The notes: a model not told the origin generated them from the letters alone. Positions 1 to 64,000 are shown, counted from the first letter of the stretch. The stretch: 64,000 nucleotides of DNA from an uncultured Gemmatimonadaceae bacterium (GCA_963817955.1 CAWFQK010000007.1:64001-128000); one strand, 5' to 3'. Translations and numbers: made by a program.

Positions 1-316
1 CGAAGCGAAGGATCTCGGTGACCGATAGAACAGCTTTTCAACGCAGAGGTCGCAGAGAACTGCAAGAGAACTGCAGAGAACTGCAGAGGGACATCGAGTA
101 AATCTTATCCGGAAGTCTTGGATGCCCCCTTCGTGACGCTCGGGGTCCCGAAGCTGAGAGCTGGGATCATCTGAGACATGGGATCAAGAGATGGGATCGT
201 CCGACTGGTGAATCGCCCCTCGCGTCCCACCTACACGCGCGTCCCTCTTGCAGTTCTCTGCAGTTCTCTGCAGTTCTCTGCAGTTCTCTTGCAGTTCTCT
301 GCGTCCTCAGCGTTAA
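1..316. mobile_element. Palindromic MITE/REPIN-like element, copy 1 (left-truncated by window edge)
   Basis: Left arm AACGCAGAGGTCGCAGAGAACTGCAAGAGAACTGCAG... (~40-92) and inverted right arm (241-314) are built of 10-11-bp GAGAACTGCA units. Bases 1-90 closely match 49221-49300. Confidence 0.7.
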
Positions 317-423
317 AAAAAACTGGCCGCCCCTCGAGGCGCCCGAACTCACCCGCACAAATCCCCGAGAACTGCCTTCATCGCGCCGTGGCTCCCCTTT
401 CCCAGACCGCGGCGCAACGAACG

Positions 424-1176
424 TCAGGAGGCGAGCGCCATGCCGATCGTCTCGCGCAGCCGCGACAGCGCCTTCGAGCGGATCTGCGAGACGCGCGATT
501 CCGTCAGTCCAAGGATTTCGGCGATCTCGTGCAGCTTCAGCTCTTCGAAATAGTAGAGCGCGAGCACGGTGCGCTCCTGCTCTTTCAGTTTCATGATCGC
601 CTCGCGCAACATCGCGACTTCCTGTTCGCGGCCGAGCTGCGCGTCGACGCCCTCATCCGGATCCGTGTGCAGGAGGTCGAGTGGCGAGGAATGCTGCTCG
701 CCACGTTCGTTCGCCGGCCGATCGATCGGCACGCGGATGGCGCCCTCGACGTCAGACTCCCATTTCCAGAGCGTCTGCACGTCCACGCCCAATGCTTTGG
801 CGACTTCGGCATCGTCGGGACGACGGCACAACTTCGCGGCGAGCGCTGAACGCGCGGCCGAGATGTCGCGCGTCTTGCGGCGCACGGAGCGGGGCACGTG
901 ATCCTGGCGGCGCAGCTCGTCGAGAATCGCGCCGCGAATTCGTGGCACCGCGAAGGTGCTGAACGCCAACCCACGGTCGGGGTCGAAGGCGGTCATGGCC
1001 GACATCAGGCCAAGCGTACCCGCGCTGACGAGCTCGTCGTGATCGAGCTCGTTGCTGAGTTTGCGCTCGAGCTGCCGCGCGACGTGATGCACGAGGCTCA
1101 GGTTCTCTGTGAGGAGCATGTCTCGGGCAGCCAGGTCGCCAGCGGCGAAGGCCATCCAATGGGCTCGGGAATCCAT
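424..1176 (-). CDS. fliA: RNA polymerase sigma-28 factor (FliA/WhiG family)
   Basis: Motifs DELVSAGTLGL, FSTFAVPRIRGAILDELRRQD and region 4 LYYFEELKLHEIAEILGLTESRVSQI. Start trimmed to ATG 1176, which has GGAG upstream. Confidence 0.95.
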   Translation of the reverse strand: MDSRAHWMAFAAGDLAARDMLLTENLSLVHHVARQLERKLSNELDHDELVSAGTLGLMSAMTAFDPDRGLAFSTFAVPRIRGAILDELRRQDHVPRSVRRKTRDISAARSALAAKLCRRPDDAEVAKALGVDVQTLWKWESDVEGAIRVPIDRPANERGEQHSSPLDLLHTDPDEGVDAQLGREQEVAMLREAIMKLKEQERTVLALYYFEELKLHEIAEILGLTESRVSQIRSKALSRLRETIGMALAS

Positions 1177-1178
1177 GT

Positions 1179-1994
1179 TCAGCTCCAGCGTCGAGAGGGG
1201 GGAAAGGGATTGGGCATCGCGGCTGGACGCGGAGCGGTCAACCGTGACGGGAGTAGAGCGTCGACAACGCCGCGGATGGCATCCGCGGCTGGAGAACCAT
1301 CGAGTGCGTCGCGCACGGTCATTCCGGCGCCAACGGCCGCCTGCAGACAGGGGTCGTCTGGAATGACACCGGCGACGTCGATCGTGCGGCCAAGGAAGTG
1401 CGAACACGCGCCGACGAGGAAATCGCAGGCCTCTTCGGCGAGCGCCTCACCGTGGCGGTTGCACACCACGGAAATCGGAGCGTCGGTGCGCGCGGCGCGC
1501 ACCGATTTGACCAGTGCATAGTTGGCGGCGAGCGCGAGACGATCGGCGGACGTCACGAGCAGGAGCGACGGATCCGCCAACTCACTGACCGCGGTGATCG
1601 TGTCCAGGCGCGAACCGCCATCGAAGATCACGACGTCGAATTTGCTGTACGCGTGCGCCAGGCGCGTGAGCGCGGCGCGTCGTTCGTGGTCCGTTGCAGG
1701 CGGGACAGCGGCGGCGCACGTTCCGCCCGCGACAAGCGTGAGTCCATCGTCCACCGCGATCAGCACGTCGTCGGGCCGCGACCGCGGGGCGATGAGACTC
1801 CAGAGACTGCTCGTCGGCCGCTGACCGAACAAGATGTGCAGCGTTCCCCCGGATTCGGTCGTATCGACGATCAACACGCGATCGCCGCGTTGCGCAGCGG
1901 CGAGCGCCGTGAGCGCCGCGACGACTGACGTCCCAACGCCGCCCTTGCCGCTGGCGACGAGGAGCATTGAGGGTTGCGACCACGTGGTTCTCAT
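1179..1994 (-). CDS. flhG: FlhG/FleN MinD-like protein with deviant P-loop
   Basis: SGKGGVGTS P-loop and MinD-like layout. Lies between flhA and fliA; ATGA overlap with the flhA stop. Confidence 0.8.
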   Translation of the reverse strand: MRTTWSQPSMLLVASGKGGVGTSVVAALTALAAAQRGDRVLIVDTTESGGTLHILFGQRPTSSLWSLIAPRSRPDDVLIAVDDGLTLVAGGTCAAAVPPATDHERRAALTRLAHAYSKFDVVIFDGGSRLDTITAVSELADPSLLLVTSADRLALAANYALVKSVRAARTDAPISVVCNRHGEALAEEACDFLVGACSHFLGRTIDVAGVIPDDPCLQAAVGAGMTVRDALDGSPAADAIRGVVDALLPSRLTAPRPAAMPNPFPPSRRWS

Positions 1995-4072
1995 GCAACC
2001 TCCCACGTCGCCACGCTGCTCAGCTTCACGTACGGCGGCAACTCGGCGAGCGACACCACCGGGAGATTCGGCAGTACCGGCTCCACGAGGCGGCGAAGTC
2101 CCACGCGGAGTGACGGCGGCGCGAGCAGCGGCAGCGGCCGGCCTTCCACCACGTTCGCGGTGGCCATGTTATCGAGATCGCGCAACAGCGCGCCGAGACT
2201 GTCCGGTGTGAGCATGGTTGCCGGATTCTGGTTCGCGCGCGGGCTGAACAGACCGAGCAGCGACAGCTCCAGCTTGGGTCCGACGGTGATGCCGCGCACG
2301 AGCCCGTGTTCATCCATGTGCAACCGCGCGATCGTGTTCGTCAGGGCGCGGCGCGCATGTTCGGTGAGCACCTCCGGATCCTTCGTCTGGTCCGCGGCGT
2401 CCGCGACGGCTTCGAGAATGGTCACGAGATCGCGGATCGGCACCCGTTCCTTCAACAGGCGCTGGAGCACCCGATGCAGCACACCGAGCGTGAGCTTACC
2501 GGGAACGACATCGTCCACGAGCGCGGGATGCGTCTTCTTGAGCGTGTCCACCATTTCCTGCACGTCCTGCCGTCCCAGCAAGTCGGACGCGCTGGCCTTG
2601 AGTTTTTCCATGAGATGTGTGGCGACCACTGTGGCTGGTTCCACCACGACGTATCCGAGGGATTCCGCTTCGACGCGTTTCGTCGGCGCGATCCAGCGCG
2701 CCGGCATACCGAAGCTCGGATCGAGCGTGTCGATGCCGTCCACGTTGCCAATGATACGGCCCGTATCGAGCGCCAGGAGGAAGCGCGGCATGACTTCACC
2801 CCGCGCTATTTCAGAGCCGCGCAACTTGATGACGTACTCATTTGCCGGCAAGCGAATGTCGTCGCGAATGCGGATGGCCGGCACGAGGATGCCGAGTTCC
2901 TGCGCCGACTGCTTGCGCAGCATCGAGATCCGGTCGAGCAGATCGCCGCCCTGTTTCTCGTCGACGAGCGGAATGAGCGCGTAGCCAACCTCGAGCTCGA
3001 TCGGATCGATCTGCAGGAGGTCGGACATCGGGTCGGCCAACGGTGCGGGTGGTTGCGCGGCCGCGACGGCCGCCGCCTGCGTGGCGATGCGCTTCTTTTC
3101 CGCTCTCGCGGCGACATTGCCTAACATCGCGAGACCGCCGCCCAGCACCAGGAACGGGACTTTTGGAAGACCCGGCACGAGGCCGAACACGCCGAGTACC
3201 GAACCGGCGATGGTCATCGCCCGCGGCTGGGCACTGAGCTGCATCGCCAGCGTCTCTCCCATACGGGCGCCGCTGGCGGCGTGCGTCACCATGATGCCGG
3301 CGGCGGTGCTGATGATCAGCGCCGGGATCTGCGTGACGAGACCATCGCCGACCGTGAGGATGGTGTACTGCGACAGCGCCTGGCCAAGCGGCAGCCCGCG
3401 TTGGAATGCGCCGATGAAGATGCCGCCGACAATGTTGATGGCCGTGATGAGCAAGCCGGCGACCGCGTCACCCTTCACGAATTTCGACGAACCGTCCATG
3501 GCGCCGTAGAAATCCGCTTGGCGCGAGATGTCGTCGCGACGCTTGCGTGCCTGCTTTTCGTCAATGAGGCCGGCGCTCAGATCGGCATCGATTGCCATCT
3601 GCTTGCCCGGCATGGCGTCAAGGGTGAAGCGGGCCGCGACTTCGGCGACGCGCCCGGCACCCTTGGTGATGACGATGAAGTTGATGCCGACCAGAATGAG
3701 AAACAGCACGAGGCCGACGGCATAATTGCCGCCGATCACGAACTCGCCGAATGCCTGAATGACCGCGCCGGCGTGTCCCTGGCTCAGAATGAGCCGCGTA
3801 CTGCAGACGTTGAGCGCCAGCCGGAACAGCGTGAGCAGCAGCAACAGCGACGGAAAACTGCTGAACTCCAGCGGGTCCGTGGAATACAGGGCGACGAGCA
3901 GCACGACGAGGGACATGCCGATGCTCGTGGCGAGCAACATGTCGAGCATGACGCCGGGCAGCGGCACCATGAGGAGCGCGACGATGAAGACGACGGCGAT
4001 CGCCAATCCAACGTCGGCAATGCGCTTGCCCGACGCGCCGAGCACGGGCAGAGGGGCGACGGCGGTACTCAT
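1991..4072 (-). CDS. flhA: Flagellar export gate protein FlhA
   Basis: FHIPEP motif RVAEVAARFTLDAMPGKQMAIDADL; 693 aa. Confidence 0.97.
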   Translation of the reverse strand: MSTAVAPLPVLGASGKRIADVGLAIAVVFIVALLMVPLPGVMLDMLLATSIGMSLVVLLVALYSTDPLEFSSFPSLLLLLTLFRLALNVCSTRLILSQGHAGAVIQAFGEFVIGGNYAVGLVLFLILVGINFIVITKGAGRVAEVAARFTLDAMPGKQMAIDADLSAGLIDEKQARKRRDDISRQADFYGAMDGSSKFVKGDAVAGLLITAINIVGGIFIGAFQRGLPLGQALSQYTILTVGDGLVTQIPALIISTAAGIMVTHAASGARMGETLAMQLSAQPRAMTIAGSVLGVFGLVPGLPKVPFLVLGGGLAMLGNVAARAEKKRIATQAAAVAAAQPPAPLADPMSDLLQIDPIELEVGYALIPLVDEKQGGDLLDRISMLRKQSAQELGILVPAIRIRDDIRLPANEYVIKLRGSEIARGEVMPRFLLALDTGRIIGNVDGIDTLDPSFGMPARWIAPTKRVEAESLGYVVVEPATVVATHLMEKLKASASDLLGRQDVQEMVDTLKKTHPALVDDVVPGKLTLGVLHRVLQRLLKERVPIRDLVTILEAVADAADQTKDPEVLTEHARRALTNTIARLHMDEHGLVRGITVGPKLELSLLGLFSPRANQNPATMLTPDSLGALLRDLDNMATANVVEGRPLPLLAPPSLRVGLRRLVEPVLPNLPVVSLAELPPYVKLSSVATWEVA

Positions 4073-5160
4073 GCGCGGACGTTCACTTGCGGGCTGCCGA
4101 GGCGGCCACGCGTACGGAGAACGAAGGCGAGCACTTCAGCCACGGCCATGTACAGTTCGTAAGGAATGAGCGTGCCGACCTTCGCGGTCTTCAACAGCGC
4201 ACGGGCAAGCGGGCGGTTCTCCACCATCGGAACGCCTGCTTCGGCGGCGATCTCCTTGATGCGCTCGGCCACCTTGTTCATGCCAATGGCGAGCACGATC
4301 GGCGCAGGCGCGATCGATGTGTCGTACTTGATGGCAATGGCGATGTGGGTCGGGTTGACGATGACGACGTCCGCCTTGGGAACGTCCGTCATCATTTGCC
4401 GGCGGGCGTAGGAGCGGGCAATCGACCGGCGACGCTGCTTGATGTGCGGATCGCCGTCGTTCTGCTTCGACTCCTGTTTCACTTCCTCCTTCGTCATGCG
4501 CAAAGACTTCTGGTACTGCCACCACTGCCAGACGTAGTCGCCGGCGGCAAGCGCCAGGTAGGCGCCGCCCGCCGTCGCGAGCATGCGCACCGCATACTTC
4601 TTCACCACGAACAGGAAGCCGAGCTGCGATTCCTGGGACAGCGCGATCGCATCGGGCAGCGCAGCCTTGATCGCGCCGTACACGGCCGTGCCGATGATGG
4701 CCATCTTGCCAAGCGATTTGACCAGCTCGACGATCTGCTTCATGCCAAAAAGATTCTTGGCATTGGCCGCAGGGCTGATGCGCGACAGCTGCGGCATGAT
4801 GGGTTTGAGCGACATCACGCCGCGCGCTTGCAGCGCCGCCATGGCGAACGACGCTCCGGCCATTGCGACGACGAGTCCGATGATCGCACTGAACGCGTGC
4901 GTCGCGGTGTCGCGAATGAGCGTCGTGGCCGACTCGCGATCGAGTGAGATGCTGCCGAGCGACGCCAGCCCGCTGCCCATGATCTGGAACATCGCGTGGC
5001 CGGCGATCGGCGTCATCGCGCTGATCACCGCGGCGCTTCCGAGCAACGACATGGCCACGGTCAGCTCCGGGCTGCGCGGAATGCGTCCTTCCTCGTGCGC
5101 TTCGTCGCGTTTGTGGGGAGTGGCCTCCTCGGTGCGGTCCGCATCGGAATGCTCGGACAT
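4069..5160 (-). CDS. flhB: Flagellar export switch protein FlhB
   Basis: N-terminal RTEEATPHK and the NPTH autocleavage motif. Confidence 0.96.
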   Translation of the reverse strand: MSEHSDADRTEEATPHKRDEAHEEGRIPRSPELTVAMSLLGSAAVISAMTPIAGHAMFQIMGSGLASLGSISLDRESATTLIRDTATHAFSAIIGLVVAMAGASFAMAALQARGVMSLKPIMPQLSRISPAANAKNLFGMKQIVELVKSLGKMAIIGTAVYGAIKAALPDAIALSQESQLGFLFVVKKYAVRMLATAGGAYLALAAGDYVWQWWQYQKSLRMTKEEVKQESKQNDGDPHIKQRRRSIARSYARRQMMTDVPKADVVIVNPTHIAIAIKYDTSIAPAPIVLAIGMNKVAERIKEIAAEAGVPMVENRPLARALLKTAKVGTLIPYELYMAVAEVLAFVLRTRGRLGSPQVNVRA

Positions 5161-5939
5161 CAGGGTGCACCGTGCGTGAACGCGGTGAAAGCCAGATCGA
5201 GCGTGTTGTTGTATACGCCAGACCAGCCGTTGTAGAACGCGCCGATGAACGGAATGGAGGCACCGAGGGCGAATAGGCCAACGCCGATCTGCAGCGGGAA
5301 TGCCACCGACAGAATGTTGAGCTGTGGCGCGGCACGACCCAGCACCGCCAGCGCCGTGTTGGCGACGAGCACGGCCGCGATGACCGGCGCCGCGAATTGC
5401 AGCCCGAGCGCGAACAACACGCTGGCCGAGCGCACCATGGCATGCATGCCTTCGGCGTGTACCGCTGTGCCGATCGGAATGAAGCGGAGGCTTCGCGCCA
5501 CAGCGTCGATCATCACCAGGTGCGCGTTCACCGCGAGCAGCATGGTGACGGCGAACAGCGTAGCGAAACTTCCGAGGACGTTCTCAGAACTGTTATTGAT
5601 GGGATCGAGGACGGCGGCACCCGACAACCCCGTCTGCATGCCGATGACGTCGCCCGCCATGCCGGCGGCACCGACGAGCAACGCGGCACCGAGCCCGAGG
5701 GCGAAGCCGACCAGCGCTTCGCCAAGAAAGGTTTCCGGCGTGATCTGGACCGTTGCCGTGGTGTGCGCCAGCGCGAGCGGCTGGAGCAGCACGGTGAGGA
5801 TGACGACGATCGACGTCCTCACCATGACCGGCACCGACTTCGTCGAGAAGACGGGGGCGATCGTCACCAAGCCGCCAATGCGTGCTGCGAGCAGCACGAG
5901 CGTCTGGGCGGATCCGGGGGCGAAGAGATCGAGCGACAC
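5160..5939 (-). CDS. fliR: Flagellar export protein FliR
   Basis: Hydrophobic 259 aa; GRAAPQLNIL motif; synteny. Confidence 0.93.
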   Translation of the reverse strand: MSLDLFAPGSAQTLVLLAARIGGLVTIAPVFSTKSVPVMVRTSIVVILTVLLQPLALAHTTATVQITPETFLGEALVGFALGLGAALLVGAAGMAGDVIGMQTGLSGAAVLDPINNSSENVLGSFATLFAVTMLLAVNAHLVMIDAVARSLRFIPIGTAVHAEGMHAMVRSASVLFALGLQFAAPVIAAVLVANTALAVLGRAAPQLNILSVAFPLQIGVGLFALGASIPFIGAFYNGWSGVYNNTLDLAFTAFTHGAP

Positions 5940-5952
5940 GGAGGCTGGGCGA

Positions 5953-6222
5953 TCAGGAAGCGAGTGACGGAATACTGCGGAACAACTCCGTGGTGTATTT
6001 CACCAGCACCTGCAAAACCCAGGGGAGCGCGAGCAGAAAGACCGCGCTGACGCCGACGAGCTTGGGCACGAAGACGAGCGTCTGTTCCTGGATCTGGGTC
6101 ACCGCTTGCAGGACGCTGACGGTGAGACCGATGAGGAGTGCCACGACCAGCATCGGCCCGCAAATGAGCAGGGCGAGCATGATCGCGTTGCGTGCGAGAT
6201 CGACGACGAGTGTGTTCGACAT
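5953..6222 (-). CDS. fliQ: Flagellar export protein FliQ
   Basis: QAVTQIQEQTLVFVPKL motif. Confidence 0.95.
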   Translation of the reverse strand: MSNTLVVDLARNAIMLALLICGPMLVVALLIGLTVSVLQAVTQIQEQTLVFVPKLVGVSAVFLLALPWVLQVLVKYTTELFRSIPSLAS

Positions 6223-6223
6223 C

Positions 6224-7465
6224 TTATTTGAAGCTCGTGATGAGACTCTGGACGATCAGGGACCAGCCATCGACCAGAACGAACAGCAACAGCTTGAAGG
6301 GCAGCGAAATCATCGCCGGCGGGAGCATGAACATGCCCATGCTCATGAGGACCGACGACACGGCGACATCGATAATGATGAACGGCAGGAAGAGTGCAAA
6401 ACCGATCTGAAAAGCGGTGCGCAGTTCGCTGATGACGAAGGCGGAGGTGAGGGTCACCATCGGGACATCTCCGATCGACGCGGGCTGCATACCGGTGCTC
6501 ATGCGGACGAACGTCTCGATGTCCTCGCGGCGAGTCTGCTTGAGCATGAACGCGCGAAACGGCCGGCTGCCGAGGTCGAGCATTTGCGACTGGCTGATCT
6601 GTCCGTCCATCCATGGCGTGAGCGCCGTGCGATTCACTTCATTGAGCGTGGGCGCCATGACGAACCCGGTGAGGAGCAGGGCCAGCGCCGCAATCAGCTG
6701 ATTCGGTGGCGCGCTCTGGGTGCCGAGCGCCTGACGCAAGAAGTTGAGGACAATGAGTATCCTCGTGAACCCGGTCATCATCAGCAGCAGCGTCGGCAGG
6801 AGAGTCATGAGACCCATCGTCACGACGACGCCGACGGTGCCACTCAGATGCAGTCCGTCCCCGCCGCCGACCTTGAGGTCCATCTGCGGGGCGAGTGGCG
6901 CGGGACCGGCCGCGAGGGGCTTGGCCGCCGATCCTTTCAGGCCGGCCAGCTTCTCTACGAGATCTGCGGGGTTCTGTCCCGCCTTCACGCCGGACACCGC
7001 TTGCTTCGCAATCTCCGTCATCTGCGCGACCGACGGCGGACGCGCCGTCACGCGTTGTGCGTTCGCTCTCGTGGACGTGGCGAGCGCGAAGACGATCGCG
7101 AGGCCCGCCGTTCGCATCGCACCCTTGAATGCCGCCTTGAAGTCGAGCGGAGAATTGGGCCGCGGTCCGTCCATCGCCACTCGGTCCTTGACATCCGCCA
7201 CCAATTCGACCTCGCCCGGCTCCAGCTCGAACAACCGATTGATCCCGCCTTCCCCCACGGAAATGGCGACGAGCCGTTCGCCCACGCGAACGACGGCAAT
7301 GCCCTGCTTGGGGCCAAGCGCCAGCCGTTGCACAACCTCCATCTTGAGGCGTGCTCCCGCGGTGGAAGTGGGCGCGAATCGCCGCAGCAACTTCAGGGCA
7401 ATGCCGAGCAACGCCAGGACGAATCCCAGCGTCATCAGTACGCCCATGATCGAACCGAAGGTCAC
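6224..7465 (-). CDS. fliP: FliO-FliP fusion protein
   Basis: The N-terminal ~90 aa are FliO-like (TM helix, LALGPKQGIAVVRVG). The C-terminus is FliP (MMTGFTRILIVL, PPNQ, SELRTAFQIGF, MFMLPPAMISLPFKLLLFVLVDGW). One continuous ORF. Confidence 0.9.
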   Translation of the reverse strand: MTFGSIMGVLMTLGFVLALLGIALKLLRRFAPTSTAGARLKMEVVQRLALGPKQGIAVVRVGERLVAISVGEGGINRLFELEPGEVELVADVKDRVAMDGPRPNSPLDFKAAFKGAMRTAGLAIVFALATSTRANAQRVTARPPSVAQMTEIAKQAVSGVKAGQNPADLVEKLAGLKGSAAKPLAAGPAPLAPQMDLKVGGGDGLHLSGTVGVVVTMGLMTLLPTLLLMMTGFTRILIVLNFLRQALGTQSAPPNQLIAALALLLTGFVMAPTLNEVNRTALTPWMDGQISQSQMLDLGSRPFRAFMLKQTRREDIETFVRMSTGMQPASIGDVPMVTLTSAFVISELRTAFQIGFALFLPFIIIDVAVSSVLMSMGMFMLPPAMISLPFKLLLFVLVDGWSLIVQSLITSFK

Positions 7466-7818
7466 GCGTTCCCCTCGGGAGACGTGATGTTCGAGATGAT
7501 GCGGGTGATGCGAACGCCGAAGTGCTCGCCGAGCACCACGACTTCGCCTTCGGCAAAGCGGCGGTCCGCGACGTAGAGGTCGATCGGCTCGCCGGCCAGG
7601 CGCTCGAGCTGTACGACCGACCCGCGACCCAGACGCAGGATGTCCTGTACCATCATGCGCGTACGTCCCAGCTCGATCGAGAGCGGAAGCGTGAGGTCCA
7701 TCAACATGGCGAGCGGCACTTCGGCGCTGTTGTGCACGCCGGCGCCCAATTCAGCGAGCTGGGGAGTGGCTACGGGCTGTGCGCCGCTCGTGAGCGCGTC
7801 GATGTCTGCCTGATTCAT
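7462..7818 (-). CDS. fliN: Flagellar motor switch protein FliN
   Basis: SpoA domain: LSIELGRT...GEVVVLGEHFGVRIT. Confidence 0.93.
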   Translation of the reverse strand: MNQADIDALTSGAQPVATPQLAELGAGVHNSAEVPLAMLMDLTLPLSIELGRTRMMVQDILRLGRGSVVQLERLAGEPIDLYVADRRFAEGEVVVLGEHFGVRITRIISNITSPEGNA

Positions 7819-8855
7819 GAGTTGGTGTCCAGAGATGACGAAAGCGGGCCGCTGCTGAGCGGCTCGAGTACGCGAACGGCGAGTTTGCGTCCGACTCGTC
7901 CCGCGACGGTCCTGAAGCGCGGATGATTGCCGACCAGCAGATTGACGTTGGCGTCGATCGGTATGCCGGTGGACAGCATGCTGCCGACTGTGAGGCTGGC
8001 GATGTCCCGCATTGCGAGATGGAATTCCGGCAGACGCGCCGCCACTTCTACACGCGTGGCACGCAGCGCCACCTCGGTGTTCTCGCGCTGGCCGGGCAAT
8101 TCACGCCGCGGCAGTTGGGCCATGGTGGATCTGGAACTGCCCGTCACGAAGAACTTCTCGAGCACCGACAGCGGGAGGGCGATGGAGATCAGGCTTGTGG
8201 TGCTGCCGAAGGTCGCATCAATGTTCGCGACGAGTACCGGCGACTCGCGCGTCGCTGCCTGGATGATCTCGGGAATGGATTCGAACCCGGCGAGGGAGAT
8301 CTCGAGCTCGACATGATCCTCCCAGATCTCCTGCACCAGCCCCATTACGCGCTCGGCAACGACGCGAACGGCCATTCGCTCGATCGGCGTGAGCGCACGC
8401 TCGAGAATCGTCGCATCGGCGCCGCCGCCGCCAAACAGACGGTCGACGAGGAAGTAGGCGAGCTCGCGGCCGATGTCGATCACGGCCTGCTCGCCGACGG
8501 CGTCGTCGCCAGCGCGGTCCTTGAGGTCGAGAATGAAGGAGTTGCAACTCGCCGGTAGCGACAGCACGTACTCGCCGAATGATATCTGTTCCACGCTCAC
8601 CAGGCGCAGGCCGACGGCACCGCGGACGCGGCCCATGAGCCAGCCCTCGAGCGACTTCACCAGACGGCCGTACATCGCTTCCAGTACGTGCAACCGGTCC
8701 TTGGAGACACGGTGCGGGCGGGCGAAGTCGTAGATCTGGACGTCGGGCGCCGAGTGATGGATGACAGGACGCTTGGCCGTGTCGCCCAGCATCAGCCGGT
8801 CGATATCGTCTTGCGACAGCGTCTGCGAAGAATTCGGAATGCGGGGTGCGGTCAT
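7815..8855 (-). CDS. fliM: Flagellar motor switch protein FliM
   Basis: LSQDDIDRL CheY-binding peptide, YDFARP and a C-terminal SpoA domain. Confidence 0.92.
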   Translation of the reverse strand: MTAPRIPNSSQTLSQDDIDRLMLGDTAKRPVIHHSAPDVQIYDFARPHRVSKDRLHVLEAMYGRLVKSLEGWLMGRVRGAVGLRLVSVEQISFGEYVLSLPASCNSFILDLKDRAGDDAVGEQAVIDIGRELAYFLVDRLFGGGGADATILERALTPIERMAVRVVAERVMGLVQEIWEDHVELEISLAGFESIPEIIQAATRESPVLVANIDATFGSTTSLISIALPLSVLEKFFVTGSSRSTMAQLPRRELPGQRENTEVALRATRVEVAARLPEFHLAMRDIASLTVGSMLSTGIPIDANVNLLVGNHPRFRTVAGRVGRKLAVRVLEPLSSGPLSSSLDTNS

Positions 8856-9364
8856 TGGGTCACGAACTGCGGAAAGAAGACCTTGAGCACTGCCCCTTTC
8901 GGAAACAGCGGCCGCACGGCGTCCAGCACCTCACTCTTGATCGCCTCGCGCTCCATGATGTTCGTCAACTGGTCGACCGTCTTCTTTCCGAGGAGCGCGA
9001 GGATGTGGTCGCGCACCTCGGCCTCATGATCCTTCATCATCTGGTCGATGCTCGCATCCTTGAGCTCGAACGTCGCGGTGACCATGAGAAAGCGCGTACC
9101 GCCGCTTCCCGCGGGATTGAGCACGAGGTTCTCGATTGCGTGCGTCACAGACGACGACACTGGCGCGGTGGCAGAGTCAGGCGTCGGGACCACGGCGGCG
9201 GGTGTGGCGCGCTTCTTGGCGAGGAGGGGTCCGACGCCAAGCAGTCCTGTGGCCGCTCCGGCCGCGACGCCGATCACGCCAAGGATCAACACCCCACGCT
9301 TCCCTTTGGACGGGGGTGTGTCATCGACCGCTTCTGGAACTTGTTCGATGGCTTCGGTCGCCAT
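8852..9364 (-). CDS. fliL: Flagellar basal body-associated protein FliL
   Basis: Single TM helix, LVLNPAG...RFL and C-terminal VFFPQFVTQ; upstream of fliM. Confidence 0.9.
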   Translation of the reverse strand: MATEAIEQVPEAVDDTPPSKGKRGVLILGVIGVAAGAATGLLGVGPLLAKKRATPAAVVPTPDSATAPVSSSVTHAIENLVLNPAGSGGTRFLMVTATFELKDASIDQMMKDHEAEVRDHILALLGKKTVDQLTNIMEREAIKSEVLDAVRPLFPKGAVLKVFFPQFVTQ

Positions 9365-9412
9365 GGGATGGGAAAGAGGGAGGCTGATCGAGAAATGACA
9401 CCAGGGGGAAAG

Positions 9413-9427
9413 GCAGGCAGCATGCCT
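9413..9427 (-). promoter_or_regulatory. Candidate sigma54 -24/-12 promoter for the fliL-fliA operon
   Basis: Minus strand reads AGGCATGCTGCCTGC (GG-N10-GC), about 50 bp upstream of the fliL start. Confidence 0.55.
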
Positions 9428-9480
9428 CGTGGAAACGCGCTGAATACCAGGCGCCAGACATCAGATAAGTGGAGTAGTAG

Positions 9481-9586
9481 CAACGTATTAACTGCTTCTT
9501 GCGTCCCTCGGTTGCCACACGGAATTTTCGTCCACTCAACCACCATGCGGAACGAATTGCCGGGTCGACGCAGGCGCTTTTTGCCG
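9481..9586. promoter_or_regulatory. IHF-like box plus paired enhancer-like palindromes
   Basis: CAA-N4-TTA at 9481-9490; CGGAA-N5-TGCCG at 9548-9562; AGGCG-N5-TGCCG at 9572-9586. The same layout recurs upstream of flgB. Confidence 0.5.
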
Positions 9587-9611
9587 GGCGCACGCTACGG
9601 GCCGAGTCACC

Positions 9612-9644
9612 AAACGAAAGACGGGGCGCTCGAGGCGCCCCGTC
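9612..9644 (-). terminator. Rho-independent terminator after flgE
   Basis: 10-bp stem GACGGGGCGC/GCGCCCCGTC followed on the minus strand by TTTCGTTT. Confidence 0.7.
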
Positions 9645-9680
9645 AGTCCACTTCTTGTCGCGTCCAGCGTTGATCCACGC

Positions 9681-10994
9681 TTACTGCTTCAGATTCACCA
9701 GATCCTGTAGCATCTGGTCGCTCGCGGTGATCACCTTGCCATTCGCCTGGAAGCCGCGCTGGGCGACGATCATATCAGTGAACTCCTGCGCGAGATCGAC
9801 GTTCGACATCTCGAGGTTGCCGCTCGCGATGCTCGAGGTAGTGCCTTCACCAGAGTAGCCCAACACCGGCGAGCCGGAATTGGCGGACGTGTTGTACATA
9901 TCGTCGCCCGTGCGAACGAGGCCCGCCGGATTGTTGAAATCGGCGAGAACCAACTGGCCGAGCACCTGCGTCATACCGTTGGTGAATGAGCCGACTACCG
10001 CGCCGCTCGAGTCGATCGTGAAGTTCTGGAGATTACCACTGGCGTTACCATTCTGGCTGCGCATCACAGCGTTGTTCGAGCCGGCGAGTTGCGACAGGCC
10101 GCTCAAGCCGGTGCCGACGTCGAGCGTGATGTCGACGGCTGCGGCGCCGCTGTTCGGCGTGAACGTGATCTCCGGTGGAGTGAATCCGGTAGTATCCACT
10201 GAACCGTCGCTATTGAAGGTGATTGGGTGCGTGCCCTGCACCTCAGTGATGCCGGCCTTTGTGATATCCATGCCTGTCCCGTCGGCCTTCCAGTCCCACG
10301 TGTTCGTGCCGGTCTTCCAGATCACCAGCTTCACCTCCTGCTTGGCGCCGAGGGAATCGTAGGCCGTGATCGACAGGTCCTTGTAGGCATGCGCGTTCTG
10401 CGGAAGCGCGCGCTGGGTGGCATCGAGGGGATCGAGGGTCGTCGCCGTGCCCTTGTCGAACGGCGTTGCTGCCGCGTCGAGATCGCCGGTAAGCGAGATG
10501 GAGGTTGTCGCAACTGCCGCCGCCTGTTCTCCGACTGGAATGGTCACGTCCGTTATGGCATCCGAGAGCTTGCCGCCCACCGACATCCTTCCCTGCAGGG
10601 CAAATCCATTGCCGCCGGCGACCAGCGTGCCCTTCGAGTCGACCTGGAAGTTGCCGGCGCGTGTGTACAGGCTCTGCGAGCCCTGCCTCACAACGAAGAA
10701 CGAGGGGCCCTGGATCGCGAGATCAGTATTGTTGCCCGTCGATTCCAGATTTCCTTGCGTGAACAACGTGTCCACGCTGCCGATCTGTGAGCCGAGACCC
10801 ACCTGCATGGGGTTCAGGCCACCCGTGTCGGGGCGCGCTGCGCTTTCGATAATCTGGGCGTAGCCTTCCTTGAAAGTCACACGTCCGGACTTGAACGCGA
10901 CGGTGTTGACGTTCGCGATGTTGTTGCCGATGACGTCCATCCGGGTCTGCTGGTTGCGAAGACCCGAGACAGCGGCCGAAAGAGAGCGAAGCAT
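9681..10994 (-). CDS. flgE: Flagellar hook protein FlgE
   Basis: IGNNIANVNTVAFK at the N-terminus, YTRAGNF, LEMSNVDLAQEFTDMIVAQRGFQAN. Confidence 0.96.
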   Translation of the reverse strand: MLRSLSAAVSGLRNQQTRMDVIGNNIANVNTVAFKSGRVTFKEGYAQIIESAARPDTGGLNPMQVGLGSQIGSVDTLFTQGNLESTGNNTDLAIQGPSFFVVRQGSQSLYTRAGNFQVDSKGTLVAGGNGFALQGRMSVGGKLSDAITDVTIPVGEQAAAVATTSISLTGDLDAAATPFDKGTATTLDPLDATQRALPQNAHAYKDLSITAYDSLGAKQEVKLVIWKTGTNTWDWKADGTGMDITKAGITEVQGTHPITFNSDGSVDTTGFTPPEITFTPNSGAAAVDITLDVGTGLSGLSQLAGSNNAVMRSQNGNASGNLQNFTIDSSGAVVGSFTNGMTQVLGQLVLADFNNPAGLVRTGDDMYNTSANSGSPVLGYSGEGTTSSIASGNLEMSNVDLAQEFTDMIVAQRGFQANGKVITASDQMLQDLVNLKQ

Positions 10995-11067
10995 TGGTGC
11001 TCCTGGAAAGAGGAAGAGGCGAGCGAATAGCGAATAGGGAAATGCCGATGAGCCGTCGGCGCGCGGA

Positions 11068-11772
11068 TTAGTTCAGGATCTGGATGACGTTGGCGTACGG
11101 GATCACGAGACCGCCGGAGGTGAGGACAAGACCGTTTTGACTGGTGCTCACACCGTCGACGCGGCCGGTGACGTAGGTCTGCACGGTGACGGGCTGGCTG
11201 GAGCTGTCCTTGGCGTCCACCGAATACGTGTACATCCCGTCCGGCAGACCGGAGCTGGCGTCACCGAGGTCGATGCTCTGCTTGCCGGCCTGGAGGGCGC
11301 CCAGCGAGCGGGTACCGACTTCGACACCGGCGCTATCATAGATATGTAAAGTGGCGGAGCTGCTCGCCGCCGCGACGTCTACGGGCACGCTGGTGGAGCC
11401 TGACGTGCCGCCGACTTGAACCTGGTTGCCCATGGCGACCACGGTGTGGCCAATGGTGTTGATCGCCGCCGTTGACTGGATGGCGCCAAGCAGTGAGCCG
11501 GTCGAAGACTGCTGGTCGGTGAGCGTCGTATTGATTTGCTGGAGCTGCTCGAGGGACGAGAACTGGGCGAGCTCCGACGCCATCTGATCGCCTTGCATAG
11601 GATTGAGTGGATCCTGATTCTTCAGCTGTGCCACCAGCATCTGGAGAAATTGATCCTTGCCGAGGGCACCCCCTGCCGCAGCAGCCTCAGTGCCCGCCGC
11701 GGCTACGGTCGGCGTAGTCGTCGCGGCTGTGGTCGCGAAAGTAGCCGGTCTGTACGTCGGTGCGATGATCAT
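11068..11772 (-). CDS. flgD: Hook capping protein FlgD
   Basis: LGKDQFLQMLVAQLKNQDPLNP...LAQFSSLEQ. Start at the ATGA overlap with the upstream gene. Confidence 0.95.
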   Translation of the reverse strand: MIIAPTYRPATFATTAATTTPTVAAAGTEAAAAGGALGKDQFLQMLVAQLKNQDPLNPMQGDQMASELAQFSSLEQLQQINTTLTDQQSSTGSLLGAIQSTAAINTIGHTVVAMGNQVQVGGTSGSTSVPVDVAAASSSATLHIYDSAGVEVGTRSLGALQAGKQSIDLGDASSGLPDGMYTYSVDAKDSSSQPVTVQTYVTGRVDGVSTSQNGLVLTSGGLVIPYANVIQILN

Positions 11773-13469
11773 TGCTGTGAACCTCTGCGCTGGTCGCGCT
11801 GTTGTTGGCGGCGCTCGCTCTGTGACTGCTGGCGCTCGCGCGGTTCCCACTCGCCGCCGCGCGGCGAACGGCCGTTCGTTGATGCATCTGACGTGCTCTT
11901 TCCAGTTGGCGCGCCGGCGCCGGCGACCGCCGAGGCGCCGCCGCGTACCTGCAGCGACTCCAACTCGGCGCCGTCGCGGGTGAGGGCGCGCACGAGTTCG
12001 TCGCTATGCCCGCTCATCGCCTGTGCGCCCCGTGCGTCCCCCGCGTCGATTGCCGCGCTCACCGTCGAGCCGTGGAGCGTAACGCGTACGCGATCCGTGA
12101 TCCCGGCTCCGGCGTCCACGGCCAGCGTGATCTGTGACAGGGGTCGCACCGGCGCCTGATCGAGCGCTTCGAGCACGCGCGCCGTGCGATCGGCACTCGA
12201 CGGCCCGGAGACGGATGACACGCCATTGGCGCTCCGCGGTGATGCCGGTTGGTCGCGAAGCGCGAACGCCGAATCGAGTGCGCCGTATGCAGCGCGCTGA
12301 TCGATCGTTCCCTGCTGCGGCGCATGACCATTGTTCCGTGCATTCTTATTGGATCCACCGCCGAACGACTGCATGTTGCTCTGTCCCGCCGTTGCCGGCT
12401 GTGACGAAGGCGTTCCGCTGTTCACCGGGGCAACCGGTGCGGTGAATTGCTGCGGTGCTTTGGCTCCTGCTCCGTCACGCGGCGTCCAGGGAATGTTCAC
12501 GACCTGCGCAGGCGTTCCGGTGCCAAGATCTGCGACCTGCACGGATGCTCCTGTGCCGAGATCTGCGAATTGCTTGGGCGCTCTGGTGCCGAGCGTTGCG
12601 AATTGCTTGGGCGCTCCGGTGCCGGGAGCTGCGATCTGCGCGACTGGCGCCACATGCGCGACTTGCGCGATCTGCGCGATAGGAGACAACGGAACGAGTC
12701 CCGGGCGCGTCGCATCAGCCGGCGCGGCGGGGAATGCCTTCATCGAGCTGTTCGCAACGGCACCGGCTCCAATTCCTGGGAGCTCGACGTGGCCCGGATC
12801 GCGCGCACCAAGCGTGCGTAATCCTTCTTCGTTTGCGATACGCTGTAGCGCTGCGTAGGCAGACAGCGGCGCGTTGCCTGAGTCGAGCACGAGATCTGCC
12901 GCGCGTCCCTGCGTGTGCTTTGAGTTCTGCGTCCACGTAACGACTGGACCCGCAGTCTCGCGACCTTGCGCAAATAGCGAGTTTTGCCGGGTCTGGCTGC
13001 GAAATGTCTCGCTGATCGTCGCGTCGTGACCTGTCTCATTGCGGACACGGGAGATGACACGCGCCAACTTCGTCTGCAATGCCGGATCGAGCGCGCTAAC
13101 GGAGCGCACCACGTTAGCACTCGCAGCCGCACTCGCAGCCGCACTCGCAGCCGCACTCGCAGCCGCACTTACGGTCGCGATCGCCGCAGCGGGGAAGGAG
13201 GCAGTTGATCCAGGTTGCCCAGCAGCGGCGTTTGCGTCACCATCGCCGGCCGATCCGCCCTCTTCGCCAGGAGCATCCTTCCCCGTCGTCTGGTCGAGAT
13301 CGGACGTTCCATCGGGCTTCGGCGTGGGACGTAGTGCCGGTGCGTGCGCCTGCGCGGCGGCGAGCATCCCAGCGAACTCCGGCGCGCGTTCGGCATCGTG
13401 TCGTGCGTCGAATGCGCGTGTGTCGTCGGCTGTCGTGATCGGCGAGAACGCTGCGAGGGCAATGGTCAC
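11769..13469 (-). CDS. FliK-like hook-length control protein with internal M15 (VanY/CwlK-like) zinc peptidase domain
   Basis: Canonical fliK position upstream of flgD, low-complexity A/P/Q linker, and a Flg_hook-like C-terminus (RVRVTLHGSTVSAAI...LVRALTRDGAELESLQV). Internal motifs TFRSQTRQ..LFAQGR, SKHTQGRAAD and DPGHVEL. Confidence 0.75.
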   Translation of the reverse strand: MTIALAAFSPITTADDTRAFDARHDAERAPEFAGMLAAAQAHAPALRPTPKPDGTSDLDQTTGKDAPGEEGGSAGDGDANAAAGQPGSTASFPAAAIATVSAAASAAASAAASAAASANVVRSVSALDPALQTKLARVISRVRNETGHDATISETFRSQTRQNSLFAQGRETAGPVVTWTQNSKHTQGRAADLVLDSGNAPLSAYAALQRIANEEGLRTLGARDPGHVELPGIGAGAVANSSMKAFPAAPADATRPGLVPLSPIAQIAQVAHVAPVAQIAAPGTGAPKQFATLGTRAPKQFADLGTGASVQVADLGTGTPAQVVNIPWTPRDGAGAKAPQQFTAPVAPVNSGTPSSQPATAGQSNMQSFGGGSNKNARNNGHAPQQGTIDQRAAYGALDSAFALRDQPASPRSANGVSSVSGPSSADRTARVLEALDQAPVRPLSQITLAVDAGAGITDRVRVTLHGSTVSAAIDAGDARGAQAMSGHSDELVRALTRDGAELESLQVRGGASAVAGAGAPTGKSTSDASTNGRSPRGGEWEPRERQQSQSERRQQQRDQRRGSQQ

Positions 13470-14089
13470 TGCTTCCGTCCTTGCAAGGCGAGCTTGCTCA
13501 AAGTGGCGACTCGTTCAGGTGGCAGCGCGGCCAGAATCGACGCTGCCTGACGCGTACCGACATAGCCGAGAATGATTTGGACGTCGCCGTCGGCCATATG
13601 CTCGAGCACCTTGGCAGCCTGCTTCGCATCCATGGATGTGAACACCTTGGCGACGCGGCGTTGCGAGGCCTCGGTCGCCGTATCGAGTGGTGCTTTCACA
13701 GCCGATTTTTTCGGCGCCGATACAGTCGGCTCCGCCAAAGTCGGCGTCGCTGTCTTTGTCGGTGCCGGTTCGGGTGCCAGCGCCGGTGCTGGTGTCGGTG
13801 CCAGCGCCGGTGCTGGTGTAGTCGCCGCTGGTGACGGAACCGCGCTGGCGAGTTGCTTCGCCGAATCGACAACCGCTACCGGCGCGCGCGCCGTGTCGAC
13901 TGGGGGCGCGGCTGCGGGCTGTCCCGACGCGACGACGGCTGTGTCGGCATGCGTCGAGTCCGCGGCATTCGCCGAGGAACCCGCCTCTGGCGGTGGGGTC
14001 ACCGGTGGCTTGGTCAGTAGTACTTTCGCGCCGGTGGACCCCGCCAATGCGACGGCGAACGTCAGTGCGAACACGACGACGGGTTTCAT
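13466..14089 (-). CDS. MotE/FlbB-like flagellar protein (MgtE N-terminal-like domain)
   Basis: N-terminal signal/TM, Pro/Ala-rich linker, C-terminal VAKVFTSMDAKQAAKVLEHM...AASILAALPPE; follows fliJ. Confidence 0.75.
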   Translation of the reverse strand: MKPVVVFALTFAVALAGSTGAKVLLTKPPVTPPPEAGSSANAADSTHADTAVVASGQPAAAPPVDTARAPVAVVDSAKQLASAVPSPAATTPAPALAPTPAPALAPEPAPTKTATPTLAEPTVSAPKKSAVKAPLDTATEASQRRVAKVFTSMDAKQAAKVLEHMADGDVQIILGYVGTRQAASILAALPPERVATLSKLALQGRKQ

Positions 14090-14547
14090 GCCGTTGCTGT
14101 CCCCGGATCGTCTTCACGACGCGTGAAGCGCGTCAGGGCCAGCTCGTCCATCTGCCGCATCTCTTGCGCGTTGTCCTCCACGCGCCAGGTGGCGAAATGG
14201 CGATCGCGCAATCGGCTCAGCACGCGGCGCGCCTGCAGCGCCGAGGTGAGGTCGGTGCGGGCTTGCGCCACGAGCTGCTCGGCCATTTCGACGCGCGACT
14301 GTGCGTCCACGATGTGATGGTTGAGTTGCTCGATGACGTAGCCAATGGTCTTGAGCTGACCGATGGTCGGCTCGTGCGCGGTGCGCAGCGCGGCGGAGCC
14401 GCTTTGGCGAATCGTCTCCAGGGCCTTCTGCGCCAGGCGTGCTTCATTCGCCGCAGTCTCCGCGTCGGCTAGCTTGGCGGCGACTTGCTTCTCATGCTGC
14501 TCGCGCAGCTCCAGCACCTGCTGAAGACGGAACTTGAACGCGCTCAT
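14086..14547 (-). CDS. fliJ: Flagellar export chaperone FliJ
   Basis: FKFRLQQVLELRE...QEMRQMDELA; follows fliI. Confidence 0.92.
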   Translation of the reverse strand: MSAFKFRLQQVLELREQHEKQVAAKLADAETAANEARLAQKALETIRQSGSAALRTAHEPTIGQLKTIGYVIEQLNHHIVDAQSRVEMAEQLVAQARTDLTSALQARRVLSRLRDRHFATWRVEDNAQEMRQMDELALTRFTRREDDPGTATA

Positions 14548-15878
14548 GGCGACCTCCTCGTCGTTTGGTCGATCTGCTGTGCGAGCGAGACGAGCGCACG
14601 TCTCGACGCGTCGTAATCGGAATTCTCTTCCGGCGTCTGTTGCAGGAAGTCCAGCATTTGCGGACGCAGGCGGAGCGCAGCATCCACGCTGCGGTCGCTG
14701 CCTTGGTTATATGCGCCCACGAGAATGAGATCCTCTTTCTCGCGATACGCAGCTTCGAGTCGTGCGACGGCGTTCGCCGCCCCGCGATGGTCTGGCGAGA
14801 TGACGTGATCCCGTACGCGGCTCTTGCTCTCCAGAATGTCGATTGACGGATAGTGTCCGGCGCCGGCCAGCTTGCGCGTGAGGACGATGTGTCCGTCGAG
14901 AATCGAGCGACTGGCGTCGGCGATCGGTTCGTTGAAATCGTCACCGTCCACCAGCACGGTGTAGACGCCGGTGATACTGCCGGTGCTGGCGCTTCCCGCG
15001 CGTTCGAGCAGGCGCGGAAGCGCCGCGAAGACCGACGGTGGATAGCCCTTTGTCGTCGGTGGCTCTCCGACGGCCAGGCCAATCTCACGCCACGCCATTG
15101 CGACGCGGGTCACGGAGTCCACCATCAGGAGTACTTCCTTCCCTTGATTACGGAAGTACTCGGCGATCGACGTGGCGACGAGCGCACCGCGAGCGCGCAC
15201 GAGCGCGGCTTGATCGCCTGTAGCGACGACGACGACGGAGCGTGCCAGCCCTTCGGCGCCCAGAGAGTTCTCGATGAAATCGCGCACTTCGCGGCCGCGC
15301 TCGCCGAGCAGCGCGATGACATTGACGTCGGCCTTCGCACGACGCGCAATCATACCGAGCAGCGTACTCTTGCCGACGCCCGAACCGGCGAAGATGCCGA
15401 TACGCTGTCCCTTTCCGAGTGTCAGAAATCCGTCAATCGCGCGAACGCCGGTCTCCAGCGGCTGGCTGATGATCTGGCGCTCGAGCGGGTGGGGCGGCTC
15501 GGCGGAGAGGGGCATACGCTGCGCGTGATCGACGCGTCCCTTGCTGTCGATCGGATGACCGAGGCCGTTCAGCACGCGGCCGAGCAGTCCGGGCCCAACG
15601 TCCGCCCCAAAGCTGCGGCCCATGGGGGTGACACTGCTGCCCGGATGCAGGCCGTCGATGTCGCCGAGCGGCATGAGCAGCACACCGCGTTCGTGAAAGC
15701 CGACGACTTCCGCGAGCACGGATTTCTCTTCGGACAGGCTGGTCACACGGCACAGCTCACCGAGACCGACGTCGAGCCCGGCCGCCTCGATGACGAGGCC
15801 GACGACGCGCGTGACGCGTCCCATGCGGTAGATCCTTGGCAGGTCGCCGATGCGCGACGCGAGACGATTACGAAGCAT
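14544..15878 (-). CDS. fliI: Flagellar export ATPase FliI
   Basis: GQRIGIFAGSGVGKST, GERGREV, GEPPTTKGYPPS. Start trimmed to ATG 15878. Confidence 0.96.
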   Translation of the reverse strand: MLRNRLASRIGDLPRIYRMGRVTRVVGLVIEAAGLDVGLGELCRVTSLSEEKSVLAEVVGFHERGVLLMPLGDIDGLHPGSSVTPMGRSFGADVGPGLLGRVLNGLGHPIDSKGRVDHAQRMPLSAEPPHPLERQIISQPLETGVRAIDGFLTLGKGQRIGIFAGSGVGKSTLLGMIARRAKADVNVIALLGERGREVRDFIENSLGAEGLARSVVVVATGDQAALVRARGALVATSIAEYFRNQGKEVLLMVDSVTRVAMAWREIGLAVGEPPTTKGYPPSVFAALPRLLERAGSASTGSITGVYTVLVDGDDFNEPIADASRSILDGHIVLTRKLAGAGHYPSIDILESKSRVRDHVISPDHRGAANAVARLEAAYREKEDLILVGAYNQGSDRSVDAALRLRPQMLDFLQQTPEENSDYDASRRALVSLAQQIDQTTRRSP

Positions 15879-16551
15879 CGATCTGCGCCATTCGGTGATA
15901 GGCGCGTTCGAGCGCCGTGTCCACACGGCCGTCCACGATGCGATCGCGTCCTTCGACGAGACAGCCACCGCGCGCCACGCGCGCGTCGGCAAGCCAACTC
16001 ACGTCGCGTGCGCCCGTGATCGGAGCCATTCCGCCTTCGTTCAGCGTGAGCAGCGATAGGTCGAGCGGGTGGACGCGGATGCGGGTGCTCTGATCGACCG
16101 GAAACTCGGTCAGTGCGCGGCGAACGAGATCCGCGACGAGCTCGCGCGCCACGCTCACCTCGCGCGCGACGATCTGGCGCGCCACGATGACGGCGAGCGC
16201 AGCGATATTCTCTTCGAGAATCGACGGCGCGAGGGCCGCCACGTCGCGGACCTCGCCCGTGATCTTGTCGATGACGGCGAGCGCTTTGGTGACGCGAGCC
16301 TGCGCGGCAGCGAGACCCTTCTTCTCGCCGTCGGCAAGTCCGCGTGCGTACGCCTCATCGATCATTTGCGCGCGTTCCTGGGCCGAGGGTCCGGCGTTCA
16401 TCGCGCTGGCCGGCGCGCCGGCCAGCGATGCCTCGATCGGAAGCGCGGCCACGGCAAGCTCGTCGAGCGCCCACACGCCGGCGGGCGCCGCGCCGTCGAC
16501 CGGCGTGGCGCGCACCGACGCGAGGCCGATGGCTCTATGCGACGATGTCAT
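15868..16551 (-). CDS. fliH: Flagellar assembly protein FliH
   Basis: AxxxGxxxG repeats, IRVHPLDL, GGCLVE; between fliG and fliI. Confidence 0.88.
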   Translation of the reverse strand: MTSSHRAIGLASVRATPVDGAAPAGVWALDELAVAALPIEASLAGAPASAMNAGPSAQERAQMIDEAYARGLADGEKKGLAAAQARVTKALAVIDKITGEVRDVAALAPSILEENIAALAVIVARQIVAREVSVARELVADLVRRALTEFPVDQSTRIRVHPLDLSLLTLNEGGMAPITGARDVSWLADARVARGGCLVEGRDRIVDGRVDTALERAYHRMAQIDAS

Positions 16552-17566
16552 CCGCCGCTCCGCCGACCACGATTTCGCCGGCGTCTTCGAGTTTGCGAAT
16601 CATGGCGACGATCGCCGTCTGCGCCGACTCGACGTCGCGCTTGCGTGCCGGCCCGAGCATCTCCAGCTCTTCCTTCAAGGCAGCAGCGGCGCGTTGCGAC
16701 ATGGCGCCCATGATCTTGTTCTTGACCTCGTTCGATGCCGTCTTGAGCGCCAGCGCCAACTCCTTGACGTCGATCTCGCGCAGCAGCCGCTGAAGCGACC
16801 GGTCGTCGAGGCTGACAACGTCCTCGAAGACGAACATGAGATTGCGAATCTGCTCGCAGAGCGCCGGGTCGCGCTCTTCCACGCCGCGCATGATCGCCTT
16901 CTCGAGCGACGGCGCCACGAGGTTGAGCACATCGGCCACCACCGCCGGTCCGCCGGAGGTCGTCAGTCCCTGCGTCGGCGCCAGATCGGTCTCGGTGAGA
17001 ATCGACCGCTCGATGAGTACGAGCATGTCCGGCGAAACCTTCTCCATACGCGCCATACGCAGAACCACTTCGGCCCCGAAGGACGGATCGAGCTCCTTGA
17101 GGACGCCTGCCGTATGTTGTGCTTCGAGATGCGCCAGAATCAGCGCCACCGTCTGCGGGTGTTCGCCACGCAGCATGTTGCCGAGCTGCTGGGCGTCGGC
17201 CGTGCGCAGACGATGCAGGCCCGCTGTCTCGGAAATCTGTGCTTGAATGCGCTTGAGGATGGCTGCTGCCTTCGGGACGCCGAAGGCTCGTTCGAGCACC
17301 TCGCGCGCGTACTCGACGCCGCCGGATGCGATCGAGTCTGCCGCGAACATCACATCGATCCACTCGGCGAGCACTGCCTCGGTGGCCTCGGTGCTCACAC
17401 GATCCATGCGCGCGATCTCGAACGAGATCTGCTCCACCTCTTCGTGCGCAAGCTTCTGCGTAATCAGCGACGCAGACTCGGAGCCCAACACCATGCACAG
17501 GATCGCCGCCTTCTGGGCGCCGGTGAGCTGGTCGAGCTGGTGCGAGCGCGCGAGGTTGGTCGCCAT
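16535..17566 (-). CDS. fliG: Flagellar motor switch protein FliG
   Basis: GAQKAAIL, EHPQTVALIL, MFVFED, MSQRAA motifs. Confidence 0.97.
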   Translation of the reverse strand: MATNLARSHQLDQLTGAQKAAILCMVLGSESASLITQKLAHEEVEQISFEIARMDRVSTEATEAVLAEWIDVMFAADSIASGGVEYAREVLERAFGVPKAAAILKRIQAQISETAGLHRLRTADAQQLGNMLRGEHPQTVALILAHLEAQHTAGVLKELDPSFGAEVVLRMARMEKVSPDMLVLIERSILTETDLAPTQGLTTSGGPAVVADVLNLVAPSLEKAIMRGVEERDPALCEQIRNLMFVFEDVVSLDDRSLQRLLREIDVKELALALKTASNEVKNKIMGAMSQRAAAALKEELEMLGPARKRDVESAQTAIVAMIRKLEDAGEIVVGGAADDIVA

Positions 17567-17569
17567 GGC

Positions 17570-19048
17570 CTAGGCCTCCTTCAGCCACGCGCGCACTACG
17601 CGTGTAGCGACCTCGGGCTGTTGCTGGATCGACGAGTTCACCTTGTCTCGGACCGTATTCGTCGGCAGCACCAGCGGCATACTCGGCCCCGATGAGAGCG
17701 CCGGCTGCTGCCTCAATTCGCCGCGTGGAAGCGAGAGGAGTTGCGATTCATTCACCGATCCCCCGGTCTTGAGCGACTTGAGGCTGATGAGCGCGACGAT
17801 GATGATGAGGACGAGGCCGAGCACGCCGAGCAGTGGACGTTGCGCCGTCTGGACGACCCTTACGATGTCCGTTCGCGGCACATCGGCGATCGGTACGATG
17901 ATCGGCGCGAACGGCACGCTCACCACCGACACGACGTCGCCGCGAGTGCTATCTGCCCCCACGGCGCTGCGCACCAGCGTTTCGATCTGTTGCAGCTCGG
18001 CCGCGGTGCGTGGGGTGGGGGCGGCCTTGCTACCGGCTACGGCGGCGCGGTCGCCGACGAGCACGGCCACCGTCAGTCGTTTGATGGTGCCCGGGGCGGC
18101 GACGAAATTTTCGGTGCTGTGCGTGTTCTCGTACGTAGTCGAGGTGTTGTTCTGCCCCGCGCCGCCCTGGGCACCAGGCACGATCTCAGCTTTCTGTTCG
18201 GCGGCGACAACCTGTTTGTCGGGATCGACGGAGGCGACGGTGCGCTCGACGTGATCGAAGCTCATGGCCGCGGACACCTGTACCCGCAGATTGTTCGTGC
18301 CCACCATCTCCGCGACGATCTTCTCCGCCTTCGTGCGCAGATAGTCTTCGATCTCGCGCTGCATCGAGAGCTGCCGGCTCGTCAAGCCGGTCGGCGATGA
18401 CGCTTCTTCCGCTTCCGAAAGCAGACGTCCGCTGTCGTCGACGATGGTGACGTGTTCACTGACCAAGCCTTCCACGCTGGACGCGACGAGGTGCGCAATG
18501 CCCTTGACGACTTCGGGATCGGCGTCGCCCTTCAGCTTGAGCACGACGCTCGCTTCCGTCGGGCGATCGGCCGCGGCAAATCCGTCGGTCTCGTGCAGAA
18601 CGAGATGGACCTGAGCGGCGTCGATGCCGCGCATCTTGCCGACGGTGCGTTCGAGCTCACCTTCGAGCGCCCGCCTGTAGTTGATGCGTTGCGTGAAATC
18701 CGTCATGCCCCACGACGGCTGGTCGAACAACTCGAGGCCCGGCCGCCCGCTGTTGGGCATGCCGCCCTTGGCGAGTGCCACACGCGCCTTGGCTAGATCG
18801 GTGGCTGCGACCAGGATGTCTGCGCCACCGCGCTCGAGGCGGTATTTCACTCCCGCCTGATCGAGCTTGTCCACCATCTGCGCCACGCTTTCGAGCGGAA
18901 CGCCCGTGAAGGCCGGCACCCATGTCGGAGCGCTCGCCCATTGGGACACGGCGAAGATGAGGCCGGCCGCGGCAAGCCCGACCACAATGATCAGAGCACG
19001 CCGTGGTCCACCAACGCGGTCGAAGAGTTGGGACATCATGTCAGGCAT
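17570..19048 (-). CDS. fliF: Flagellar MS-ring protein FliF
   Basis: GLELFD...TDFTQRINYRRALEGELERT, ASSVEGL, two TM segments. Confidence 0.96.
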   Translation of the reverse strand: MPDMMSQLFDRVGGPRRALIIVVGLAAAGLIFAVSQWASAPTWVPAFTGVPLESVAQMVDKLDQAGVKYRLERGGADILVAATDLAKARVALAKGGMPNSGRPGLELFDQPSWGMTDFTQRINYRRALEGELERTVGKMRGIDAAQVHLVLHETDGFAAADRPTEASVVLKLKGDADPEVVKGIAHLVASSVEGLVSEHVTIVDDSGRLLSEAEEASSPTGLTSRQLSMQREIEDYLRTKAEKIVAEMVGTNNLRVQVSAAMSFDHVERTVASVDPDKQVVAAEQKAEIVPGAQGGAGQNNTSTTYENTHSTENFVAAPGTIKRLTVAVLVGDRAAVAGSKAAPTPRTAAELQQIETLVRSAVGADSTRGDVVSVVSVPFAPIIVPIADVPRTDIVRVVQTAQRPLLGVLGLVLIIIVALISLKSLKTGGSVNESQLLSLPRGELRQQPALSSGPSMPLVLPTNTVRDKVNSSIQQQPEVATRVVRAWLKEA

Positions 19049-19056
19049 CTATTGCA

Positions 19057-19392
19057 TCATCCCATGTTCACGACGGACTTGTACGCATCCATCAGCTTGT
19101 TGCGCAGTTCGACGAGCATCTCGAGCGAGAGCTGTGCTTCTTCCGCCGCGGCCATCACCTGGTGAAGCTCCACCGGTTCGCCGCGCACGAAGCGCTGGAT
19201 GTAGTCCTGCGCCGTGTCCTGCGACGTCGAGACTTCACCGATTGCGCGTTTCAGCGAATCGCCGAACGACGTTCCACCGATCGATGGCTGCGATACCCGC
19301 GCAATGCCGTTTTCTCCGGCGATGTCGAGTCCAATGCGCCGCGGACCAATGCTGCCCCCTGATCCGCCGAGACCACTGATCGGTGCCGTCAT
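19057..19392 (-). CDS. fliE: Flagellar hook-basal body protein FliE
   Basis: LHQVMAAAEEAQLSLEMLVELRNKLMDAYK. Confidence 0.93.
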   Translation of the reverse strand: MTAPISGLGGSGGSIGPRRIGLDIAGENGIARVSQPSIGGTSFGDSLKRAIGEVSTSQDTAQDYIQRFVRGEPVELHQVMAAAEEAQLSLEMLVELRNKLMDAYKSVVNMG

Positions 19393-19393
19393 G

Positions 19394-19735
19394 TCAGATC
19401 TTCACGTCCAGGCGACCGCCGCGAGCGGCGGGGAGTTGCGCGGACGTCGATTCCTGCAGCGCGCGTCCGTACGTCAGCGGTCCCATGGCGCCGGCTTTGG
19501 CGAAGAACGCGCGTTCGTCGCCCGACAACACGCTCCAGAGTGCGGGATCGGTGCCCGGCGGCGGCTCGACGGGAACGCTCTGAGTTGCAGCGCCAGGCTT
19601 CTGCGGACCCCGCTGCGCCGGCATCTGCACGGGCCGACTCGCGGGCTGCTGCACCTGCGGCCGTGACCCATCGCGGATGGGTAGTTGCGACGGCGTCCGC
19701 GGTATGTTGGTGTTGCTGATTCCGTAAATGCTCAT
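19394..19735 (-). CDS. Hypothetical protein between flgC and fliE
   Basis: 113-aa ORF tightly filling the operon gap; disordered N-terminus; C-terminal RGGRLDVKI. Confidence 0.7.
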   Translation of the reverse strand: MSIYGISNTNIPRTPSQLPIRDGSRPQVQQPASRPVQMPAQRGPQKPGAATQSVPVEPPPGTDPALWSVLSGDERAFFAKAGAMGPLTYGRALQESTSAQLPAARGGRLDVKI

Positions 19736-19748
19736 CGAGGGCCAAGAA

Positions 19749-19809
19749 ACGAGTTACGAGTTACGAGACACGAGACACGAGACACGAGACACGGGACACG
19801 GGACACGAG
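19749..19809. repeat. Heptamer tandem repeat (ACGAGAC/ACGGGAC/ACGAGTT) x~9
   Basis: Directly visible between the flgC stop and the next start codon. Confidence 0.9.
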
Positions 19810-19811
19810 CA

Positions 19812-20399
19812 TCAGATGTCGATCGACTTGTGCAGCATCGCGCGCGCAGCCTGGAAAACGGTGGCATTGGCCTCGTAGAGACGGCGCGAGTTCATGAGAT
19901 CCATGAGTTCGTTGGTCATGCTCACGTTCGGCATGCGGACATAGCCGGTCTTATCTGCATCCGGACTGGCGGGATCGTAGACCATCGCACCCGGAGTGGT
20001 GTCTTCCGTGATTGAGGCAACACGAACGCCGCCGGTGACGTCGGAGGTCTCGACTGGCGTCGAGCCGGCAGCCGGTGGCTGTGTCATCGCCATGGCGGCG
20101 ATGGCGGACGCTGCCTGCGTCGAGCCGCTCGCGGCGGCGGTAGGGGCGTCCGACGACGATGTCGTCGTGCCCTGCGGCTCAATGGCCTCGAGGTTCACGA
20201 CATGCCGCCGATAGGGGCCGCCTTGCGCCGTCCGAGTGGTCTCGGCGTTGGCGAGGTTCTGCGCGACGACATCCATCCGGATGCGCTGCGCCGACAGTCC
20301 GCTCGACGCAATGGCCAGAGCGCTGAACATGGGGCGCGGTGCTTCGGGGCGGCGGGGGGCCGGGGTCGGCGCGGCGTTGGTGATCGGCGGGAGAGTCAT
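19812..20399 (-). CDS. flgC: Flagellar basal-body rod protein FlgC
   Basis: SGLSAQRIRMDVVAQNLANAETT, GYVRMPNV, YEAN; Ala/Ser/Thr-rich internal insertion. Confidence 0.95.
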   Translation of the reverse strand: MTLPPITNAAPTPAPRRPEAPRPMFSALAIASSGLSAQRIRMDVVAQNLANAETTRTAQGGPYRRHVVNLEAIEPQGTTTSSSDAPTAAASGSTQAASAIAAMAMTQPPAAGSTPVETSDVTGGVRVASITEDTTPGAMVYDPASPDADKTGYVRMPNVSMTNELMDLMNSRRLYEANATVFQAARAMLHKSIDI

Positions 20400-20416
20400 T
20401 GGTCAGGTAGGGTCGC

Positions 20417-20707
20417 CTACTTGATGGCCGTGCGAAGCTGCGCGTATGCCTTCTCAAGCAGTTTCTCGGTGGCCTCGAACCGGATCTGTTCATCCGCGAG
20501 CGATGTCATCTCTGCTTCGAGATCCACCTGATCGCCCTCCGCCGGCTGACCGGTAGTAGGGTCGATCGGGAGCGCGAACCCATTGCTGCCCTTCAGAGAC
20601 GCCTGCGCCACGCGGCTCGCGATGGCGCGCGTCCGCTGCGTGCTCAGATCGAGCGCGTCCTTCAGATCGTTGGCGTTTGTCGCGCGTCCGATGATTCCAA
20701 ACAGCAC
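20417..20707 (-). CDS. flgB: Flagellar basal-body rod protein FlgB (short)
   Basis: ALD...RTRAIASRVA and VDLEAEMTSLA...AIK; precedes flgC; GTG start. Confidence 0.8.
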   Translation of the reverse strand: MLFGIIGRATNANDLKDALDLSTQRTRAIASRVAQASLKGSNGFALPIDPTTGQPAEGDQVDLEAEMTSLADEQIRFEATEKLLEKAYAQLRTAIK

Positions 20708-20776
20708 AGATCGGAAAGGAAGGAGTGGGTCGGCTGCAGCGGTGAGTCCTGCTTCGTGATTCCGATCACCGTAATG

Positions 20777-20791
20777 GCACAGCCCGGACCA
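20777..20791 (-). promoter_or_regulatory. Candidate sigma54 -24/-12 promoter for the flgB-flgE operon
   Basis: Minus strand reads TGGTCCGGGCTGTGC (GG-N10-GC), about 70 bp upstream of flgB. Confidence 0.55.
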
Positions 20792-20854
20792 GCCTTTGAA
20801 CCTCGGAAAACGTCGCTCTCCTCATGGCATGTGATTTCAGAAGTCGTATCGGAG

Positions 20855-20947
20855 CAACAACTTATGATTCACGCCTTCATGCACGTCGTCAACTGGGCAT
20901 ATTTGCCCTGGGCAGGGAAAAAACTTCCAGCCCGGCAAGATCTTCCG
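20855..20947. promoter_or_regulatory. IHF-like box plus enhancer-like palindromes
   Basis: CAA-N4-TTA at 20855-20864; GGGCA-N4-TGCCC at 20895-20908; GGGAA-N5-TTCCA at 20915-20929; CGGCA-N5-TTCCG at 20933-20947. Confidence 0.5.
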
Positions 20948-21107
20948 AGCAAAATCACCGGAAGGTCACACTTGCCTGTCCTGCGGCTCACGATGGAACG
21001 CGGCCCGGGCCCCAGCGATCAGGCGCCCACGTGGGAACATCTATTACTAGATGCCGAACCAAACGCCGGACCAAATGCCGGCGATTTGCCGATTGACATA
21101 CAGTGAC

Positions 21108-21134
21108 TCAAGTCCCAAGCGCGGTTGTCGATAC
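21108..21134 (+). promoter_or_regulatory. sigma28 promoter upstream of the TonB-C gene and mcp
   Basis: TCAA-N15-GTCGATAC, versus consensus TAAA-N15-GCCGATAA. Confidence 0.7.
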
Positions 21135-21170
21135 TCCAAAGCGATCCCCAGTCACCGCGAGGACAACTAG

Positions 21171-21584
21171 ATGTCACGAAGAGCACCATTCATCGCCGTG
21201 CGTGCCGCTGGCGCCGCCTTGATCCTGTTGGTCGCAAGCCAGCGCATCGCGCAGGCGCAAGCCGCCGACAGCGTATACACGGCCGCTGAGCTGACGACCC
21301 CCCCCAAGCTCGCGTCGGCAACCGCGACCGCCCATCAGATCCAGCGCTCGTATCCGGAGAACCTCAAACGAGCCGGAATCACGGGTCAGGTACAGGTCGA
21401 GTTCATCGTAGACTCGAAAGGCAAGGTCGAGGCTTCGAGCGTCGAGGTCGTTCTGGCGTCGGTGCCCGCCCTCGGTGAAGCCGCGAAGGGAGCGGTTCAG
21501 GAAATTGAATTCATTCCCGGGAAGTTGAACGGTAATCCTGTTCGGACCCGCGTTCTTCTGCCCATTTCGTACAAGCAGGACTAA
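21171..21584 (+). CDS. Exported TonB C-terminal domain protein
   Basis: Signal peptide (AQA), YPENLKRAGITGQVQVEFIVD..G.V, F.PG..NG.PV. No Pro-rich spacer. Confidence 0.85.
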   Translation: MSRRAPFIAVRAAGAALILLVASQRIAQAQAADSVYTAAELTTPPKLASATATAHQIQRSYPENLKRAGITGQVQVEFIVDSKGKVEASSVEVVLASVPALGEAAKGAVQEIEFIPGKLNGNPVRTRVLLPISYKQD

Positions 21585-21622
21585 CGCTGTTCCTACCCGG
21601 CCCCGAGCGGGCGCGAGCTCCG

Positions 21623-23980
21623 ATGTCATTCTCCTTCGTTTCGACACGCAGCCTTCAAGGGCGGCTCACTCTCACGTTCATTGCGGCGGCGACTCTGCCG
21701 ATCGCAATTGCGACGACGATGGCCGTGCGTAATTCCCGGTCCAGCTTGCAGCAGCAAGTCGGGAGCGCGCAGGCCGAGATCGCCCGGCAAACTGCACACT
21801 GGCTCGACCGCGTCATCTACGAGCGCGGACTGGAACTCCAGACAGTTGCATCCAATGGCGAGATCGCCGCCGCGGCGCTCGGACTGGGGGACACGTCTGC
21901 GACCCGGACCGCCCTTATCAACGCGACCAAGCGGTCGAATCTGATCCGGTCGATTCGTGTATACGACGCGAAAGGCGCGCTGGTCGGCTCCAGTGCGGGC
22001 GGCGCCGAGCCCGCGGTGGGCACGTCATGGTTCAAGGACGCACTCGCCGACCCAAAAGCGATCGTCATTGGGTCGGTCACACGGGAGTCCGGTGGCACTC
22101 CCGTCCTGCGGGTGTCAGTCGCCGTTCGCTCGGCCACGGGCATGACCCTCGGCGTTGTCGCCGGCGATCTTGATTGGACCAGCCTGTGCCAACGCGCGTT
22201 GTCGAGCTTGGAGAAGTCCGGCGCAGAGAATGGCGCAGAGAATGGCGCTGGGCTAGCGCGAGGCTTTGTCGTCGATACCGCCGGTACCATCATCGGTTCG
22301 ACCACGACTGACGACGTGCTTGCCAAAAAGGTGGCGACGCCGGAGGTTCTCGCCGCAATCGCCAAACGTGCGACCGCGTCCATCGTGACGCAATTCCTCA
22401 ATCAGTCCGCGTTGGTGTCGTTCAGCGCGCTCGAATCGCAAGAAAAAATCGCCGGGTACTCTGGCTTGCTGGGTGGCCGTGCGGCAATCGTCATCGCGCA
22501 ACCGGCCAGTGCCGCGTTCGCGGCGGCGTCGTCGCTTCGCACGCAGCTCTTGCTGGTCGCGATCCTGATCCTGGCAGTGGTGGGTGCCGGCGCCAGCGTG
22601 ATCTCGCGCATGATTGCGGCCCCGATCATCGCCTCGGCCAACATTGCCGAGCAGCTCTCGCTCGGTAATACGGAGCAGGATGTCGGCGACGTGCATGGAA
22701 CCGAAGAAACCATTCGACTATCCAATGCGCTGCGCGAGCTACTGGCGTACATGCGCGGCCTCACCCGCGCCGCCGAACAGGTGGCCAAGGGCGACATGCG
22801 CGTGGACATCACTCCAAAGAGCGAACAGGATCAACTGTCTCGCGCATTCGTAACGGTTGCCGCCGTGAATACGGACCTCATCGCGGAGCTGGGGCGCGTC
22901 ACCGAGCGGGCGGCAGCCGGCGAACTCTCATCGCGCGCTCACGCCGAAGCGTTCCACGGCAGCTATCACACCTTGGTCGAGGGAATCAATCACACGCTGG
23001 ACGCCGTCATGCAGCCGATCGTCGAGGCGTCGCAGGTGCTCGAACGAGTGGCCGCGAGAGACCTGTCCCAGCGCGTGCAAGGCACGTACAAGGGAGACCA
23101 TGCGCGGATCACCAACGCGCTCAATGGAGCCACGGAGAACCTGGACCGTGCACTGCACGAAGTGACCGCCGCGTCACATCGGGTGGCGGCGTCGTCGGCC
23201 CAGATTGGATCCGGCAGTGAGGCACTCGCGAGCCAAGCGAACTCGCAGGCATCGTCACTCGAGGAGATCTCGGCAAGCTTGCAGGAGCTTGCCACCATGA
23301 CCAAGCAGAACGCCGAGCACGCTCAGGAAGTTCGGCGTTTGGCGTCGGAAGCGCGCACCAGTGCCGACGCCGGCGGCCAGAGTATGACCCGGCTGTCGGA
23401 AGCGATGCAACGCATCAAGACATCTTCCGATGCGACGGCGAAGATCGTCAAGACAATTGACGAAATCGCGTTCCAAACCAACTTGCTCGCCCTCAATGCC
23501 GCGGTCGAAGCTGCGCGGGCAGGCGACGCTGGCCGCGGCTTCGCGGTGGTAGCTGACGAGGTACGAAACCTCGCCATGCGTTCGGCCGAGGCGGCGAAGA
23601 ACACCGCGCACTTGATCGAGGAAGCAGTGCGCGATGCCATGCGTGGCGTGCAGTTGAACGAGGAGGCCCAGCGCCAACTTGCCGACATCACCGACCGCGT
23701 GGGAACCGTAGGCGAAGTGATTGCAGATATCGCCGCAGCGTCCCATCAGCAGAGCGAAGGCGTCACGCAAATCACGCGGGCGGTCGAAGACATGAACTTG
23801 ACGACGCAGCATGTCGCGTCGAGCTCGCACGAGTCCGCGAGCGCCGCCAAGGAGCTCGAGTCTGAGGCGCAGGCGCTGTCGGAGATGACCGGACGCTTCG
23901 TCCTGAGCGGCGGCCGGCCGACCGAAACTTCGGCCTCGCCGGCGCCGCGACTGAGTCGTCGTCAGCTCGCCGCCGTGTAG
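21623..23980 (+). CDS. Methyl-accepting chemotaxis protein (Cache-like sensor, two HAMPs)
   Basis: Two TMs; hairpin tip [37 protein letters not shown]. Confidence 0.95.
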   Translation: MSFSFVSTRSLQGRLTLTFIAAATLPIAIATTMAVRNSRSSLQQQVGSAQAEIARQTAHWLDRVIYERGLELQTVASNGEIAAAALGLGDTSATRTALINATKRSNLIRSIRVYDAKGALVGSSAGGAEPAVGTSWFKDALADPKAIVIGSVTRESGGTPVLRVSVAVRSATGMTLGVVAGDLDWTSLCQRALSSLEKSGAENGAENGAGLARGFVVDTAGTIIGSTTTDDVLAKKVATPEVLAAIAKRATASIVTQFLNQSALVSFSALESQEKIAGYSGLLGGRAAIVIAQPASAAFAAASSLRTQLLLVAILILAVVGAGASVISRMIAAPIIASANIAEQLSLGNTEQDVGDVHGTEETIRLSNALRELLAYMRGLTRAAEQVAKGDMRVDITPKSEQDQLSRAFVTVAAVNTDLIAELGRVTERAAAGELSSRAHAEAFHGSYHTLVEGINHTLDAVMQPIVEASQVLERVAARDLSQRVQGTYKGDHARITNALNGATENLDRALHEVTAASHRVAASSAQIGSGSEALASQANSQASSLEEISASLQELATMTKQNAEHAQEVRRLASEARTSADAGGQSMTRLSEAMQRIKTSSDATAKIVKTIDEIAFQTNLLALNAAVEAARAGDAGRGFAVVADEVRNLAMRSAEAAKNTAHLIEEAVRDAMRGVQLNEEAQRQLADITDRVGTVGEVIADIAAASHQQSEGVTQITRAVEDMNLTTQHVASSSHESASAAKELESEAQALSEMTGRFVLSGGRPTETSASPAPRLSRRQLAAV

Positions 23981-23999
23981 GCGGCGCAGCCGTCGGCGT

Positions 24000-25082
24000 T
24001 CACCGGAAGATGGCCTTCGGGATCATCACGTGAACGCCGACCGGGCCGTCGACGAGCTGCGTGACATCGACGTCACCGGCCACGCTCACGAGTTGATAGG
24101 CGTCTTCGCGCGACATGCCTTTGACCTGTACGAGCAGCTCGATCGCCTGGCGCACGGCGAGCTTGGTTGCCTGCATCAGATCCTTGTCGATGCCCATGGC
24201 TATGTAATGCGTCGGCGTTTCAGCGCGTGGCCATTGTAGGTGCATGTCCTTATGCACGATGAGCTGGAGGTCCCCCACGAGCGATGTCTCCATCGCCGTG
24301 ATGTCCACCTCGCCATTGCCTTGGCCCGCGTGCCCATCGCCCACTTCCAGCAACGCGCCCTTCGTCCATACCGGGATGTACAGTGTCGATCCCGCGACGA
24401 GCTCCTTGTTGTCGATATTGCCCGCGTGAATTCCGGGTGGTGCGCTGTTGATGCGGCCCATGGAGGCCGGCGGCGCCACGCCGACGCTCCCGAAGAAGGG
24501 GTGCAGCGGGATCGTGATGCCGTTGGCGAAGTGCCCGAGCATGCGGACGGTGTCGAGCTCGATGATTCTCGAGCGGGATACGCCAGGGAAGTCTTCGGGC
24601 AGAAATCCGCTGCGCGGACCGAATGAATTGCACGCGTAATCGATCACCGGCTTGATCGAGCGAAAGCGGATTTCGAGCACGTCACCCGAGTCGGCGCCTT
24701 CCACGTAGATCGGGCCCGTGAGGATGTGTCCTCCCGGACCCGCGTTCAGCGAGGGTCTGGCGGCGTAGATCTCTTTCGCACGCGGCTCTACACGCGCCGA
24801 GTCGAGACCGGCACGCACGAGCGCCACGGGACTGCACGTGGATAGCGCCTGTACCGTGACGACCGTGCCGTTCTGCACGCGTAATACGGGTTTGCCTGCC
24901 GCGTCATACCACCCCCAGGCCACCGTGGATGGCGACGGCCGCACTACGCTGTGTGGTGCCGACTCGGCTGGCGGCCATTGGTTGTTGGCCAGGGCCGTGG
25001 TTCCAATGGAAGACGGGGTGCGGCATCCCAGCGCCAACACGCCACCGCAGACTGTGATCGCCGCGCGCCGCATCGTCTTCAT
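24000..25082 (-). CDS. Acetamidase/formamidase family protein, probable lipoprotein
   Basis: [35 protein letters not shown]; lipobox-like LALGC. Confidence 0.88.
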
Positions 25083-26524
25083 TCGCTATCTCCCACGTTG
25101 GCGTCCGCCTTTGTGCCGTTGAGTTTATTTCGCAGCGTTCTGACGCTCATCCCCAGCAGGTCGGCGGCCCGCGTACGGTTGCCGCTCGATACTTCCAACG
25201 CACGCTCGATCAGCTTGCCCTCGGCTTCACTCACGTTGAGGGACGTGAGCACGACTGCGCCGTCCGGAATCGTCAACGTAGTCGTGCCTGCATCGGGGAG
25301 AAGCTGGAACTCGCTGGTGATGCGTGCCGGCGTTGGGCCACTCCACGCTCCGCTGAGGCCAAACCGCTGGCCGTCGAATGCGTGCAGAGGAAGCAGCGGT
25401 TCATTGGTGAGAATCACGGCGCGCTCCACCGCGTGCTGCAACTCGCGGACATTCCCTGGCCAGTCATACGCCTGCAACAATTCGATTGCCGGCGGCGAGA
25501 TTCCGGAAATCTCCTTGCCGATCTCCTGCGCATAGTGCGCGGCAAAGCGGTACGCGAGCAGGGGAATATCTTCCTTCCGCTCACGCAATGGGGGCAACCG
25601 GACCGGGATGACGCTCAGTCTATAGTAAAGGTCCTGGCGGAAGTGGCCCGACGCCGCGAAGGCCGCGAGATCACGGTTCGTGGTGGCGATGATGCGAACG
25701 TCCACTTTGATCGCCATGGATCCGCCGACGCGCTCGAACTCCTGTTCCTGCAGCACGCGCAAGAGCTTGGCTTGCAGGTCGAGACGCATTTCGGAGATTT
25801 CGTCGAGCAGGAGCGTGCCGCTGTGAGCGCGTTCGAAGGCGCCCTCCACGCGCTTGATGGCGCCGGTGAAGGCGCCCTTTTCATGTCCGAACAGCGCGCT
25901 TTCGACCAGGCCTTCGGGAAGCGCCGCGCAATTCAGCTTGATGAACGGGCCGTCGCGGCGCTCGCTCTGTGCGTGGATGGAACGGGCGAACAGCTCCTTG
26001 CCGGTACCAGATTCCCCTTCCAGCAGAACAGTGGCGCGCGTCGGCGCCGCGGTTGCCACCGTTTGCATCACTCGCCGCACGGCCGCGCTGTTGCCAATGA
26101 TCTGGCGCTCGTTACGGAACTCCGTGACCTCGCGGCGCAACCGTTCGTTTTCGCGGCGCAGCCGGACAACCTCGAGGGCTTGGTTGACCGCCAGCTCTAG
26201 CTGCTCGGGGCGCACCGGCTTCGTGATGTAGTCGATCGCGCCGGCTTTGATCGCCGCCACCGCATGTTCGATGCTGCCATAACCGGTCAGCATGATGAGC
26301 GGCGTTTCGTGCCCCTCCTGACGGAGGAGCGCCAGGAACTCGAGGCCCGTCAGCCCCGGCATACGATAGTCCGAAATGATCAGGTCTACGGCTCCGCCGG
26401 CAAGCGCCTGGAGCGCTTGGGGAACGTTATGGGCGGAAATAGCCCGGTGACCAGCCCGCTCGAGCGAATCCTGAAGGATCAGCCCGATCGCCGGCTCGTC
26501 GTCGAGACAGAGAATCGTTGCCAT
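25079..26524 (-). CDS. sigma54-dependent response regulator (NtrC/FleR/FlrC-like enhancer-binding protein)
   Basis: Receiver domain (DYRMPG), [22 protein letters not shown] and a Fis-type HTH. Confidence 0.95.
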
Positions 26525-26545
26525 AGGATGATTTTGGGCGGCCGC

Positions 26546-26573
26546 TAAAGTCCCGCCGGGGTGCGGTCGATAC
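26546..26573 (+). promoter_or_regulatory. sigma28 promoter upstream of flgL
   Basis: TAAA-N16-GTCGATAC. Confidence 0.65.
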
Positions 26574-26696
26574 TCGGAAAAGACGCGTGGGTCCGTCAGG
26601 GCGCAACCCTGGCAAGGGCCGGTGCTTCGACGCTACGCGGCTGAGCGGCTCCAAGCCGGCCGGCCGATGCAGTGAACCATGACATGCCGAGGGTGC

Positions 26697-27602
26697 ATGC
26701 GCATAACGAATAATACGATTGCCACCCAGAGCCTGAGCGCCTTGCAGGCCAATATGGCCGCGTTGTTGAAGGATCAGGCGCAAGTGTCGAGTCAGCACCG
26801 CCTCACGGCAGCCTCGGACGATCCCAGCGCAGCCTCTCAAATCATGTTGGCCGGCAGCTCGCTCCGGGCAATCGACCAGTACAAGTCCACCGTCCAGACG
26901 GCGACCGCCCGGGTGACCGCGGAAGATACTGCCTTGCAGCAGATCGGCGATCTCGTGTCGCGCGCCAAGACGCTTGGCTTGGCGCAGACTGGCGCCACGG
27001 CCAGTGCGCAGACGCGATCGGTTGCCAACGCGGAAATCCAACAGATCTTCCAGCAGATCGTTGCTATTGGCAACACGAAGGTCGGCGACGAGTATCTGTT
27101 CGGCGGCCAGCAGAGCACGACGGCGCCCTTTGCGACCACGGGCAGCGGGGCGACGCTCGCGTTCACTTCGACCGATCCGCAGGGACAGCGCGCCATGACT
27201 ATCGGAGCGGGTCAGACGCTTGCCGTGGGGCACGACGGCAAACAACTGCTGCTCGACAGCGGCGTACTCGGCGCGGTGCAGGCGTTGTCGAAGGCGTTCG
27301 ACCCGGCGTCCGGATCGTACGGCGACGGCGGGATCGCCACCGCACTCACGAGCATCGATTCTGCGTACAGCGCGGTGCAATCCCTCGTGGGGGAAGTGGG
27401 TGGCCAGGAGAATCGGCTCGACGTCACCGGCCAGAATCTCGACGCGTACAAGACGACCGTGACGACCCTCAAGTCCGGGATCGAGGACGTTGATCTCGAA
27501 GCCGCGATCACCGACATGGCCAGCCGCCAGACGGCGTATCAGGGGGCAATGCTGGCGACGTCGAAAGTCATGGGCCTCACACTCACCGATTATCTGAAAT
27601 GA
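26697..27602 (+). CDS. flgL: Hook-associated protein 3 FlgL
   Basis: MRITN start, ASDDPS, YLFGGQ, C-terminal LTLTDYLK. Confidence 0.93.
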   Translation: MRITNNTIATQSLSALQANMAALLKDQAQVSSQHRLTAASDDPSAASQIMLAGSSLRAIDQYKSTVQTATARVTAEDTALQQIGDLVSRAKTLGLAQTGATASAQTRSVANAEIQQIFQQIVAIGNTKVGDEYLFGGQQSTTAPFATTGSGATLAFTSTDPQGQRAMTIGAGQTLAVGHDGKQLLLDSGVLGAVQALSKAFDPASGSYGDGGIATALTSIDSAYSAVQSLVGEVGGQENRLDVTGQNLDAYKTTVTTLKSGIEDVDLEAAITDMASRQTAYQGAMLATSKVMGLTLTDYLK

Positions 27603-28075
27603 GCGTTTTGACATTGGTCGGCGCTGAGTCTGAAGAGCTGACGGTGCGTTCCGATCTGCTGGGCGAGCTCAAGCTGCGTTCGACCGACGTGTTCTTGTTT
27701 GCGCAGGGCATTCTCGGGTTTCCCGAGTGCCGGTGCTTCGCGCTGCTGCGTGGGACGCGAGACGGGTTGTACTGGCTGCAGTCCATGGAATACTCCGCGC
27801 TGGCGTTTCTGCTCGTCGATCCCTTCACGGTGGTAGACGACTACGCGGCGGACGTTCCGTCGTCGAAGCTGGCGGATCTCGGAGCGGCGAATGCCACAGA
27901 CATTGCGATTCTCGCGGTGGTGACACTGCCCAACGCCAGCGGCGACTGTCCGACGGTGAATCTGCGGGGACCGCTGGCGATCAACTTCGGCACGCGCCGC
28001 GCGAAGCAGATCGTGACCCACGAGGGTGACTACAGCGTGCGTTGTCCTGTGGATCTTGCGCGGCTTGTTGCGTAA
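27599..28075 (+). CDS. fliW: Flagellar assembly factor FliW
   Basis: GILGFP, WLQS, AFLLVDPF, TVNLRGPLAIN. Confidence 0.92.
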   Translation: MSVLTLVGAESEELTVRSDLLGELKLRSTDVFLFAQGILGFPECRCFALLRGTRDGLYWLQSMEYSALAFLLVDPFTVVDDYAADVPSSKLADLGAANATDIAILAVVTLPNASGDCPTVNLRGPLAINFGTRRAKQIVTHEGDYSVRCPVDLARLVA

Positions 28076-28099
28076 CAGAAAGAAGCAACCGCGCATCGC

Positions 28100-28126
28100 T
28101 AAAGTCGGCGATGCCGCCGACGATAC
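28100..28126 (+). promoter_or_regulatory. sigma28 promoter of flagellin 1
   Basis: TAAA-N15-GACGATAC. Confidence 0.75.
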
Positions 28127-28161
28127 TGAACTGCAGCGGCGACTGGACAGCCATCGCTAAC

Positions 28162-28199
28162 GGAGCACGGACGCTCCAGGTAACAGTTCATGGAGGAAC
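28162..28199 (+). promoter_or_regulatory. Two CsrA-type ANGGA-loop hairpins in the flagellin 1 leader
   Basis: GGAGC-ACGGAC-GCTCC, and GTTC-ATGGAG-GAAC overlapping the SD. Confidence 0.7.
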
Positions 28200-28205
28200 A
28201 CCACG

Positions 28206-29983
28206 ATGCGTATCAACACCAACGTCAGTGCTCTCACCGCACTCGGCAACCTGAACAAGGTTCAGGACAACGTCGCCAGTTCGATGCAGAAGCTCTCCTC
28301 GGGCTTCCGTATCAACAAGGCGGGTGACGACGCGGCCGGTCTCGGCATTTCGAACCAGATGGGCGCCGACATCAAGGCAATGACGCAGGCCTCGCGTAAC
28401 GCGGAGCAGGCGGGGTCGGTGCTCCAGATCATGGACGGCGCCACGTCAAACATCCAGACGATTCTCGAGCGCATGAAGGAATTGGCTGCGCAGTCGGCCT
28501 CGGACACGGTCGATGCCCCGGCACGCACGAAGATCAACAGCGAGTTCAGTTCGCTGAGCAGCGAGCTCGATCGTATCTCGGCCACCACGAAGTTCCAGGG
28601 CGCATCGTTACTCGACGGCACCTTCGGCAGCAAGACGACCAACCTCGGCACGGTGAAGTCGACTTCGACCTTGTTGACCTCCGCCAATATGACGACGCCG
28701 ACCGTTACGAGCGGAACTACCTTCGCCGGGATCACGGGCGACGTCACTGCATCGGTTGTCTTCAAGGACAATGCGCTTGACGCTTCATTCAAGACTTCGG
28801 ACGACTCCACGGTCACGCTCACGGCTGCCGATCAGACAAAAATCGACAAGATCGATGCCTCCGCTCCCATCAGCCTCGGGGTTGTGCAGGGCGACGCCAC
28901 TGCCACCGCAGATGCGACTGGCGAATCAAGTTCGTCGGACGCGATCCTGGGCGATGTCACCGTGTTGGACCAGTCCCTCACAAAGGCACTCAAGGCCGGA
29001 GCCTGGACCATCAGCACTGCCGCCAATGTCTGATGGTAGTCACCAAGGACATCACATTCACCAACGGCTCTGACACATTGACGGCGACAGGCGTTGCTGA
29101 TGACGCGTCCGCAATCCAGACCGATGGCGGCGAATTCAGCATCGCGCTCAGCGGAACAGTCAAGCAGGCTGATCTGGCGAACCTGGATGGCGCGACCGTC
29201 AACCTCACCCAGAACTACACGATCAGCGCTACCGGCGGCGGCGTGTCTGGCGGTGACTCCGCAGGCTATCGTCGATGACGGTTCGACGCCAACGACTGTC
29301 GACTTCAGCGGTACCTACGGCTTCTCGTTCACGTAGACGCCGGCACCGCGAGCACCTTCGACGGCCAAGGGATCGGCGTGACCAAGGAGAGCGTGCTCAA
29401 GCTCACGGCCGGCTCGACGAGCCAGACGAGTACGACCGTCCTCAGTAATGATGGGGCGAGCCAGACCTGGCCTTCTCGACGTTCGGGCCTTCCATCACGA
29501 CCGGTGATAGTGCGACCGCCGCAAATCTCACGACGGACTTCGCTGCCAACAAGAATGTCATCAAAGCACGACACCGCTCAGAGCGCACAGTTCCTGGTGA
29601 GCTCCTCGCAGAGCTACACACAGAACGATTTGATCAGCATCGACGCGATCAATCTCACCGTCGCGAAGCTGGGTTTGAGCAATGTCGACCTGACCACGGC
29701 GGCGGGCGCGCAGACCGCTCTCTCGACGATCGACAGCGCGATCAACGATGTTGGCACGGCGCTCGGATCCATCGGTGCGGCTGAAAACCGGGTGACGTAC
29801 GCGGACACGAACGTCAAGACGACGATCCAGAACCTCACGGCGGCGCAGTCGGCCATCAAGGACGTCGATATGGCGCAGGAGATGACGACCTTCTCCAAGA
29901 ACCAGATTCTGTCGCAGGCTAGCACCGCGATGCTGGCGCAGGCGAACCAGCTCGGCCAGAGTGTCCTCAAGCTGCTCCAGTAA
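28206..29983 (+). pseudogene. fliC: Flagellin 1, frameshifted (pseudogene or local sequence error)
   Basis: Intact flagellin N- and C-termini. Pieces homologous to flagellin 2 switch frame near 29030, 29261, 29331, 29468 and 29566. Confidence 0.8.
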
Positions 29984-30007
29984 ACTGAGCTTGCTCGGGG
30001 AAACTCC

Positions 30008-30040
30008 TGAAGGCGGAGGGCAAGGTGCCCTCCGCCTTCA
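30008..30040 (+). terminator. Stem-loop after flagellin 1
   Basis: 15-bp perfect inverted repeat TGAAGGCGGAGGGCA/TGCCCTCCGCCTTCA; no U-tract. Confidence 0.6.
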
Positions 30041-30089
30041 AAGGCTAAGGGCGTCGCGAAGGTTGCGGCGCCCCGCTGCATTTCGGGAC

Positions 30090-30116
30090 TAAAGTTCCCG
30101 AACCCCGCGCCGATAT
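30090..30116 (+). promoter_or_regulatory. sigma28 promoter of flagellin 2
   Basis: TAAA-N15-GCCGATAT. Confidence 0.85.
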
Positions 30117-30157
30117 GAATGACCAGCGGTGAACACGCGGATGCGGCCCGCCGATCA

Positions 30158-30195
30158 GGAGCACGGATGCTCCGAGAATAAATTCATGGAGGAAT
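30158..30195 (+). promoter_or_regulatory. Two CsrA-type ANGGA-loop hairpins in the flagellin 2 leader
   Basis: GGAGC-ACGGAT-GCTCC and ATTC-ATGGAG-GAAT. Confidence 0.7.
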
Positions 30196-30201
30196 GCCGC
30201 A

Positions 30202-32004
30202 ATGCGTATCAACACGAACGTCAGCGCCCTCACCGCACTCGGCAACCTGAACAAGGTTCAGGACAACGTCGCCAGTTCGATGCAGAAGCTCTCCTCGGGC
30301 TTCCGTATCAACAAGGCGGGTGACGACGCTGCCGGTCTCGGCATTTCGAACCAGATGGGTGCCGACATCAAGGCAATGACACAGGCCTCGCGTAACGCGG
30401 AGCAGGCGGGTTCGGTGCTCCAGATCATGGACGGCGCGACCTCGAACATCCAGACGATTCTCGAGCGCATGAAGGAATTGGCTGCGCAGTCGGCCTCGGA
30501 CACGGTCGATGCCCCGGCACGCACGAAGATCAACAGCGAGTTCAGCTCGCTGAGCAGCGAGCTCGATCGCATCTCGGCCACGACGAAGTTCCAGGGGGCC
30601 TCGCTGCTCGACGGCACCTTCGGCAGCAAGACGACCAACCTGGGCACTGTCGATGCCGACTCCACGCTGACAGCGGCGCCGAGCACCACACACGTGGCGT
30701 CCGCGGTGGCCGTATCCGATGCGGACAAATCGAAGTTCGCGGGGATCGCGGGCGACATCACGGCGACGGTTGTCAAGAAGGACAACACGCTTGGGACCCT
30801 GACCAACGGCGACGGCGACCCGATCGACGTTCCTTTGGTGACCTCCAGCGATTTGAGCGCCAAGATCAACTCGCTCGATGCGTCCAAAGCCATCGGTCTC
30901 ACGGTCGTCTGGGACGGTTACACCGGCACCACGGATGCCGGCACATCAACGCCGGGGGGTGCCACACTGGGCTCCGTCTCGGTAGGCTCGGATGGCCTCG
31001 CACCTGTCGGCAAATGGTCCGTCTCGGACGTTAAAGACAACGCGGATGATAATTCAAAGTCGGACATAACATTCTTCGACGGCAACATAAGCTATTGGAC
31101 GGTTACGGGCGTAGCTGACAACGCCACGTCTATCACCCTCGACACTACCTCCACCGTAATCTCCCTCGACGGCACATTCGCCAACCACGCCGATGTAAAG
31201 AGTCTCATTGGCGCGAACCTCGACGTCGCCCGGAACTACACCATCAGTGCTTCCGGCGGCGGTGTGGACGGTGGTGCCTCCCAGGCTATCGTCGAAGACG
31301 GCACCACGGATTCAACGAATGTTGACTTCACCGGTAGCTACGGCTTCTCGTTCGACGTGGCTACCGGCACCGCGTTCGCCGTCGACGGTGCGAGCGTCGG
31401 ATTAAAGGAGAATGATCAACTCGTGCTCACCGCGGGGACCGACACCGCGTCGGCAGACATCTCCAATACGGCAGCCGGGGCGCAGAATTTCGATTTCACG
31501 AACAAATTCGGCCTGACCATAACGTCCACGCCGGACGTCACAGGTGCCGACCTCAAGACGGGCATCGGGGACGGAAAGACCATCACTCACGACACCAGCA
31601 AGCAGGCACAGTTCCTGGTGAGCTCCTCGCAGAGCTACGCACAGAACGATTTGATCAGCATCGACGCGATCAATCTCACCGTCGCGAAGCTGGGTTTGAG
31701 CAATGTCGACCTGACCACGGCGGCGGGCGCGCAGACCGCTCTCTCGACGATCGACAGCGCGATCAACGATGTTGGCACGGCGCTCGGATCCATCGGTGCG
31801 GCTGAAAACCGGGTGACGTACGCGGACACGAACGTCAAGACGACGATCCAGAACCTCACGGCGGCGCAGTCGGCCATCAAGGACGTCGATATGGCGCAGG
31901 AGATGACGACCTTCTCCAAGAACCAGATTCTGTCGCAGGCTAGCACCGCGATGCTGGCGCAGGCGAACCAGCTCGGCCAGAGTGTCCTCAAGCTGCTCCA
32001 GTAA
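30202..32004 (+). CDS. fliC: Flagellin 2 (600 aa, intact)
   Basis: MRINTNVSAL...LSSGFRINKAGDDAAGL at the N-terminus; IKDVDMAQEM...AQANQLGQSVLKLLQ at the C-terminus. Confidence 0.97.
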   Translation: MRINTNVSALTALGNLNKVQDNVASSMQKLSSGFRINKAGDDAAGLGISNQMGADIKAMTQASRNAEQAGSVLQIMDGATSNIQTILERMKELAAQSASDTVDAPARTKINSEFSSLSSELDRISATTKFQGASLLDGTFGSKTTNLGTVDADSTLTAAPSTTHVASAVAVSDADKSKFAGIAGDITATVVKKDNTLGTLTNGDGDPIDVPLVTSSDLSAKINSLDASKAIGLTVVWDGYTGTTDAGTSTPGGATLGSVSVGSDGLAPVGKWSVSDVKDNADDNSKSDITFFDGNISYWTVTGVADNATSITLDTTSTVISLDGTFANHADVKSLIGANLDVARNYTISASGGGVDGGASQAIVEDGTTDSTNVDFTGSYGFSFDVATGTAFAVDGASVGLKENDQLVLTAGTDTASADISNTAAGAQNFDFTNKFGLTITSTPDVTGADLKTGIGDGKTITHDTSKQAQFLVSSSQSYAQNDLISIDAINLTVAKLGLSNVDLTTAAGAQTALSTIDSAINDVGTALGSIGAAENRVTYADTNVKTTIQNLTAAQSAIKDVDMAQEMTTFSKNQILSQASTAMLAQANQLGQSVLKLLQ

Positions 32005-32022
32005 ACTGAGCTTGCTCGGGGA

Positions 32023-32067
32023 AACTCCTGAAGGCGGAGGGCAACTTGCCCTCCGCCTTCAGGAGTT
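32023..32067 (+). terminator. 22-bp inverted repeat after flagellin 2
   Basis: AACTCCTGAAGGCGGAGGGCAA-C-TTGCCCTCCGCCTTCAGGAGTT. Confidence 0.65.
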
Positions 32068-32085
32068 CGAGCGATCTGCCGATAC
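32059..32085 (+). promoter_or_regulatory. sigma28 promoter upstream of fliD
   Basis: TCAG-N15-GCCGATAC; the -35 element lies in the hairpin's right arm. Confidence 0.6.
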
Positions 32086-32123
32086 TCTGAAACGGGTATT
32101 GGCCATCGCATGAGGAAGGCGCA

Positions 32124-34853
32124 ATGACAGCTCCGATCACCAGCATTCAGGGCCTGAGCAGCGGCATCAAGTGGCAGGACCTGGTCGACCAGCTCATTGC
32201 AGTCGACACGACGCAGCAGTTGACACCGGTCACCGATCAGTCGACCGCGAAGACGGCGACCATGAAAGCATGGTCGTCGTATGGTACGGCGGTGTCCACA
32301 GTGCTCACGACCGTCAAAGGACTGGCCGACGGCACTGCGTTCGGCGCGGTCGGCGTCACGGCGCCCAACAGCTCCATGACGAGTCGAACGTTGCTCACCG
32401 CGACGGCGACCGCGACCGCCACACCCGGTTCATATGGCGTGCAGGTCCTCAGTACCGCTGCCGCGCAGAAGCTCAGCGGAAACGTCGTATCCGACGCCAC
32501 CGCGGCGGTTGGTGTCAGCGGACAGTTCATCGTTGGCGGCCAGCTCGTCACGATTGCCAATGGAGACTCGCTCAATGGCATCCGCGACAAGATCAACGCA
32601 CTGAACGCCGGCACCACGGCAACACATGTGTCGGCCTCGGTTCTTCAATTGGGTGGATCGTCATCGCGTCTCGTGCTGACGAGCGACACGGGTGGCGCCT
32701 CCGGCATCGATCTGCGTGACGTGCGCGCCTCGTCCGGGGCTCCGACCTTGCTCACGCAACTCGGCTTCATTGATGGGCACACGACGAACGTCGGGAGCGA
32801 TGGGGCGGCGCGAAGCGCTGCGTTCGTCAGCTCGACAACAACCGTGGCGCTCCAAACACCCGGAGCGGTCGCCTATCCTGCCGCCACGACCATCAACGTC
32901 AACGGGAGCGCGGTTTCCGTCGACGTGCAGCATCAGAGTCTCGCCGACATCGCCGCCAGCATCAACGCGGCGCAGCCGAATACCGCGGTGGTCGAGACAG
33001 TAACCAATGGCGGCACGACGACGTATAACCTGAAGATTTCCGGCGCCGTTTCCGCGACGTCAGATACGGCGTCCCAACCCACGCTCGACCTGCTCGGCCT
33101 TTCGCGCGGCACCACGGGAGTGGTCAAGCAGCAGCTCGCGACGTCGAACGTGCTCCAGGACGGCACGGGAAGCACGGCCACTGGGTCGACGACGCTCCTC
33201 GGCCTCCAAGTGGCCGGGGGTGTGGGCGCGCAGATTGGCGATACGTTTACGTTCGCTGGTACCAAGGCGGACGGTGTCACGCCGGTGTCGCTCACGGAGA
33301 CAGTTGACGGGTCAAAGACGATCGCCAACATGCTCACCGACCTGACTGCGGCCTTCAGCTCCACCGACCGCCACGTGACCGCAGCGCTCGTGGGAGGAAA
33401 GATCCAACTGACCGACGATGCGGGCGGCGATTCCGGCCTCTCGTTTTCTGCGTCGGCCAACAACGAAAGCGGCGTGGCCGACCCGGTACTCGGTGCGAAT
33501 GTGAGTTTCGGCAGCGTCACCACGACCGCCATCGGTCGCCAGCGCGAGCTCGTGCAGGGAAACGACGCGCGCATCCTGGTGAACGGCATTTCTGTGACGC
33601 GGTCGAGTAACACCATCACCGACGCGATTGCTGGCGTTACGCTCAATCTGCAGCAGGCCGAGGTGGGCACGACGATCCCTGTGACCGTGTCGAGTGACAC
33701 CAGCGGGGCGGTGTCAGCCATCCAGAACTTTGCGTCCGCCTACAACGCGCTGCAAACCTTCGTCTCATCGTCCATCGCCCCCGGTGGCGCGTTGGCCTTC
33801 GATACGGGCGTGCGTTCGACCTTCGACACGATCAAGAACACCCTGCTCAGCGGCGTCACGGGTCTTCCCGCCGGAAGTGCGTACGACAACGCGGCCTTGG
33901 TCGGCGTCTCCCTCGACAAGACCGGCCAACTCCAGGTCGATGCCACAGTGCTCGGCGCGGCCTTGGCGAACAGCCCGAATGCAGTGAAGTCGCTGTTCCA
34001 GACGAACGGCGTCGTAGCCGCCGCCAACTTCAGCTACCTGGGCTCGAGCGACAAGACCGCCGCCGGCTCGTACGATATCAATATCACGCGCGCGGCCACG
34101 ACCGGCTCGGTCGTCAGCACCGCCGCCAGTTTCGTCTACGCCGACGGCGGCACGCCAGATACGTTGACGATCGGCGACTCGACGTCCGGGAAGTCCGGAT
34201 CGGTCACGCTTGCGAGCGGCGATACACCCGACAGCGTCGCCACGAAGTTGAACACGCTGTTTCAGGCCCAGGGCATCCGGTTGAGCGCGTCGAACGTCGC
34301 CGGCCATCTCACGGTAAACGGGCTTGACTACGGGAGTACACCCTCATTCACGATCGGGTACACGTCGACGGACGGGACGAACGTTGCCGGGCAGCTTGGC
34401 ATTTCCGCTGGAACCGTGCGCAATGGATCGGATGTGCAAGGCACGTTCTCGAGTGGCGCCACGACCTATGCCGCGACCGGCAAGGGGCAGCTTCTCACAG
34501 GCGGGATCGGCCTGCCGGTTGAAGGGCTCATCGCGAGCTACACAGGTTCCGCCGATGTTGCGACGAGCCACATGGACTTCGCCGTCGGGATTGCCGGGCT
34601 CGCGGCCAGGGTCGCGAACCAAGTCACTGCGTCGGATGGAACCGTTGCGACGGAAACAGCGGCGCTCCAGTCGAGCATTGCCGACCTCACGACTCGCGCA
34701 ACCAGTGTCCAGGCGCGGCTCGACCAGACAAAGACGGCGCTCCTCGCACAGTTCACGGCAATGGAGACCGCACTGGCACAGATCCAGGCACAAGGGACCT
34801 GGCTCACGCAACAGATCAATGTGATGAACGGTGTTAACTCCACAGGCGGTTGA
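32124..34853 (+). CDS. fliD: Flagellar filament cap protein FliD (large, 909 aa)
   Basis: GLSSGIKWQDLVDQLI at the N-terminus, SNTITDAIAGVTLNL, C-terminal LLAQFTAMETALAQI. Confidence 0.93.
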   Translation: MTAPITSIQGLSSGIKWQDLVDQLIAVDTTQQLTPVTDQSTAKTATMKAWSSYGTAVSTVLTTVKGLADGTAFGAVGVTAPNSSMTSRTLLTATATATATPGSYGVQVLSTAAAQKLSGNVVSDATAAVGVSGQFIVGGQLVTIANGDSLNGIRDKINALNAGTTATHVSASVLQLGGSSSRLVLTSDTGGASGIDLRDVRASSGAPTLLTQLGFIDGHTTNVGSDGAARSAAFVSSTTTVALQTPGAVAYPAATTINVNGSAVSVDVQHQSLADIAASINAAQPNTAVVETVTNGGTTTYNLKISGAVSATSDTASQPTLDLLGLSRGTTGVVKQQLATSNVLQDGTGSTATGSTTLLGLQVAGGVGAQIGDTFTFAGTKADGVTPVSLTETVDGSKTIANMLTDLTAAFSSTDRHVTAALVGGKIQLTDDAGGDSGLSFSASANNESGVADPVLGANVSFGSVTTTAIGRQRELVQGNDARILVNGISVTRSSNTITDAIAGVTLNLQQAEVGTTIPVTVSSDTSGAVSAIQNFASAYNALQTFVSSSIAPGGALAFDTGVRSTFDTIKNTLLSGVTGLPAGSAYDNAALVGVSLDKTGQLQVDATVLGAALANSPNAVKSLFQTNGVVAAANFSYLGSSDKTAAGSYDINITRAATTGSVVSTAASFVYADGGTPDTLTIGDSTSGKSGSVTLASGDTPDSVATKLNTLFQAQGIRLSASNVAGHLTVNGLDYGSTPSFTIGYTSTDGTNVAGQLGISAGTVRNGSDVQGTFSSGATTYAATGKGQLLTGGIGLPVEGLIASYTGSADVATSHMDFAVGIAGLAARVANQVTASDGTVATETAALQSSIADLTTRATSVQARLDQTKTALLAQFTAMETALAQIQAQGTWLTQQINVMNGVNSTGG

Positions 34854-34861
34854 GCCGATAG
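34835..34861 (+). promoter_or_regulatory. Possible sigma28 promoter for fliS
   Basis: TAAC-N15-GCCGATAG spanning the fliD stop. Confidence 0.45.
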
Positions 34862-34869
34862 TTAGGCGC

Positions 34870-35274
34870 ATGAGCTACTCAAACGCCTCCCGTGCGGCAA
34901 CAGCATATCGCCAGCGCGAAGTGCTTGCCGCGAGCCCCGCCCGCATGGTCGTCATGGTGTACGACCATACCCTGTCCAATCTTATGCGCGCCGCGGCCGC
35001 GGCAGATCCGGCCAAGCTCGAAATCAGGCTCGAGGCGCTGACGCGCGCTCGCGCCGGCATCATGGAATTATTCACTACGGTCGACACCGATAAAGGCGGC
35101 GAACTCGGAAACAATCTCCGCGGGCTATACGGCTTTGTCTTTACCCAACTCATGGACGAAGCCCGGAATCCCAATCCGACGCGTCTCAAGCGGTTGACCG
35201 CAATTGTCGCCGACCTGCGCGACGCATTCGCCACCATCGCCACGGACGGCGCGGCCCGGGTTTCGGCCGCGTAG
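34870..35274 (+). CDS. fliS: Flagellin chaperone FliS
   Basis: AYRQREVLAASPARMVVMVYD...GGELGNNLRGLY. Confidence 0.92.
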   Translation: MSYSNASRAATAYRQREVLAASPARMVVMVYDHTLSNLMRAAAAADPAKLEIRLEALTRARAGIMELFTTVDTDKGGELGNNLRGLYGFVFTQLMDEARNPNPTRLKRLTAIVADLRDAFATIATDGAARVSAA

Positions 35275-35711
35275 TGTCCATGCATACCGCCAGCGCCATC
35301 GCCCTGCACGTAGAAGCCGCCAAGCGGCTCCTCGTGGAAATCGAGGAGCACGCCGCGTCGGCGCTCTTTGCGCTCGGTCGGGAGAACGGAACGGAATTCT
35401 TCGCTGCCGTCAACGAGCGCGAGCAGGTTCTGGCGCAACTCGATGAAGTGGTCGAAGCGCTGGCGCACGAGCGTGCTTCGGGCGGGCAGGGCGACGAGCC
35501 CGATGCCGCGACGGCCGTTCTGCTGGCGGAAATGGCCCAAGCCGCAGCAGCCGCCCTGGAATCGCACGAGCAGTTGCTGGCACAAACGCGGCGTGAGCGT
35601 GACCGGTTGGCCTCGGCGCTGAACCGGTCGACGCGTCCGGATTCAGTCGCGAACCACTACGCCGCGGCGGTCATCAGTTCCCGACCGCGAACATTTTCGG
35701 CTACCGGCTGA
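35274..35711 (+). CDS. FliT/FlgN-like helical chaperone (hypothetical)
   Basis: All-helical 145 aa, coupled to fliS in the usual fliT position. Confidence 0.6.
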   Translation: MSMHTASAIALHVEAAKRLLVEIEEHAASALFALGRENGTEFFAAVNEREQVLAQLDEVVEALAHERASGGQGDEPDAATAVLLAEMAQAAAAALESHEQLLAQTRRERDRLASALNRSTRPDSVANHYAAAVISSRPRTFSATG

Positions 35712-35717
35712 TCCGCA

Positions 35718-36125
35718 ATGGTAGAGCCTCTCCTGCCACTCGACGGCGCTGGCAATGCAACGCCGATTCTACCGATCCCAGGGTCTGACCCGGCCATAAA
35801 TGCCGTGGCGGAGCCGACTATTCCGGAGCAGTACGAGCTGCTCCTGAGCAAGCTGGTGCGCGCCGAACGGGATTTGGAAGTGGACGGAGTGGTGGGCGGC
35901 CGCAGTAGCCACCTGGAAGAGGCGTCAGGTATCGTTTTCGATCTGTTGTACAGCCTTGACTACAAGCACGGGGGCGAGCTGGTGCCCCGGTTGGCGGCGC
36001 TTTACGGCTATATCGCCAATGAGCTTCTGAACGTGGGGCGCACCGGTGATCGCCTCCAATTGAGCCATTTAAGAGACATGGTCACGACACTGCGGCAGTC
36101 TTGGTTAGGTCAGGATGCAGCATAG
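35718..36125 (+). CDS. Second, divergent FliS-like protein
   Basis: IVFDLLYSLDYKHGGELVPRLAALYGYI...LRQSW resembles the FliS core. Confidence 0.7.
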   Translation: MVEPLLPLDGAGNATPILPIPGSDPAINAVAEPTIPEQYELLLSKLVRAERDLEVDGVVGGRSSHLEEASGIVFDLLYSLDYKHGGELVPRLAALYGYIANELLNVGRTGDRLQLSHLRDMVTTLRQSWLGQDAA

Positions 36126-36191
36126 CAGTTGGAAACAGCTGTTTGTGCCGATCGCCGTGTCGATCGGGTTCTGGGCCGAAAATTTCGGCGT

Positions 36192-36218
36192 TAAAGTTCC
36201 AGTCCACTTGGTCGATAC
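36192..36218 (+). promoter_or_regulatory. sigma28 promoter upstream of flgM and the che genes
   Basis: TAAA-N15-GTCGATAC. Confidence 0.75.
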
Positions 36219-36236
36219 TCTGCGTCGGAGGGAATA

Positions 36237-36548
36237 ATGCACATCAATCCGAAGAACACCGGGCCCATCCGCCCGGAGACAACCCGCACTTCGCAGCCCA
36301 CCAACGGATCGGAGCGTGTTCCGATCTCGCCAACGCCCGCGCTGCCATCGAGTGCCGACCGGACTGACCGCGTCGAGATCTCGAATGCCGGCCGAGCGTT
36401 AGCGGCCCGGAACGGAAGTGTGGATTCGGCTAGCCTGGACCCCGCTCGGGCAGCAGCCATTCGCGGGCGCATTCTCAGCGGAGCGTACGATACGGTGCAG
36501 GTAGTCGACGCAGTCGCGCGCCGGCTCCTCGACTCCGGGGATCTCTAG
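36237..36548 (+). CDS. flgM: Anti-sigma28 factor FlgM
   Basis: DRVEIS..GR and RAAAIRGRILSGAY...VARRLL. Confidence 0.8.
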   Translation: MHINPKNTGPIRPETTRTSQPTNGSERVPISPTPALPSSADRTDRVEISNAGRALAARNGSVDSASLDPARAAAIRGRILSGAYDTVQVVDAVARRLLDSGDL

Positions 36549-36581
36549 TCTTCACCGTTTCACTCACGGACAGCCCCTCCC

Positions 36582-36959
36582 ATGAAGTTCCTCGTCGTGG
36601 ACGATTCCGTCACCATGCGCCGCATCATGGTCAATTCGCTTCAGCGCATTGGATATACCGAGATCGTGGAAGCGAGTGATGGTCAGGAAGCGCTCACGCG
36701 ATTTGACGCGAGCATCGGGTTCATCATCACTGACTGGAACATGCCGAACATGACGGGGCTGGAGTTTGCGAGGGCCCTCCGAGCGAGCGACAATGGTCGC
36801 ACCGTTCCGATTCTCATGGTGACCACCCGTGGCGCACGCGAGGACATCGTGAGTGCCGTGGAGGCCGGGGTCAATAACTACGTTCTCAAACCTTTCACGC
36901 CCCCGGTGCTCAAAGAGAAGATTGATTCGCTTCTCGCGACGCTTGGCGCGGCGGCCTAG
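36582..36959 (+). CDS. cheY: Chemotaxis response regulator CheY
   Basis: VDDS, TDWNMPNMTG, YVLKPF. Confidence 0.92.
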   Translation: MKFLVVDDSVTMRRIMVNSLQRIGYTEIVEASDGQEALTRFDASIGFIITDWNMPNMTGLEFARALRASDNGRTVPILMVTTRGAREDIVSAVEAGVNNYVLKPFTPPVLKEKIDSLLATLGAAA

Positions 36960-36967
36960 GAATACGT

Positions 36968-37675
36968 ATGCGACCGTCCGACGAACTCCTATACGATTCC
37001 GAGGCGTCGTTGCGCCTCGTGGACCATGCCATTGAGGAACTGAACGCCTCAGGCGCCGACCTCGATCGTGACGAGCACGCCTTTATCGCGCAAGTGTCTA
37101 ATCAACCGGGCGGTTTTCTGGATTTGTCGAAGACGCTGCTCCGCGCCTACACGGAGAGCGTTGGCATCGTGGCACGCATGCGCGAGACGCAGTGTGTGCT
37201 CGAGACCGCGACGATGGAAAATCTGGGCCAGATGCATGGCAAGCTCTCGGAGGTGTCGTCGGCCACAGAAATCGCTACGACCGACATCCTCAACGGGTTG
37301 GGTCGCGGCGTCGAGTTAGTCGAGCGTATCAAGGAGCTCGAGGGCGGCGCTGCCGGCGATCGCGACGAGCTATTGGCCAGCCTGCGCGAGGAGTTGTACG
37401 GCGTGATGGTGCACCTCCAGTTTCAGGACATCACGGCGCAGCAGCTCCAGCATATCGCGGCGTTGCTCGCGGAGATGAAAGAGCGTCTTTCGGACCTCGC
37501 GCACATTTTCGCGCCGTACGCCGTGAAGACGGCCCAAGTGCCCCAGATGCCCCAAACGGCCCGTGAGGTTCCCGCTGGCGCCTTCGATCCGCACGCCACC
37601 ACAAGCCATGCATCCGCGCGCCAGGCGATTGCCGATGAGGTCTTCGCGGTCCAATCGGTGCGCAAGACAGCCTAG
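36968..37675 (+). CDS. cheZ: CheZ-like phosphatase
   Basis: Upstream ATEIATTDIL and LQFQDITAQQ with the DxxxQ motif; between cheY and cheA. Confidence 0.7.
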   Translation: MRPSDELLYDSEASLRLVDHAIEELNASGADLDRDEHAFIAQVSNQPGGFLDLSKTLLRAYTESVGIVARMRETQCVLETATMENLGQMHGKLSEVSSATEIATTDILNGLGRGVELVERIKELEGGAAGDRDELLASLREELYGVMVHLQFQDITAQQLQHIAALLAEMKERLSDLAHIFAPYAVKTAQVPQMPQTAREVPAGAFDPHATTSHASARQAIADEVFAVQSVRKTA

Positions 37676-37725
37676 CCGGCGCGTCGCGCCGGACCCGTAC
37701 CTTCACCGCTCGAGGCAGTTCGAAC

Positions 37726-39843
37726 ATGGAGTCCCGCGTGCAGATGCTCGATGATATCGCGTCGCTGGTCGTGCAGCTCGAGCCGAACGACGAAGCGGCG
37801 CTTCGCGAAATCCGCGCGGCGCTTCATTCGGCGCTCACGTCGACGGCCTACACCAGCGCGGTCAAGACGCTCATCGTCGAGGCGCTGCTGCTGTTCGACG
37901 ATCCACGCGAAGACGTAGAGGGTGGCGCGGAAAAGCTCGTCCACGGGCTACGTGCGCTCGTCGAGAGTGCGGTCAACGCGCACGAGTCGGGCACGGCGAC
38001 ACCCGCCCGACCGGCTCCGGCAGTGGAATCGCAGAGCATCGCGGTCGGAACATTCCTGGGGCCGAACGCCGATCGACCACTGCTCGCTGAGTTCATCGGA
38101 GAGTGCCGCGACTATCTCGATGGATCGGAGGCCTCGCTGCTCCGCCTCGAGGCGGATGCAAGCGACACCGAGGCAATCAACACCATCTTCCGCGCCTTCC
38201 ACACGATCAAGGGCACCTCGGCGTTCCTCGGCGTCGAGCTGGCCACCGGTCTGGCACACGAGGCCGAAACGCTGCTGAGCAAAGCGCGTGACGGCTCTAT
38301 TTCCTGCACCGGCGACGTGGCCGATGTCATCTTCCGCACCATCGATGTATTGAAAGGCGTCATGGATGGCGTGGAGCAGGCGCTCGCGGGCCAGGAGCCC
38401 ACGATACCGCCTCAATACGAAGAAACGATTCGGCAACTCCGTGCGCTGGATCGCGAACCCCCCGCAGAGTCGCCAATAGAGTCGGTGATGGCGCCGCCGA
38501 CAGAGCCATTGACGGTATCGCCGACAGAGCCGCTGACGGAGTCACCTGCGGCCGCCAGTGCATCGCCCACTGGGGCGCCATCAACGGCGCAAGTGGCTGC
38601 GGCTGCCGCGGCAGCCCGTGGACCGCGTCTCGCCGAGATGGTTCGCGTTCGGACGGATCGCCTCGATCGCATCATCGAAATGGTAGGCGAACTCGTCATC
38701 GCGCAGTCGATGTTGTCCCAGGACGCTACGGTACGCGAGCAGACGAATTATGAGCTCTCGCGCAAGGTTGGTCATGCGGAGAAGATCGTCCGCGAATTGC
38801 AGGACCTCAGCATGGGAATGCGAATGGTGCCGCTGAAGGCGCCGTTCCAGAAGGTCGCGCGATTGGCGCGCGATCTGGCGCACCGTCATCAGAAGCTGGT
38901 GGAGTTTTCGGCCGAAGGCGAAGATACCGAAATCGATCGCAATCTCGTCGACGTGCTGGCGGATCCGCTGGTGCACATGATCCGCAACGCCGTCGACCAC
39001 GGCATCGAATTGCCGGACGATCGTGAACGCGCGGGCAAGCCGCGGGCCGGCCAGCTCCGAATCACGGCGTCGCACGTCGGCGGCAACGTCGTCGTCGAGC
39101 TGCACGATGACGGCCGCGGATTGAATCGCGAGCGCATCGTTGCCAAAGCAATCGCCATGCGGATCATCGAGACGGCGGACGGGCTCACTGATACTGAGAT
39201 CTTCAATCTCATCTTCCGCCCAGGTTTCTCCACGGCCGAGAAAGTGACGGACGTTTCTGGCCGTGGCGTTGGTATGGACGTGGTGCGGCGCAATGTCGAG
39301 TCGATGCGCGGCCGCGTGGAGATCACGTCGCGTCCCGGCCAGGGCTCGACATTCACCATTCGCCTTCCGCTCACACTGGCGATCACCGACGGTATGCTCA
39401 TTCGTGTCGGTCAGGAGCGGTACCTCGTGCCAACGGAGCACATCCGCGTGAGCTTCCGACCCGAGTCGTCGCAACTGTCGACGATTGGCGGACGTCGCGA
39501 GGTGGTGATGCTCCGAGGCGAGGTCATGCCGGTCGTTCGGCTGCACCAGCTGTTCAACATTCGCGGTGCAGAGGAACGTCCCGAGGATGCCTTGCTCATG
39601 GTCATCGGCACCGGGCGTGACAGCGCTGCCGTGCTGGTCGATGAGCTGCTTGGGCAGAGCCAAGTGGTCGCGAAGTCGCTCGGCGATGGCCTGGGCCGCG
39701 TGCCTGGCGTGTCCGGCGGTGCGATCCTCGGCGACGGACGCGTCGGTCTCATTCTCGACGTTCACGAGCTGGTCGAGATCTCGCGACACAGTGGAACGGT
39801 CCGCGCTCCGTCGCCCGTCGCCGAGGCTCTTGCGGTGGCCTGA
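37726..39843 (+). CDS. cheA: Chemotaxis histidine kinase CheA
   Basis: HPT (FRAFHTIKG), HMIRNAVDHGIE, DVSGRGVGMDVV and a C-terminal CheW domain. Confidence 0.97.
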   Translation: MESRVQMLDDIASLVVQLEPNDEAALREIRAALHSALTSTAYTSAVKTLIVEALLLFDDPREDVEGGAEKLVHGLRALVESAVNAHESGTATPARPAPAVESQSIAVGTFLGPNADRPLLAEFIGECRDYLDGSEASLLRLEADASDTEAINTIFRAFHTIKGTSAFLGVELATGLAHEAETLLSKARDGSISCTGDVADVIFRTIDVLKGVMDGVEQALAGQEPTIPPQYEETIRQLRALDREPPAESPIESVMAPPTEPLTVSPTEPLTESPAAASASPTGAPSTAQVAAAAAAARGPRLAEMVRVRTDRLDRIIEMVGELVIAQSMLSQDATVREQTNYELSRKVGHAEKIVRELQDLSMGMRMVPLKAPFQKVARLARDLAHRHQKLVEFSAEGEDTEIDRNLVDVLADPLVHMIRNAVDHGIELPDDRERAGKPRAGQLRITASHVGGNVVVELHDDGRGLNRERIVAKAIAMRIIETADGLTDTEIFNLIFRPGFSTAEKVTDVSGRGVGMDVVRRNVESMRGRVEITSRPGQGSTFTIRLPLTLAITDGMLIRVGQERYLVPTEHIRVSFRPESSQLSTIGGRREVVMLRGEVMPVVRLHQLFNIRGAEERPEDALLMVIGTGRDSAAVLVDELLGQSQVVAKSLGDGLGRVPGVSGGAILGDGRVGLILDVHELVEISRHSGTVRAPSPVAEALAVA

Positions 39844-39860
39844 GCGGGTACGCCTGTAGC

Positions 39861-39888
39861 TCAAGTCGGCGGCCGAGTCCGTCGATAC
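39861..39888 (+). promoter_or_regulatory. sigma28 promoter upstream of cheW
   Basis: TCAA-N16-GTCGATAC. Confidence 0.6.
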
Positions 39889-39943
39889 TCTCCGAGAGTG
39901 GTGCCCCGAATCGGCACCGATCAATTCAATCTTGGAGCCATCA

Positions 39944-40471
39944 ATGTCCAGCGTTGCCGAGGCAGCCAACGCCCCTCGTGAATCCGCGAAAGGCGGCAAG
40001 TTTCTCTCGTTCTTTCTGGCGGGAGAAGAATACGGTCTCGAGATCCTCAAGGTGCACGAGATCATCAGCATGCTGCCGATCACGCGTGTGCCGCGGACGC
40101 CGCCGTTTGTGCGTGGCGTGGTGAATCTGCGAGGCAAGGTCATTCCGATCATGGATCTCCGCCTGAAGTTCGGGATGGACGCCGGCGGCGCGGAGAGCTG
40201 CATCATCGTGGTCCAACTGCGGGGCGTGCAGATCGGCATTGTCGTGGATCGCGTGTCCGAAGTCTTGAATATTTCTGCCTCGGATATCGAGCCGCCGCCG
40301 TCCTTCGGCGCCGACGTGCAGACGGAATACCTGCTTGGTCTGGCGAAGGGACAGGATCGCGTGCGCCTGCTGCTCGACATCGAGCGCGCGCTGTCGAGTA
40401 GCGAAGTGGAGGTTCTACGGATTACCGCCGGAGAGATCCCAGCGGCGGAGTCGCCCGCAGTGGCAGCCTGA
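39944..40471 (+). CDS. cheW: Chemotaxis coupling protein CheW
   Basis: EEYGLEILKVHEII...GVVNLRGKVIPIMDLR. Confidence 0.95.
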   Translation: MSSVAEAANAPRESAKGGKFLSFFLAGEEYGLEILKVHEIISMLPITRVPRTPPFVRGVVNLRGKVIPIMDLRLKFGMDAGGAESCIIVVQLRGVQIGIVVDRVSEVLNISASDIEPPPSFGADVQTEYLLGLAKGQDRVRLLLDIERALSSSEVEVLRITAGEIPAAESPAVAA

Positions 40472-40482
40472 TCGCGCCGGTC

Positions 40483-40510
40483 TCAACTCGGCCCGTATTC
40501 GTGCCGATGC
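40483..40510 (+). promoter_or_regulatory. Possible sigma28 promoter upstream of mcp-cheR-cheB
   Basis: TCAA-N16-GCCGATGC. Confidence 0.5.
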
Positions 40511-40624
40511 TCTCGAATATGGGCGGTCATGGCCCAGTCCAACATCCGTGGCAATCGGTGGCCTAAATGGCCTCGACGGCAAACCACTGCGAGCGCTGAT
40601 TTCACCTCTGCAACTCACACTTCG

Positions 40625-42784
40625 ATGCTGAAGAATCTCAAGGTTGGCCCGAAGCTCGTTGGCGGTTTCTTGATCGTTGCTCTGGGGTCGGTCCTCGTTG
40701 GTGTGGTCGGCCTGGTCGGCATGTCCCGCATGGCTGGTTCGACCGCCGAGATCGCGACTGGTCAGGTTCCAGCGCTCATCGGATTGGCTGCCGTGGAGGC
40801 AGGCATCTCCGAACTCCGGCGGATCGAGACCGGGCTGTTCGACGCGCGGATGACGAAGGACGCCGCTCAGTACAGCAAGCTCCGCCCCAGCTACGACGCC
40901 GAGCTTCAAACCTTGGAAGAACGCGGCTTCAAGGTCTATGAGCCGCTGCCGCGGGAGCCGGAAGAGGACGCGGCATGGCAGGCCTTCAAGGGTAAGTACG
41001 CCGAGTTCCAGAGCCACCTCGCTCGCGCAATTCCCTTGCTGGACGCGGGCAATCTCGATTCCGTGGCTACTGGACTCATCGTCAAAGACGGCCACGACGC
41101 ATATCTCGCGACCAGCGAGCCGCTGGATAAGGTCGTCCAGATGCAGCAGAGCCAATCTGACGCGAATTGGGCGAATGCTCAGCAGGCTGCGTCGACGGCA
41201 CGATTGCTTGTCATCACGGCCGTGATCATTGCTGTACTCCTCGCCGTATTCTTTGGCGTGGTGTTGGCGCGCGGGATCTCGCGTCCGCTGGCGCTCGTCG
41301 TCGAACGCGCCGCGCAGCTCCGCGGTCTGTGTATCGCCAACTTTGCCGGGGGCGTGCAGGCGCTCGCCGCGGGAGATCTCGGATACCAGATCAAGGTGGG
41401 AACGAAACCAATCGGGAGCGATGCACGTGATGAAACCGGCGAGTTGTCGCGGAGCATCGACGGCATCATCACCGACACCCACGCGACCGTCATGGCGTTC
41501 GAGCGGGCGCGCGCCTCGCTGCAGGTGGCGATCAACGAAGCCAGCGTGTTGACGCGCGCGGCAAATGAAGGCCGGCTGAGCGAACGCGCGGATGCCGCAC
41601 GATTCGAGGGCAGCTATCGCGAGCTCGTGAGTGGCATGAATGGCATGCTCGACGCCGTGACTGCGCCGATCAACGAAGCCGCCGACGTGCTCGAGCGCAT
41701 CGCGAACCGGGATCTCACGGCACGCGTCGCCGGCGAATATCGGGGCGACCACGCGAAGATCAAGGCCGCCATCAACACGGCCGCTCAGAATCTGGACGAC
41801 GCGCTCGCCGAAGTGTCCGTCTCCAGCGATCAGGTTGCGTCGGCGTCCAATCAGATCAGCGGGGGGAGCCAAGCGCTGGCCGAAGGATCGTCCGAGCAGG
41901 CGAGCTCGCTCGAGGAGATCTCATCGAGCTTGCAGGAAATGGCGTCGATGGCGAAGCAGAGCGCCGTGAACGCGAAGGAAGCGCGCGGCTTGGCCGACCA
42001 GGCGAAGCGGGGCACGGACCGTGGCGCGGACAGCATGCAGCGCCTCACCGCGGCGATGGGCCGCATCAAGGCGTCCTCGGACTCCACGGCGAAGATCGTG
42101 AAGACGATCGACGAGATCGCATTCCAGACGAATCTGCTGGCGCTGAACGCTGCGGTCGAAGCGGCGCGTGCCGGCGACGCGGGTCGCGGGTTTGCGGTCG
42201 TGGCCGAAGAGGTTCGCAATCTGGCCATGCGGTCGGCCGAGGCGGCGAAGAACACGGCCACTCTCATCGAAGAGGCCGTCGACAACGCCGAAGGCGGCGT
42301 GGTCATCACGGACGAAGTCGTGAAGAACCTCAACGACATCAGCGCGGGCGTGACCAAGGTGAGCGAAGTCATGACCGAAATTGCGGCCGCGAGCGATCAG
42401 CAGACGCAAGGCATTGGGCAGGTCAACACAGCGGTCGATCAGATGAACAGCGTGACGCAACAGACTGCGGCGAACTCTGAGGAGTCGGCCTCGGCTGCCG
42501 AGGAGCTGTCGAGTCAGGCCGAGGCGATGAAGGAGATGGTGGGGCAATTCCAGCTCTCGGCCGTGACGGGGCGGAGCGTCAAGCCGACGTTCAGACCGGC
42601 CGCGCCGACGCCGAAAGCGTCGAAAGCGCCGAACGTGCGGCCGGCCCCCCGCCGCCCCGCCGTTGCGCCATCCTCACGTCTCCAGCCGACAAAATCACGT
42701 TTCGGATCGATCAATCCGATCAATCCCGCCGACGCGATTCCGTTTCATGACGACGGCGACGATGACACCCTGCACGACTTCTGA
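40625..42784 (+). CDS. Methyl-accepting chemotaxis protein (4-helix-bundle-like sensor)
   Basis: Start [11 protein letters not shown], two TMs, conserved hairpin tip, flexible tail ending DDDTLHDF (resembles a CheR/CheB tether). Confidence 0.95.
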
Positions 42785-42843
42785 GAAACGGGCATGCGAC
42801 GTACGCACCACACTTCCTTCAACAATTCTGTGATCACAGACCG

Positions 42844-43680
42844 GTGTCGCTGATGGCGTTCGATTATCCTCATGAGCTGCAGCCGCTCGAAGACGAACAT
42901 TTTCGGGCGATTGGGAAAATCGTGTATCACACCGCGGGGATCAATCTTCACGCGGGGAAGGAAGGGCTGGTGCGTTCGCGCCTTGCGCACCGCTTGCGCG
43001 CGTTGCATCTGGACGGATTCGGCGAGTACTTGCAGTTCGTCGAGAAGGATGTCTCTGGCGCGGAGCTCGCGCACATGGTGGACGTGTTGACCACCAACAA
43101 GACGAGCTTCTTCCGCGAGGCCGAGCATTTCCGCTTCCTGCAGACCGACGTGCTCCCGGCGCTGGCCAGCCGGGGTGAGCCCATTCGGCTCTGGAGCGCC
43201 GGCTGCTCGAGCGGTGAAGAGCCGTTCACGCTGGCGATCGTGTTGCGCGAGCTCCTCGATCCGGCCGTGGCCAGCACGACGCGAATCCTTGCGACCGATA
43301 TTTCGGCGCGCATGCTGGGCAAGGCGCGGGCGGCCTCGTACCGCGTCGACCTGTTGGCCGATGTCCCACCAAACCTCGTTGGGCGGCATTTCATTCGCGA
43401 GCCCGACGGCGAGACCGCGCGCGTCGTCGATGCGACGCGTCAGCTCGTCAAGTTCGCGCGACTCAATCTCATGGCGTCCTGGCCGATGCGTGGCCCGTTC
43501 GACGTCATCTTCTGTCGAAATGTGATGATTTACTTCGATCGTCCGACGCAACAACGGATCGTCGAGCGGTTTTCCGAACTCCTGGCGCCTGGCGGATTCC
43601 TCTTCGTGGGCCACTCGGAGAGTCTCACTCCGCTCCAGCACTCGTTGCGATACATCCAACCTGCGGTCTACGCCAACTAA
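42844..43680 (+). CDS. cheR: Chemotaxis methyltransferase CheR
   Basis: TTNKTSFFRE, WSAGCSSGEEP, FCRNVMIYFD. Start may be 42853. Confidence 0.95.
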   Translation: MSLMAFDYPHELQPLEDEHFRAIGKIVYHTAGINLHAGKEGLVRSRLAHRLRALHLDGFGEYLQFVEKDVSGAELAHMVDVLTTNKTSFFREAEHFRFLQTDVLPALASRGEPIRLWSAGCSSGEEPFTLAIVLRELLDPAVASTTRILATDISARMLGKARAASYRVDLLADVPPNLVGRHFIREPDGETARVVDATRQLVKFARLNLMASWPMRGPFDVIFCRNVMIYFDRPTQQRIVERFSELLAPGGFLFVGHSESLTPLQHSLRYIQPAVYAN

Positions 43681-44186
43681 TGTCTTCCGTTTGCGAGACC
43701 TTCGGCGCGCGGATCGTTGTGGGGGTGGGGGCGATGGAGGTGAGTGGCGATCCGACGGCGCATCTGGTGACCTACGCGCTGGGCAGTTGCCTGGGGATAG
43801 CGGTATTCGACCCGGTCGCGTGCGTCGGCGGGCTGCTCCATGTGATGCTGCCGTCGTCGTCGCTTGGCGGTGGGGATGGATCTCCTGCTCACGCGCACCG
43901 ATATGTTGACACGGGCGTGCCGATACTATTTAGAGAATGCTACAAGTACGGCGCGACCAAGTCACGACTCATTGTTCGCGTTGCCGGTGGGAGCGCCATG
44001 TCGGGAACGGACGACTTTCAGATCGGCAAGCGCAACATCGTTGCGCTCCGGCAGTTGCTCTGGAAGAACGGTGTGCTGGTGCACAGACAGGATGTGGGCG
44101 GGCTGCAGCAGTCGCGCACCATGACGCTGGAGTTGGATACGGGACGGGTATGGATTCGAGCAGGTGGAGACATTCGAGAGCTGTAG
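43680..44186 (+). CDS. cheD: Chemoreceptor glutamine deamidase CheD
   Basis: TYALGSC, GGLLHVMLP, IGKRN, DVGG. Confidence 0.93.
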   Translation: MSSVCETFGARIVVGVGAMEVSGDPTAHLVTYALGSCLGIAVFDPVACVGGLLHVMLPSSSLGGGDGSPAHAHRYVDTGVPILFRECYKYGATKSRLIVRVAGGSAMSGTDDFQIGKRNIVALRQLLWKNGVLVHRQDVGGLQQSRTMTLELDTGRVWIRAGGDIREL

Positions 44187-44586
44187 CTCTCATGCACGGG
44201 TGAAACGATGAGCTTCAACATTCTGATCGTCGATGACAGTAGTGTGATGCGCGCCATGATCGCGCGCACGCTGGCGTTGAGCGGACTGCCGATCGGCGAG
44301 GTGCATCAAGCCGGCGACGGGGCTGCCGGCTTGGCCATGATCCGTGAGCATTGGATCGATCTTGCACTCGTCGACCTCAACATGCCCGTCCTCGGCGGCG
44401 AGGACATGATTGACCGACTTCGACAGGACCCCGACGGCACCAGGCTCCCGATCATCGTCGTGTCGTCCGACGCCAGTACGGTGCGGCACGAGCGGTTGGC
44501 TGCCAAAGGAATCGGATTCGTGCAGAAGCCCTTTGCGCCTGAACAACTCCGTGATCTCGTTCTCAACACTCTTGGAATGACCTATG

Positions 44587-46129
<1,543 letters not shown>

Positions 46130-46144
46130 AGTAGATTCCCGAGT

Positions 46145-47092
46145 ATGGTTGCTGACGCGTTTGGCCCCCCGAGTCAACTGCGCACGGGCACACTCACGGT
46201 CGTCATATCCGGGGCGAGTGGACTGATCGGCTCGCGCCTGACCCGCACGCTCGAGGCCAGCGGCTGTGTCATCCGTCGGCTCGTGCGGCGTCAAGCCCGC
46301 GAACCGCTCGAATTCTCGTGGGATCCGGCGCACGGGTCGATCGACCCGGCGGCGCTCGAGGGAGCTCACGCCGTCGTCAACCTCGCCGGAGAGAATCTCG
46401 CGCAACGCTGGACGCGCGACACCATGCGCCGTATCCGCGACAGCCGCGTGCAGGGCACGTCGCTCCTGGCCGGCGCGCTCGCGTCGTCGGCGCCCCCGAA
46501 GCCGCTTGTCTTCCTGAGCGGCTCGGCCATTGGCATCTACGGGAATCGCGGCGACGAAGTGCTCGACGAGTCGAGCGCACCTGGTGGCGGTTTCCTCGCG
46601 GAAGTCTGCCGGGAGTGGGAAGCCGCGACTACGCCGGCATCAGATGCCGGCGTGCGCACGGTCCACCTGCGCACCGGGCTGGTACTGGCGTCGAGCGGCG
46701 GCGCGCTGGCGAAGATGTTGTGGCCCTTCCGCCTGGGAATGGGTGGGGCGATCGGCGGCGGCCGTCAGTGGATGAGCTGGATTGCGCTCGATGATTGGGT
46801 TGCGGCGATTGCGTTGTTGCTGCGCAGCGACCAGATAGCCGGCGCGGTGAACGTCGTGGCTCCCAACCCCGTGACCAATGCCGAGTTCACGCGAACGCTC
46901 GCCCAGGTGCTCCGCAGACCGGCGGTGTTCAACGTGCCGCGATTCGCCTTGAAACTGGCCCTGGGTCAAATGGCCGACGAGACTATCCTGGCGAGTCAAC
47001 GGGTACGCCCGGCGCGTCTGATGAGCGCGCGCTTCGAGTGGGCGTACCCCGCGCTGGAGAGTGCGTTGCGCGCTACGCAATCAGCGAGCTGA
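46145..47092 (+). CDS. TIGR01777-type NAD-dependent epimerase/oxidoreductase
   Basis: SGASGLIG, VNLAGENL, SAIGIYG, GRQWMSWI. Confidence 0.9.
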   Translation: MVADAFGPPSQLRTGTLTVVISGASGLIGSRLTRTLEASGCVIRRLVRRQAREPLEFSWDPAHGSIDPAALEGAHAVVNLAGENLAQRWTRDTMRRIRDSRVQGTSLLAGALASSAPPKPLVFLSGSAIGIYGNRGDEVLDESSAPGGGFLAEVCREWEAATTPASDAGVRTVHLRTGLVLASSGGALAKMLWPFRLGMGGAIGGGRQWMSWIALDDWVAAIALLLRSDQIAGAVNVVAPNPVTNAEFTRTLAQVLRRPAVFNVPRFALKLALGQMADETILASQRVRPARLMSARFEWAYPALESALRATQSAS

Positions 47093-47867
47093 GTCGTTCG
47101 CTGAATACGCGGGATGCGGTGAGCCGCGTGCCGTCACGCATGATGACGATGTATTCGCCGTGGAACCACGGTTCCAGCTCCTTGATGCGATCGATGTTGA
47201 CGATCGCTGAGCGATGAATGCGCACGAACGTCTTGGGATCGAGCTTCGCCTCCATGTTCTTCATGCTCTCACGCAGGAGATGTGCATCGCCTTTGGTGTG
47301 GATCTTCACGTAGTTGCCTGAGGCCTCGACCCAGTCGATCTCCTCGGTCCGCACGAAGAACACCCGGCCGCTCGACTTCACGATCAGGCGCTCCGGGTAC
47401 TTGCGCTCCTCGCGCAGCTCCTCGAGAAAGGAAACGAGGCTCGAATCGATCGTCTGTCCCTTCTTGCGTACGATGTGCGTACGCGCGCGCTCGAGTGCCT
47501 TCTCGAAACGGGTCTGATCAAACGGTTTGAGCAGGAAGTCGAGCGCGTGAATCTCGAAGGCGCGGATGGCGTAGGCGTCGTGCGCGGTGACGAACACGAT
47601 CGCCGGCATCCATGCGGGATCGATGTTCTCCGCTACCTCGAAGCCGTTCATACCGGGCATCTGTATGTCCAGAAAGACGAGATCCGGCTGTTCGCGATCG
47701 ATCGTCTCCAGGGCGCTGACGCCGTCGGCGCAGACGGCAACCACGGTGATGTCTGTTTGCTGATCGAGCAGCGAATGGATTCGGTCGCGGCCGAGCTCTT
47801 CGTCGTCGACGATCACGGCGCGGATCTTCGTCGATTCTGCGGAGAAAGAACTGGAGGTTGGTGTCAT
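47073..47867 (-). CDS. LytTR-family response regulator
   Basis: Receiver domain plus FVRIHRSAIVN LytTR domain. Confidence 0.93.
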   Translation of the reverse strand: MTPTSSSFSAESTKIRAVIVDDEELGRDRIHSLLDQQTDITVVAVCADGVSALETIDREQPDLVFLDIQMPGMNGFEVAENIDPAWMPAIVFVTAHDAYAIRAFEIHALDFLLKPFDQTRFEKALERARTHIVRKKGQTIDSSLVSFLEELREERKYPERLIVKSSGRVFFVRTEEIDWVEASGNYVKIHTKGDAHLLRESMKNMEAKLDPKTFVRIHRSAIVNIDRIKELEPWFHGEYIVIMRDGTRLTASRVFSERLSSLIA

Positions 47868-49069
47868 CAGTCTGCCGCCGTCCGCTCGAAATGGTGAAAA
47901 GGAATTGTCATGGTCACATGCACTCCCTCGCCCGGGGCGCCGCGCAGCGAAAACGAGTGCCGGTCGCCGTACAAATGCGCCAGGCGCTGCCGCGTGCTTG
48001 CCAGCCCCACGCCTTCCTTGTGGCCGGCGCGCAGGCCGCGGCCGTTATCCACGACGTCGCAACGAAGCAAATCGCCATCGCGCTTCACCGAAATGGCGAT
48101 GGAGCCCTGGCCAAGGTCGCCGAAGCCGTGACGGAACGAGTTCTCGACGAGTGGCTGAAGGAAGAGGTTGGGCACCCGCGCGTCACGCGTCTCCGGAGCG
48201 ACGTCGATCGTGACGTGCAACCGGTCGCCGAAGCGTAATGACATGATCTCGACGTAACGCTGCAGGAACTCCAGCTCGGACTGGAGCGGGACCTCCTGGG
48301 CGCCAATGTTGTGAAGCGACATCCGCAGCAGGTCACTCAATGCGGCGATCATCGTGTCTGCCCGGCGTACATCTTTGTGCATGAGCGCCGAGATGGAATG
48401 CAACGTATTGAATAGAAAGTGCGGCTGGAGTTGCATCCGCAGCATCTGGAGCTGCGCCTGTGCCAATCGGGCTTCGAGCTGAGAGGCGCGAATGGCGCGG
48501 TCTTTCGACACGCGATAATACACCACCGCATGGTGGACGATGACGATGACGCAGAAGATGAGCGCGTCAAGCACCGTCCAGGCGAGCAGAGACGCATTGA
48601 ACAGCGCCGGCATGTTGGCAACCCCGATGGCGGGGTCGAGGAGGCTCAGCGCGATGGAGTAGATCGCAATGTGGCCGACCACGAAGCAACACATCGCGCC
48701 GACTTGCACGAGCCAATTGCGCAACGATGCATTTCCCCAGACCGGAAAGCGCTTGGCCCCAACCATGACCAGCGGCGTGAGGAGCGCCCACGCGTAGGTG
48801 AAGATCAATTCGGCCGGCACCAGCTGCGCAAGCGACACGGGCGCGTCGATGACGCGATTGTACAGATATCTCTCGATCGAATACAGGAGCCCGATGACCG
48901 TGGCGACGCAGAACAGCACGAGCGTGAACCCCACGCGATGCCCCCGCACGACCGCCTGATCGGCGCCCTGCGTCAACCCAAGGATGCTGTATTCCGCCGT
49001 CTGGGCCAGCGGCTCTGCGCCGGGCGGCGTGCGCGTTGGAGCGCTGGATCGTGATTTCAGTGGCGACAA
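47867..49069 (-). CDS. LytS/YehU-family sensor histidine kinase
   Basis: TM region, LRMQLQPHFLFNTLHSI, LQPLVENS, GVGL. Start uncertain. Confidence 0.9.
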   Translation of the reverse strand: MSPLKSRSSAPTRTPPGAEPLAQTAEYSILGLTQGADQAVVRGHRVGFTLVLFCVATVIGLLYSIERYLYNRVIDAPVSLAQLVPAELIFTYAWALLTPLVMVGAKRFPVWGNASLRNWLVQVGAMCCFVVGHIAIYSIALSLLDPAIGVANMPALFNASLLAWTVLDALIFCVIVIVHHAVVYYRVSKDRAIRASQLEARLAQAQLQMLRMQLQPHFLFNTLHSISALMHKDVRRADTMIAALSDLLRMSLHNIGAQEVPLQSELEFLQRYVEIMSLRFGDRLHVTIDVAPETRDARVPNLFLQPLVENSFRHGFGDLGQGSIAISVKRDGDLLRCDVVDNGRGLRAGHKEGVGLASTRQRLAHLYGDRHSFSLRGAPGEGVHVTMTIPFHHFERTAAD

Positions 49070-49170
49070 GAAATCGGCTTCCGCCGGTTCGGTAATTGGA
49101 ATAGTTAGCAGATTGTTGAACTACGAGTGAATCGCCAGCAATCGGTTACGCAGCTGCGAAGATCGTGGCC

Positions 49171-49235
49171 TGTCATCCTGAGCGAAGCTTGTCATCCTGA
49201 GCGAAGCTTGTCATCCTGAGCGAAGCGAAGGATCT
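49171..49235. repeat. REP-like GTCATCCTGAGCGAAGC(GAAGGATCT) unit, triplicated
   Basis: Two 19-bp tandem units, then a full imperfect palindrome. Its 3' end matches window bases 1-16. Confidence 0.8.
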
Positions 49236-49244
49236 CTGTGACCG

Positions 49245-49603
49245 ATAGAACCGCCTTTAACGCAGAGGTCGCAGAGAACTGCAAGAGAGAACTGCAGAGG
49301 ACCGGGAAGGATTGTCTCGCCTGGAAGTCTTGGCTGATGCCGTCGTGATACTCCGATGGTATCGCCCAGGTCGAGATTATCAGCGATATAGGCAGAATGA
49401 TTTTTGGACTCAGCATCCACGGTTCATTCCCCCGATACGCGCCTCCCTTTTCCGTACGCTTCCAGTTCCATTTTCCAGTTCTCTTGCAGTTCTCTTGCAG
49501 TTCTCTTTTGCAGTTCTCTTGCAGTTCTCTGCAGTTCTCTTGCAGTTCTCTGCGACCTCTGCGTTCAAAAGCTGTTCTACCGCTCTGCGTTCAAAAGCTG
49601 TTC
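49245..49603. mobile_element. Palindromic MITE/REPIN-like element, copy 2
   Basis: Inverted arms (AACGCAGAGGTCGCAGAGAACTGCA... / ...TGCAGTTCTCTGCGACCTCTGCGTT) around a ~170-bp core shared with copy 3. Confidence 0.75.
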
Positions 49604-49816
49604 CGGCCCTCGAAGTGATGCGCATGCCCTCGAGCTTCTGGCTCCTGTCCAGCACTGTTTAGGGGTGGTTGGTTGAATGCGTTGGGCACACGGCCAGTAG
49701 TCCATACCCAGAACCCAACCCGTCGGTTTCGTCCAGGCTCCGTTCCTTAGACACTTGATCGGCGAAAATGGGCACCCAGCTGTGCAAACTCGTCGAAATG
49801 CGGGGGCAAACGCGAA

Positions 49817-49842
49817 CCCTCCGGACCGCTTGATCCGGAGGG
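49817..49842 (-). terminator. Hairpin after the amidase gene
   Basis: CCCTCCGGA/TCCGGAGGG stem about 20 bp past the stop. Confidence 0.5.
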
Positions 49843-49863
49843 CCTTGGAACTCCAGCGTGCCG

Positions 49864-51693
49864 TCAGGCGAATTGGGGCGGCCGCTTCTTGTGAAAATCC
49901 GTGGCCTGCTGAAACGCGTGTGCCACCAGCAAGTTCTTTTCGTCCTGAAAAATTGGGCCCATGATGTACATGCCCGTCGGAAGGGCCACTTGAGGCGCCG
50001 GCGGCGCCGGCGGCGTTGGTGGCGTCGCTGCCCGCGTCGTATCCCCACCGCGACCGCCAGCCGCCCCGCCTCCCCTCCCGCCGCGCCCGAATGCGGGCGG
50101 AATGGCGAAGCCGGTGGGGACGACGATCGATGGCGTGCCGACGACGTTGGTGACCGACGTATTCTCCTGCGGCGTGACTACCACATCGTACTTCGAGAAC
50201 AGGTCCCACATCTGATTCATTGCGGCGATGCGCACGCGGTTGGCGTTCACATAGTCCACGGCCGGAATGAATTGGGCGGCGCGGAAGGTGTTCGGCCAAC
50301 TGCTGTACGGCTCCAGCTCCTTGATCTGACTGTTGAGCGTATCGGGCTCGAACGCCGCGCCGCACTCACTGTTGAGAATGATCGAATCCAGGTATCCGTA
50401 ATTCGGTGTCGGTACCTCGATCGCCTCGAGCTTGGCACCCTGTGCTTCGAGCACTTTGAGGAAGTTCATCGCCTCCGGAATGGGCGTCGTGGTGCCGTCC
50501 TGGGCGCGCCGCTCGAAGTTCGACTTGAAGTACGCAATGCGGAGCTGTGACAGCTGGTGTGTCGCGTTCCAATTGAAGGGATACGCCTTGACCGAGTAGT
50601 CGATACCATCAGGTCCCTGGATGGCGTCGAACACGAGCGCGCAATCTTCGGCGGTTCGGCAGATTGGGCCGAGCTTGTCCGTCGTCCACGACAGTGCCAT
50701 GGCGCCGGTGCGCGGCACGCGACCGAAGGTCGGACGGAAGCCCGAGACGCCGCAGGTGCGCGACGGCGAAGTGATCGAGCCGTTCGTCTCCGAGCCGATG
50801 CTGAAGCCGACGCAGCCTGCGGCCGTTGCCGATGCAGGGCCGGCCGACGATCCGCTTGCGCCGGGCGACAGTTGCTCGGGGATCCACGGGTTTCGGGTGT
50901 ACTGTTTCCACCAACGATTACCCTGGGCGAGCGATCCAAGGGCGAGCTTGGCAACGAGGATCGCGCCCGCCTCGTCGAGCCGCTTGACGACGCTCGCATC
51001 GTAATCGAACGTCTGGTTCTGATAGAGGCCGGCGCCCCATGTCGTGGGATAGCCCTTCACGGCGATGAGATCCTTCGCGCCCCACGGGATGCCGTGCAGC
51101 GGCCCGCGATATTTGCCGCGCGAAATCTCGGCATCCATGTCTTTCGCCTGCTTGCGCGCGCGCTCTTCGGTGAGGTTCACCACGAAATGGAGCTGCGGGT
51201 CGTAGCGCTTGAGGCGCGACAGGTACATGTCGGTAAGCTCCGATGGCTTGACCTTGCGCGTGCGCACGAGCTCCGAGAGCTGGGCAACCGGCGCGTATGC
51301 AAGCTCATCGAGGCTGCCTGGGCGTGTGAGGACGGGCATCTTGCTGCGCACGACCCCCGCCTTTGTCTTCCTCGGCAACTCCTTGCCCGGCGGTACGGGG
51401 TCGAACACGATCGCAGGCAGGATGCTCTGGTCGAGCGGTTCCTTGTGGAGCGTCGCGATATTCGAGCGCATCTGCGTCAGGCTGCGCACCATGGCGGTGC
51501 GCTCCTCATCGCTGAACTTCAGACCGGAGATCTCCTCCGCCGATGCGATCATCTCCTTGGTTATCTCAGGCCCCTGCTGCTGTCCCTGCGCTTGGGACTG
51601 TCCCCAGAGCACGCCTGGGAGGAGCGTGGAGCCGAGTCCTATGGAGCTGAAGTACGCCATGAAGGCGCGGCGATCGTATTTGGTGTCTGACAT
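49864..51693 (-). CDS. Amidase signature family enzyme with Tat-like signal
   Basis: GPLHGIPWGAKD, GSSAG, IGSETNGSITSP; N-terminal DRRAF. Start trimmed to 51693. Confidence 0.92.
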   Translation of the reverse strand: MSDTKYDRRAFMAYFSSIGLGSTLLPGVLWGQSQAQGQQQGPEITKEMIASAEEISGLKFSDEERTAMVRSLTQMRSNIATLHKEPLDQSILPAIVFDPVPPGKELPRKTKAGVVRSKMPVLTRPGSLDELAYAPVAQLSELVRTRKVKPSELTDMYLSRLKRYDPQLHFVVNLTEERARKQAKDMDAEISRGKYRGPLHGIPWGAKDLIAVKGYPTTWGAGLYQNQTFDYDASVVKRLDEAGAILVAKLALGSLAQGNRWWKQYTRNPWIPEQLSPGASGSSAGPASATAAGCVGFSIGSETNGSITSPSRTCGVSGFRPTFGRVPRTGAMALSWTTDKLGPICRTAEDCALVFDAIQGPDGIDYSVKAYPFNWNATHQLSQLRIAYFKSNFERRAQDGTTTPIPEAMNFLKVLEAQGAKLEAIEVPTPNYGYLDSIILNSECGAAFEPDTLNSQIKELEPYSSWPNTFRAAQFIPAVDYVNANRVRIAAMNQMWDLFSKYDVVVTPQENTSVTNVVGTPSIVVPTGFAIPPAFGRGGRGGGAAGGRGGDTTRAATPPTPPAPPAPQVALPTGMYIMGPIFQDEKNLLVAHAFQQATDFHKKRPPQFA

Positions 51694-51840
51694 TATGAGT
51701 GGGCCAGAGGATCGGACGACGGGATATCTGCGGCCTAATCTTCTCCCGCGGGACCAAGAGGCCGCAAGGGATATTGGCGAAGCGACCATCCTCCACCCGG
51801 AAGGCCCGATCTCCGTCGGCACGCGTTTATCTTTCACCCC

Positions 51841-52332
51841 ATGCCGATCGTTCGATTCGAGGCGTTGCCAGACTCGGCTCGCGTGTGGGTATTCGCGAGC
51901 GACAATCCGCTGACCGGCGCCGCGGCGGATACGCTGTTGGCGTCCGTCGACCAGTTTCTGGCCGACTGGAAAGCGCACGGTCGGCCGCTGCACTGTGCGC
52001 GGGACTGGCGCGATGGACGCTTTCTGGCCATTGGCGTGGATGTGACCGAGGAAGACGCCTCCGGTTGCTCAGTCGACGGTCTGTTTCGCACCTTCCAGCA
52101 GCTCGAGCGCGTCATCGGCTCGCGTCTCGTCGGCGGTGGACGCGTCTTCTACCGAACGCAGTCAGGTGTCGAAATGGCATCGCGCGAGGAATTTTCCGAT
52201 CGTGCCAAGCGCGGCGAAGTCTTGCGCGAAACGCCGGTGTTCGACACGAGCATCACACACGCGCGCGATTGGCGTAACAATTTCGAGCAACCAGCAGGCA
52301 AGACCTGGACGGCCGGCTTCTTTCAGAATTGA
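51841..52332 (+). CDS. Conserved-looking hypothetical protein
   Basis: SARVWVF, WKAHG and ASGCSVD motifs; normal codon pattern. Confidence 0.75.
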   Translation: MPIVRFEALPDSARVWVFASDNPLTGAAADTLLASVDQFLADWKAHGRPLHCARDWRDGRFLAIGVDVTEEDASGCSVDGLFRTFQQLERVIGSRLVGGGRVFYRTQSGVEMASREEFSDRAKRGEVLRETPVFDTSITHARDWRNNFEQPAGKTWTAGFFQN

Positions 52333-53351
52333 CCGCGGGTGACATCGGCCAGCACCCGCGTCGTGCGAGTGATTTCCTCCGCCTGCCCGCGCGATAGCGT
52401 CTCGTTTGCATCGAGACACCAGATGCCGTCCAGGAGTCCGTCTCGCCGAAGCACCTCGTGAATTCCAGGAATGCAACCGGCAAAGGCGTGCGACGCATCG
52501 AACACGGCCGCATTGGCGTCGGTGAGCGCCGCCCCCAATGAAAGCAGCGCCGGATCGATCGCACCTCGCGAGCGAGCAAGCTTGATGTGCGCCAGGAGCG
52601 CGACGGCATCTCGCGTCCATATCGCCCACTGTCCGAGCAGCCCGCCATCGATGAAGCGCGTGACGGTGGTACCGCCGGCGTTCACAGGAAACGGCGTCAG
52701 GAGATCGGCGACGATATTGTCGTCATTGCCGGTGTAGAGCGCCACGTCGTCACGGCCGGCGTCGACGACGGCACGCACGACGTCGATGGTCTGATACCGG
52801 TTGAACGGCGCGATCTTGATGGCCCACACGTCTGGAATCTCGGCGAACTCCCGCCAGAAACGATACGACAGCAGGCGTCCGCCGACCGCGGGCTGGAGAT
52901 AGAAACCGAACAGCGGCATGATCTCGGCGATGGTGCGGCAATGCACGAGGAGATCGTCCTCGGGTTCCTCGTGCCACCCGCCCAAGCTCAAGAGCGCGGC
53001 GTCGTATCCGAGCGTCGCAGCGATCTCCGCTTCCGTGGTGGCCTGTGACGTGCGGCCGACGACCCCCGCGATCATGGCAAACGCCGCGTTGTCGCGCGTG
53101 CGGCGCGCTTCGTCCATCGCCATCTCGAGCACAGGCCGATAGAGTCGGACGGAGACATCTCGAATGGCGAACTGCGTCGTGTGCACAGCGACCGCTAGAC
53201 CACCGGCACCCGACTCGATGTAGTAGCGCGTGAGTCCGCGCTGTCTTCGCTCGTCGAGCGTGCGCGCTTCCGTGAGCGCGAGCGGATGCGCGGGGATCAC
53301 CTGTCCGGCGCGCAGGTGCGCGCGCACGCTCACGCGTTCAGAATTTTCCAT
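52323..53351 (-). CDS. Dihydrodipicolinate synthase-like (class I aldolase) protein
   Basis: VIPAHPLAL, AVHTTQF, FYLQP, AIKIAPF, YTGND. Confidence 0.85.
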   Translation of the reverse strand: MENSERVSVRAHLRAGQVIPAHPLALTEARTLDERRQRGLTRYYIESGAGGLAVAVHTTQFAIRDVSVRLYRPVLEMAMDEARRTRDNAAFAMIAGVVGRTSQATTEAEIAATLGYDAALLSLGGWHEEPEDDLLVHCRTIAEIMPLFGFYLQPAVGGRLLSYRFWREFAEIPDVWAIKIAPFNRYQTIDVVRAVVDAGRDDVALYTGNDDNIVADLLTPFPVNAGGTTVTRFIDGGLLGQWAIWTRDAVALLAHIKLARSRGAIDPALLSLGAALTDANAAVFDASHAFAGCIPGIHEVLRRDGLLDGIWCLDANETLSRGQAEEITRTTRVLADVTRGQF

Positions 53352-54342
53352 CGCGCGCCTCGAATTTGGTCGGCTTGCCGAGCAGTGCTCCTCCGGCCTC
53401 GACCCAGTCCGCTATCCACGTGAGCATCTGTTGGGTGCTCACCTCTGGTGGGGCGAACTCCGATCGCATGCGCGACGTGTTGCTGAGCAACGCGTCGGCG
53501 CGTTCCTTTCCCGTGAATGTCGCGCGCGTCGCGAAGCGCGCCGCGAACCACTCGGCGATTGCGCGCACCGATAGTTCCTCGGCGCCAGTGACGTTCACGA
53601 CGAACGGCGGTACCGCGGCCTTCGACAGACACTCGAGCGCGATGCGATTCGCATCGCCCTGCCATATGACGTTCACATACCCCATATCCACAGACACGGG
53701 GTCGCCGCGCTGCACGCGCGTGGCGATGTCCACGAGGACACCATACCGCAGGTCGATGGCGTAGTTGAGCCGCATGATAGCCACATGCGTGCCATATCGC
53801 TCGGCGTACGATTCGAACACGCGCTCACGGCCAACGCACGACGCGGCGTACTCGCCGACCGGGCCGAGTGGATCGTCTTCGCGTGAACCGCCGGCGTGCA
53901 CCGGTGCGAGAGCATACACATTGCCGGTGGAGAAAGCGACAATGCGCGAGTTGCGATATCGTTCGGCGCAGTTTGCTGGCACAATCGTGTTCATCGCCCA
54001 TGTCATTGCCGGCGCACCGCTGGTTCCGAACTTCTGCCCAGCCATGAACACCACGTTCGGTGCATCCGGTAATCGCGCGACCGCGTCACGATCGAGCAGG
54101 TCGCAGCGCACCGTTTCGACACCGGCGTCGTTCAGTGCTCGCTCGGTCTTGCTGGACGACCATCGCGACACGGCAATCACGCGGCGGTTGTCCTGGACCG
54201 CGCGCGCCGCCATGCGAGCGAGGGTCGGTCCCATCTTGCCCCCCGCTCCCAGAATGATGACGTCGCCTGGAGCTTCCTTGAGTGCCGCAACGGTCTGGGT
54301 TCGCGGCGTGGAGAGCAGGGTGTCGAGGTCGTCAGGCGACAT
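53338..54342 (-). CDS. NAD-dependent epimerase/dehydratase
   Basis: LGAGGKMG, FSTGNVY, EYAASC. Start trimmed because the ORF-track extension runs through repeat copy 3. Confidence 0.88.
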   Translation of the reverse strand: MSPDDLDTLLSTPRTQTVAALKEAPGDVIILGAGGKMGPTLARMAARAVQDNRRVIAVSRWSSSKTERALNDAGVETVRCDLLDRDAVARLPDAPNVVFMAGQKFGTSGAPAMTWAMNTIVPANCAERYRNSRIVAFSTGNVYALAPVHAGGSREDDPLGPVGEYAASCVGRERVFESYAERYGTHVAIMRLNYAIDLRYGVLVDIATRVQRGDPVSVDMGYVNVIWQGDANRIALECLSKAAVPPFVVNVTGAEELSVRAIAEWFAARFATRATFTGKERADALLSNTSRMRSEFAPPEVSTQQMLTWIADWVEAGGALLGKPTKFEARDGKF

Positions 54343-54390
54343 GGTCAAGAGCGGCTCTTCGGGGGTTCGGGGGCGGGACGGTTTGTTTGT

Positions 54391-54684
54391 TTTAACGCAG
54401 AGGTCGCAGAGAACTGCAAGAGAACGGCAAAGAGAACTGCAAGAGAACTCAAAAGAACTGCAAAGAGAACTGGAAGCGTACGGAAGAGGGAAGCGCGTAT
54501 CAGTGGAATGAACCGTGGATGCCGAGTCCACAATCATTCCGCCTATATCGCTGATAATCCCGACCTGGGCGATACCATCGGAGCGTCCCGACGGCATCAG
54601 CCAAGACTTCCAGGCGAGACAACCCTTCACGGTCCTCTGCCGTTCTCTTGCAGTTCTCTGCGACCTCTGCGATAAATAGCTGTT
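54391..54684. mobile_element. Palindromic MITE/REPIN-like element, copy 3 (inverted relative to copy 2)
   Basis: Core 54470-54640 is the reverse complement of 49295-49468 with scattered mismatches; same arms. Confidence 0.75.
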
Positions 54685-55017
54685 GCGCCGTCCGCCCTAA
54701 CCAGCTTTTTCATGCCCCCACGAACCCATCAATTCGCCCACTCATTTCGGCGAAGACCCATCAAAGGTAAGTCTGGCGCCCATGCCGGTCATGAGTTGCG
54801 ACAGAGATCATTCGGTATGCTGAGCCTGGTCTCGGGCGGCTGCTCGTTGATTGCCGAGAACAGAATCGACAGAAATGCCGTGATCGTGGGGGATTGCCTG
54901 ATGTCGAGGTCGGCATAGAAGTACATTTTCCCGTCGCGATACTCCAGTGCCTGCGTCTTTCGTGGAGTGCCTTGAATGGCGTGCAGTCACGTAATCGATC
55001 ATCCGGGAGGGGGGAGC

Positions 55018-55446
55018 ATGCCGACACGTAATGCGACAGCGAAGTGGGAAGGTGGTCTCAAGGGGGGACGCGGTAGCTTCAGCGGACAGACGGGATTTGG
55101 CGGGCAATACAACTTCAGCTCGCGTTTCGAATCGGGTGTCGGCTCGAATCCCGAAGAGTTGCTCGCCGCCGCGGAGGCGGCGTGCTACAGCATGGCGTTG
55201 AGCGGGGCACTCGAGGCCAACGGCACACCTCCGACCAGCATCGAAACCAAGGCGGGATGCACCGTTGAGAAGGTCGGAGCGGGCTTCACGATCACGAAGA
55301 TGGTGCTTGACGTGCGTGCCGTGGTGCCGAAGGTTGACGATGCGACGTTCCAGCGTCTCGCCGCCGACACCAAGCAAAACTGTCCGGTATCGAAGGCGTT
55401 GAAGGGGAACGTGGATATTCAGGTGACCGCAACTCTCTCGTCGTGA
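55018..55446 (+). CDS. osmC: OsmC family peroxiredoxin
   Basis: SRFE...NPEELLAAAEAACYSMAL and CPVSKAL. Confidence 0.92.
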   Translation: MPTRNATAKWEGGLKGGRGSFSGQTGFGGQYNFSSRFESGVGSNPEELLAAAEAACYSMALSGALEANGTPPTSIETKAGCTVEKVGAGFTITKMVLDVRAVVPKVDDATFQRLAADTKQNCPVSKALKGNVDIQVTATLSS

Positions 55447-55619
55447 TTCGAGGCCGGGGTGGTGTCGTGGGTCCGATTATCGGCGACGCGGCTCAGCTAT
55501 TTCCTCATCATGCCGAACATCCTGCTCTCGGGCATCGATCGGGTAATGTGCCTTGATCCGCGGCCCCGATGGCCGCAGGCTTAGCGAACGTAATTCGCCA
55601 CCATTTTTCCATCGGTATC

Positions 55620-56000
55620 ATGTCATCGGCCAACGAACGCTCTGTCACCTGGTACGCCTGGGACCAACTCCCGCGCGAGACCGTGTCCCCCATGATCGAT
55701 CGCCGTCTGATCACCGGCGACAGCATGATGATCGCCCATGTCTATCTGAAGCAGGGTTGCATCGTGCCGAAGCACTCGCACGAGAACGAGCAGATCACAT
55801 ACATCCTGGAAGGTGTCTTGAAGTTCTGGATCGGGGACGACGAATCGCAGGTCGTGCTCGTCCGCGCCGGCGAGGTGCTGCACATTCCGTCCAACGTGCC
55901 GCACAAGGCCGAAGCCCTCGAAGACACGCTCGATGTCGACATTTTTGATCCACCGCGCCAGGACTGGTTGAACAAGACCGATTCGTACCTCCGGAAATAG
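55620..56000 (+). CDS. Cupin domain protein
   Basis: HSHENEQ...IPSNVPH. Confidence 0.9.
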   Translation: MSSANERSVTWYAWDQLPRETVSPMIDRRLITGDSMMIAHVYLKQGCIVPKHSHENEQITYILEGVLKFWIGDDESQVVLVRAGEVLHIPSNVPHKAEALEDTLDVDIFDPPRQDWLNKTDSYLRK

Positions 56001-56003
56001 CCC

Positions 56004-56792
56004 ATGGATCTGGGTCTCAAAGGCAAAGTTGCGCTCGTTGGCGCGGCGAGCCGCGGGCTCGGCCGCGCCATCGCGGTCGAGCTGGCGCGGGAAGGCGCGC
56101 GCGTGGTGATCTGCGCGCGCGGCGCCGAGGCGCTCGAGGCGACTCGGAGGCAGATTGCCGCGACCGGGGCGGAGATTCACGCTGTGGCGGCCGACCTGTC
56201 GCAGCGTGATGGGATCGAGCGGGTCGCGTCGGAGGCGATGACAACGTTCGGCCGTGTGGATGTACTCGTCACGAATGCCGGCGGACCCCCGGCCGGCCCA
56301 TTTGACGCACACGATTGGAGCGCTTGGGACCGCGCAGTCAATCTCACGCTGCGGAGCGCAGTGGAGCTCACACGCGCCGTGCTGCCGGGCATGCGCGAGC
56401 GGAGATGGGGACGCATCATCAATGTGACGTCGATCGCCGTGAAGCAGCCCGTAGACAACCTCATGCTGTCGAACAGCGTGCGGTCGGCGGTGACCGGATT
56501 CGCGCGAACGCTGGCCAACGAGGTGGCGACGGACGGCGTGACGGTGAACAACATTCTTCCCGGCTACACCCGCACCGAGCGGGTCGACGCGCTCGCCGAG
56601 GCCAATGCTGCAAAGGAAGGCGTGACGAAACAGGAGGTCGTGGCCCGATTCGAGCGCGAGATTCCCATGCGCCGCCTCGGTGAGCCAGAGGAATTCGCGG
56701 CGCTCGCCGCGTTCCTCGCCTCGGAACGCGCGAGCTACATCACCGGGCAGTCCATCGCCGTGGACGGGGGTTGGATCAAGTCGTTGCTGTAA
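56004..56792 (+). CDS. SDR family oxidoreductase
   Basis: AASRGLG, TNAGGPP, YITGQSIAVDGG. Confidence 0.92.
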   Translation: MDLGLKGKVALVGAASRGLGRAIAVELAREGARVVICARGAEALEATRRQIAATGAEIHAVAADLSQRDGIERVASEAMTTFGRVDVLVTNAGGPPAGPFDAHDWSAWDRAVNLTLRSAVELTRAVLPGMRERRWGRIINVTSIAVKQPVDNLMLSNSVRSAVTGFARTLANEVATDGVTVNNILPGYTRTERVDALAEANAAKEGVTKQEVVARFEREIPMRRLGEPEEFAALAAFLASERASYITGQSIAVDGGWIKSLL

Positions 56793-57843
56793 TGTGGCTG
56801 GGGAGTGCGAACTTCACCCGCTCGGTGCCGAAGCGACGCAACACTTCGAGATTGATCGCCTGCTGCACATTCATGTACTTCGTGTAGTCGGGATCGAGCA
56901 CGTAGTAGACCGTTTCCAGACGGATCGACCAATTTCCAAGGCTCGCCACATGACACCGGTCGAACTTGACCGGCGACTGCGCCGCGACGATCTGCTCCAC
57001 GACGGCCGGCAGTCGTGAGAGCACGTCGGGCGGCGTGTCGTACAGCAGGTCGAGATTGAACTGGACGCGCCGCTGATACATGCGGCGGTAATTCCGCAGC
57101 CGGCTCTTCAGCAGGTCGCCGTTGCCGATGATGATCTGCTCGCCCGTGACGCTGCGGAGGCGCGTCGTCTTGAGTCCGATGTGTTCGACCGTGCCGGTGA
57201 CCTGATCGACGCCGATGGTATCACCGACGTCAAACGGCTTGTCGAACACAATTGCCAGCGCGGCGAGCAGATCCCCAAGGATGTTCTGCACGGCGAGCGC
57301 GACGGCGATGCCGCTCACGCCCAGCCCGGTGATCAGTGGCGTGATGTCGATGAAGAAGACCGTCTTCATCGCCGTGAACACGATCAGGATCCAGAGGAAC
57401 ACCTTTGCCGCCACGCCGATCGCGCTGATCATCGCGATGCTCGTGCGATCGTTCGACTGTGTATGCCGCATCAGGTGGTGCTGCATCCAGAAGCCGATCG
57501 CCGCGGCGCCCCACAACGCGATCTGCCACAGCATCACCAACTTGGCGAGCGGTCCGACGTACGGGCTCGCGCGACCCAGGTCGAGGGCGTGTGTCGCGCT
57601 CAGCAGCGCAAACATCACCAGCACCCACCTCGGCGTCTGCCGGAGCAGCTCGACGATCATGTCGTCGAACTGATGCGTCGTCCGAGCGGCGAGTTGACCG
57701 AGACGCGCAATGAGCACGCGGCGGGAGATCAACAGGACGAACAACGTGACGGCAGCGGTGAGTGCCGCCGTGAGCCACGTCTGAACGGAGTTGTTCAGGA
57801 ATTGTTGACCAAGGACGTCGATGACTGGTGCGGGCACGGGCAT
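56776..57843 (-). CDS. Small-conductance mechanosensitive channel (MscS family)
   Basis: GIAVALAVQNILGD, KPFDVGD, IGLKTTRLRS. Confidence 0.93.
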   Translation of the reverse strand: MPVPAPVIDVLGQQFLNNSVQTWLTAALTAAVTLFVLLISRRVLIARLGQLAARTTHQFDDMIVELLRQTPRWVLVMFALLSATHALDLGRASPYVGPLAKLVMLWQIALWGAAAIGFWMQHHLMRHTQSNDRTSIAMISAIGVAAKVFLWILIVFTAMKTVFFIDITPLITGLGVSGIAVALAVQNILGDLLAALAIVFDKPFDVGDTIGVDQVTGTVEHIGLKTTRLRSVTGEQIIIGNGDLLKSRLRNYRRMYQRRVQFNLDLLYDTPPDVLSRLPAVVEQIVAAQSPVKFDRCHVASLGNWSIRLETVYYVLDPDYTKYMNVQQAINLEVLRRFGTERVKFALPSHITATT

Positions 57844-57882
57844 TGGGGTGGAGAGGGTCGCCCAATGATAACGGAAACGACG

Positions 57883-59385
57883 TCAGCGTGCCGCCGCCTG
57901 CTCCATCTCGGGTGATCGCGCGCGCCGCCGCATGGTGGGTGTTCCATCGCACGCATCGCAGTTGCCGCATTGCCAGTCAGGTTCCACGCCCTCGCCGAAG
58001 TACTCGAGAATGAACCGTGTTCGACAGCGCGCGCTCTGGCAGTAGTTGATCATCGCGCGCAGTTTGGCGTGGTCCTGTGTACGCCGTTGCTCGTAATCAG
58101 TGAGGTCGGCACTCAGGTCGACAGACGTGAGACGGTTCTGCAGGCGCTCCCAACTGCCCCCACGATACTCGCGCACGAGGCCGTGTCGCTTGAGGAGTAC
58201 CAGGACAATCCGCGTCTTGCGCCGCGCCACACCCGCCTTGTCCGCGAGGTCCTCCAGGAGGACGGTCTCGTTGATCGCTACCTGCTCGAGCACGATCGCG
58301 ACGCGGGCCGCCTCTTCGACATCGGGGTACTTGCCGCCAAGGAAGTACGACTGCACCCGGCTGTCCTCGACGCGATAGAACAGCGTGCATGTCGCCGGCA
58401 GTCCCTCGCGGCCGGCGCGGCCGGCTTCCTGGTAATACGACTCCACGGAACCGGGGAAATGGTAGTGAATGACGAAGCGCAGATCCTGCTTGTCGATACC
58501 GAGGCCGAACGCGTTCGTCGCAATCATGGCCCTGAACCGATCGGCCATGAACTGGTCCTGCATGGTCTTCCGCTCGGCCGCCGCCATCTTTCCGTGATAC
58601 ATCCCGACGGCGTCGCGAACCTTGAGCTGCTCGTAGAGCCGCTCTGCTTCACGAACCGTGGCAACGTAGATCACGCCGACGCCATCGGTGTCGTGCAGCA
58701 TCTGGCCGAGCGCAGCATCCTTCATCGTTTCGTTGACGGTGCGCTTCACCTCGAATCGGAGATTCGGACGTGCGAAGCCGGTCACGGTGCTGTGGGGATT
58801 GCTCATGCCCAGTTGTCGCGCGATATCCGCACGAACCTCTACCGTCGCTGTGGCCGTGAGGGCAAGAATGGGGGGACGGCCGAGACGCTTCACGACCGAA
58901 CCGAGCGTGAGATAGTCGGGGCGGAAATCATGCCCCCACTGGCTGACGCAATGCGCTTCGTCGATGACGAACAGGCTCACCCGGCGCGTGAGCAACTGCT
59001 CGAAGAATTCACGATCCTTGAATCGCTCCGGCGTGAGATAGAGAATCTCGCCGCCGCCGTCACCGACGCGCGCCGAGAGATCGCGCGCCTGCGCGCCGGT
59101 GAGGTGCGAGTGCATCGCCATGGCATCCACCCCGTGCGCAGCCAGCTTGTCCTGCTGGTCCTTCATGAGCGCGATGAGCGGACTCACCACCACGGTGAGG
59201 CCCGGCAGCATGAGCGCGGGCAACTGATAGACCAGTGACTTTCCGCTGCCCGTTGGCATGACGACGAGCGCGTCCCGACCCTCGAGGACGGCGCGAATCG
59301 GCTCCCACTGGCCTCGCTGGAATTCTCGATGACCGAATCGGGCGATGAGTACGCGCCGCGCCTTGGTCCGAAGCATCTGTGGCAT
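57883..59385 (-). CDS. recQ: RecQ-family ATP-dependent DNA helicase (short, no HRDC)
   Basis: [42 protein letters not shown]. Confidence 0.93.
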
Positions 59386-59503
59386 TGGAGATTACAGGGG
59401 CAGGAAATGGACCGCGCTCGTTGCCCTCTCCAGCTTGACTGCTCGCGAACACGCCTCCGCGCCACGCCTTATCTTCAATAACAATCTTGAACGCGAGTCT
59501 GAC

Positions 59504-60418
59504 ATGCTCATCAGGAAACCAGACGCCATCAAGTCTTCGGAGATCACGCCGGAGGAGCGCTATCTCGACAGGCGCAGTTTCCTCGCGGTAGCCGGGCTGG
59601 CAGCGGCAGGCGTGCTCGGCACCGGCCGACTTGCGTCGATGGCTGCGCCGGCCGGCCGGCAGGACGACAAGCCGAACAGCTGGGACGAGATTACCGGCTA
59701 CAACAACTACTACGAGTTCGGCACCGACAAGGAAGATCCGTCACGGAATGCGCGGAACTTCCGCACTCGCCCATGGACGGTGAAGGTGGACGGCCTGGTG
59801 AAGAAGCCCGCCACGTATCACCTCGAGGATCTCGTCAAGCCGTACAAGCTCGAGGATCGAGTGTACCGCTTTCGCTGCGTCGAAGCGTGGTCGATGGTCA
59901 TTCCATGGCAGGGAATTCCGTTGGCGGAAATGATCCAGCGCTTCGAGCCATTGCCGAGCGCAAAGTATGTACGCTTCGAAACGCTTTACGACCCGACGCA
60001 GATGCCGGGGCAGAAGGCCGCCGTCCTGCCGTGGCCGTATGTCGAGGGGCTGCGCATGGACGAAGCCACGCATCCGCTGACGCTCATGGTGACGGGGCTG
60101 TACGGGAAGACGCTGCCGAACCAGAACGGCGCGCCGCTGCGGTTGATCGTGCCGTGGAAGTACGGCTTCAAGGGAATCAAGGCGATCACGCGGATCTCAC
60201 TGGTGGCCGAACAGCCGCGGAATACCTGGCAGATCGCCAATCCCAACGAGTACGGCTTCTACGCGAACGTCAACCCCGACGTTGACCACCCACGATGGAC
60301 GCAAGCGAGCGAGCGCCGCATCGGACAATTTCGGCGTCAGAAAACGCTCATGTTCAACGGGTATGCGGATCAGGTGGCCCGTCTGTATACCGGCATGGAC
60401 CTGAGGAAGAATTTTTGA
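59504..60418 (+). CDS. msrP: Protein-methionine-sulfoxide reductase catalytic subunit MsrP
   Basis: Tat signal [39 protein letters not shown]. Confidence 0.95.
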
Positions 60419-61059
60419 CGCGACCGGTGCCGCGTGGTGGGCGACGTGCGTGGGCCAAAGGCATGGTCTTCCTCATCGCGCTTCTTCCGCTGGCGCTGAC
60501 CGGGTGGCGTGTTGCAACCAATCGGCTTGGTGCCAATCCCATCCGCGAACTGGAGATTCAGACGGGCTTGTGGACGCTACGGCTGCTTGCGGTGACGCTG
60601 GCGCTCACGCCATTGCGCCGGAGCTTTGGCTGGAACTTTCTCGCCAGATATCGGCGGATGCTCGGCTTGTGCACATTCTTTTATGCGTGTGTGCACCTCA
60701 GCATGTGGGCCGCGGTGGACTGGTTCTTCGCCTGGGGCGACATGTGGCACGAGATCGTGAAGCACCAGTACATTTTCATCGGGATGCTCACGTGGCTGAT
60801 CCTGGTGCCGCTCGCCATCACGTCGACAAAGGGATGGGTGCGCCGGCTCGGTAAACGCTGGGTGCGACTTCACCGCCTGGTCTATGTCGCCGCGATCACG
60901 GGTACGGTGCACTATCTCTGGGCGGTGAAGAAGGACACCTTCTTTCCGCTCGTCTACCTCGCGGTTTTCGCGATGCTGCTTGCCTACCGCGTCTTCGACG
61001 CACGGCGAACGCCATTCCGCGTACCCAGGCCGGGATCTGGCGCTTCAGCGGCGGCGTAG
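60415..61059 (+). CDS. msrQ: Heme-binding membrane subunit MsrQ
   Basis: [29 protein letters not shown] start overlaps the msrP stop. Confidence 0.92.
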
Positions 61060-61096
61060 GACCGTCGCGGGTTCGCACGGCGACTATGTTGCGTCT

Positions 61097-62260
61097 GTGA
61101 AACCTTCCACACCGCCCAATCAACTGTCGGCGTTCGCGATCACCGCGCCGGGACTCGAAGACCTCTGCGCGCGCGAGCTCGCCGCGATCGGGGTGACCGG
61201 AATGCCCGAGCCGGGGGGCGTCGCGTGGACTGGCACGCTCGATACCGTGGCCCGGGCCAACCTCTGGCTTCGGACCGCGAGTCGCGTGATCGTGCGGATC
61301 GCCGAGTTCCGCGCCAAGACGTTCTTTGAGCTGGAACGACATGCGCGTCGGATGGAGTGGGAGCGTTTCGTCTCGCCCGGCGTGCCAGTGGAGTTCCGCG
61401 TAACGTGCCGCAAGTCACGACTCTATCACAGCGGTGCGGTCGCCCAGCGCCTTGGCGATGCGGTCCAACTGCACGTGAAAGGTGCGCGGCTGGAGAGCAG
61501 CGCGAGCGATGACGATGAGGACTCTGCGTCCGGCGAGCGCCAGCTGTTCATAGTGCGCTTCGTGCATGACGCATGTACAGTGAGCGTCGACACCTCCGGT
61601 GCGCTCCTGCACCGCCGTGGATATCGGCAGCAACTTGCGAGAGCGCCGCTGCGCGAGACGTTGGCCGCGGCTGTGCTGCTCGGCGCCGGGTGGACGGGTG
61701 AGACGCCGCTCGTCGATCCGATGTGCGGCTCGGGAACGGTGCCCATCGAGGCGGCGCTCATCGCTCGCCGCATGGCGCCTGGACGCGATCGCTCGTTCGC
61801 ATTCCTGCGCTGGCCTGGGGCAGACGAGAAATCATGGAAACGACTGCTCGCCGATGCGCGCGCCGGCGAGCTGGAGCGATCGCCCATTATGATCAGTGGC
61901 TTCGATCGTGATGAGGGCGCCATCACGGCAGCTCGGGCGAACGCCGAACGCGCCGGTGTCGCGGCCGATATTTGCTTTGCCGCTCAGCCGGTGTCTGCAT
62001 TGGGCACAGCCGAGCCGCCGGGGCTCGTCGCGTCGAATCCGCCCTACGGCGTTCGGATAGGGGAAACGGCTGCGCTGCGAAATCTCTATGCGCAGCTGGG
62101 AAACGTGTTACGGCGCCATCGACCGGGTTGGACGCTGGCGTTGTTTTCGGCCGACAAGCAACTCGAGCGGCAGACGGGATTGTCGTTTGAGGAACGCTTC
62201 CGGTCGCGAAACGGCGGCATTGCCGTGCACCTCGTAGTGGCGGAGATACCAACGCGCTGA
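61097..62260 (+). CDS. THUMP-domain SAM-dependent RNA methyltransferase (RlmL-like)
   Basis: NLWLRTASRV, LHRRGYR, APLRETLAA, DPMCGSGT, NPPYG. Start approximate. Confidence 0.9.
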   Translation: MKPSTPPNQLSAFAITAPGLEDLCARELAAIGVTGMPEPGGVAWTGTLDTVARANLWLRTASRVIVRIAEFRAKTFFELERHARRMEWERFVSPGVPVEFRVTCRKSRLYHSGAVAQRLGDAVQLHVKGARLESSASDDDEDSASGERQLFIVRFVHDACTVSVDTSGALLHRRGYRQQLARAPLRETLAAAVLLGAGWTGETPLVDPMCGSGTVPIEAALIARRMAPGRDRSFAFLRWPGADEKSWKRLLADARAGELERSPIMISGFDRDEGAITAARANAERAGVAADICFAAQPVSALGTAEPPGLVASNPPYGVRIGETAALRNLYAQLGNVLRRHRPGWTLALFSADKQLERQTGLSFEERFRSRNGGIAVHLVVAEIPTR

Positions 62261-62374
62261 ACGGTATCCCCGGCTAGGATACCTGTCATCCTTGTATCTC
62301 TGAGAATCACTAAGTCTCGCCCGTAAATTGGATGGCTGGTCGGGGTGGTAGCTCGTTCATCCTGATGACAGGCA

Positions 62375-62414
62375 TCCCGTGTCCCGTGTCCCGTCTCCCG
62401 ACTTCCGTGTCCCC
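62375..62414. repeat. Heptamer tandem repeat (TCCCGTG) x~5-6
   Basis: Reverse complement of the ACGGGAC-type unit at 19749-19809. Confidence 0.8.
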
Positions 62415-62467
62415 GAACCTTCGCGAAGGTCATTAGCGCAGGAACCGGGCGTTTACCTGATCATGCC

Positions 62468-63032
62468 TCCACCACCTGGCTTCGAAACCCGTCCACCTGG
62501 CTTCGGCAACGGTCCACTCGACTGGGGTGAGCGTCCACTCCATTTCGGCGATCGGTTACCTCATTTCGCCGATCGGTCACGCCATTTTGGCGATCGGTTA
62601 CCTCATTTCGCCGATCGGTCACCTCATTTCGGCGATCGGTCAGCTCATTTCGGCGGTTGTCCACTCCATTTGGGCGAGCGTCCATGTGATTTGGGCGACC
62701 GTCCATGTGATTTGGGTGATCGTCCACTTGGCTTGGGTAACCGTTCACTTGGCTTGGGTAACTGCGCACTTGTACTCGGTGAGTGTCCACTTGACCGCGG
62801 CAAACGTTCAGCCGACCTCGGCAAGTGTGCACCCGACATCGGCAAGTGTTCACTCGACCGCGGGAGACGGTTACTCGACCTCGGCAAGCGTTCGGGCGGC
62901 TGCGGGATCCGGTCAGGCGACCATGGCACTCGGTCAGGCGACCGTGGGATTCGGTCAGCCGACTTCGGCATTCATCCACTTCATTTCGGTACTTGAATAC
63001 TTCATTGCGGCGTTAAGACGCGTCACTTCGGC
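62468..63032. repeat. Degenerate 21-bp tandem array (~26 units)
   Basis: Units such as CATTTCGGCGATCGGTTACCT; period 21 throughout, with the sequence drifting gradually along the array. Confidence 0.85.
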
Positions 63033-63276
63033 GACTCGATGCCGACCCGCGTTGAGTATTCTTGCCACCGCGCCGCTCCATGAGGGTCGTTAGGTCGTCC
63101 TGCGACCTGCTTCACCGCACTGCCTTTCACCGGAAGCGGCTGCTTACACAGCCGTTTTTCTTGTGTCCGGTTCTTGCATAACTGCCCCTCGTACTCGTCC
63201 TCTGCATGCCGCATCGACCGCCCCTGGTTCATCGACGGTGGCAATCGGCTTTGTACCCTTTCGTCAGGAGTCGCCC

Positions 63277-64000
63277 ATGGGCGTCGGCGAAGGTCCAGAG
63301 GGGATCGATCGGGAAACCCCTCTATCGAGCGCACGCAGCAATGGCGGGAGTGCTCGGCGAGCGCGAAAAACCGCAACTAAGAGCGGTTCGCACTCCAAGC
63401 GAACCGATCCCGACGACGTCCGCATCACGCGTGACGAAAACATCGAGGTTCCACCCGCCGACAACGGCGAGCAATCGGTCACTGCTCCGGTGCAACAACG
63501 TCGAACCCGCCAACGCTCGCTACAACGGTTGCTCGCTGGGTTGCGTGCCGTGAACGCCGGCGACTTCTCCGTGCGCCTCACCGCCGACGGCGAGCCGCTC
63601 ATGGCGGAGATCATAGATCTCTTCAACCGCGTCGCGCAGAAGCAAGCGCGCCTCGTGGACGAGCTCGCGCGCGTGCGCACGGCCGTCGGGCGCGAAGGCA
63701 AGATGCGCGATCGCGTATGGATGGCCGGTGCCGAGGGACAATGGATCAAGGCGGTGGACTCGGTGAACAGCCTGATCACCGATCTCGTACAACCGACGTC
63801 CGAAGTCTCTCGTGTCATTCAGGCGGTTGCCGAAGGCGATCTGTCGCAGAAGATCGCCGGCGAAGCCCAGGGCGAGTTCGACGAGCTCAAGGCGAACATC
63901 AATCAGATGATTGCCAAGCTGCGCGAGACCACGGAGCGCAATCAGGAGCAGGACTGGCTCAAGACCAACCTGGCCAAGTTCAGCCGCATGATGCAGGGCC
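63277..64000 (+). CDS. HAMP-domain (hybrid) sensor kinase, N-terminal part, truncated by window end
   Basis: AGGAG SD then ATG 63277, read manually: GDFSVRL, VGREGK, PTSEVSRVIQAVAEGDLSQKI, NQEQDWLKTNLAKFSRMMQG. Confidence 0.85.
   Translation, partial: MGVGEGPEGIDRETPLSSARSNGGSARRARKTATKSGSHSKRTDPDDVRITRDENIEVPPADNGEQSVTAPVQQRRTRQRSLQRLLAGLRAVNAGDFSVRLTADGEPLMAEIIDLFNRVAQKQARLVDELARVRTAVGREGKMRDRVWMAGAEGQWIKAVDSVNSLITDLVQPTSEVSRVIQAVAEGDLSQKIAGEAQGEFDELKANINQMIAKLRETTERNQEQDWLKTNLAKFSRMMQG

Follow-up and report, generated by a model that had tools for sequence, protein, structure and literature searches.

How the flagellar rod passes through peptidoglycan is under active revision. SltF from Rhodobacter, PleA from Caulobacter, and BB0259 (LTaseBb) from Borrelia are exported by the Sec system and act either free or bound to FlgJ. 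They are separate lytic enzymes that are recruited by a single-domain FlgJ (PMC8517470, PMC13584718). Many bacteria have a single-domain FlgJ, and few of the enzymes that they use have been identified. In Salmonella, flagella assemble better with the hydrolase activity of FlgJ but can also assemble without it, according to a 2026 study (PMC13584718). A type VI secretion system (T6SS) provides a related case: in Acinetobacter, the peptidase TagX cuts the L-Ala-D-Glu bond, is essential for the secretion of Hcp, and is required for T6SS biogenesis (PMC5061870).

We analyzed a window of 64,000 nucleotides from the genome of an uncultured Gemmatimonadaceae bacterium. The gene order at the locus of interest is fliJ, a gene with an MgtE_N domain (MotE-like), a fusion gene, flgD, and flgE (Table 1). 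The fusion gene begins with GTG, and the translation of the window shows that it is uninterrupted by stop codons or frameshifts. It overlaps each of its two neighbors by 4 nucleotides: the stop of the MgtE_N gene at its start (GTGA), and an ATG of flgD at its stop (ATGA, 11772-11769). A search of sequencing runs with positions 11000-14100 of the window found no RNA run, just three DNA rows of small share from one study.

Table 1. Features of the fusion gene and its neighbors, with positions in the window and residues of the fusion protein.
Feature	Position	Strand	Remarks
fliJ	14086..14547	-	FliJ, E = 2e-11; TIGR02473, E = 2.9e-18
MgtE_N-domain gene (MotE/YlxF-like)	13466..14089	-	MgtE_N, E = 8e-6
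fliK-M15 fusion gene	11769..13469	-	566 amino acids; stop codon 11769-11771; in the fliK slot
N-terminal region, residues 1-66	13272..13469	-	FAGMLA and GTSELD motifs, conserved in the family
M15/LAS zinc-peptidase domain, residues 118-236	12762..13118	-	pLDDT above 90; Foldseek; profile against PDB
Substrate-site motif, R157-S-Q-T-R161-Q162...Q168-G-R170	12960..13001	-	aligned to YRSTAEQNALYAQGR of Ply500
First two zinc ligands, S183-x-H185-x2-G188-x-A190-x-D192	12894..12923	-	aligns to SNH...AVD in Ply500
Presumed general-base Asp and third zinc-ligand His, D224-P-G-H227-V-E229	12783..12800	-	motif
Disordered linker, residues 237-419	12213..12761	-	pLDDT below 50 over 238-420
FliK C-terminal domain (T3S4, substrate-specificity switch), residues 420-515	11925..12212	-	Flg_hook, hhalign, fold
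Basic Gln/Arg-rich C-terminal tail, residues 516-566	11772..11924	-	predicted helix at 544-563
flgD (hook cap)	11068..11772	-	FlgD, FlgD_ig, and FlgD_tudor domains; likely ATG start at 11772
flgE (hook)	9681..10994	-	domain scan of ORFs

On its own, the protein in the window matches Flg_hook in Pfam at 17.3 bits (E = 0.0042), which is below the curated cut-off of 29.8 bits. Across its family, Flg_hook was matched with E ≤ 0.01 by 31 of 38 aligned members and by 36 of 43 cluster representatives, and 8 of these 43 exceed the cut-off. Relatives in which the same slot is occupied by a FliK that lacks an M15 domain provide a second line of comparison. We found 13 such loci; Flg_hook was matched with E ≤ 0.0012 at 11 of the 13, the MgtE_N gene precedes fliK at 11 of the 13, and one of the M15-less proteins matches the C-terminal domain of Salmonella FliK (PDB 2rrl) at 4.6e-4. 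When we used hhalign to compare the C-termini of the fusion family with those of plain FliK proteins from the same slot, they matched with a probability of 98.3% (E = 1.4e-14).

In a structural model of residues 412-566, the switch-domain part has a pLDDT of 85-94. The top two hits from Foldseek are PscP-SS (E = 8e-3) and Salmonella FliK-C (2rrl; E = 8e-2). VIA-align gave the same two proteins (Z = 6.9 and 6.8, respectively), with a modest margin over the next hit (Z = 5.8). A search of PDB with the C-terminal profile, using sequence only, did not find any ruler protein, and a de novo protein ranked highest (E = 0.014). The link to FliK comes from the fold and from profile-profile comparison instead of from the sequence-only search.

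An earlier note on this DNA had placed the gene in the fliK slot and had described its C-terminus as FliK-like. The profile-profile comparison, the fold, and the short overlaps with both neighbors agree with this. The note had also named a separate canonical fliK as something that would count against its reading, and a search with Flg_hook found no credible second fliK across the genome, which is 94% complete. Two weak matches elsewhere were rejected: one lies inside a DEAD/Lhr helicase, and the other is in a protein that bears a signal peptide and has no FliK-C signal. Judging by sequence, the fusion gene is the organism's single FliK. As such, it probably sets the length of the hook, flips the specificity of FlhB, and uses the flagellar type III export system.

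The three motifs that led the note to propose an M15 peptidase are all present in the translation: FRSQTRQNSLFAQGR at residues 156-170, NSKHTQGRAAD at 182-192 (with H185-x6-D192), and DPGHVEL at 224-230. They map to approximately 12783-13004, within the block (13110-12778) that had been assigned to the peptidase. By itself, the protein matches VanY from Pfam at 15.6 bits (E = 0.014), below the curated cut-off of 25 bits, and it matches Ply500 at 2.4e-4. A profile of the domain, built from 41 relatives, gave much stronger matches in PDB, to Ply500 (E = 1.8e-11) and LysB4 (E = 3e-11), and all four of the matches with E ≤ 0.01 were L-Ala-D-Glu peptidases. In the AlphaFold model, residues ~120-235 have a pLDDT above 90. 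Foldseek returned eight matches to this part of the model with E ≤ 0.001; all eight were M15 enzymes, each with a probability of 1.00. The best of these were Ply500, LysECD7, LdcB, LysB4, and ChiX. LD- and DD-carboxypeptidases (LdcB and VanY) have the same fold and ranked just below. The predicted structure thus confirms the M15/LAS fold of residues ~118-236. By sequence, the domain is closest to the L-Ala-D-Glu endopeptidases Ply500 and LysB4, and given these nearest relatives, it probably cleaves the same bond.

Based on the M15 motifs, we take D224 to be the general base and H227 to be the third zinc ligand. The figure legend on Ply500 and TagX in PMC5061870 bears on these assignments as well. 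All of the catalytic residues are intact in the protein from the window. To see if they are conserved, we considered 91 related loci (86 distinct sequences). Among the substrate-site residues, R157, R161, Q162, and R170 are present in 91/91 loci and Q168 in 90/91. At the zinc site, S183 and D192 are present in 91/91 and H185 in 90/91. In the distal motif, D224 and H227 are present in 91/91 and E229 in 90/91. Both M15 motifs are also found in 144 of 150 cluster representatives (the best 150 matches of an exhaustive search). Furthermore, no other region of the protein is as well conserved as the M15 block, which has a mean pairwise identity of 0.69, as compared to 0.17-0.55 elsewhere. The claim of an intact peptidase therefore held up both in this protein and in its relatives, and we expect that the domain is enzymatically active.

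Alternatively, the M15 fold might have a mechanical role: it could be an N-terminal "ball" that blocks back-sliding, or a timer that binds peptidoglycan, with catalysis being irrelevant. The module does occupy the position of the N-terminal part in FliK rulers, the structural model suggests that it would be the first folded element to leave the channel, and the M15 domain is constant while the lengths of FliK proteins and their linkers vary widely. But a mechanical role would not explain why the three zinc ligands, the general-base Asp, and the Arg, Gln, and Ser residues of the substrate site are retained almost perfectly across 86 distinct sequences. Also, the sole lineage in which the module is decaying (see below) has lost exactly those catalytic residues, and the plain FliK proteins of the same phylum need no such domain. 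We consider a mechanical role to be quite unlikely.

The fusion is not unique to this genome. We found 253 homologs of the fusion protein, and the named fusion loci are all from Gemmatimonadota. The best 150 matches of the exhaustive search were all members of the fusion family. Among 14 shorter proteins that we found, there was no clear stand-alone relative of the M15 domain. At least two of the 14 are labeled as partial, and most of the listed contigs are just 1-3 kb, so these proteins look like fragments of family members. Public annotations of the family are limited to "M15 family metallopeptidase," "YcbK/DUF882," or "hypothetical," and its flagellar role is invisible in the databases.

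Because the GC content at third codon positions (GC3) is 0.68 for the fusion gene, as compared to 0.77-0.83 for most of the neighboring genes, we considered whether two genes had been joined by an error in assembly or gene calling. Nothing else favors this idea, and it is refuted by the relatives. The M15 domain is followed by the FliK C-terminal domain in a single open frame at 84 of 91 independent loci, and the remaining 7 are cut by the ends of contigs. The same architecture is found in 136 of the 150 cluster representatives from the best 150 matches, and the open reading frame in the window has no stop codon or frameshift. We also considered horizontal acquisition of the M15 block, which has a GC3 of 0.65 as compared to 0.77-0.83 in most neighbors. 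But GC3 is just as low in low-complexity stretches of fliK and the MotE-like gene, so the dip is not interpretable.

Within the N-terminal region, F32, A33, S56, and D59 are nearly invariant in the family alignment. By analogy to Salmonella FliK, this region is presumably the type III export signal. Inspection of the sequence revealed neither a Sec-type signal at the N-terminus nor a hydrophobic membrane anchor. The disordered linker is presumably the ruler segment. It contains 3.8 copies of a 33-bp tandem repeat (12511-12634), and across relatives its length ranges from 107 to 304 residues (median 138). At the other end of the protein, R553 of the C-terminal tail is invariant and RRQQQR is conserved.

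Does this bacterium have another enzyme for opening the cell wall around the rod? Its FlgJ is encoded by a separate gene and is a 110-amino-acid protein with the rod-binding domain only (C7:59661-59810, which is the sole Rod-binding match). We did not find a FlgJ-type glucosaminidase domain in the genome. There are seven SLT genes, but all of them are on contigs other than the flagellar one. The ORFs that we scanned in positions 1-42784 of the window included no other wall enzyme. The earlier note had held that wall passage is normally performed by glycan hydrolases (FlgJ or SltF); this is too narrow, since the peptidase TagX is required for T6SS biogenesis. The fusion protein has no match to the Rod-binding domain (PF10135), so it is not a FlgJ, but it may work like the hydrolase domain of FlgJ. 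We also tried to predict a complex of the M15 domain with the short FlgJ. The score was 0.00, which is no answer and is not evidence either way.

To examine the distribution of these enzymes, we sampled 201 genomes of Gemmatimonadota, of which 55 contain flgD and were considered to be flagellated. M15-FliK is present in 18 of the 55, and in every case FlgJ is short (101-133 amino acids). Another 13 genomes, all from family f10, have FlgJ-SLT and a plain FliK. (In all 13, the SLT match directly follows the Rod-binding match, and we verified that they form one FlgJ-SLT protein in 3.) The remaining 24 genomes, which comprise the 22 of family f2 as well as G089 and G140, lack both a lytic FlgJ and a working M15-FliK. 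No genome (0/55) contains both M15-FliK and FlgJ-SLT. Since only a few clades account for this pattern, the mutual exclusivity is statistically weak. In some of the f10 genomes, FliK is long. One faint match of these long proteins to Polysacc_deac_2 hinted at an extra module but was not reproduced; NCBIfam gave no matches, and PDB gave only FliK-C.

Two flagellated members of the organism's own family have a FliK without a working M15 domain, and a sister family has flagella but lacks lytic forms of both FlgJ and FliK. In five of the 24 genomes with neither enzyme, we found no SLT genes near the flagellar gene clusters. With 24 of 55 genomes having neither enzyme, a dedicated enzyme must be dispensable or replaceable in close relatives. 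In G140, the M15 module of FliK has decayed and its zinc ligands have been lost, although the gene itself is intact. This suggests that these residues erode once selection lapses. Thus, one phylum shows three natural configurations (lytic FlgJ, lytic FliK, or neither), plus one decaying intermediate.

We propose that M15-FliK is exported while the rod is growing and opens the peptidoglycan at the rod's tip, which we judge to be somewhat more probable than not. FliK lacks a Sec-type signal and would be exported early by the flagellar type III apparatus. The chain would pass through the nascent rod with its N-terminus leading, at a stage when the rod has not yet left the periplasm. The M15 module would exit first at the tip of the rod, fold, and bind zinc. 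Tethered briefly by the disordered linker of ~110-300 residues, it would cleave stem peptides locally and open the mesh for the rod. Later, the C-terminal domain would perform the usual switch of FlhB's specificity. If so, the lytic module in this clade rides on FliK and not on FlgJ, which is reduced to rod binding. Two observations from Salmonella bear on this proposal: FliK is secreted continuously throughout rod and hook assembly, and a fusion of FliK to beta-lactamase was exported to the periplasm and was enzymatically active there (PMC13344023).

A more specific form of the proposal is that FliK is the sole dedicated flagellar peptidoglycan hydrolase in these bacteria, so that the ruler itself is the drill and the peptidase emerges while the chain is still threaded. 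We hold this tentatively, as a possibility that falls a little short of even. If it is true, cutting would be confined to a few nanometers around the tip of the rod and would be timed by the molecule that later measures the hook. FliK would then be the first type III ruler in nature to carry a catalytic domain as a passenger, and it would be a third evolutionary solution to the passage of the flagellum through the wall, beside lytic FlgJ and the recruitment of free lytic enzymes. The earlier note's overall interpretation is partly supported: the gene is the only FliK, its M15 domain is intact, and the genome lacks a FlgJ muramidase domain, but some flagellated members of the clade do without a working module.

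Another potential function is outside the cell: an active M15 domain could be a bacteriolytic or peptidoglycan-scavenging enzyme that uses flagellar export as its route of secretion. Once the hook grows, FliK is mostly released outside of the cell. Because this release follows penetration of the outer membrane, only a minority of the molecules would meet the cell's own peptidoglycan. Among proteins with solved structures, the nearest relatives are endolysins with which phages lyse cells from outside. In addition, conservation of the catalytic residues is consistent with this role, inspection of the N-terminus shows no Sec signal, and some flagellated relatives manage without the module. On the other hand, few FliK molecules are exported per flagellum, which would make for a poor weapon. 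In the sampled genomes, the module occurs only with a single-domain FlgJ and never with FlgJ-SLT. It is also always within the ruler, with no clear stand-alone form among the 14 shorter proteins. We think that a role outside the cell is unlikely.

If M15-FliK does act in the periplasm, its peptidase might remodel peptidoglycan for some other flagellar need, such as seating of the P ring, anchoring of the stator (MotB), or turnover around the basal body. The evidence for periplasmic delivery applies equally to these roles, and an enzyme may not be strictly necessary for the rod to pass (PMC13584718). Nothing specific speaks against any of them, and sequence data cannot separate them from rod passage, but complementarity with FlgJ-SLT points to a FlgJ-type job. 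We give these other roles little credence.

As a FliK, the fusion protein shares with canonical FliK (Salmonella; 2rrl) and PscP its gene position, a disordered N-terminal region and linker, and an alpha/beta T3S4 switch domain; and like canonical FliK, it is the only such gene in its genome. In the literature that we searched, we did not find a description of a natural ruler with a catalytic passenger domain. More specifically, we found no description of a FliK-peptidase fusion in the open-access literature. The family indicates that the measuring half of a type III ruler can accommodate a folded enzyme domain, and this bears on models of length measurement.

As a peptidase, the domain shares its fold, its S-x-H-x6-D and D-x-x-H zinc site, and the (Y/F)RSxxxQxxL(Y/F)AQGR motif with the M15C enzymes (Ply500, LysB4, CwlK, and the peptidases of phages T5 and RB49). 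These are its best matches by both sequence and structure, although they are only ~24-26% identical to it. The M15C enzymes are stand-alone proteins or endolysins with wall-binding domains, and none of them is part of a component of a secretion system.

Like lytic FlgJ, the fusion places a peptidoglycan-lytic module on an early substrate of flagellar type III export that would be delivered through the nascent rod. Cutting peptides instead of glycans also has a flagellar precedent, in a peptidase class of FlgJ that was reportedly described by Nambu in 2006 and is said to be of the M23 type, as opposed to M15. Unlike in lytic FlgJ, the carrier is the FliK ruler instead of the rod cap, there is no Rod-binding domain, and the module is in the N-terminal half of the protein instead of at the C-terminus. 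The family suggests that evolution can shift a lytic module from the rod cap to the ruler, which is another early export substrate. The systems with SltF, PleA, or BB0259 also combine a single-domain FlgJ with lytic activity from another polypeptide, but those enzymes are lytic transglycosylases, while the fusion is a predicted peptidase inside a FliK that has no Sec signal.

TagX is also a LAS peptidase similar to Ply500 and CwlK, and it is dedicated to the passage of a machine that spans the envelope through the peptidoglycan of its own cell (PMC5061870). It is anchored in the inner membrane rather than secreted, and its gene belongs to a T6SS cluster, whereas the M15 domain is a passenger in a presumably secreted type III ruler from a flagellar operon. 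The fusion protein is a functional analog of TagX and not a member of its family. Given the precedent of TagX, this type of mechanism is not new; the novelty lies in its carrier, which is the ruler FliK.

The 566-aa protein encoded in the fliK position of the window is almost certainly a FliK with an intact M15 domain. Its gene, which we took from the ORF listing of the window, overlaps its neighbors on both sides: the start codon overlaps the stop of the upstream MotE-like gene (GTGA), and the stop overlaps the ATG of flgD (ATGA). A wider domain map of the window places the flagellar genes in a single long minus-strand operon, which starts with rod genes, fliE, and fliF, continues with fliG, fliH, fliI, and fliJ, and leads on to fliM, fliN, a fused fliO/P, fliQ, fliR, flhB, flhA, and a sigma factor. 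We take this order to be that of the Bacillus-type fla/che operon. The M15 motifs cited by the earlier note are present in the translated ORF, where it had put them.

Features in the window and in related genomes
Feature	Location	Strand	Description
fliO-fliP	window 6224-7465	-	one 413-aa ORF, apparent fusion; FliO residues 26-117, FliP 217-408
fliL	window 8852-9364	-	neighbor, domain search
flgE	window 9681-10994	-	neighbor, domain search
flgD	window 11068-11772	-	neighbor, domain search
fliK-M15	window 11769-13469	-	fusion gene
Repeat in fliK linker	window 12511-12634		33-bp unit x3.8
Repeat before M15 domain	window 13117-13169		12-bp unit x4.4
MotE/YlxF-like gene	window 13466-14089	-	MgtE_N domain; neighbor, domain search
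fliJ	window 14086-14547	-	neighbor, domain search
fliI	window 14544-15992	-	neighbor, domain search
Flagellin_N-only ORF	window 28206-29033	+	adjoins next ORF
Flagellin_C-only ORF	window 29378-29983	+
Complete flagellin	window 30202-32004		600 aa
FliD	window 32124-34853		909 aa
FlgJ-SLT (f10)	L118:884-1762	-	Rod-binding + SLT
FlgJ-SLT (f10)	L119:1235-2122	+	Rod-binding + SLT
FlgJ-SLT (f10)	L120:1235-2128	+	Rod-binding + SLT
FliK of G140 (f1)	L037:431-2152	-	573 aa, intact
M15-module relative in G131	C1:338229-338495		300-aa open frame

GC3 is 0.68 in both fliK (0.65 in the M15 block and 0.53 in residues 67-117) and the MotE-like gene, which is below the 0.77-0.83 of neighboring flagellar genes; the FliK-C part is typical at 0.83. 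Low-complexity composition or weaker codon selection may be responsible. fliK also contains two in-frame tandem repeats: the disordered linker has one of 11 residues, and a perfect Ala/Ser repeat lies immediately ahead of the M15 domain. Slippage at these repeats could alter the length of the ruler. Elsewhere in the window, a complete flagellin is adjoined by the Flagellin_N and Flagellin_C ORFs. These two may be a single flagellin gene broken by a split or frameshift, or else the ends of a gene whose long middle part goes unrecognized. The nearby FliD is unusually long.

By itself, the window protein matches Pfam's VanY only below threshold (E = 0.014, residues 128-196). We found 253 homologous proteins, many of them labelled Gemmatimonadaceae; some carry the names "M15 family metallopeptidase" or "YcbK (DUF882)" and others are hypothetical. 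Across 38 aligned homologues (A1), whose overall identity is only 32-50%, R157, Q159, R161, Q162, Q168, G169, R170, S183, H185, D192, D224, H227, and E229 are invariant. With this alignment, AlphaFold2 predicts a confident domain at residues ~120-235 (pLDDT >90), disorder at 238-420, and a confident alpha/beta domain at 425-510 that is followed by a terminal helix. Foldseek against the PDB places the first domain among the M15/LAS peptidases, as the earlier note had anticipated. The best matches are, in order, Ply500 (5.6e-6), LysECD7, LdcB, LysB4, ChiX, and the RB49 enzyme, with VanY-type enzymes, VanX, and the T5 enzyme ranking lower. A profile of the M15 domain alone (A2, 41 sequences) had four matches in the PDB at E <= 0.01, all of them L-alanyl-D-glutamate peptidases: Ply500 (1.8e-11), LysB4 (3e-11), LysECD7 (5e-3), and the RB49 enzyme (6e-3). 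The domain is quite probably an active peptidoglycan peptidase. Specificity for the L-Ala-D-Glu bond is predicted from the nearest relatives only, and LD- and DD-carboxypeptidases have the same fold.

We then considered 91 related loci, comprising 11 from our survey of the phylum and the best 80 named contigs, whose titles give Gemmatimonadota, Gemmatimonadales, Gemmatimonadaceae, Gemmatimonas, or just "bacterium." All 91 (86 distinct M15 sequences) contain the M15 domain. FliK-C lies downstream in the same open frame in 84 and the other 7 are cut by the contig end; a linker of 107-304 residues (median 138) separates the two domains. The catalytic residues are conserved, as the earlier note's reading predicts: R157, R161, Q162, R170, S183, D192, D224, and H227 are present in all 91 loci, and H185, E229, and Q168 in 90. 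By mean pairwise identity in A1, the peptidase domain is the most constrained part of the fusion (0.69, versus 0.55 for FliK-C, 0.45 for the tail, 0.35 for the linker, 0.32 for the N-terminus, and 0.17 for residues 67-117). When 1.84 billion representatives were searched exhaustively with a profile, 457 clusters matched at E <= 1e-30. Among the best 150, 144 have both zinc-site motifs, and 136 have M15 followed by FliK-C. The other 14 stop 6-235 residues past the M15 module, in 10 cases within 115 residues, which looks mostly like truncation.

The C-terminus is FliK-like, as the earlier note had proposed. The window protein alone has a sub-threshold match to Flg_hook (E = 0.0042, residues 461-511), and Flg_hook is found in 31 of the 38 members of A1 and in 36 of 43 representatives drawn from the 136 two-domain clusters (8 of these exceed the curated cut-off). 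For a separate model of the C-terminal domain, the two best Foldseek matches, with weak E values, are the PscP switch domain (5cuk, 8e-3) and Salmonella FliK-C (2rrl, 8e-2). These are also the top two by VIA-align (Z 6.9 and rmsd 3.2 over 68 residues for 5cuk; Z 6.8 and rmsd 2.9 over 67 for 2rrl), and the third match has Z 5.8.

We also compared the DNA upstream of flgD in 13 flagellated relatives that lack the fusion. One long ORF fills the FliK slot at every locus. It is preceded by a MotE-like gene in 11 of the 13, and 10 of those 11 have a fliJ-sized gene before that. Eleven slot ORFs match Flg_hook (E from 1.8e-20 to 1.2e-3), one matches 2rrl directly (4.6e-4), and a domain search found no M15-family domain in any of the 13. 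The C-termini of the fusion family (A3) and of 11 slot proteins (A5, which leaves out G089 and G140) match in a profile-profile comparison with 98.3% probability (E = 1.4e-14, 74 columns). The earlier note had raised a separate canonical fliK as a counter-explanation, and the window's 94%-complete genome has no other credible match to Flg_hook. Together with the orthology of the slot, this implies that the window gene is the organism's FliK. Two candidates for a second fliK were rejected: a match with E = 0.63 sits in a DEAD/Lhr helicase, and one with E = 0.35 is in a signal-peptide-bearing protein without a FliK-C signal.

Across 201 sampled genomes, including the window's own, 55 contain flgD and the same 55 contain the Rod-binding domain of FlgJ. 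A FlgJ-type glucosaminidase domain is found in just one genome, on a different contig from its flagellar cluster. M15-FliK with a short FlgJ is found in 18 of the 55. Besides the window's own genome, 15 of the 17 further flgD-positive members of its family (f1) have this layout, and f4 and f7 contribute one genome apiece. The window's genome has no FlgJ muramidase domain: its FlgJ, at 110 aa, has only the rod-binding part. In the other 17 of these 18 genomes, FlgJ is 101-133 aa.

In f10, which belongs to a different class, the best SLT match immediately follows the Rod-binding match, on the same strand, in all 13 genomes. We confirmed a single 292-297-aa FlgJ with both domains in three of them (E ~1e-30). 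This FlgJ has an SLT lytic transglycosylase domain, whereas enterobacterial FlgJ has a glucosaminidase domain. FliK is long and plain in all four f10 genomes examined. In G032 of f10, the two parts are in open frames of differing length (212 and 190 aa), so its flgJ may be split or frameshifted.

The remaining 24 genomes, which are 22 flgD-positive members of f2 (same order) and G089 and G140 of f1, have neither arrangement. The fusion protein has no match at E <= 1e-5 in the 22 f2 genomes (example loci L025-L031, L121, and L122). FliK is plain in the 7 f2 slot ORFs examined, and FlgJ is short in the 2 f2 genes examined, one of which is rod-binding only by Pfam. No SLT gene was found near the flagellar genes in five of these 24 genomes (three from f2). 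As these 24 genomes show, close relatives manage without a recognizable dedicated enzyme. No sampled genome has both a lytic FlgJ and a lytic FliK; because few clades are involved, this exclusivity is suggestive and is not a statistical result.

In G140, domain loss seems to have been caught at a natural intermediate stage. Its FliK matches the family M15 profile (E = 1.8e-8), but at profile positions 9-83 only, and other residues stand in place of the zinc-binding His and Asp and of several residues in the substrate site. The same profile finds no trace of M15 in the other 12 plain FliKs. This relic implies that an ancestor of the G140 lineage had the M15 module and that catalytic residues erode once selection lapses, which strengthens the view that selection for catalysis keeps them elsewhere.

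The sample contains just one further genome of the window's genus, G131, and this genome encodes a stand-alone protein related to the M15 module (E = 2.8e-6, with 40% identity over residues 108-204). G131 has no match for flgD or for the Rod-binding domain of FlgJ, and from this gene content it is apparently not flagellated. Flagella are patchy even inside one genus.

FliK is an early substrate of the flagellar type III apparatus. By inspection, the window's FliK has no Sec-type signal, so this apparatus is the only plausible route to the peptidoglycan. With its N-terminal position, the M15 module would be the first part to exit the channel, and the long disordered linker could tether it at the rod tip while the remainder threads. 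We lean slightly towards a role in opening the wall for the cell's own flagellum. Alternatively, M15-FliK may act outside the cell, because most FliK would leave the cell after the outer membrane is penetrated. The wall-opening function that we infer is coherent and has good precedents.

The architecture itself is real, family-wide, and well supported, and, in line with the earlier note, our literature searches turned up no account of a FliK-peptidase fusion. As a mechanism it is not new in category: flagellar export substrates that carry a lytic module are already known, and so are L-Ala-D-Glu endopeptidases dedicated to one machine. A lytic passenger on such a substrate is the classical idea for FlgJ. 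One class of FlgJ is reported to have a C-terminal peptidase domain (PMC13584718, which cites Nambu 2006), and single-domain FlgJ is reported to partner with separate enzymes, among them SltF, PleA, and BB0259 (PMC13584718, PMC8517470). Dedicated hydrolysis is described as not strictly required even in Salmonella (PMC13584718). For this type of enzyme, the direct functional precedent is TagX, a Ply500/CwlK-like LAS peptidase that cuts L-Ala-D-Glu and is reported to be essential for T6SS function; the authors of that work suggest that TagX allows the machine to pass through the peptidoglycan (PMC5061870). In Salmonella, beta-lactamase fusions exported by the flagellar type III apparatus are reported to reach the periplasm, and Bla folds there into active enzyme (PMC13344023). 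With FliK-beta-lactamase, the ampicillin resistance of late-assembly mutants was low and comparable to wild type, likely due to limited secretion during early rod assembly, before the outer membrane is penetrated (PMC13344023). The M15-FliK of Gemmatimonadota looks like a natural counterpart of this reporter.
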